Virus record (IMG/VR): IMGVR_UViG_3300049170_000117
Span: 1-28,396 of that record
DNA from: a virus
Lineage: Duplodnaviria; Caudoviricetes
Direction: 5' to 3' (one strand)
DNA: 28,396 nt
In this document: positions 1 through 28,396 of the stretch, one piece after another
Layout of the letters: each line of letters starts with the position of its first letter
Position numbering within the stretch: the first letter of the stretch is position 1
Program-made: the position numbers and the translations under genes
Notes under the pieces: model-generated
What the model was told of the DNA's origin: nothing
What the model saw: the letters and a program-made list of their open reading frames with translations, nothing else
Database searches by the model: none

Positions 1-831
1 CTAAGCAGAAACAACCCAGATGATCGTGTTGACGGCGGCGCAGGCTGCGGCGAGGGAGTCGACGTCGTTGCCGTACCAGGTGTAGTCGTGCGGGTTGAGC
101 TGGAGTTCGCGCAGGCGCTGGGCGACGGAGCGGAGCATGCCGCCGGAGCCGATGGCGGGTTCCCGGATGGACTTGTTCGGCTGGGCGAAGTCCTTGTCCA
201 CGAGCATTCGGGCCATCAGGTCCGAGACGCAGGCCGGCGTGTGGTACTCGCCGCGCCACTTCTTGTCGCTCTTGTGCCGCAGGCCGGTCAGCAGCGGGCT
301 GAGGACGTCGGACTCGGACCGCATGTACGGGTCGTCGTGGCCGGTGAGGTCGAGCAGGCCGGTGTTGATGGCGCGGTGGGTGACGGCGTGGACGGCGCGG
401 AGCTGCTGGGGGTCGGGGTCGGGGTTCCAGGCCCAGTCGTGCAGGCGTATCGCGCGGTTGATCAGGTCGGGCCGCTTGATCCAGTAGCCGAGGTAGATCT
501 CCTTGAACAGCTGCGGGAGTTCGTGCGGCTGGAGGTTGAGTATCCAGTCGGCCAGGCCGGGGGGATTGCGCAGCAACGCGAGTGCGGCCACGGTGCCGAG
601 GGGTATGTCGATGCTGCTGCCGCCGAAGCTCTGGTGCCAGGCTTCGATGACGTTCTCGGCGATCTTGCGGGCGTGCTCGTGCGGGTCGCGCGGTGCGAGG
701 TACTTCCGCGCGGTGACCTTGGTGCGTGCGGCGGCCTTCGACTTGGGCGGCTTCTTCTTCGCCCAGGCCGGGACCGGCCGCGCGGTGACGGGGGCGGTTC
801 GTGGCAGGAACGGGGCGTCGTCGTCGGACAC
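1..831 (-). CDS. N-6 DNA methylase (HsdM-like), probably C-terminally truncated
   Basis: GTG at 831 after RBS AGAAAGGAAG. Motifs GEYHTP (GQFFTP-like), EPAIGSGG (SAM-binding motif I) and GNDVD. No NPP(F/Y) before the stop. Confidence 0.75.
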   Translation of the reverse strand: MSDDDAPFLPRTAPVTARPVPAWAKKKPPKSKAAARTKVTARKYLAPRDPHEHARKIAENVIEAWHQSFGGSSIDIPLGTVAALALLRNPPGLADWILNLQPHELPQLFKEIYLGYWIKRPDLINRAIRLHDWAWNPDPDPQQLRAVHAVTHRAINTGLLDLTGHDDPYMRSESDVLSPLLTGLRHKSDKKWRGEYHTPACVSDLMARMLVDKDFAQPNKSIREPAIGSGGMLRSVAQRLRELQLNPHDYTWYGNDVDSLAAACAAVNTIIWVVSA

Positions 832-914
832 GGGGCTTCCTTTCTGCGCGCATGGGGCCGCCCCGGTGCGCGGTACGCGGCCGGGGCGGCTGGTGGTGCG
901 GTGGGCGGGTGGGG

Positions 915-1217
915 TCAGTCGGTCTCGGGGGCGGCTTGGAGCTGGGCGATGAGGCCGCGTATCTCGACGGCGTGGGCGGCGTCGGGGTGTCCGGCGTGAC
1001 GCAGGCCGGTTGCCAGGAACATCAGGGCCAGCTCGTCGACGTCCATGTCCGCGGTCAGCTCCTCGAAGCTGAGGTGCCGCAGTGCGGTGGGGCGGTGGGC
1101 GTAGCCGATGCGGAGCGTGTGTTCGATGTCCTTGAGGGTGTCGGTGGTCTGCTCCTGGGTGAGGCCGAGGAGAGAGGACCAGGCGCTGAGCGTGGTGTCG
1201 TCTACCGGGAACTTCAC
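915..1217 (-). CDS. Hypothetical protein (100 aa)
   Basis: GTG start after GAGAAAGG; high-GC3 frame; fills the gap between hairpins. Confidence 0.75.
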   Translation of the reverse strand: MKFPVDDTTLSAWSSLLGLTQEQTTDTLKDIEHTLRIGYAHRPTALRHLSFEELTADMDVDELALMFLATGLRHAGHPDAAHAVEIRGLIAQLQAAPETD

Positions 1218-1244
1218 GGGTGCTGGTGGCCTTTCTCGGGTGGG

Positions 1245-1277
1245 CCGCCCCGGCCCGCTGGTGGCGGGCCGGGGCGG
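1245..1277 (-). terminator. GC-rich intergenic hairpin (14-bp stem)
   Basis: CCGCCCCGGCCCGC-tggtg-GCGGGCCGGGGCGG just after the stop at 1284. Confidence 0.5.
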
Positions 1278-1283
1278 GTGCGG

Positions 1284-1913
1284 TCAGGAGGGGAAGGGGT
1301 TGTTCCGGTAGGCGGGGTGGCAGGCGGCCCACAGGCCGCCGGGGAGGGGTGCGGTGATGACGCCCCATCCGGCCCAGCGCATGACGGCGAGGTAGCCCAG
1401 TCGGCCGCCGGCGAAGCCGACCCGGTCGTCGGCTTCGGGGTCGGGAGCGATGAGAACCCAGCCCGGCAGCTCGTCCTCACAGCTGGGCATCACCTGGAAG
1501 CCGGGCCGCAGTTCGTGGACGCCGTCGGTGTGGATGGGGGGCAGGTCAGCGGCCTGGAGGATGCGGATGGCCTGCTGGACGTGAGGGTGATCGTGGTGAT
1601 CCGGCAGCGTGCCGAAACCCTTGCGGATGACCGGGCGGTGGGCCGTGGTGCCGGTGCTGGCCTTGTAGACGTCCATGAGGAGCTGGGCGTCCTCGATACG
1701 ACCGGCGAAGCGCATCGCGTAGTTGGCGACGACCGCGACGACGTAGCGGTCGCCGCCGATGAGGCGCTTGAACTGCTCGTCGCTCAGGTGGCTGAAGCGG
1801 CTGGCCCGCATCGCTGCATGGGTTCGGGAGGCGAAGCGGAGAGCGCGGGCGACGTGAGAGGGGTCCACGCCGATCTGCGCGGAGAGGACCTGAATTCCAG
1901 GCGTGTAGTTCAT
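1284..1913 (-). CDS. Hypothetical protein (209 aa)
   Basis: ATG (MNYTPG) preceded by TCTTGGAG RBS; normal protein composition from this start. Confidence 0.75.
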   Translation of the reverse strand: MNYTPGIQVLSAQIGVDPSHVARALRFASRTHAAMRASRFSHLSDEQFKRLIGGDRYVVAVVANYAMRFAGRIEDAQLLMDVYKASTGTTAHRPVIRKGFGTLPDHHDHPHVQQAIRILQAADLPPIHTDGVHELRPGFQVMPSCEDELPGWVLIAPDPEADDRVGFAGGRLGYLAVMRWAGWGVITAPLPGGLWAACHPAYRNNPFPS

Positions 1914-2004
1914 GCTGTTTTCTCCAAGAGACACGCTTGCGCTTATGGGTGCGCCCCCGGCGGTGGGCCGGGGGCGCGGGGCGGGTCCTGGTGCTTGCTG
2001 GTGG

Positions 2005-2091
2005 TCAGCTGCGGCGTCCGCCGCATCCGGCATGGCCGCAGCCGCCGCAGAATCCGCCGGGCTTATTGCACTCACACGGGCAGCCGTTCAT
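2005..2091 (-). CDS. 28-aa Cys-rich peptide MNGCPCECNKPGGFCGGCGHAGCGGRRS
   Basis: Strong RBS GGAGGAGGAA-ATG; first ORF after the promoter at 2120-2162; below the ORF-track cutoff. Confidence 0.65.
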   Translation of the reverse strand: MNGCPCECNKPGGFCGGCGHAGCGGRRS

Positions 2092-2119
2092 TTCCTCCTC
2101 CGTTTCCGTCCGGCATTTC

Positions 2120-2162
2120 CGAACTTGTACTTATATCTTAATCGGAACCACCGCGAATTCAA
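2120..2162 (-). promoter_or_regulatory. Promoter/operator repeat A, copy 1
   Basis: TTGAAT-N16-TAAGAT. 25-mer CGATTAAGATATAAGTACAAGTTCG is 24/25 identical to the copy at 8241-8265. Confidence 0.65.
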
Positions 2163-2470
2163 GGTTTACCTCTTTTGAATTCCGATTAATTCGGGAATTC
2201 AATTCGCAATTCACAGGCCGAGGACGCCGCACCTCACATCCCGGCGTCGTTCGCACATGGATGCGCCCCGGCCGCATGGCCGGGGGCGCAGGGGTCTTCG
2301 TCGCGCGCTACGTGGCGCTACTCGCAGAACTCACCAGGGGTAGGCCAAGGGCCGCCCTCCGCCCGCTGCCGCCACCTCGGAGTCTTAATGGCATGCCTCC
2401 GCAGCTTGAATAGAACACGGGCCATTTTTGGGGCTTCTTCATTCGGGAAATGCGCATCGAATTCGCCAGG

Positions 2471-3097
2471 CTAATTCGCGGCAGCCGGGATGAGGTCGGG
2501 CCACCGCACCGCCTCCAGGGCACGGCGGTGGGTGTCTGGCACCGGCACTGTCGGGTAGCCGAGCCAGTCGAGACCCATCGCCGCCAGCACCGTGGCGTCG
2601 GCCTGGTCGTAGCGGCCCGGCCCCTCGCACTCGACGCGGTACCGCTCGACGGCCACGCTGCGCACCAGCCCTTTGGCCACGCGGGACCGCTGGTTGCGCG
2701 GGTAGTCCTGGGCCGGGTTCGCGCGGCCGGTGGCGTAGATCGTGCGGTGGTGCGGGTTGGCGACGGCGTAGGGGATGCGGTGGCGCCACAGGTCCTGGGT
2801 CACCAGCCACCACAGGCCGGCCAGTTCGTGGTGCCCGGCTTGCCCTCCCTGGGCGTAGGCCGCGCCCTCGACCACGACCAGGTCGGCGTCCTGCACGCCG
2901 ACGCGGATGTGCCCGGACAGCCAGTCCATCCGCTCATGGCTGCGGCGCCTGCCCGGCCGCAGTGCCTTCGCCCAGTCCGTTCCCGCGACGCCCGTGGAGG
3001 TCAAGGAGAGGTCCAGGCCGATGACACGCGGCTGCCACTCCCCCTGCTCCTGGACACTGGGCAGCGTGACCGGGGCACTCTGGAGCAGCGCCGTCAT
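2471..3097 (-). CDS. RuvC-like Holliday junction resolvase (phage type)
   Basis: VIGLDLSLTSTG, VVVEG and DQAD supply the RuvC acidic tetrad. Confidence 0.85.
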   Translation of the reverse strand: MTALLQSAPVTLPSVQEQGEWQPRVIGLDLSLTSTGVAGTDWAKALRPGRRRSHERMDWLSGHIRVGVQDADLVVVEGAAYAQGGQAGHHELAGLWWLVTQDLWRHRIPYAVANPHHRTIYATGRANPAQDYPRNQRSRVAKGLVRSVAVERYRVECEGPGRYDQADATVLAAMGLDWLGYPTVPVPDTHRRALEAVRWPDLIPAAAN

Positions 3098-3147
3098 GCG
3101 GGCTCCCCGGCGCGCTCGATGATCTCGGCCATCGACTGACGGCTCAC
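3094..3147 (-). CDS. 17-aa translationally coupled minigene or gene remnant
   Basis: GTGA overlap with the upstream stop, ATGA overlap with the RuvC-like start, GGAGG RBS. Confidence 0.4.
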   Translation of the reverse strand: MSRQSMAEIIERAGEPA

Positions 3148-3737
3148 TGCTGCACCTCCGCCGTGGCGGCCAGGTGCTTGGTGATGAGCCGGTCGGCCTC
3201 GGTCATCGCGGGCACCTTGAGCTGTGCGACCCACTCGCCGAAGTAGCTCTCCGCAGGCCCCCACAGGTACCAGCCGCTGTCGGGATAGCCGTCCTTCGCG
3301 TTCTTCTTGCGGTAGGCCAGCTCCCACCAGCCTTCGCGCCAACGCCACATCCGCCGCGCCTGCGAGTCGGGTACCCAGCCGGCGCGCTCGGCCAGAACCT
3401 GAAGGCGCGCCATGTCCGTGCGCAGCATCGCGTTGACACGGGTGTGCTCCTCGTTGAGCGCCATCAGGCGACGCACATCGTCGCCCAGCAGCTGCTGAAC
3501 GCCGTCGGCCAGTCGCGCCAGATACTCGGCGTTGCCGATGGCTTCGCGCGCACGCTGACGGGCGGAGTGCCACGCCAGGGGGTAGCGGTGGTTCCGGGTG
3601 CGTTCGGCGGCCAGCTGCTCTCGCGCCTGGTCGCGCTGGCGGGCTACCCGACGCAGGACGGTGGCAGCGCCAGGGGCCGCGTGTTCCTTCAGCCATGTGG
3701 CGGTGGCTTCTATCTCGGTTCCGACAGGGTGGTTCAT
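3144..3737 (-). CDS. Hypothetical protein (coiled-coil N-terminus, Trp-rich C-terminus)
   Basis: ATG after AAGGAA; 197 aa. Confidence 0.75.
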   Translation of the reverse strand: MNHPVGTEIEATATWLKEHAAPGAATVLRRVARQRDQAREQLAAERTRNHRYPLAWHSARQRAREAIGNAEYLARLADGVQQLLGDDVRRLMALNEEHTRVNAMLRTDMARLQVLAERAGWVPDSQARRMWRWREGWWELAYRKKNAKDGYPDSGWYLWGPAESYFGEWVAQLKVPAMTEADRLITKHLAATAEVQQ

Positions 3738-3802
3738 CTGTGTTCCTTGGGGACAGGGGCCGCCCCGACGCGTGGCCGGGGCGGCTCGCCGTGGGTGCGG
3801 GG

Positions 3803-4135
3803 TTACGGGCGGGGGGTCTTGGGGGCCTTCTGGACGGAGTTACCGGAGGCCGGGAGGGGCTTGCGGCCCGCGACGTAGTCCTTGAACTGGGTTCCGGCCC
3901 GGAAGCGCAGGGCGCGGGTGGCGGGCACCGTCACGCGGTCGCCGGTCTGCGGATTGCGGGCGATCCGGGGGTCGCGGTCGAGGGCCTGCAGGCTGCCGAA
4001 GCCGGTGATGGAGACGGTCTCTCCGGCGACGACGGCGCGGACGATGGCGTCAAGGACGGCGTCCACTGCGGTTGCGGCCTTCCTCCTGCCGCCGGTCTTG
4101 TCGGCGATGGCTTCGACGAGCTGGGCCTTGTTCAC
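3803..4135 (-). CDS. hup: HU family DNA-binding protein
   Basis: MNKAQLVEAIA...ITGFGS...ARNPQTG...RFRAG HU signature; GTG after GAAAGGAA. Confidence 0.92.
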   Translation of the reverse strand: MNKAQLVEAIADKTGGRRKAATAVDAVLDAIVRAVVAGETVSITGFGSLQALDRDPRIARNPQTGDRVTVPATRALRFRAGTQFKDYVAGRKPLPASGNSVQKAPKTPRP

Positions 4136-4304
4136 GGGGGATTCCTTTCGATTCGTCTGCTGGACCGGTGGCTTGGGCCGATGCGGGGTGTCGTGAGGTC
4201 GGGAAGCGCGCCATGCGGCCGGGAGGGGGCTGAGCCCTGTGCCCGGGTCCTCTTTGCAATGCGGGGCACCGGCAGGCGGCGACGCCCACAACATTTCACT
4301 TTGT

Positions 4305-4326
4305 TTCAACAAGGTCTCCTATCTTG
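4305..4326 (-). promoter_or_regulatory. Repeat B, copy 1 (putative operator)
   Basis: CAAGATAGGAGACCTTGTTGAA, 20/22 identical to 12197-12218; intergenic. Confidence 0.5.
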
Positions 4327-4334
4327 CGTCTTGG

Positions 4335-4742
4335 TTAGGCGTCTCGGGCTCGTTTCTCCTCGCGTCGGCGGGCCTGGGCGAGCCGCGCGCCTTCCCGGCA
4401 CAGGGAGCAGGCCGCCTCCCCGCGCCGGTTGTGGGCGCGGGCCCCGGCCTCGGTGCCGTGGGTGATGTGCGAGCCGCTTTCCTCGAGTTCGTCGGGGTGC
4501 GCGGTGGTGCACGTGGCGCGGATCTGGCCGTTGAACCAGAGGCGTCCGCCGCAGATGCCGTCGAACATGCTGTGGCGCGGCAGGACGAGTTCGATGCACT
4601 GTGCACGGAACGGGCAGACCTGGCAGACCTTCAGGAGGTCGCGCATCAGCGGCTTCCTGAGCGAGTGCGCGGTCGCGTCGTTGGGGGTGAAGCGCAGGTC
4701 CCCGGCGCACGGTGCTTCGCTGACCCACCAGGTGCCGCTCAT
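4335..4742 (-). CDS. WhiB-family Fe-S regulator with extra C-terminal His/Cys motif
   Basis: C...CxxCxxxxxC, GICGG turn, then HGT...H...RGE..CxxC. Confidence 0.8.
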   Translation of the reverse strand: MSGTWWVSEAPCAGDLRFTPNDATAHSLRKPLMRDLLKVCQVCPFRAQCIELVLPRHSMFDGICGGRLWFNGQIRATCTTAHPDELEESGSHITHGTEAGARAHNRRGEAACSLCREGARLAQARRREEKRARDA

Positions 4743-4755
4743 CAGATGCTCTCGG

Positions 4756-5484
4756 CTATGCGGTCGGCGGCAGCGGCATCCGGCGCACGTGGTCGCTGAG
4801 GCTGCTGCCGTAGGGGTGGGCGTAGTTGCTGCCGACGGGCATCAGGTGGCGATCGGCGAGGTCGGGCAGCGCGAACATCTGGGCGACCAGGGCCGTCAGA
4901 AGGTCGTCGCACCTCTCGTTCCAGCGGCGCCGGGTGGTGCGATTGTCCGAGCCGTCCTCAGCAACGCCTTCGATCACCTCGATGATCCGGCCGCCCGCGT
5001 TACGGGCGTCCACCACAACGGCGGTCGCCTCGGGATGGTGCTCGCGCACGAGCTCGGCGATGCGCGCGGCGCGGTCGGGCGGAGGAAGCTCCAGCAGCCA
5101 GTCGTTGCCTTCGCTGGCCGAGTTCCGCCTGATGCGCGCCCATGCTGGGGAGTTGTAGGGGGCCAGGGCCTCTTGCAGGTCGAGGGCGATCTTCTCGCCG
5201 TGCTCGGCCAGGGGGTGTTCCTGGTCGCTCTCTTCCCACAGCCAGGGGCAGGTCCCCAGCGGGCTGGACTGCTCGCCGAGCACTCCGTACAGGACGAGGG
5301 TGCGCGTGTTGCCGTAGTAGGCGAAGTTGGCGTATACCGCCTCCGGGCACAGGGACCGGATCAGTGCGGCCGTCTCGTCGAGGACGGCCAGGGCGTATGC
5401 CTTCTCCGCCCGTGTGCGCTGGGTGTCGGCCTCCTCGCGCTGCTGCTTGAGGATGGTCAGGAGGTCCGCTGTTGCGGGGTTCAT
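4756..5484 (-). CDS. Hypothetical protein (242 aa)
   Basis: ATG after AAGAAAGGAA; high-GC3 frame. Confidence 0.78.
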   Translation of the reverse strand: MNPATADLLTILKQQREEADTQRTRAEKAYALAVLDETAALIRSLCPEAVYANFAYYGNTRTLVLYGVLGEQSSPLGTCPWLWEESDQEHPLAEHGEKIALDLQEALAPYNSPAWARIRRNSASEGNDWLLELPPPDRAARIAELVREHHPEATAVVVDARNAGGRIIEVIEGVAEDGSDNRTTRRRWNERCDDLLTALVAQMFALPDLADRHLMPVGSNYAHPYGSSLSDHVRRMPLPPTA

Positions 5485-5520
5485 GGTTGCTGATTCCTTT
5501 CTTCTCGATGAATGGGTTGG

Positions 5521-7038
5521 TCAGGCCAGGACGGGCTTGAGGCGTTCGCCGAGCCAGCGGGCGACGTTGACGCTCACGGCGTTGCCGGCCTGCATGGTCT
5601 GGGCGGCCTTGGAGCCGACGACGTCGTAGGTGTCGGGGAACCGTTGGCCGCGCAGCTGTTCGCGGGGCTGGAGCATGCGGAAGTAGCAGTCCTCGATGGC
5701 GGGCGCGGTGCGCACCACTGCCGCCGAGCCGCGGGTGGCGAGGGTGTGCAGGGGCTGGGCCGCGGTCTTCGGCGCGCTCTTGCGGTACGGGATGACCAGG
5801 GTGTTGCGGGCCCGGTCGCGGGCTACGCCGTCGGGCACCACCAGGCCGTGGTGGCGGGCCGTGCTGATGGTGCTGAGCGGGTTGTCCACGGGAGCTGCGT
5901 CGCAGTTGTTGCGGAACTCCACGATGAACGGGGCCGGGGGTTCGACGGTGACCAGGGCTTCGCTCTCGCGGGTCGTGCGGGTGCGCATCGGGGCGCCGAC
6001 GTGTGTCGGGGTGTCGTTCCACGAGCCGCCGACCGGGACGAGGAGGGCTTCGCCGAGTTTCGCCGTGCGGGTGGGCAGCGGGCGCTCGTGGGGCGAGAAC
6101 GCCCGGTCGGTGCCGTCCTTGCCGTGGGTGAGGGTGATGACGCTGGGCTGATGCGGGAACTTGTTCAGCCCGGCCACGATCCGGTTCATGGTGTTCGGCA
6201 CCAGCGGCCGGCTGCGGTCGCCGATGCGCTGGCCGATGTCGTCCCACATGATCACGTCGGCCGCCGGGCGGACGTACGGCTCGACCAGCGCGTGCCCGCA
6301 GCGGGTGTGGGGGCACCGGTAGTCGTACTGCTGGCCGTACTTCCCCACCCGGACCTTGTCGTTGCGCCAGCTCTGCCGGGCGCGCACGTCCTGGCCACAT
6401 TCGACGCAGTAGGCCAGCGGGCGCGGGCGCAGGTCCGGGCGGCGCACGCTGGTCAGCGTGAAAACCACATAAATTCTGTCGCGCCACTGGGGCGCATACG
6501 GGTTGGTCTCGGAGCCGATGTGCGCGGAGGACGCCGAGACGATCTGGACGCGGTAGCCCAACTTCTTCGCGGCGCGGATCCACTCGGGGAACAGGATCCA
6601 GTCGGTGATGAACTCGGTGACGTTCTCCACGACTACGCACGGGTACCGCTTGGCCTCCATGGCGCGCAGCACGCACCAAGCGGTCGCGCGGGTCTGCTCG
6701 AAGGCTTCCTGCGGCAGCTCGCGCCACTGCTCTTCTTCCTCGAACAGGGCTTCCTGGGCCGGGTTGGGCTGCCGTTTGCGGCCGCCGGCGGGGCTGATCT
6801 CGGTGCAGATGACGGAGGCCCACAGGATCAGGGCTTTCGGCAGCCAGCGCATGGGGTAGTTGCGGATGTCGGCGCAGCGCGCCTTGGCGGTGGGGTGGTT
6901 GATCTCGAAGGTGTCGATGGCGGTTTGCCAGTGGTTGATGCCGAGGATCGGCTCAAACCCGGCCTCCAGCAGACCTTGGGCGTCTCCGCCTGCTCCGCAG
7001 AGCAGGGATATGGCGCGGGGCAACGGGTGGGTCTCCAT
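5521..7038 (-). CDS. DNA (cytosine-5)-methyltransferase, orphan
   Basis: Motif I LCGAGG, IV SVICTE, VI ENV, VIII PQWRDR, IX RE..RGQRFP, X GNAV. Confidence 0.9.
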   Translation of the reverse strand: METHPLPRAISLLCGAGGDAQGLLEAGFEPILGINHWQTAIDTFEINHPTAKARCADIRNYPMRWLPKALILWASVICTEISPAGGRKRQPNPAQEALFEEEEQWRELPQEAFEQTRATAWCVLRAMEAKRYPCVVVENVTEFITDWILFPEWIRAAKKLGYRVQIVSASSAHIGSETNPYAPQWRDRIYVVFTLTSVRRPDLRPRPLAYCVECGQDVRARQSWRNDKVRVGKYGQQYDYRCPHTRCGHALVEPYVRPAADVIMWDDIGQRIGDRSRPLVPNTMNRIVAGLNKFPHQPSVITLTHGKDGTDRAFSPHERPLPTRTAKLGEALLVPVGGSWNDTPTHVGAPMRTRTTRESEALVTVEPPAPFIVEFRNNCDAAPVDNPLSTISTARHHGLVVPDGVARDRARNTLVIPYRKSAPKTAAQPLHTLATRGSAAVVRTAPAIEDCYFRMLQPREQLRGQRFPDTYDVVGSKAAQTMQAGNAVSVNVARWLGERLKPVLA

Positions 7039-7088
7039 CAGGCAGGGGCTGCCCGGCCCGGTTCGGGCCGGGTCGGGCAGCCAAGGGG

Positions 7089-7196
7089 TCAGGACTGGTC
7101 GGGGGCGCGTAACGCGCGGTGGTGGCGGCTGTCCTCGATCCCGAGGGCGACGAACGCCGCGAGATCCAGGAGTCCCGCGAGCAGCAGCCAGATCAC
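7089..7196 (-). CDS. 35-aa putative single-pass membrane peptide
   Basis: MIWLLLAGLLDLAAFVALGIEDSRHHRALRAPDQS fills the intergenic gap; RBS is weak. Confidence 0.45.
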   Translation of the reverse strand: MIWLLLAGLLDLAAFVALGIEDSRHHRALRAPDQS

Positions 7197-7238
7197 GGGC
7201 CTGCGTCCCCGTCGGGGAGCGGGCAGCGGCGCGGACGG

Positions 7239-7844
7239 CTACTCATGCCAGGGCGTGACGCGCACGGTGGTGATGTGGCCGACGCGCTCGAAGAGCGCGA
7301 GCGGGTATCCGTCCTGTTCCGGGCGCTCCCACACCTTGCGGTAGCCCTCTGCGGCGGCCATCCGCTGCGACCACTCGAAGAAGCGTGCGATGGCCGTGGC
7401 CGGTGCCTCGATGCCGCCGGTCTGGTTGTGGTTCGCGCCGTACGGGGCGGTGTGGGTGGCCGACACGATCAGCTGCTGGGCGGTCTTGGGGACGTTCAGC
7501 TCGTCGATGCGCGCGAACATCGGGGTGAGGCTGGTGCCGTGGTGGCTCTGCGGGCCGTCGGTGGTGGAGTCGTACAGGGCGGTGTGCACGCCAGGGTCGT
7601 CGATGTTCTGGCGCAGCACCGTCCAGCCGTCCACCTCGCTGGGATCGGTGGGCAGCTCGTGTGTTGCGGCGATGACCAGCTCGGTGCCGTCGCCGAGGTC
7701 GGCGCGGATACGGCCGTCCAGGTCGACGTCGGTGGTCCAGCCGTTGTGGCGCAGGGGGGTGATGACGTGGCGGTAGCCGTGGAACAGCTTCAGCCACAGC
7801 GGGTCGGTGAGGTTGTTGTGGTCGGGCAGTGCCGCGATGGTCAT
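7239..7844 (-). CDS. Hypothetical protein (201 aa)
   Basis: ATG (MTIAAL) after TCTTGGAG RBS. Confidence 0.78.
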   Translation of the reverse strand: MTIAALPDHNNLTDPLWLKLFHGYRHVITPLRHNGWTTDVDLDGRIRADLGDGTELVIAATHELPTDPSEVDGWTVLRQNIDDPGVHTALYDSTTDGPQSHHGTSLTPMFARIDELNVPKTAQQLIVSATHTAPYGANHNQTGGIEAPATAIARFFEWSQRMAAAEGYRKVWERPEQDGYPLALFERVGHITTVRVTPWHE

Positions 7845-7895
7845 GTCTCTCTCCAAGAGCGGTGGGGCAGGCGGGCGCCCATCGGGCACCCGCCA

Positions 7896-7919
7896 TTGAA
7901 AAATGTCACCTATATCTAG
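7896..7919 (-). promoter_or_regulatory. Hybrid A/B repeat copy
   Basis: CTAGATATAGGTGACATTTTTCAA shares AGATATAGG with A-type and TAGGTGAC with B-type motifs. Confidence 0.4.
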
Positions 7920-7927
7920 GTGTGCGT

Positions 7928-8206
7928 TCAGCCTGCGGTCGGCAATTCGTGCGAGGCGAGGACCTGCACCACCCACATTTGCCCGCCTCGGGTGACGGAG
8001 CAGCCGACGGGGCGGCCCTTGTGCCAGAGGACGAACGCCGAGCCGCGCTCACGCTCGCCGATCGAAACGGTCAGCTCGCGCACCCCGTCGGCGGCGCACT
8101 CGATGGAGCAGAACAGCCCCTCGGCGAGGACGGGTGTGGCGTGCGGGCCGTGGATGACTTCGCCGATGACGACGTAGGCGGCGGGGTCGAGGGTCGCGAT
8201 GGCCAT
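7928..8206 (-). CDS. Hypothetical protein (92 aa)
   Basis: ATG after TCTTGGAG; first gene after promoter copy 2. Confidence 0.7.
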   Translation of the reverse strand: MAIATLDPAAYVVIGEVIHGPHATPVLAEGLFCSIECAADGVRELTVSIGERERGSAFVLWHKGRPVGCSVTRGGQMWVVQVLASHELPTAG

Positions 8207-8240
8207 GAGGGCTCCAAGAGGTTCGGGTTCGAAGGGGTTT

Positions 8241-8283
8241 CGAACTTGTCCTTATATCTTAATCGTATACACCGGGGCGTCAA
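8241..8283 (-). promoter_or_regulatory. Promoter/operator repeat A, copy 2
   Basis: TTGACG-N16-TAAGAT with CGATTAAGATATAAGGACAAGTTCG. Confidence 0.7.
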
Positions 8284-8305
8284 TGTTTGTGATCTTGCAA
8301 ATGGC

Positions 8306-9229
8306 CTATCTGTCAGCTGAGTTGGATGTGGGCGTGCGCCCCCTGCGGGCCAGCTCCTTCGTGCGCTGACGGGCCATCGCCAACGCTGCCGGGTCCGCCT
8401 CGGCAACCCGGCGCTCCTGCTCGGCGAGGAACTCCCTCAGCCACTGCTGCTGCGAGGCGTGCTCGTTCTCGGCGGCCTTGCGCCTGGCCTGTTCACGACC
8501 GGCCCGCGGGTTGGTGCCGCACCCCCGGCAGTTACCGACCGGCTGCGGGTGCTTGGAACAGCCGGACGGCGGCTGCTCACCGGCCTCCGCGTTCGGCTCC
8601 CCCGCGGCGTCAGCCGTGGGGGTAGGGGGGAAAGGAAGGACAGAGGAAGGACAAAGGAAGGAAGGGGTTCCACCGGTGAAACCCCCGGGGTTCCACTCGT
8701 GGAACCCTCGGGGTTCCACCGGTGGAACCCTGAGGGAGTCCTCATCAGGGTTTCGCGGGTGAAACCCTGGGCCACTGCCCTGCTCTGGTCCGTGTGGGGT
8801 GCGCGGAGCTGTGCGCGCTTCAATGTCCTCGTGGGTCATGGCGGGTTTCGACGGTGCGGCACGCTTGATTCCGAGGCGTGCCTTGCGCGGGTTCTTCGGC
8901 GCGGCCTGCTCCAGCTCCCTGCGGGATTGCAACTCGTCCTTGGCCGGGACTGGCGGTACGCCCAGGGGGAACACGCGGTACTCGGCCGCGCGGCCGGCCC
9001 TGCCCGTCTCGATGCGTTCCACGAGCCCCTTGGCGACCAGCTCGGTCACGATGGTCACCGCCCGCTTGTCCGATACCCCTACCCACGCGGCCAGACGGGC
9101 CAGCCCCGGCCGGGACCTGCGGGTCTCGTCGTCGGCGGAATCGCACATCTTCATCAAGGCCAGCTTCTGGCTCTGATTGACCACATCAGCGGGCAGATAG
9201 GCCGCTGCCACCATCAAGTGAATGCTCAT
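8306..9229 (-). CDS. Phage-type replication initiator (N-terminal wHTH, iteron-encoded linker, C-terminal CxxH...CxxC)
   Basis: QKLALMKMCDSADD...PGLARLAAWVGVS...LVAKGLV wHTH; intragenic iterons; ATGA overlap with the upstream gene. Confidence 0.75.
   Translation of the reverse strand: MSIHLMVAAAYLPADVVNQSQKLALMKMCDSADDETRRSRPGLARLAAWVGVSDKRAVTIVTELVAKGLVERIETGRAGRAAEYRVFPLGVPPVPAKDELQSRRELEQAAPKNPRKARLGIKRAAPSKPAMTHEDIEARTAPRTPHGPEQGSGPGFHPRNPDEDSLRVPPVEPRGFHEWNPGGFTGGTPSFLCPSSVLPFPPTPTADAAGEPNAEAGEQPPSGCSKHPQPVGNCRGCGTNPRAGREQARRKAAENEHASQQQWLREFLAEQERRVAEADPAALAMARQRTKELARRGRTPTSNSADR
8665..8767. repeat. Four 20-bp palindromic iterons (putative origin)
   Basis: Variants of GGGTTCCACCGGTGGAACCC start at 8665, 8688, 8711 (23-bp period) and 8748; flanked by a purine-rich tract at about 8618-8664. 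Confidence 0.85.
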
Positions 9230-9537
9230 GACAGCGCCTTGTCGCCGCAGCCGGGCAGGGTAGGCACGCCCAGGGGGAACACCCGGTACTCGACCATACG
9301 GCCGGCCCTGCCCGTCTTGATGCGTTCCACGAGCCCCTTGGCGACCAGCTCGGTCACGATGGTCGCCGCCCGTGACTCCGAGACTCCCGCCCACGCGGCC
9401 AGGCCCGCCAGAGCGGGATGGGCCCTGCAGGTCTCGTCGTCGGCGGAATCGCACATTTTCATCAAGGCCAGCTTCTGGCTCTGGTTGACCACGCCAGTAG
9501 GCAAGTTGGCCGCTACCAGCATCAATTGGGCGCTCAT
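9226..9537 (-). CDS. Stand-alone wHTH paralog of the initiator N-domain (103 aa)
   Basis: 73/92 residues identical without gaps to the N-terminus of 8306..9229 (hand count); RBS GAGG. Confidence 0.8.
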   Translation of the reverse strand: MSAQLMLVAANLPTGVVNQSQKLALMKMCDSADDETCRAHPALAGLAAWAGVSESRAATIVTELVAKGLVERIKTGRAGRMVEYRVFPLGVPTLPGCGDKALS

Positions 9538-9573
9538 CGACACCTCTTCGGGTTGTGTGGGCATTTCGGTGAT

Positions 9574-9607
9574 GGTGCGGAGGACGGCGGTTGCCGTCCT
9601 CCGCACC
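9574..9607 (-). terminator. Perfect 15-bp hairpin, terminator-like
   Basis: GGTGCGGAGGACGGC-ggtt-GCCGTCCTCCGCACC just after the exonuclease stop. Confidence 0.6.
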
Positions 9608-9622
9608 GGGGTCTGTGCCGGG

Positions 9623-10753
9623 TCACGTCCGGTGCACGGTCACGTTGATGCTCACCGAGGTGCGCCGGTCGTGGTCGAGCCGTACGGGCACGGGGATGTT
9701 CGCGGCCTTCAGCTGCGCTTTCATCGCTGCCGCGTCGGGAGCCATCGGCACCGTCAGACCGGCCCGCTCGTAGAGGGCGACCATGGCGTCCACGTCATCG
9801 ACCTTGGTCGGATTCCCGCCGCTCCAGCTCAGTACGTTGTCGCCGTAGACGCCCGCCTCGGAGCCGTCCAGCTTGGCGCGCAGGAGCTTCAGCCGGTCCT
9901 TGAGCGGCTTCATCTGCTCGGACACCTCGACGTACTCCGCCAGCGCCGCTGCGCGGCCTGCGTCGTCGTGGATGAGGATGCTCTGCGGGCGCCGTCCGGC
10001 CGCGACACTGCCCCAGCACGCCGTCTTGAAGGGGCAGTGGTCGCACACGGCCGACAGGCCCGGCCCCTGGAAGGTGCGCGGCAGGTCCTCGGGACTCTGA
10101 GCTGACCGCACCTGCTGGACCCACCAGCGCGCCCCGCGGGCCCGCTCGGCGCTGTAGGCGACCTCCTGTACGTGGTCATCGCCGCTGTCGCGATTGATGA
10201 ACCGAAACCGGATACGCCCCACGTCGACCGGGCCGAGCCGGGCGAGCTGCCGCTGCCCCTCCACGTCGGCGAACCCCTCGCTGCGCAGCAGATCCGCGTA
10301 CAGCAGGACCTGGCGGATCTCGGCGTCGCTGGCCCCGTAGCGCAGGACGTTGTCCCACTGGTAGGTGCTCTTGGTCTTCACGTCCTCCACGGTGGTCTCC
10401 TGGGCCGGGAGGAGGGGCCGCAGCCGCTTCGGCAGGCGGGCTGCGGTGTGGCTGTCGAGCTGGACGGCGTCGATGTGGCCCTTGATCGTCTGGTCCTCGA
10501 CGCTCCGCTCGATCACCCAGCCGTACTCCTCGCGGGCGGCGGCCAGGATGCCGGCGTGCAGCCAGGTGCCCAGGATCGCCTTGCGCTTCTCGCCGCCGTC
10601 GGTGGGCGTGTAGCCGTGCAGGAGGTATCCGGCGCGGCGGGCGCAGACGGTGTCGGATGCTCCGATCTTGGTTTGCAGGGAACGGGGGCGGCGTGCGTCG
10701 ACCTTGTGGGCTGCGGGCCACAGGCTGACGGGACGCTCGGCCGTGATGGTCAT
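9623..10753 (-). CDS. Cas4-like/RecB-family PD-(D/E)XK exonuclease
   Basis: ASDTVCARR, GTWLH, GHID, EDVKTK, QVLLY, CDHCPFKTAC (1+3 Cys Fe-S staple); ATG after TCTTGGAG. Confidence 0.85.
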   Translation of the reverse strand: MTITAERPVSLWPAAHKVDARRPRSLQTKIGASDTVCARRAGYLLHGYTPTDGGEKRKAILGTWLHAGILAAAREEYGWVIERSVEDQTIKGHIDAVQLDSHTAARLPKRLRPLLPAQETTVEDVKTKSTYQWDNVLRYGASDAEIRQVLLYADLLRSEGFADVEGQRQLARLGPVDVGRIRFRFINRDSGDDHVQEVAYSAERARGARWWVQQVRSAQSPEDLPRTFQGPGLSAVCDHCPFKTACWGSVAAGRRPQSILIHDDAGRAAALAEYVEVSEQMKPLKDRLKLLRAKLDGSEAGVYGDNVLSWSGGNPTKVDDVDAMVALYERAGLTVPMAPDAAAMKAQLKAANIPVPVRLDHDRRTSVSINVTVHRT

Positions 10754-10823
10754 ACAGGTCTCCAAGAAGACGGGGTGCCGCCCGCCGCGCAGGCGGGCGC
10801 ACCCGGTCGGATGGGGGGAAGGG

Positions 10824-11807
10824 TCAGGAAGCGGCGCGGCTGCTCTTGGCCGAGGCGGCCCGCTTCCGGGGGGAGGCACGCTTGCGCGCAGGCGCGGGCT
10901 TGTCGGCCTCCGTGGCCTGCTCGGGCTCCGGTTCCGGCGTCGGCTGCGCGGTCTTGGTGCGCTTCTTCGGCGTGTGCTTCTCCTCGTCCCGGGCTGTCGT
11001 GTCGTCCGGGCTGTCTGCGTCGGAGTTGTTGTCGCCGTCGGCGTTGTCCTGGCCGTCGCCCTCCAGGCCCGCGGCGGCCCGCAGGCGCTGGGTGGCGTCC
11101 TCGGCGACGCCGGCCACCACTTCGGCGTCGGCCTGCGCCATCTCCTCGTCCACGTACATCCCGGACAGGTCCTGGGGCGCGGCCATCCTGAGCGCACCGG
11201 CTTCCGCACACTTGCGGAGCATGTGAGCGGGCATGTTCCGCCACATCTTCGCTATGACGTACTGCTGTTGCTTGGAGTCCCAGTACGTCGGGGCGAACTC
11301 GCCCCAGCGCGCGATGAAGGGGAAGCGGCTGGCGCCCCTGAGCACCGTGACCTTGACCGCGGCCGGGGGGACGGGGGCCAGCCAGACCTCGTACGCCTTG
11401 CCCTCGGCGTCGTAGTAGACGGTGTCCTCATACGAGATGCGTTCGCCGGTCCGCTCCGCCGCGCGGTGAGCGATCGTACGGAAGCCGTCGATGCCGGTCT
11501 GGATGGTCCACTTGACCGGGTGCTCTTCGCGGTCGTCGCCGTAGTTCTTGCGCCCGATCATGTAGATCTGCCGGGCGAAGGGGTCGAGGCCGCTGCGGAC
11601 GCAGTAGTGGAAGAAGACGGCCAGCTGCGGGCGCGGGGCGAGTTCGAGGCCGGTGTTGATCAGGGCGAGGGCACTCAGCTGCCGACGGTCGAACTCCTGT
11701 TGGTCTGCTCGCAGGACAATCGCGCTGGCTGCCGCGCTCTGCGGGGCGGGAGCCGCCGGTTCTGATGCGACGCCCTCAGCGGATTCGGTCTCGTTGGGTT
11801 CGTTCAC
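10824..11807 (-). CDS. bet: Phage recombination protein Bet (RecT/Red-beta family SSAP)
   Basis: C..SGLDPFARQIY, IQTGIDGFR, WRNMPAHMLRKCAEAGALRMAAP. Confidence 0.9.
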   Translation of the reverse strand: MNEPNETESAEGVASEPAAPAPQSAAASAIVLRADQQEFDRRQLSALALINTGLELAPRPQLAVFFHYCVRSGLDPFARQIYMIGRKNYGDDREEHPVKWTIQTGIDGFRTIAHRAAERTGERISYEDTVYYDAEGKAYEVWLAPVPPAAVKVTVLRGASRFPFIARWGEFAPTYWDSKQQQYVIAKMWRNMPAHMLRKCAEAGALRMAAPQDLSGMYVDEEMAQADAEVVAGVAEDATQRLRAAAGLEGDGQDNADGDNNSDADSPDDTTARDEEKHTPKKRTKTAQPTPEPEPEQATEADKPAPARKRASPRKRAASAKSSRAAS

Positions 11808-11829
11808 GTGGTTCTCCAAGAAATTCGGT

Positions 11830-12174
11830 TCAGTCGGTCCGCAGTGCGCGGACCTCGAACGCAGGGGCCCACTCCGGGTGGCGCTCGATGAGCAGCCGGA
11901 CGTAGCGGGAGCGGAAGTTGTTGTTGAGGCGGAACTCGTCGCCTTCGGTGGCGTTGACGTAGCGCCAGCGCAGGACCTCGAAGAGCATTCCGATGCCGAC
12001 GCGCTTGGCGCCGCGCTCGAGGTAGTCGGCGGTCAGGCTCTCCAGAGCCCGCAGGACCCACGGGTTGAGCTGATGGAACGCCTCGAACTGCGCCTGGATC
12101 GTCGCCGCCTGATCGTCGGGCTGCCGCACGGTGTGGATCACCAGGCCCGGAATCTCGTCCTGGATGACTGCCAT
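11830..12174 (-). CDS. Phage-type hypothetical protein
   Basis: FEAFHQLNPWV...LFEVLRW...FRLNNNFRSRYVR resembles a widespread phage protein (recalled, not searched). Confidence 0.78.
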   Translation of the reverse strand: MAVIQDEIPGLVIHTVRQPDDQAATIQAQFEAFHQLNPWVLRALESLTADYLERGAKRVGIGMLFEVLRWRYVNATEGDEFRLNNNFRSRYVRLLIERHPEWAPAFEVRALRTD

Positions 12175-12196
12175 ACCCCGCCCCCTCGTAACCAAC

Positions 12197-12218
12197 TTCA
12201 AGAAGGTCACCTATCTTG
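12197..12218 (-). promoter_or_regulatory. Repeat B, copy 2
   Basis: CAAGATAGGTGACCTTCTTGAA upstream of the recombination operon. Confidence 0.5.
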
Positions 12219-12277
12219 GTGGTTGGGAGCGAGATGATCAACCCCGCTATCAGCAGGCCCGATTCACACCCGCGCGG

Positions 12278-12490
12278 TCAGATCGAGTTGGCTGCCGCTG
12301 CCTCGGCGGCCTCTTCGGCGCGCCGCTCGGCCTGCTCGTTTGCGGCGACGACGTCCCGCAGCATCCGGACCGCAAGATTGGAGTCGGGATTCCCGGCCAC
12401 GTAGCGCATCAGCGCCGCTTCGGTCAGGACGGCTTCCTTCGCCTTCATGACGGCGACGACGTCGCCGCCGGGCGTGTAGATGATCTGCAC
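12278..12490 (-). CDS. Hypothetical protein (70 aa)
   Basis: GTG after AAGGAGG. Confidence 0.75.
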   Translation of the reverse strand: MQIIYTPGGDVVAVMKAKEAVLTEAALMRYVAGNPDSNLAVRMLRDVVAANEQAERRAEEAAEAAAANSI

Positions 12491-12532
12491 TGTTGCCTCC
12501 TTGTGCGAGTAAGGGCAACCCCCGAAGGGGTA

Positions 12533-12552
12533 TACCTATATCTTATTCGTAC
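12533..12552 (-). promoter_or_regulatory. Repeat A, degenerate copy 3
   Basis: GTACGAATAAGATATAGGTA contains the TAAGAT -10; no clear -35. Confidence 0.5.
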
Positions 12553-12581
12553 GCGGGGTCTGAGTACAGTGTTTTCGCAGG

Positions 12582-13187
12582 TCAGAGGCCCTTTCGGGCG
12601 TGGCGCCCGCGTGTCAGCACCACCGAGCCAGGGCCGTCGTAGGTGCCCTCACGCAGAGCTGCCGCCACCTTCTCGTCCACCTCCCACGACAGGCTGCGCG
12701 CGCTCGCGCGCAGCTCGGGCACCGCCTCGATCACGGTGTCCAGCAGCCACAGCCGCGACCCGGACAGCAGCCAGTCCTCTTTCGGGAAGCCGCCCGAGGC
12801 TATCCGCGTCGCAAGGGTGCCCTGCGACGGCAGATGGAACAGCTCAATGATCTCGCGCTGACCAACGATCGCCGGCAGGTCATCACCAAGATCGGCCTCC
12901 CAGCCCTCCCCCTGCTCCGCGATCAGCCGTTCCTTGACCCGCACGTGGACCTGCTTGAACCGGGGCGTGGTGGTGCCGTACCGGGCCGCGAAACCCAGCG
13001 GCCAGTAGCGCACACCGGAGACGACGATGGCGGTCGCCGGGTCCAGGGCGCCTACGCTCGGGCTCAGCCACTGCCCCACCATCTGCGCCTCGACCCCGTA
13101 CAGGGCAGCGAACTCCTGGTGCCCGACCAGATAAGGCTTACGCCCGTGCATCGCCCCGTCCTCGCTGTCTCGCCTCTCGCGTGCCAC
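12582..13187 (-). CDS. Tandem Xis/AlpA-like wHTH DNA-binding protein (alternative start ATG 13151)
   Basis: Two similar units, LVGHQEFAALYGV...SGVRYW and IVGQREIIELFHL...GFP...SGSRLW. Confidence 0.65.
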   Translation of the reverse strand: MARERRDSEDGAMHGRKPYLVGHQEFAALYGVEAQMVGQWLSPSVGALDPATAIVVSGVRYWPLGFAARYGTTTPRFKQVHVRVKERLIAEQGEGWEADLGDDLPAIVGQREIIELFHLPSQGTLATRIASGGFPKEDWLLSGSRLWLLDTVIEAVPELRASARSLSWEVDEKVAAALREGTYDGPGSVVLTRGRHARKGL

Positions 13188-13324
13188 CGGCAGGGTAGCC
13201 GCGTACCGCGCGCCGCGCTCAGTGGGAGGCCGCTGCTATCGTGGACGACGGTCTTCTCCAAGAGGCCCTGAACGGCCCCTGCTCCGGCGGGGGCCGCTCG
13301 CCTTCCCGCGGGAGGACTTCGGCT

Positions 13325-13570
13325 TCAGCCCCTGAGCACGGCGTACAGCGTCAGCGCCACCGCCGTGATGCTGACAAGGACGGCGATGGTCGGCAACGGC
13401 CACCGCCCTTTCTCCAGGGACGTCACCCTCTGTTCCAAGTCGTCGACAGCCTTGTCGGTCTGATCGGATCGCTGCACCAGCAACGCGAGCTGCCCGTCGA
13501 TCTTGGCCAGTCCCACCTCCAGCGCACTGCGCAGCTCGGCCAGGGCCAGTGCAACCTCACCCTCCGGCAC
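13325..13570 (-). CDS. Lysis-cassette membrane protein (coiled coil plus C-terminal TM helix)
   Basis: GTG after AAGGAG; follows the holin; hydrophobic C-terminus. Confidence 0.75.
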   Translation of the reverse strand: MPEGEVALALAELRSALEVGLAKIDGQLALLVQRSDQTDKAVDDLEQRVTSLEKGRWPLPTIAVLVSITAVALTLYAVLRG

Positions 13571-13598
13571 GGGATTTCTCCTTCTCTCGTGGCGCAGG

Positions 13599-13844
13599 TC
13601 AGCGGGCGGGGGTGGCGGGGTCGCGCTTGAGCGGCAGCCAGGACGCGGTGCCGGGCCGTCCCAGGACCGTGCCCAGGGTGGACTTCAGCGCCGACAGGGC
13701 AGCGGGTATCGCGGAGACGGCGGCTGCCTGCCACGCCGACAGCGACACCATGTCGGTGGTTCCCGAAGCGGCCATCAGGCCCAGCAGGGACTGGAGGTAG
13801 GTGGCGATCGTGCGTTCGGCGACGTCGGCGAGGGCCTGCGGCAT
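13599..13844 (-). CDS. r1t-like holin from an internal in-frame start (81 aa)
   Basis: ATG at 13844 with upstream AGGAG; AERTIATYLQ motif and two hydrophobic segments. Confidence 0.7.
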   Translation of the reverse strand: MPQALADVAERTIATYLQSLLGLMAASGTTDMVSLSAWQAAAVSAIPAALSALKSTLGTVLGRPGTASWLPLKRDPATPAR

Positions 13845-14807
13845 GGTGTCGGGCTTCTCCTGCTCGTGCTGGTCGGGTGTCGGTTCGGCAGAGCCGGCCG
13901 GATGCGGGACGCGCAGCTTGGCCCAGGTCTCTGGGCCGGGGATGCCGTCGGCGGCAGCTCCGTGATGGCCGCACTCGATCTGCCAGGCCGCGTACGAGCG
14001 GCGGTGCGCGTCGTTCCAGACCGGGCCCGGCCGGGTCTCGTAGGAATCGCAGCCCTCGGCAACCAGCCGCTTCGCCATGGCCTCGATCACCGGCGAGGAA
14101 CGGCCATCGCGGAAGAAATCCTTGCCCGGGTAGGCGGCATACTTCGGCTTCGGCTTCGGCTTCGGCTTCGGATCGGGCTTGGGCTTCGGCTTGCTGGGCG
14201 GCTTGCCCTCGTCCTTGAGATAAGCGGCGACACGGGCACGGAAGTCGTCCATGTCGATGCCGGCGGGGTCAGGCTTGGACGGCTTCCACTCCTTGTGCCC
14301 GATGACGCTGTGCTCGTTCCACCCATGGGCACGGCAGATCGCGGCCGCCGCGCGGGCCATCGCGTCCAGCTGCGCCGCGGGCCACGGCTGTTTCCCGCTA
14401 CCGGAGTTGATGCACTCGAAACCGTAGAAATGCCGGTTGCCGTCCGTGTCTTCCTCGTTGTCGCGCGGGAGTTTCTCCCTCTCCGCGATGACAGCGAGCA
14501 GCACGTCCGTATCACCCATGCCCGCATGGTTGGCCCGGCCGTAGCCGACCAGGTGCACCGTCCCGGCGCGGTCGACCACGCCGTGGCACAGCGGCCCGGG
14601 AAGTTCCTGGTAGCCGACGCGGCACAGCTCCACCATGTCGGCTTCGGACGAGTAGGGGCCGGTGTGGTGGATCATCACCCCGTTCATGGGGCCCCAGTTG
14701 CCGTGGGTGTTGCGGTTGTGGGTGCGCCATTGGCCGTGCTCGACGACACCGAGGCCCGCGTGCTTCAGCACGGACAGGAACTTGTCCGCGCTCAAAGGGG
14801 TTGCCAC
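13599..14807 (-). CDS. Endolysin (N-acetylmuramoyl-L-alanine amidase plus peptidoglycan-binding domain) in frame with an r1t-like holin
   Basis: IHHT, ANHAG, GFE, GHKEW..KPDP; PK linker; ADGIPGPETW binding motif; no stop before the holin part. Confidence 0.88.
   Translation of the reverse strand: MATPLSADKFLSVLKHAGLGVVEHGQWRTHNRNTHGNWGPMNGVMIHHTGPYSSEADMVELCRVGYQELPGPLCHGVVDRAGTVHLVGYGRANHAGMGDTDVLLAVIAEREKLPRDNEEDTDGNRHFYGFECINSGSGKQPWPAAQLDAMARAAAAICRAHGWNEHSVIGHKEWKPSKPDPAGIDMDDFRARVAAYLKDEGKPPSKPKPKPDPKPKPKPKPKYAAYPGKDFFRDGRSSPVIEAMAKRLVAEGCDSYETRPGPVWNDAHRRSYAAWQIECGHHGAAADGIPGPETWAKLRVPHPAGSAEPTPDQHEQEKPDTMPQALADVAERTIATYLQSLLGLMAASGTTDMVSLSAWQAAAVSAIPAALSALKSTLGTVLGRPGTASWLPLKRDPATPAR
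14142..14192. repeat. CTTCGG hexamer tandem repeat encoding the (KP)n linker
   Basis: Five perfect units plus degenerate units. Confidence 0.85.
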
Positions 14808-14972
14808 GCTCGCTTCGCCTTTCTCCCCTGCGCCGTATGGCGGTCGGCCGGACCCATGGGTCTGGGCCGGTCCCTCGGGGAGTTGCTGCGAAGCGGTAGG
14901 TGGAGGGTCACCCGGTCGTCATGGTACCCAGCAGCTGACACAGCGAGCCGCGTCGTCGCTGCTGGTGGGCGC

Positions 14973-15410
14973 TTACTCGTCGTCGCCGTCGATGCGGCAC
15001 GAGGCGCTATCGAGGCTGAGCCAGGCGGCTTTCACGCTGCCGCCGTCCTGCACCCGCAGGGTCATCCTCCCCTCGGGGCTGATGTCGAGATGGAGTTCAC
15101 GGCGGTTCGCATCCGAGGCCACCGGGACGGTGCGGGGCACGGCTGGCCAGTAGCCGTCCGGCAGGAAAGCGACGACTGACTCGTCCACCGCACGTCCACC
15201 TGGCAGACCGATCCGACCGCTGAACTCCAGCGTGTCCCACAGGTTGGCGCGCATCTGCGGCGGCTGCACGGAGTCCGGAACTGCGGTGTCGCCCGTCAGC
15301 GGCAGGTCCCGCCACGGCGGATACGGCGCGCGCCGCGCCCGCTCCAGCACCGTCACCCGCCGCTCCAGTCGGGCCAGGCGGCGCGCGAGCGTGGCGATCG
15401 TGTCCGGCAT
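14973..15410 (-). CDS. Minor tail protein, possible receptor-binding protein
   Basis: N-terminal coiled coil plus beta-rich head (FLPDGYWP, LDISPEG); last gene of the tail cluster. Confidence 0.65.
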   Translation of the reverse strand: MPDTIATLARRLARLERRVTVLERARRAPYPPWRDLPLTGDTAVPDSVQPPQMRANLWDTLEFSGRIGLPGGRAVDESVVAFLPDGYWPAVPRTVPVASDANRRELHLDISPEGRMTLRVQDGGSVKAAWLSLDSASCRIDGDDE

Positions 15411-16514
15411 CTACTTCTCCTCCGCCTCATCCGCGCCGTCGGCGGGCTTCACGCTGCGGTCCAGCTTCAGCGTCACGCGCTCGGCGGTCTCGCCCTGGCC
15501 GGGCCGTACGGTCCAGCCGACGATCCGGTTCCATCCGTCGTAGGTGGTGTGCGGCTCGTGCAACCGGATACGGACGTCATCGCCGATGCGCAGCGAGGAG
15601 ATCGGCGCGGCCGGGTGATCGACGATCTCCAGCTCGGTGAGCTGCGGCAGGATCTGCCGAGCCAGGCGTTCGCGCCGGGTGCGCTGCTTGAGCTTGGCCT
15701 CGTCCTTCTCGCTGGTCTCCAGCTTGTGCTCCAGGCGCAGCCGCCCGTTGCGGTCGCCGTCGACAACGACCTTGCGCTTCTTGCCCTCCCCCGCGCCCAG
15801 GCCGACGACACACTGGGCGTACTCGTCTGCGTCCTTGATCACCTGGGGTTCGCCGACGACGTTGGCGCCGGTGGTGAACGTCAGGTCCTCGCGACGCCGG
15901 CCGAGCTTCGGAGCGCCGAGGATGATGCGCCGCTCGGCGCGGCGTCCGCGCCAGGCCACGGTCTCGGACCACTCCAGGCCGTCATCGATGTCGGCCATCT
16001 CGTCCACGATCTCGCCCAGATTCCGGGCATCCCAGCGGGGGATGTCGTACGGGTCCTTCGCCGTGCCGGTTTTCGCCGTCGACTTGGTGTCGTCCACGAC
16101 GACCTCGAGGTTGCCGTCCGGCTGCTGTTGGGCGTAGGCCCACACATCGCGGATCACCTCGCACGGGTCCGCCTCGATGTAGGGGCCGCGCCCGCCGAGG
16201 TTGCCGTGCAGGTCGAATCGGCGGTGCAGGTAGCTGGTGAACCCGGACGCTTCGATGGGCAGCTTCGGCCCCTGCGGTTCGGCTCGCCAAATGAGCCCGC
16301 CCCACAGGAGCTTGGCGTCCCGCTCGGCGTACAGCACGGCGTTTCCGGCGTCGAGCATGTCGTTCAGGGAACGGGCGAACGTCGGCGACAGCGTGGCGCT
16401 GAGCGAGCCGGGCCCGGAAATCTCCGGCCCGAACTCCACTTCGCTCAGCGGCAGGTTCCAGTGCAGGATCTCGCCGGTCGCGGCGCGGGCGACGATGTAG
16501 CGGTAGTCGGGCAT
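15411..16514 (-). CDS. Siphovirus minor tail/hub protein (ReqiPepy6 Gp37-like)
   Basis: Position after Dit; LWGGLIW, GLGAGEG and IGDDVRI motifs. Confidence 0.78.
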   Translation of the reverse strand: MPDYRYIVARAATGEILHWNLPLSEVEFGPEISGPGSLSATLSPTFARSLNDMLDAGNAVLYAERDAKLLWGGLIWRAEPQGPKLPIEASGFTSYLHRRFDLHGNLGGRGPYIEADPCEVIRDVWAYAQQQPDGNLEVVVDDTKSTAKTGTAKDPYDIPRWDARNLGEIVDEMADIDDGLEWSETVAWRGRRAERRIILGAPKLGRRREDLTFTTGANVVGEPQVIKDADEYAQCVVGLGAGEGKKRKVVVDGDRNGRLRLEHKLETSEKDEAKLKQRTRRERLARQILPQLTELEIVDHPAAPISSLRIGDDVRIRLHEPHTTYDGWNRIVGWTVRPGQGETAERVTLKLDRSVKPADGADEAEEK

Positions 16515-17443
16515 CAGACGGGGCTTTCCGTGAACTCGATGTCGGCGGTAACCGTGGTGCCCTTGGCCACCGACAGGTCACCGTCGCCGTACTTGTCGAT
16601 CTGGTTGATCTGCACGGCCAAGTACTGGCGGGTGCCGCGGTAGGCGGGCGGCACAGCGAGGGTGTCGGCCAGCACGACGGTGGCGCGGCGCGTGGTCGTG
16701 CCGTCGTCGTCGACGACGGTGGGCTTGGAGGTGCGCTCGCCCAGGCGCATGCGCATCTCGGCATAGATGCTTCCCGCCTCCGCGCGCAGACCGGAGAGGG
16801 TGATCACGAGGGTGGCCTTCGTCGCCCAGGCCGGCACGTCCACCTCCCAGGCCGCGTCCTTGGGCCAGGCCGCCCAGTGGCCGTGCTTGCCAGGCACCTT
16901 CTCGGTGTCGTCGGGGTGCACGGTGCGCAGGGTCCGCTCGGTGCGCGGATTGGCGATCCGCCGCAGGTCCGTGATCATCTCCGCGGTGACGGCCGCGGTG
17001 TTACGGGGCAAGGTGATCCGCGCCAGCGGGATGGCGGTCAAGCCGCGCGGCGCAGGGGTCTCCTCGTTGCCGATGTCCTGGATGAGGTGGAAGTAGCCGA
17101 TGTCCTGCGTGCGCGGGTCGCGTTCGCCCTCGAATTCCGGGTCCTCGATACGTAGGACGAGCAGGTCGGTCCGGGTGAACGGGCCGGTCGGCGGGATGTC
17201 CACTACGGCGTCGCCGATGTTGCTCTGGGTGTAGGCACCCTGCCAGGGCCGTGCGCCGTGGATGAGAGCCGAGCCGTCGCCGACTCGGACGCCGGGGCCC
17301 GGGGCTTCCAGGGGGCGGACCTTCAAGTCGCCGGCTTCGGCGATGCCCTGCCGGCCGCGTGCCAGGTCGCGGATCATCAGCCGCATGGCGCGGGCTGGAT
17401 GGTTGCCGCCGCGCACCATCATCGGGGGCTGGACAAGGGTCAC
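16514..17443 (-). CDS. Minor tail protein
   Basis: GTG at 17443 after GGAG; RTDLLVLRIEDP and IPLARITLP...ITDLR motifs typical of actinophage minor tail proteins. Confidence 0.78.
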   Translation of the reverse strand: MTLVQPPMMVRGGNHPARAMRLMIRDLARGRQGIAEAGDLKVRPLEAPGPGVRVGDGSALIHGARPWQGAYTQSNIGDAVVDIPPTGPFTRTDLLVLRIEDPEFEGERDPRTQDIGYFHLIQDIGNEETPAPRGLTAIPLARITLPRNTAAVTAEMITDLRRIANPRTERTLRTVHPDDTEKVPGKHGHWAAWPKDAAWEVDVPAWATKATLVITLSGLRAEAGSIYAEMRMRLGERTSKPTVVDDDGTTTRRATVVLADTLAVPPAYRGTRQYLAVQINQIDKYGDGDLSVAKGTTVTADIEFTESPV

Positions 17444-17454
17444 TGCTGCTCCAT

Positions 17455-18411
17455 TCACAGGGCGGTGTACGCCGAGCGCCACGACACGTCGAGGCTGGCG
17501 GTACCGGTGGGGTCGTCGGCGCTCCAGCCGATCTCCGAACGGCCCGGCGGGATGGCGAACAAGTCGAGGCGCGACTCGGGGGTGAGGTCGTTGGCGACGT
17601 TGGTGACGCTGTTGCGCAGGGCCCAGCAGGTGTTGGGCCGGGTCTCCATCTCCACCCACTCCCCGGCGCGCAGCGACAGGCCGAGTTCGAGGACGCGGCG
17701 GGTGGCGGTGTTCCAGATGCGCGGGTTGGTGACCGGGCCGTGGAGACGGATGCTGGGCCACGAGGCGACGTTGCCGTGGTTGGTGATCCATCCGGGCCGG
17801 TCGTCTCCGGGCTTGTGGTCCGGGTCGTCGCTGGCGCAGCAGGCGGGCGGGCACATCGCCTTGTCCACCGTGCGGTCGCCGGAGGTGTGCCGGGCGGCCT
17901 GGTCGAGGCCGAGCGTCAGCTTCGACAGGTCGTCGGCGTACCAGCGCGGGTCCGTGGCCGCGAACTCGATGTCCAGCGGGATCCACCCGTTGATCGCCGT
18001 GGTGGTGCTGGTGGCCTCGACGCGGCGCAGCCGCCCGTACAGGCGGCGTGTGTTGTGGCCGGGCCAGCGTCCCCGCAGGACGGCCCGTCCCTCGGGGCGG
18101 GTACGCGCATCCGGGGTATCGAGCGCCAGCTCCAGGCGGGCGAGGAGATCCGCGGCCGCTTCCGGGTCGCCGGGCGTTTTGATGCCGGCTTCCATGCGGA
18201 TGGTCCGTGGCCCGTAGAAGTCCTGGCCGGGGAAGGTGCCGTCACCGTTCGGGTTGTCCACATCCTGGGGACGGGTGGCAGGCGACCCGAGCCCTTCGAC
18301 GTTCCCCACCGGGATACGGGTACCGGTGCCGAGGACGACGCCGCCGATCTCGTACTGCCAGGGGGCAAGCTCGATCGGTATGGGCGGCTGCTGCTTCGTT
18401 GGTGTGGTCAT
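17455..18411 (-). CDS. Distal tail protein (Dit)
   Basis: Immediately after the TMP (TGATG overlap); FAATDPRWY, ITNHGNVASWP, GPVTNP. Confidence 0.82.
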   Translation of the reverse strand: MTTPTKQQPPIPIELAPWQYEIGGVVLGTGTRIPVGNVEGLGSPATRPQDVDNPNGDGTFPGQDFYGPRTIRMEAGIKTPGDPEAAADLLARLELALDTPDARTRPEGRAVLRGRWPGHNTRRLYGRLRRVEATSTTTAINGWIPLDIEFAATDPRWYADDLSKLTLGLDQAARHTSGDRTVDKAMCPPACCASDDPDHKPGDDRPGWITNHGNVASWPSIRLHGPVTNPRIWNTATRRVLELGLSLRAGEWVEMETRPNTCWALRNSVTNVANDLTPESRLDLFAIPPGRSEIGWSADDPTGTASLDVSWRSAYTAL

Positions 18412-21400
18412 CAAACCCTCCCGCCCCGTTGGGCATTGCGCAGGTTGCGCATCATTTCTGTGCCGATCTGCTCAGGAGTCGCGGAGCTGGAGGTGACCGT
18501 GACCGGCATGGTGCCGATCAGCGGCTGCTGCTCGCGGACGACAACGACCTGGACACGTCCGCCCGCGCGGCCGTCGACGACCCGCGTGCGGGCGCGATCC
18601 GATCCGGTGCGCACGTCGAAGGCGCGGACGACGCCCGCCATGACCTCCGCGCTCTTGGCCCGCTTGAACGAGCTGGCAACCATGGGGCTGTAGTCGCGGC
18701 TGGCCCGGCCTCGCACGCCGCCGTTGGCGAACCACTCGACCTGCCCGCCGAAGCGGCCGACCACGTCCTCCACAACCGCCTTGCTACGTACGCGCTTTGC
18801 GGGCGACAAAGGCACATATGCCTCGCCCTGAGTCTCTGGTTCACCCCATATGCGCCACGATCCGGCCGGAGCGATCTGCGCAACGTGTTGCTCGCGGCGG
18901 CGCGGACCGGCCACTCCTTCCCGGACACCGCCGTTGGCGTAGTACTCGACCACTCCGCCGTTGGCCTGGTTGAACCCCTTGTAGTTGGGGTTCTGGATCA
19001 TGTCGGGGATGCCGTTGGCGTCCTTGTCATGCGACGAGGGCTTTCGGATCAGTGAGGTGAAGATCGGGATCGTCCTGCCGCGCAGGGCGTTGATGCGGCC
19101 CTGGATGTCGTCGGCCGCCTTGCGCGCGCCGCCGGTCGGGACGGTGACCTTGACGTTCTTGGAGCCGGGCACCTTCTCGATCCGGAAGCCGAGCGCCTCC
19201 AGCTCCTTGCGGGCCTGCGCGGTTGGGGCGCGGACCGTGACGGACTTGGCACCCGGCGTCGCCCGGACCTTCGCCTGAACCGCCTCCAGGCTCTTGATCG
19301 CGGTCCCGGTCGGGGCGGAGACCCGCACGTTCTTCGAGTTCGGTGTCCGGCCGAGCTTGTCGATCAGCCCGTCCAGGTTCTTCTTCGCCCCGGCGGTCGG
19401 CGCGGTGATCTTGATCTGCCGGGTACCCGGCACGGTCTTGACGGTGAAGCCGAGGCTGCGCAGCTTCTTCTGCGCGCCGTCGCTCAGCGAGTCGACCTTG
19501 ATGGTCCTCTGCTTCGGCAGCCGGTGGAACTCGGCCTGCACCGCGATCAGGTTCGCGAGCGTGCTGTCCATGCCCTTGGTCTGCAGCAGCAGGGACACCT
19601 TGGAGGGCAGCAGGCCGAGGCTGTCGGCGACGCCCTCGGCCTGTGTCTTGGTCAGCCCGTAGCTGCGCGCGGCCCGGATCGCCTCGGCACGGGCCCGGCT
19701 CATCTCCCCGCGGGCCTTCGCCAGTGCGTCGGGCAGCGCCTCGCCGTTGCGCTGCGCCAGGTCGTAGGTGGCCACCGAGGCGTCGGCCGCCGCGTCGGAC
19801 AGGGCGGTGAGCTGGGTGTAGAGCTGCTGCCCGTTCCTGGTCGTGGTGTTGAGGGTCTTGTCCTCGTTGACCAGCTGCTTGCCGCCGTAGCCCTCCTTCT
19901 GGTTGACGTTCTTGCCACCCTCCTTCAGGTCCAGGACGGCGCTGTTGACCTTCGCCTTCGCCGCCTGGAGGGAGATCTGGCCGCCCGACAGCAGGTCGAG
20001 GGCGCTCTTGAGGGAGCGGGTGCGGGTGTCGGCGTCGGCAGTCTGATCCGCGAGACCGCCGACCGCCGTCTTGAGCCGGTCGTACGCCGAGGTGCCGTCG
20101 CCGGCACCGCGTGTCGCCTTCGCCAGCTCCTTGGCGTTCTTGATCGACTCGGACATCTCGCCCTTGACGCTGCCCAAGGCGTCGGCGGCGTCCTTGTACT
20201 GCTGGCCGACATCGGAGTAGTCCTGAACGGTCGCCTTACCGCCTGCCACGTCCTTCCACACCTTGTGGCTGTCGGCGGTGGCTTGGAGCCTCTTCTGCAG
20301 CGCGTCCAGGGACGTGCCCTGGCCGAGGTAGGCGTCGGTCAGCGTGGAGATCGGCACCCCGGCCTCTTCCATGACCTTGGTCAACTGGCCCTGAGAGACC
20401 TTCGTATCCAGCAGGATCTGCGCGGCCTGCCCGCGTACGTCGCTATTGATCTGCCCGCCCGACTCCCGCAGCGCGGAGGTCAGGGAGGAGATGCGGGACT
20501 GGTGCTCGGCCGCCGCCTGCGCCGCACGCTGCTGGCGGGCGGCGAGCATCCCCAGGCCGACCGAGACACCGGCCATGGCGATACCGAAAGGCCCGCCCAG
20601 CGCGCCGGAGATACCGGACATGGCCGAGCGCAGGCCCGAACCGGCCGCGCGCGTGACCCCGTTCATCGTCCCCATGAACGTCACGCCCGCGCCGTTCGCG
20701 CTGCGGAACGCGGCCGTCATGCTGCCGAGGAACCCCACCCTCGCCTGCACTGCAGCCCAGGCCGCGCCGTACCGGTTCAGCGACACCCCCGTGCTCGCGG
20801 CCAAGGTCTGCTGGAGCCGCATCTGCTGGGCGAAGCTCTGGAACCCGGTGCGCACGGGGCCGGTGACGGTGTTGGCGAGGCTGGTCAGGCCGGGCTGCGC
20901 CCTGCGGAACAGCAGCATCGCCAGGGCCGCCGACTGGATGGGAGCGGGCAGCGCACCGAAGGCGCTGACCAGTCCGCCCACCACGTGCCCGATCGGCACA
21001 AGGACGGCGGACAGGCCCGACACCGCGTCCATGGCGACGCTCGCGACGGTGGCGATGATGTCGAGCGTGCCGGCCGCAGCGCCCCCGTCCTTCCCCAGAC
21101 CCGAGAGCGCGGACACGATGGGCTCGGCACCGTCGGCCGCGTTGCGCAGGACGTCGCCCAGCGTGCGAGCGGCATTGATCAGAAGGTTCAGGCCGGTGGC
21201 GAGGGTGTGTTCGCCCAGCTCCTTGAGCGGCCCCAGCAGCCCCCGGGCCTCGTCTATCAGGCCGCCGAGTCCGGAACCCGCCTTGGCCTTCAGCTCCGGC
21301 CCGTACAGGATCGCGAGGTTGCGGCCGTACTCCAGCGCGGTAGTCAGGTATGGCGTTGCCCCCGCCATTCCGCGCGTCAGCAGCCGGGTCACGTACTCCA

Positions 21401-22679
21401 GGCCGGGGGCCATGCCCTCGTACAGCGCCAGGCCGGTCTGCTTGGCCTGGGTACGCAGCTGCGTCATCGCACCGGTCAGACCTTGACCGCGCGAGGCGGT
21501 GATGGACGCGGCGGCCCCGGTCTGGCGCACCGCCACCGACAGGGCGTCGAACGACTCGGTCCCCTGATGCGCCAGCGCCGCCGCCCCGGACAGCGCAGGC
21601 TTGCCGAACGCCCGGGTGACGCCTGCGGCGAAGTCCTTCTGTGACAGGTTGTGCTCGGCCTTCGACAGGCCGTCGATCACCACGCGAAGGCCCCTGAACT
21701 GCCCCTGGGCGGTCCAGGCGTCGATCCCCAGGTCCTTCAGCGCGCCCCGCATCTGCGGCGTCGGCGCGGCCAGGTTCGCGAAGATCCCCCGCAGCGATGT
21801 GCCTGCCGTCTGCCCGAGGATGCCGCTCTTGCCGAGCATGCCGACCGCTGCCGCGGTGTCCTGCAGCGAGACGCCGAGCGCGTTGGCGACCGGTCCGGCG
21901 TACCGCATCGAGTAGTAGATGTCGGTGATCGAGCCGGACGCGTTGTTCGCCGTGGCCGCCAGCGTGTCCGAGGCCCGCGAAGCCTGATCAGCACCAAGAC
22001 CGAATTGGTCCATGATGTCGCCCAAGTACTTTGCCGACGTTGCGGCGTTGACGTCGGCAGCTGCGGAGAGCTGGAGCGAGGCACGTACGGCGTCGATGGA
22101 CTGGTCCGCGCGGAATCCCGCCTTGCTCAGCTCGACCATGCCCTCGGCCGCGTCGGCCGCGGTCGAGCCCGGAAGGCTCAGGTCGTTGCCGAGTTCCTGC
22201 GCGACGGCCGAGGCGCGCTTCATCTGTCCGGCGGTGGCCGAGGTGACCGCCCGGAACAGGTTCATCTGCTTCTGGTAGCGGTTGCCCTCCTGGACCATCT
22301 CGCCCGCGCCCAGGAGCAGGCTGCCGCCAGCGAGCATGTTGGTGGCTGATAGGCCGCGCCGACCCGCGCCAGCCGTCGCGCGTTGCAGCCGGGACATGGA
22401 GCGGGCGCCGTCGTCACCGGCCGCGCGCAGACTGGCACGTGCGGCTCCGGCGCGAGCGGCGATCCGGTTCAGCTCACCGACGGCGGAGCGGGTGGAGCGG
22501 TTGAGCGCCGCGAACTGGCGGGCGAGGCTCGCCCCGTTCGCATCGAGCCGGGCCAGCGAGCGGTTGGCGGCATCCGTGCGGTCGGCAAGCGTCCGCATCT
22601 GACCGGAGGCAGCACGAGTTCCCGCGATCAGGTCGCGGACCTCGGCGCGCATCGCCACGGTCAGGGTGAACCCAGCCAC
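18411..22679 (-). CDS. Tail tape measure protein (TP901-like core), 1422 aa
   Basis: Ala/Gly-rich; core GILGQTAGTSLR; C-terminal ANGG and GEPETQGEAYVPL motifs. Confidence 0.95.
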   Translation of the reverse strand: MAGFTLTVAMRAEVRDLIAGTRAASGQMRTLADRTDAANRSLARLDANGASLARQFAALNRSTRSAVGELNRIAARAGAARASLRAAGDDGARSMSRLQRATAGAGRRGLSATNMLAGGSLLLGAGEMVQEGNRYQKQMNLFRAVTSATAGQMKRASAVAQELGNDLSLPGSTAADAAEGMVELSKAGFRADQSIDAVRASLQLSAAADVNAATSAKYLGDIMDQFGLGADQASRASDTLAATANNASGSITDIYYSMRYAGPVANALGVSLQDTAAAVGMLGKSGILGQTAGTSLRGIFANLAAPTPQMRGALKDLGIDAWTAQGQFRGLRVVIDGLSKAEHNLSQKDFAAGVTRAFGKPALSGAAALAHQGTESFDALSVAVRQTGAAASITASRGQGLTGAMTQLRTQAKQTGLALYEGMAPGLEYVTRLLTRGMAGATPYLTTALEYGRNLAILYGPELKAKAGSGLGGLIDEARGLLGPLKELGEHTLATGLNLLINAARTLGDVLRNAADGAEPIVSALSGLGKDGGAAAGTLDIIATVASVAMDAVSGLSAVLVPIGHVVGGLVSAFGALPAPIQSAALAMLLFRRAQPGLTSLANTVTGPVRTGFQSFAQQMRLQQTLAASTGVSLNRYGAAWAAVQARVGFLGSMTAAFRSANGAGVTFMGTMNGVTRAAGSGLRSAMSGISGALGGPFGIAMAGVSVGLGMLAARQQRAAQAAAEHQSRISSLTSALRESGGQINSDVRGQAAQILLDTKVSQGQLTKVMEEAGVPISTLTDAYLGQGTSLDALQKRLQATADSHKVWKDVAGGKATVQDYSDVGQQYKDAADALGSVKGEMSESIKNAKELAKATRGAGDGTSAYDRLKTAVGGLADQTADADTRTRSLKSALDLLSGGQISLQAAKAKVNSAVLDLKEGGKNVNQKEGYGGKQLVNEDKTLNTTTRNGQQLYTQLTALSDAAADASVATYDLAQRNGEALPDALAKARGEMSRARAEAIRAARSYGLTKTQAEGVADSLGLLPSKVSLLLQTKGMDSTLANLIAVQAEFHRLPKQRTIKVDSLSDGAQKKLRSLGFTVKTVPGTRQIKITAPTAGAKKNLDGLIDKLGRTPNSKNVRVSAPTGTAIKSLEAVQAKVRATPGAKSVTVRAPTAQARKELEALGFRIEKVPGSKNVKVTVPTGGARKAADDIQGRINALRGRTIPIFTSLIRKPSSHDKDANGIPDMIQNPNYKGFNQANGGVVEYYANGGVREGVAGPRRREQHVAQIAPAGSWRIWGEPETQGEAYVPLSPAKRVRSKAVVEDVVGRFGGQVEWFANGGVRGRASRDYSPMVASSFKRAKSAEVMAGVVRAFDVRTGSDRARTRVVDGRAGGRVQVVVVREQQPLIGTMPVTVTSSSATPEQIGTEMMRNLRNAQRGGRV

Positions 22680-22716
22680 CGCCGCGGCCCTCCTTACATA
22701 CGTCGTGCGGGTTGGA

Positions 22717-23058
22717 TCAGGTGTGGTCGCGGTGCTGGTGGCGAGGCAGGAGCTGGATCTTCACGCCGTAGCCGGAGCGGTCGCCGGGGACGTGGTCGCG
22801 CTCCTGCTCGATCAGCTCGCAGCCGGGGCAGCGCAGGGTGTCGGTGACGTAGGCGTGCCGGTCTCGATCCCACTCCTCCAGCCGGGTGTGGCACTCGGGG
22901 CACACCGCGCGCTGCCACTCCGCCCAGGCCAGGGCCTTGGCCCGGTCCAGCTCCGTCCACCGGCCGTCGCCGCCGAGGAACTGGGAGTGCGGGATGCGGT
23001 ACCTCTCGCACAGCTCCAGCTCGGCCCGCAGGTGCAGGTCGCGGCTCAGCCTTTTCCC
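22717..23058 (-). CDS. Tail assembly chaperone, -1 frameshift extension (gpT-like)
   Basis: Open -1 frame entered at GGGAAAA; CPEC...CPGC; lies directly upstream of the TMP. Confidence 0.82.
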   Translation of the reverse strand, partial: GKRLSRDLHLRAELELCERYRIPHSQFLGGDGRWTELDRAKALAWAEWQRAVCPECHTRLEEWDRDRHAYVTDTLRCPGCELIEQERDHVPGDRSGYGVKIQLLPRHQHRDHT

Positions 23059-23603
23059 AGGTCGACCCGGCTTTCCTGCTGGACCTGCCAGGCCGCCTCC
23101 CACAGGAGGTTGGCGTCCGGTGCCGACCAGGTGGACAGCAGCTCAGCTGCCTCGTCCTGGCTCATCCCGTCGAAGGACGCCGCCGAGATCAGCGCAGCGG
23201 GGAAGGTGTCCGGATTGAACACCGCCCCCTCTTCCGCCTGTTTCTCGGTCGGGGGGTGCGCGGCGATCAGCTCTTCCAGGACCGGGCGCGGCAGCGCCAG
23301 GAACGTGAGGAAGTCCGAGGCGTCGTCCAAGGCGGCGCTCGCTGTCTCGAAGGCCGCTTGCGCTTCGGCGGCGCGCTTTGCCGCCGGCTCGTCGTCCGGT
23401 GTGGCCTCGGCGATGAACCGGGCGCGCTGGGCGTCGCGTTCGGCGTCCGCGACCTGCTCTCTGAGCTGGTCGTCGTCGCAGACACGGAGCTTGTTCTGCG
23501 GCCTGGCGCGGCGGCGCAGGCGGTCCATCTTGGACGCCCACGCCCCCTCCGCTGGCGTATCGCGGGGAGGGGACGGGCGCTTGGCCGGTGCGGGGCGCGA
23601 CAC
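23046..23603 (-). CDS. Tail assembly chaperone (gpG-like)
   Basis: Between tail tube and TMP; ends DLGKG over the slippery site. Confidence 0.85.
   Translation of the reverse strand: MSRPAPAKRPSPPRDTPAEGAWASKMDRLRRRARPQNKLRVCDDDQLREQVADAERDAQRARFIAEATPDDEPAAKRAAEAQAAFETASAALDDASDFLTFLALPRPVLEELIAAHPPTEKQAEEGAVFNPDTFPAALISAASFDGMSQDEAAELLSTWSAPDANLLWEAAWQVQQESRVDLGKG
23052..23058 (-). other. Programmed -1 ribosomal frameshift site GGGAAAA
   Basis: G GGA AAA heptamer at the conserved G/GT position. Confidence 0.85.
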
Positions 23604-23605
23604 GG

Positions 23606-24223
23606 TCAGTCCTCGCCGTGCTCGTGGACGGTCGCGGCGGTCTTGGTGGTGCTCACGACGGTGACGTCAACGTGGTCCTCGCCGTGGTCGTCGTCGCAGT
23701 CCTCGGGGGGCACCGGAAGGGTGTGGAACGCCTCGGGCACCACGGCGTCCAGCGACGGCTCGTCGATGATGGTGAAGTCGACCTTGAACTTGGCCGCCTC
23801 GTTACCCGTCGAGTACGTGGCGGCGCGGGTAGCGACCTGTACCGGGAAGACATCCACGGAGCGGGAGCCGGGGATGTCACCCTTACGCAGCAGGACGACA
23901 TAGCCCTTCGCGCCCTTGGGCAGACGCTGCTCGATCTCGTCAGAGTGCCGGTCCTCATAGAAGGTCAGGCTGGAGTTCTCCGCCTTGTCGTTGCCCGGGA
24001 TCGAGGAGTTGAACGTCGAGCCCATGTCAGGGGTCTCGATCGGGTCGTTTTCCAGCGCCCAGCCCTCGATATCCGAGACGGCGTTGGTCAGGTCGAACCG
24101 GTTGGGCTCGCTGATTTCCTTGCGGGACGGCCACTTCGGGTCGGTGATCGCCTTGAGCCAGTAGATCTTCGAGATGCCGCGCCGCAGGAATCGGGTCTGG
24201 GTGGCAGGCTTCTTCAGGGACAC
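23606..24223 (-). CDS. Major tail (tube) protein
   Basis: GTG at 24223 after GGGAG; DLTNAV..IEGW, TPDMGSTF...IPG, DVFPVQV typical of actinophage tubes. Confidence 0.85.
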   Translation of the reverse strand: MSLKKPATQTRFLRRGISKIYWLKAITDPKWPSRKEISEPNRFDLTNAVSDIEGWALENDPIETPDMGSTFNSSIPGNDKAENSSLTFYEDRHSDEIEQRLPKGAKGYVVLLRKGDIPGSRSVDVFPVQVATRAATYSTGNEAAKFKVDFTIIDEPSLDAVVPEAFHTLPVPPEDCDDDHGEDHVDVTVVSTTKTAATVHEHGED

Positions 24224-24344
24224 AGGTCCGCTCCCACTTCTGGGGCAGCGTCCCGTGCCGAGGCCCTGCCCCTTGAGGTTCAAAGGGGGTTCGCCTGGCC
24301 TGGGGCCTAGCGTCCGCGCGGGCCTCCGCGGTGAGGAAGAACGT

Positions 24345-24797
24345 CTATGCAGCGGGGGTCACGGTGATCGTGAACCGCTGCACGTAAGACACGATAGCGC
24401 CTGCCGCCGACACCGACGGCTCCCCTCCGGAGTCGTGATCCAACTCCCGGTCGATCACACGGGCTTGAGGAACATGCAGGTCATAGGCCCATTCCTCGTC
24501 GGTGCGGCCGACGACGCCATGGCGTACGCGGTCGGCGAGCCACTGCACCTGGTCGTCCCGCTCGCCAACCGAGGTCACCTGGTACGCCCATGCGGCGTCC
24601 GCGTGCCAGTCCCACAGCGGCGGGCCGCTGAACTCTCCCGGCAGCGAGTCCAGGATCGTGTACGGGACGGATGCCGCCTCCCACTCCCCCGACCGGCCCC
24701 GCACGCGGGGCAGTTCACCGATGCCGCACGGCCGGCCGGTCGCCGTCGCGATGAGCGCGGCGAGCCCCCGGGTTACCGGCAGGCGTACGGCGGTCAC
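24345..24797 (-). CDS. Tail terminator/completion protein
   Basis: GTGA overlap; PYTIL and YQVTSVG motifs; synteny. Confidence 0.7.
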   Translation of the reverse strand: MTAVRLPVTRGLAALIATATGRPCGIGELPRVRGRSGEWEAASVPYTILDSLPGEFSGPPLWDWHADAAWAYQVTSVGERDDQVQWLADRVRHGVVGRTDEEWAYDLHVPQARVIDRELDHDSGGEPSVSAAGAIVSYVQRFTITVTPAA

Positions 24798-25222
24798 GGC
24801 AGAACTCCGTCCACCAGGGCCTGGATGAAGCCAGGTTGTGCCTGCCGGAAGGCGGGCTCGACGTGCGGGAACGGCCGCTGCCGGTAGTGACGGCCGAGGG
24901 AGTCGACGCCGACGAAGCCGTACTCCAACCTGCGCGCCTGCGGGGCGTCGGAAAACACCTCCGCCGTCACCTGCCCACCGCCCGTTCGCATCCGCACGTC
25001 CCACGACGCGCGGTACTGACCAGTGATCACTCGCGGTCCGGGACGGCCGGAGGCGTGGCGCTGGATCCTGACGCGCAGCAGCATCGCGTGATGCCGGGTG
25101 ATCGTACGCGTACGGGCACGAGCGGCCGGACCCATCCGGGCCAACGCGGCAGCCAGCGCGATCGGGTCACGGAACGCCGTGGCGTCAGGGTGCGCGTTCG
25201 GATGCGGGTTCGCGACAGCCAT
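24794..25222 (-). CDS. HK97 gp10-like neck protein
   Basis: ITGQYRASW, ARRLEYG, RPFPHVEPAF. Confidence 0.82.
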   Translation of the reverse strand: MAVANPHPNAHPDATAFRDPIALAAALARMGPAARARTRTITRHHAMLLRVRIQRHASGRPGPRVITGQYRASWDVRMRTGGGQVTAEVFSDAPQARRLEYGFVGVDSLGRHYRQRPFPHVEPAFRQAQPGFIQALVDGVLP

Positions 25223-25653
25223 CAGTCGATCACCTGCACCCTGACGATGCGCACCACGCTGAAGGTGCCGACGTTCTTGTCCGACACCCGGAAGCGGCGG
25301 CCGACGAGCTGCGGGTCACGCGGCCCGCCCGGCCGTACGGACCCGGCGACGCGGATCACGTCGTCGGGCCGCAGCTCCGGGGCATGAACCGGCAGCACCG
25401 CCTGGTAGTCGGTGGTCGGCGGCTCCTGCGCGACCGCGCCGCCCAGCGGCTTGGTGATCGCTGGACGCCCCAGCGGCATCACCGCGCCGAGCCCGTCCCA
25501 GATCAGCACCTCGTCCGGCGCCGGCGACACCATCTGCCCCGTGGTCTCGTCCAGGTAGTCGTCCGCGCGGCCTGCGCTGTCGCGCCACGCCTCCAGCTTG
25601 TCGTCCAGGAGGCGGCCGACCACCCGCCGCGCCCCCTCCACGTCAAACGCCAC
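25222..25653 (-). CDS. Head-closure/stopper protein (DUF6093-like)
   Basis: LDETTG, IWDG, LRPDDVIRV, DPQLVGRRFRV; synteny. Confidence 0.75.
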   Translation of the reverse strand: MAFDVEGARRVVGRLLDDKLEAWRDSAGRADDYLDETTGQMVSPAPDEVLIWDGLGAVMPLGRPAITKPLGGAVAQEPPTTDYQAVLPVHAPELRPDDVIRVAGSVRPGGPRDPQLVGRRFRVSDKNVGTFSVVRIVRVQVID

Positions 25654-26014
25654 GGGCCCACTCCCCGAGCTGGGTGAGCATCGCCTGCGTCAGCGAGTGC
25701 GGGCCCGTGCCGAGGTCGGGCCTGGCCAGCGCGGTCCGTTCCAGTTCCTCGGTGTCGATCGCCGACAGGAAGACCGCAGCGGCCGGGCCGGGGTCGGGCA
25801 TATCGGCGACGGCGACGCGGGCCAGGCCCTCGAAGGCGGTCTCGGCGTAGTCCCCGGAGTAGAGGATGACCTGCGGCGGCTCGCCCTCTCTGTGGCTGAC
25901 GGTGTAGCCGCTCAGGGCTCCCGGGTCCACCCGCTGCCCGTCGATCTCGATCGCGGCCTTCGGACCGCGGGCGGTGATCCGCACGCTGTGCAGGTCCTCT
26001 TCGTTGTGATCCAT
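25643..26014 (-). CDS. Hypothetical protein (123 aa), first gene of the structural operon
   Basis: ATG at 26014 lies 7 nt after TAGCGT (possible leaderless -10); overlaps the next gene. Confidence 0.7.
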   Translation of the reverse strand: MDHNEEDLHSVRITARGPKAAIEIDGQRVDPGALSGYTVSHREGEPPQVILYSGDYAETAFEGLARVAVADMPDPGPAAAVFLSAIDTEELERTALARPDLGTGPHSLTQAMLTQLGEWARGV

Positions 26015-26378
26015 TCCCTCAACGCTAGGGCGGCTGTCGGACACCACCCCAGGCAAGCAAGATCGTTCTTGCCCAATTGTGCAAACACGGGTGGGCGGCC
26101 GCTCCGGCCACCCACCCGCACGCCACTTCGCAAGTGTTAGGGTCCGCGACTTTATGCGCACCGGCTCCTGCAGAAACCTGGGAATCCGGGCTGGGTGAGC
26201 AGTGACGGTCGGTACGTTTTGAGCAATCGGTAGCGTCTCCATGGGGAGGCCGGTGACTGTGCGTGCGTTGCCGGGTCGGTGGGCTCCCGCCCTCGGTTTC
26301 GCCGTCGAGTCTCAAAAACCACGGCCGATCGTGAAATGGCTGGCAGCCGCCATGCCGGCTCTGGCAGGGTCGGCGCGC

Positions 26379-26810
26379 ATGAGCTGCACATTCTGCCGCC
26401 TGATCCACGAGGACACCGCTCGCTGGGTGTTCCGTGGCCAGCTGGCCTCCGCGTTTGCTCCGCTGAACCCTCTCGCGCCAGGGCACACCCTGGTGATTCC
26501 AACATCCCATTACGCGGACATCTTCGATACGCCGTCGGAGGTCCTGTCCGGGACCATGGCGCTAGCCAAGCGAGTTGCCGTGGAGATGCGGACCACGTTG
26601 GCGGCCGGAGGTGTGAACATCCTCAGCGCCAGCGGTCCCGGTTCCGAGCAGTCGGTGCCCCATCTCCACTTTCATGTGATTCCCCGCTGGCGGGATGACG
26701 GATTCTCGACCTGGCCGACGCAGCAGTCCCAGCACCAGGTCGACGGCGACCCCGTTGTACAGCTCACCGCCGCCATGATGGCCAGCGACGGGACAACTGA
26801 CAGCTACTGA
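26379..26810 (+). CDS. HIT family nucleotide hydrolase
   Basis: CTFC, PGHTLVIP, HLHFHVIPR histidine triad. Confidence 0.92.
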   Translation: MSCTFCRLIHEDTARWVFRGQLASAFAPLNPLAPGHTLVIPTSHYADIFDTPSEVLSGTMALAKRVAVEMRTTLAAGGVNILSASGPGSEQSVPHLHFHVIPRWRDDGFSTWPTQQSQHQVDGDPVVQLTAAMMASDGTTDSY

Positions 26811-27148
26811 ACGTCGCTGTTGCTCAGGCTGCCCAGTCGAGGCCACGACGCCTTGCGTTGGTCACGATCAGTAGCAGGTGATCAGAGCTGCTCGGAAGCG
26901 TTGAAGTTCGTGGCCTCCTACGCCCCCCAGCAAGGAGTCGCTGCCCCAGGACCGCAGCTACTCATCCTTGTCCCAGTAGTAGTCATCACCGGGATCATTG
27001 GGCTCGGCAGCGTGGGTAGGCCGCTCATCGAATCCGGAGACGGCGGTGGGGCTTTCCACGTCACGAGCCACCGCGTCCACGACGCTCGGCAGCCTCCCGA
27101 TCCATTTGTGCGGCCAGGAGGAGGCTGAGGCTCGCTGGCGTGTGCGGC

Positions 27149-28396
27149 TCAGCCCCTCGCGCGGTAAACGTCGGCGCTCCTCCTGAGGGGGTCGTACACC
27201 AGCCCGTACCGGTCGTTGACCATGGATGGGGCGAGGCCGATGTCCGTGCGCAGGTCCGTGCCCGTGCGGGCGTCGAGAATCATGGGGCCGTTGGCTTCGG
27301 CGTAGACCAGGCCGTGCCACGCCGAGGTCACCTCCGGCGCGACACGGTTCGCAGCTTCGTCCGGCAGGCGCCACAGCACGCGTGCGGTTCGCAGGTCCAC
27401 GGCCGTGACAGTCGCGGAACCGGATCCATCGGTACCGGAGCAGACGGTCGTGGTCCAGCCGTCGTAGTGGCAGTTGCGTGCCCCATCTTTCATGTCCAGG
27501 CTGATCTTCCCCGTGACCGGGTCGAGAAGCAGGCTGCCTGCCCCGATCCCGTTCGCCAGGGTTAGCCCGGGACCCGGATCCGCCGTCCGCGCCTCGCCGG
27601 TGATCACCGGCCGCTTCCACAGTTGACGGCCGTCCGAGGTCGACTTGCCCACGAGTTCGCCGTCGTCGCGTGTACCGACGGCCACCGTCTTCTCCAGGTC
27701 GATGCCGTCGAGGTCCCGGTCCGTCCAGATCACCCGGCCGGTCCGCGCATCGAGTAGGACGCTCATGCGTGGTGTCTCTGAGTAACCCTCCTCGGACACT
27801 GACACGAGTACTCTTCGGCCGTCCGCCCCGACGACACGAGGGGTGCCCGCCCAGGTGTCGTCGTCCTTGGCGAGCTCGCGTGCCCACAACTGGCTGCCTG
27901 TGGCCGCGTCGAGTGCAATGATCTTGATGGCTTCGTGTCCCGCGGAGGTTCCTTCACCCTCCTTGCTCGTGGCGAAGGCCCCAACCACAGCAGTGCCCGC
28001 CATGCGCGGCGCATGTTTACGCGGCATGACTCCAAAGGAATCGCCGTCTTGCACGGGTGCGTGCCAGGCGATCTCTCCGGTGTCGAGCTGGTAGGCAGTG
28101 ACGCCGACGTCCTCCTCGTCGTCGTAGGTGTATGCCAGATGGTCGCCGAGTGTCACGGTGTCGGTGAGGCTGTCGAAGTGCTCCACCAGGGACCAGGGCA
28201 TGTCGATCGAAGCGAAGGCTTCCGGCTCGAAGATCTGGGGCGGGCCCTGTGGCTGCGTCCCGCCGGTGCTCGTAGTCGAGCCCGATGAGGCGCCGTACGG
28301 TGCCTTTCCCCCGGCCGCCGTCTGGCCGCCGCCACAAGCGGCCAGGGAGCATGCTGCCGTGGCCGCTGCCGCCCTCAGGAGTACTCGTCCCCACAT
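27149..28396 (-). CDS. PQQ-like beta-propeller repeat lipoprotein
   Basis: Lipobox LAAC; repeated LDxxTGxxxW blades. Confidence 0.85.
   Translation of the reverse strand: MWGRVLLRAAAATAACSLAACGGGQTAAGGKAPYGASSGSTTSTGGTQPQGPPQIFEPEAFASIDMPWSLVEHFDSLTDTVTLGDHLAYTYDDEEDVGVTAYQLDTGEIAWHAPVQDGDSFGVMPRKHAPRMAGTAVVGAFATSKEGEGTSAGHEAIKIIALDAATGSQLWARELAKDDDTWAGTPRVVGADGRRVLVSVSEEGYSETPRMSVLLDARTGRVIWTDRDLDGIDLEKTVAVGTRDDGELVGKSTSDGRQLWKRPVITGEARTADPGPGLTLANGIGAGSLLLDPVTGKISLDMKDGARNCHYDGWTTTVCSGTDGSGSATVTAVDLRTARVLWRLPDEAANRVAPEVTSAWHGLVYAEANGPMILDARTGTDLRTDIGLAPSMVNDRYGLVYDPLRRSADVYRARG

Follow-up and report, generated by a model that had tools for sequence, protein, structure and literature searches.

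The window, a whole virus record of 28,396 bp, carries on its minus strand (26014 to 13325) a neck, tail and lysis block whose gene identities were assigned from PHROGs and Pfam matches. The block opens with gp1 (25643..26014), homologous to pZL12.58c (46% identity for the window protein, 45–47% for close relatives); its fold model is poor (pLDDT 52), and Pfam, PHROGs, the Atlas, the fold model and a viral fold search gave no usable match for its function. Downstream lie a DUF6093 protein (25222..25653; PF19586, E 1.7e-20) that by its position is the probable head-closure protein (stopper), an HK97-gp10-like tail completion or neck protein (24794..25222; phrog_5, E 2.6e-13; PF04883), a probable tail terminator, so named from its position (24345..24797; 38% to pZL12.55c), the tail tube protein (23606..24223; PF25595, E 2.7e-46; phrog_2491) and the tail assembly chaperones (22717..23603) with a predicted −1 frameshift. 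The tape measure protein (1422 aa; 18411..22679; PF10145, E 6.3e-45) precedes the tail tip genes (14973..18411) for Dit, a minor tail protein, a second minor tail protein in the Tal position and a 145-aa terminal protein (phrog_33/5577, phrog_25212, phrog_1885). The block closes with an amidase endolysin (13599..14807; PF01510, E 8.8e-23) that continues in the same frame into an r1t-holin-like C-terminal domain (PF16945, E 8.9e-5, short of the curated cut-off), and a small membrane protein (13325..13570; phrog_5225, E 1.3e-23).

Internal stops are missing from all 12 frames checked between gp1 and the lysin, the final gene of the late block (13570-13325) is also an open ORF, and most junctions measure −11 to +2 nt (overlapping or abutting), the tail tube and lysin genes being preceded by larger gaps, of 121 and 165 nt respectively. 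The slippery heptamer GGGAAAA (23058-23052) lies in phase, the −1 frame stays open for 111 codons to 22717, and the site is kept in 14 of 14 relatives examined. The window holds a non-contractile tail with a tape measure, a chaperone frameshift and lysis genes. A tblastn search of it with the seven head proteins of a close relative (E 0.01) produced zero matches. In these respects the analysis agrees with a first-pass annotation of the sequence, which had described open, tightly coupled genes from head closure to lysis, a preserved frameshift and no head genes.

Downstream of the tail block and on the same strand, the replication and recombination genes (8306..13187; PHROGs, Pfam) encode a tandem-HTH-like protein (13187-12582), RecT, a Cas4-like exonuclease and two O-like initiators, and an inverted repeat at 8665-8730 may serve as the origin. 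The early region (1..8288, minus strand; PHROGs, Pfam) follows with a C5 methylase, WhiB, HU, RuvC and a truncated N6 methylase, and contains two TTG-N-TAAGATATAAG promoter/operator repeats at 8238-8288 and 2117-2167. The N6 methylase ends at 276 of ~345 aa with 15 unrelated terminal bases; together with the duplicated initiator, this short gene indicates some wear in the window copy. Upstream of gp1 are a HIT-family hydrolase on the plus strand (26376..26810, start approximate; PF01230, E 1e-19) and, on the minus strand, a PQQ-type beta-propeller protein (27149..28396; PF13360, E 4.6e-12) that is a probable lipoprotein, its lipobox having been judged by eye. Both the attachment of the tail operon to its own replication module and the HIT gene and (probable) lipoprotein ahead of it had been recognized in the first-pass annotation.

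The record ends at the first in-frame ATG of the beta-propeller gene, its last base (28396) being the first base of an ORF, and a stop codon falls within its first bases. Since the record starts and ends at ORF features in this way, its right end reflects trimming and does not mark where the element stops. A 7,346-bp contig from one sequencing run (X1), which may be the source of the record, is identical to the window over 25820-28396 and extends 4,769 bases further; runs X2–X4 yielded related tail pieces only.

To place the window among its relatives, we draw on a sample of 401 Streptomyces genomes, with a tail-tube match threshold of at least 43%. All 34 tail-tube-positive genomes also have a cognate capsid gene. 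Of 19 genomes with a close tail module, 18 have the capsid gene, 17 of them on the same contig and strand and 14.2–88.8 kb upstream of the tail tube gene; the lone exception (G015) is an incomplete MAG of 5.1 Mb, in which the tail lies on a contig of 8.8 kb and the head has no match. The finding named beforehand as counting against a headless element, a cognate head cluster at another place on it, is thus present in 18 of 19 relatives. In 13 of 13 close elements examined, the terminase-portal-capsid block is intact and lies 11.7–86.4 kb upstream of the tail block, in the order tyrosine integrase, ParB and methylase genes, TerS, TerL, portal, scaffold, decoration, major capsid, an adaptor-like gene, cargo and gp1, after which the tail, lysis and replication genes of the window recur. 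TerS, TerL, portal, scaffold and capsid match PHROGs 6299, 979, 64, 2303 and 29; the nearest phage terminases share 33–42% identity, a level uninformative on terminase class. The adaptor-like product has a good fold model (pLDDT 74) whose best PDB match is a phiCD508 neck chain (E 0.63), and its label is to be read as a lead from position and predicted fold. Stops and frameshifts are absent from all seven head genes in each of the 13 elements (median dN/dS 0.11–0.21), and the head block of the relatives is, judging from these sequences, under purifying selection.

Because the relatives keep intact head genes upstream, behind swappable cargo, we read the window with high confidence as the right half of an integrated ZL12-related Streptomyces siphoprophage, whose own head genes would lie upstream, beyond the cargo and outside the sequence read. 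The record stops 2.4 kb into a cargo slot that is no shorter than 11.7 kb in any of the 13 relatives, and the cargo was probably taken for host DNA by the virus caller and hence cut. Furthermore, of the 22 capsid records in IMG/VR, 18 stop no more than 4.1 kb from the adaptor gene, and in 7 the end point is the stop codon of that gene; 10 of the 16 records with only the tail carry the source id of such a head record, and for 8 source ids the two halves were entered separately.

The right cargo junction, where sequence similarity among relatives starts, coincides with a TGTC-N12-TAnnnT motif (26022..26043, minus strand), a predicted leaderless promoter 29 nt before the gp1 ATG that is found at this junction in 27 of 28 loci. 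A second motif, TGTCGG-N10-TATCGT (24412-24391, minus strand), lies inside the probable terminator gene ahead of the tail tube gene, as it does in 14 of 14 copies. Within nine elements the motif occurs 34 times in sense and 0 times in antisense orientation, compared with 7 and 2 for controls, and a motif of the same geometry stands upstream of host recA in 5 of 5 hosts. The PafBC-dependent (RecA-NDp) consensus is given as tGTCgg(N10)tA(N3)T (PMC8635444), and the phage motif shares its geometry, with GTC at about −26, N10 and a TAnnnT −10 box. All five hosts carry tandem WYL genes ~1 kb apart that are putative pafBC. For S. venezuelae, an initial search is reported not to have found conservation of the PafBC motif (PMC9380542). 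The sites here also differ from PafBC-dependent promoters in preceding phage structural genes and in reading TGTCCGAC, where host sites mostly read TGTCAGTG, a difference that makes a phage-encoded activator possible; each is a predicted site. A palindromic operator, TGTCNGACA, was considered and set aside, with 2 window matches against 0.4 expected and a better fit to the directional two-part motif. The resemblance to the host recA or PafBC-type promoter suggests that the late genes may answer the host damage response, and we lean slightly towards PafBC itself as the factor that would switch them on.

Under the siphoprophage reading, DNA damage would lead the element to excise and replicate, the head and tail blocks would each be transcribed from TGTC-N12-TAnnnT promoters of their own, which host RNA polymerase would probably recognize together with PafBC, and the products would assemble into complete tailed particles. 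Cargo would be swapped by homologous recombination between its two conserved flanks, for which the element's own RecT/exonuclease pair is a plausible agent.

The kinship with the Streptomyces phage-plasmid ZL12 (pZL12, GQ919031) is seen in a shared gene order and in homologous capsid, portal, neck, tail tube, tape measure, tail tip and amidase proteins, the structural proteins being 35–64% identical. ZL12 is the best capsid match among deposited phages (51%) and the sole tail-tube match among 50,697 phage records, which include no isolate of the close clade. However, pZL12 is a circular plasmid with FtsK-type transfer genes, whereas the close clade is integrated; it has two small genes (60c, 59c) where the close clade has 11.7–86.4 kb of cargo; its TerL is only 30–33% identical to that of the close clade; it differs from the close clade in possessing a long tail-fibre gene and a holin gene of its own; and its structural region lacks the TGTC-N12-TAnnnT motif. 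Capsid and tail tube genes lie 3.5–4.3 kb apart in plasmid-type members, whose tail tubes are 43–53% identical, versus 14–89 kb in the close clade, and 33 of 35 plasmid records measure 84.8–94.1 kb. The close relatives sit in chromosomes or long contigs with an integrase, and 9 of the 13 have att repeats of 44–152 bp at the 3′ ends of tRNA genes, at positions that fall outside the window. The close clade is thus not an extrachromosomal circle of ~90 kb with contiguous head and tail genes, as the ZL12 type is. It was found in 9 of 401 Streptomyces genomes (~2%), with several different att sites in use and a patchy spread.

Where att repeats were found, the element between them measures 64–136 kb, a range that sits badly with a single capsid size, and whether the largest members (>120 kb) are packaged in particles we regard as somewhat doubtful. 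The same range bears on an alternative view of function, in which the element is a domesticated gene-transfer vehicle that fills heads with element or chromosomal DNA after damage while its largest members travel by another route, e.g. conjugation, so that the capsid sets no size limit. This would accord with sizes far more spread than those of the plasmid records, with the host-type motif at late genes that pZL12 lacks in its structural region, and with two elements of 127 kb (G004) and 136 kb (G001) that are 92–97.5% identical over ~100 kb between flanks of 78–85%. The intact integrase, att repeats, varied att sites and patchy spread look instead like an autonomous phage, and no transfer genes were found among the 76 shared clusters scanned; we consider the vehicle improbable, though well short of negligible.

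It is very unlikely that this copy belongs to the same prophage family but has lost its head block and is decaying. The truncated N6 methylase with its unrelated terminal bases would suit such decay, and family remnants retaining only gp1-neck or DUF6093 pieces are known in two genomes (G013 and G014), but every tail frame here is open, no complete-looking genome with an intact tail was found to lack a head, and the record covers only a small part of its cargo slot. Even less probable is that the window shows one half of a free phage-plasmid of the pZL12 type whose head is displaced, a view to which the structural protein identities and the ParB genes of relatives might point; the chromosomal setting of close relatives, with integrase and tRNA att repeats, and the short capsid-tail tube spacing and divergent tail tubes of plasmid-type members argue against it. 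An option of this kind in the first-pass annotation is supported in placing the head beyond the window, as the relatives' upstream head block indicates, but the phage-plasmid label does not suit the relatives, which are integrated in the chromosome.

Barely credible is the remaining proposal from that annotation, a self-amplifying F-type tailocin or a tail-donating satellite borrowing capsids, which would explain a window with intact tail and lysis genes and no head gene, and the tail without a head match in G015, but which is contradicted by the incompleteness of that MAG, by the cognate heads in 18 of 19 close-tail genomes and 34 of 34 tail-tube-positive genomes, by a head:tail ratio of 1:1 that includes two of each in one genome (G007), by the correlated head, tail and replication distances over 13 elements (Spearman 0.43–0.74; pairs not independent) and by the neck genes being the most constrained (dN/dS 0.08). 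F-type tailocins, which this locus resembles in its non-contractile tail operon with lysis genes, are not known to carry a replication module or integrase; the window has replication genes, its relatives have an integrase and att repeats, and the trait of lacking linked head or packaging genes is absent too, as the head lies upstream on the same contig in 17 of 19 relatives. The modular separation of head and tail recalls cf-PICIs, which encode capsids and take tails, whereas the ZL12-related family has both halves on one element.

The siphoprophage reading removes a false "headless phage", produced where virus callers cut the ZL12-related family at its cargo, and IMG/VR records of this family with only a head or only a tail should not be taken for satellites or tailocins. 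A prophage clade is defined as well, one that carries Dpd, Dnd and RiPP islands in the interval from head to tail genes. Its late genes, with their predicted host DNA-damage promoter, lend themselves to testing, and its size range of 64 to 136 kb raises the question how a single head type could serve all members. A broader picture is possible but on the whole unlikely: a widespread integrated ZL12-like clade whose head and tail operons are split by a cargo bay of up to 86 kb, whose late genes are tied to the host PafBC single-stranded-DNA alarm, and which moves defence and peptide-biosynthesis islands between Streptomyces species in 64–136 kb elements beyond the usual capsid limit. A full-text search of article main texts, with few subscription papers among them, found no description of this integrated ZL12-related family, of its split head-tail layout or of late promoters of the PafBC type within it, and prophage tables in supplements could include these elements; the portion consulted of one paper (PMC11302927, Samy) mentions neither ZL12 nor cargo.

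P2-like phages and P4 satellites have defence hotspots, and phages carry morons. The slot described here is similar in being fixed between conserved genes and refilled with defence and other accessory genes, but differs in separating head from neck genes, in reaching 86 kb and in accommodating entire Dpd or Dnd islands as well as RiPP clusters. Its contents vary between relatives. One cargo (L009) contains LanB, LanC and a PF01135/PF14028 enzyme, a likeness to the lanthipeptide clusters of defence islands on or near prophages reported in the part consulted of 10.1101/2024.06.26.600839, where ZL12-related prophages and the split layout are not described. Three origins for the slot were rejected: target duplication (no shared left-junction sequence past the adaptor stop codon), a shared mobile element (no cargo gene cluster common to all 13 elements) and an att site splitting head from tail (att repeats flank the whole element, with the head upstream of the tail on the same strand). 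Finally, with regard to the two cargo genes of the window, a 69% relative of the beta-propeller protein has no gene of the ZL12-related prophage family within 10 kb, and a homologue of the HIT protein (72%) lies in the cargo of another relative (L014), immediately upstream of gp1.

Nearly all genes in the window (28,396 bases, a complete virus record, ~69% G+C) lie on the minus strand, where Pfam and PHROGs identities define a neck-tail-lysis block running from 26014 to 13325: gp1 (25643..26014), DUF6093, an HK97-gp10-like neck gene, a probable tail terminator, tail tube, chaperones, a 1422-aa tape measure, Dit, two minor tail genes, a 145-aa gene, an amidase and a small membrane gene, followed by a recombination and replication module. 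The first-pass annotation had described this operon as open and coupled with its chaperone frameshift preserved, and this holds: 12 of 12 frames checked are open, most are coupled, and the slippery site is in phase (conserved in 14/14 relatives examined). Its observation that head genes are absent was likewise borne out, as seven head proteins taken from a close relative found no match in the window, and the HIT gene it placed upstream, where head genes are expected, is present with a PQQ-propeller gene beside it.

By its sequence, the element would behave as a temperate siphophage belonging to the ZL12 lineage, one whose accessory slot is unusually large. Its tail tube is 43–50% identical to that of the phage-plasmid ZL12 and plasmid relatives. 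A DUF6093 search returned 16 Streptomyces loci, of which 14 carry the tail operon and 2 are remnants; the 10 kb upstream of the operon varies between loci, and none of 138 proteins scanned in these upstream regions belonged to a Pfam head family. With the ZL12 capsid protein as query, one intact capsid gene was found in 5/5 relatives. Of 19 genomes that carry a close tail module (leaving out G013 and G014, which have neither tape measure nor head), 18 carry a capsid gene, the lone genome without a match being a 5.1-Mb MAG; in 17 of the 19 it lies on the same contig and strand, 14.2–88.8 kb upstream of the tail tube gene. A self-amplifying tailocin, as first proposed, thus failed its tests, as did a tail-donating satellite, given a capsid in 34/34 genomes with a tail-tube match of at least 43% in a 401-genome sample of the genus. 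In that sample, four weaker tail-tube matches (29–37%) had no capsid at E 1e-40, and three genomes had a capsid match without a tail-tube match. The third proposal, a phage-plasmid with a displaced head module, was supported as to the head, which lies far upstream in relatives, and failed as to a free phage-plasmid. The capsid-tail tube gap spans 14–89 kb in the close clade, 15–73 kb in 15 more distant members and 3.5–4.3 kb in 8 plasmid-type members.

The reading of the window as a headless element is most likely an artefact of record trimming. The last base of the record is the first base of an ORF, and this end is a cut; a 7,346-bp contig from sequencing run X1, a possible source of the window and so not independent, matches 25820-28396 exactly and runs on 4,769 bases further. 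Among IMG/VR records with the capsid, 18 of 22 end within 4.1 kb of the adaptor-like gene that closes the head block, seven at its stop. Two of the 18 records with the tail tube contain both halves; the other 16 start 1–7 kb ahead of it, and for 10 of them a head-only record exists under the same source id (8 ids in total). Head/tail splitting of these records is a systematic artefact, and the window fits the class of tail-only records.

Thirteen close elements share one gene order: an integrase region (scored only where the stretch fetched contains it) is followed by TerS, TerL, portal, scaffold, decoration, capsid, a small gene and the adaptor-like gene, and cargo of 11.7–86.4 kb separates these from gp1 and the window's genes. 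Nine of the 13 are bounded by 44–152 bp direct repeats at tRNA 3′ ends, giving sizes of 64.0–136.0 kb; no repeats were found for G005, G008, G009 and G011 within the stretches fetched. Head genes are intact in all 13 (median dN/dS 0.11–0.21, members >100 kb included; tail genes 0.08–0.30; rough estimates in high-GC DNA). The cargo extends from the adaptor stop codon to ~36 nt before gp1 and includes a Dpd island in five elements (DpdA, B, D, E, F, H, J, K and queuosine-pathway genes), a Dnd cluster in one locus (L010), lanthipeptide and lasso-type clusters, and tRNA synthetase, NUDIX and phosphotransferase genes. Two small genes occupy this position in pZL12, in contrast to 11.7–86.4 kb in the close clade, so the slot is probably an old one that has since expanded in integrated lineages. 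A 150-aa integrase-fragment-like gene with its own TGTC-N12-TAnnnT motif follows the lysis block in 8/13 elements (L043:6764-7219 and homologues) and is absent from the window. A second integrase-ParB-methylase block after attR (G210:C1 ~5,682,000-5,692,000) and three downstream att copies (G001:C1 ~6,085,000-6,101,000) are tandem islands at one tRNA.

The elements of G001 and G004 are 92–97.5% identical over ~100 kb of 127–136 kb, with flanks at 78–85%; together with several att sites and a patchy distribution, this pair indicates that a very large member has recently moved as one piece. Plasmid relatives measure 84.8–94.1 kb in 33/35 records, the narrow range expected under a capsid limit; members of the integrated clade do not keep to it, and their sizes could reflect capsids of variable size, headful packaging or particle-free transfer. 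What is left over is a variant of moderate interest that raises two testable points, late-gene control and the packaging of very unequal genome sizes; a full-text literature search of partial coverage found no description of the prophage family.

A tail operon apart from its head operon would need a promoter of its own. The motif TGTC-N12-TAnnnT stands 29 nt ahead of the gp1 start in the window (26022..26043, minus strand) and in 27/28 loci, some of them near-duplicates; a transcript from it would be leaderless. The motif also precedes the tail tube gene in 14/14 copies, where a synonymous third base is kept as T (10% of that gene's comparable positions are T), and the scaffold gene in 7/13. 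Inside nine elements it occurs 34 times in sense and never in antisense orientation (reversed control, 7 and 2). It is missing ahead of the gp1 homologue in pZL12, G121, G317, G076, G161 and G216, and present in the more distant G268, G034 and G051. These three have a DUF6093-like gene ahead of the gp1 homologue, and G034 and G051 carry the motif at both genes.

The phage motif matches the PafBC consensus tGTCgg(N10)tA(N3)T given in PMC8635444. It is enriched genome-wide in four hosts (96–118 versus 16–41) and precedes recA in 5/5 hosts; tandem WYL genes occur in 5/5 hosts. Counting against PafBC, phage sites differ from host sites at positions 5–8, the motif is absent ahead of the gp1 homologue in pZL12 and the five genomes listed with it above, and PMC9380542 reports that the PafBC motif was not found conserved in S. 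venezuelae; a phage-encoded activator acting at the motif in place of PafBC is possible. Within the cargo, a host-type TGTCAG-N10-TAnnnT lies ahead of the first Dpd helicase gene (L038 ~10430 in G001; also G004 and G312), which may make the Dpd island damage-inducible as well.

The window has several further features. An amidase and an r1t-holin-like domain share one 402-aa frame (13599-14807), as in G001 and G002, whereas the pZL12 holin is a separate upstream gene; the window's frame may have an internal start. The 145-aa protein closing the tail (14973-15410) is 70–99% conserved in 12/13 relatives; pZL12 has the long fibre pZL12.47c, which the window's tail lacks. Five 87-nt repeats (19119-19512) lie in the tape measure gene, in its C-terminal part. 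The O-like initiator N-terminus is tandemly duplicated (8955-9537; 275 nt, 85%), as in G005 and in none of the other 12 elements. Early promoters, at 8238-8288 and 2117-2167, are marked by a repeat other than TGTC-N12-TAnnnT; this repeat, TTG-N-TAAGATATAAG, is likely a repressor site. At the left end, an N6 methylase stops at 276 of ~345 aa (1-831) with its final 15 bases unlike the homologue, an unrelated end that suggests an insertion or junction there.
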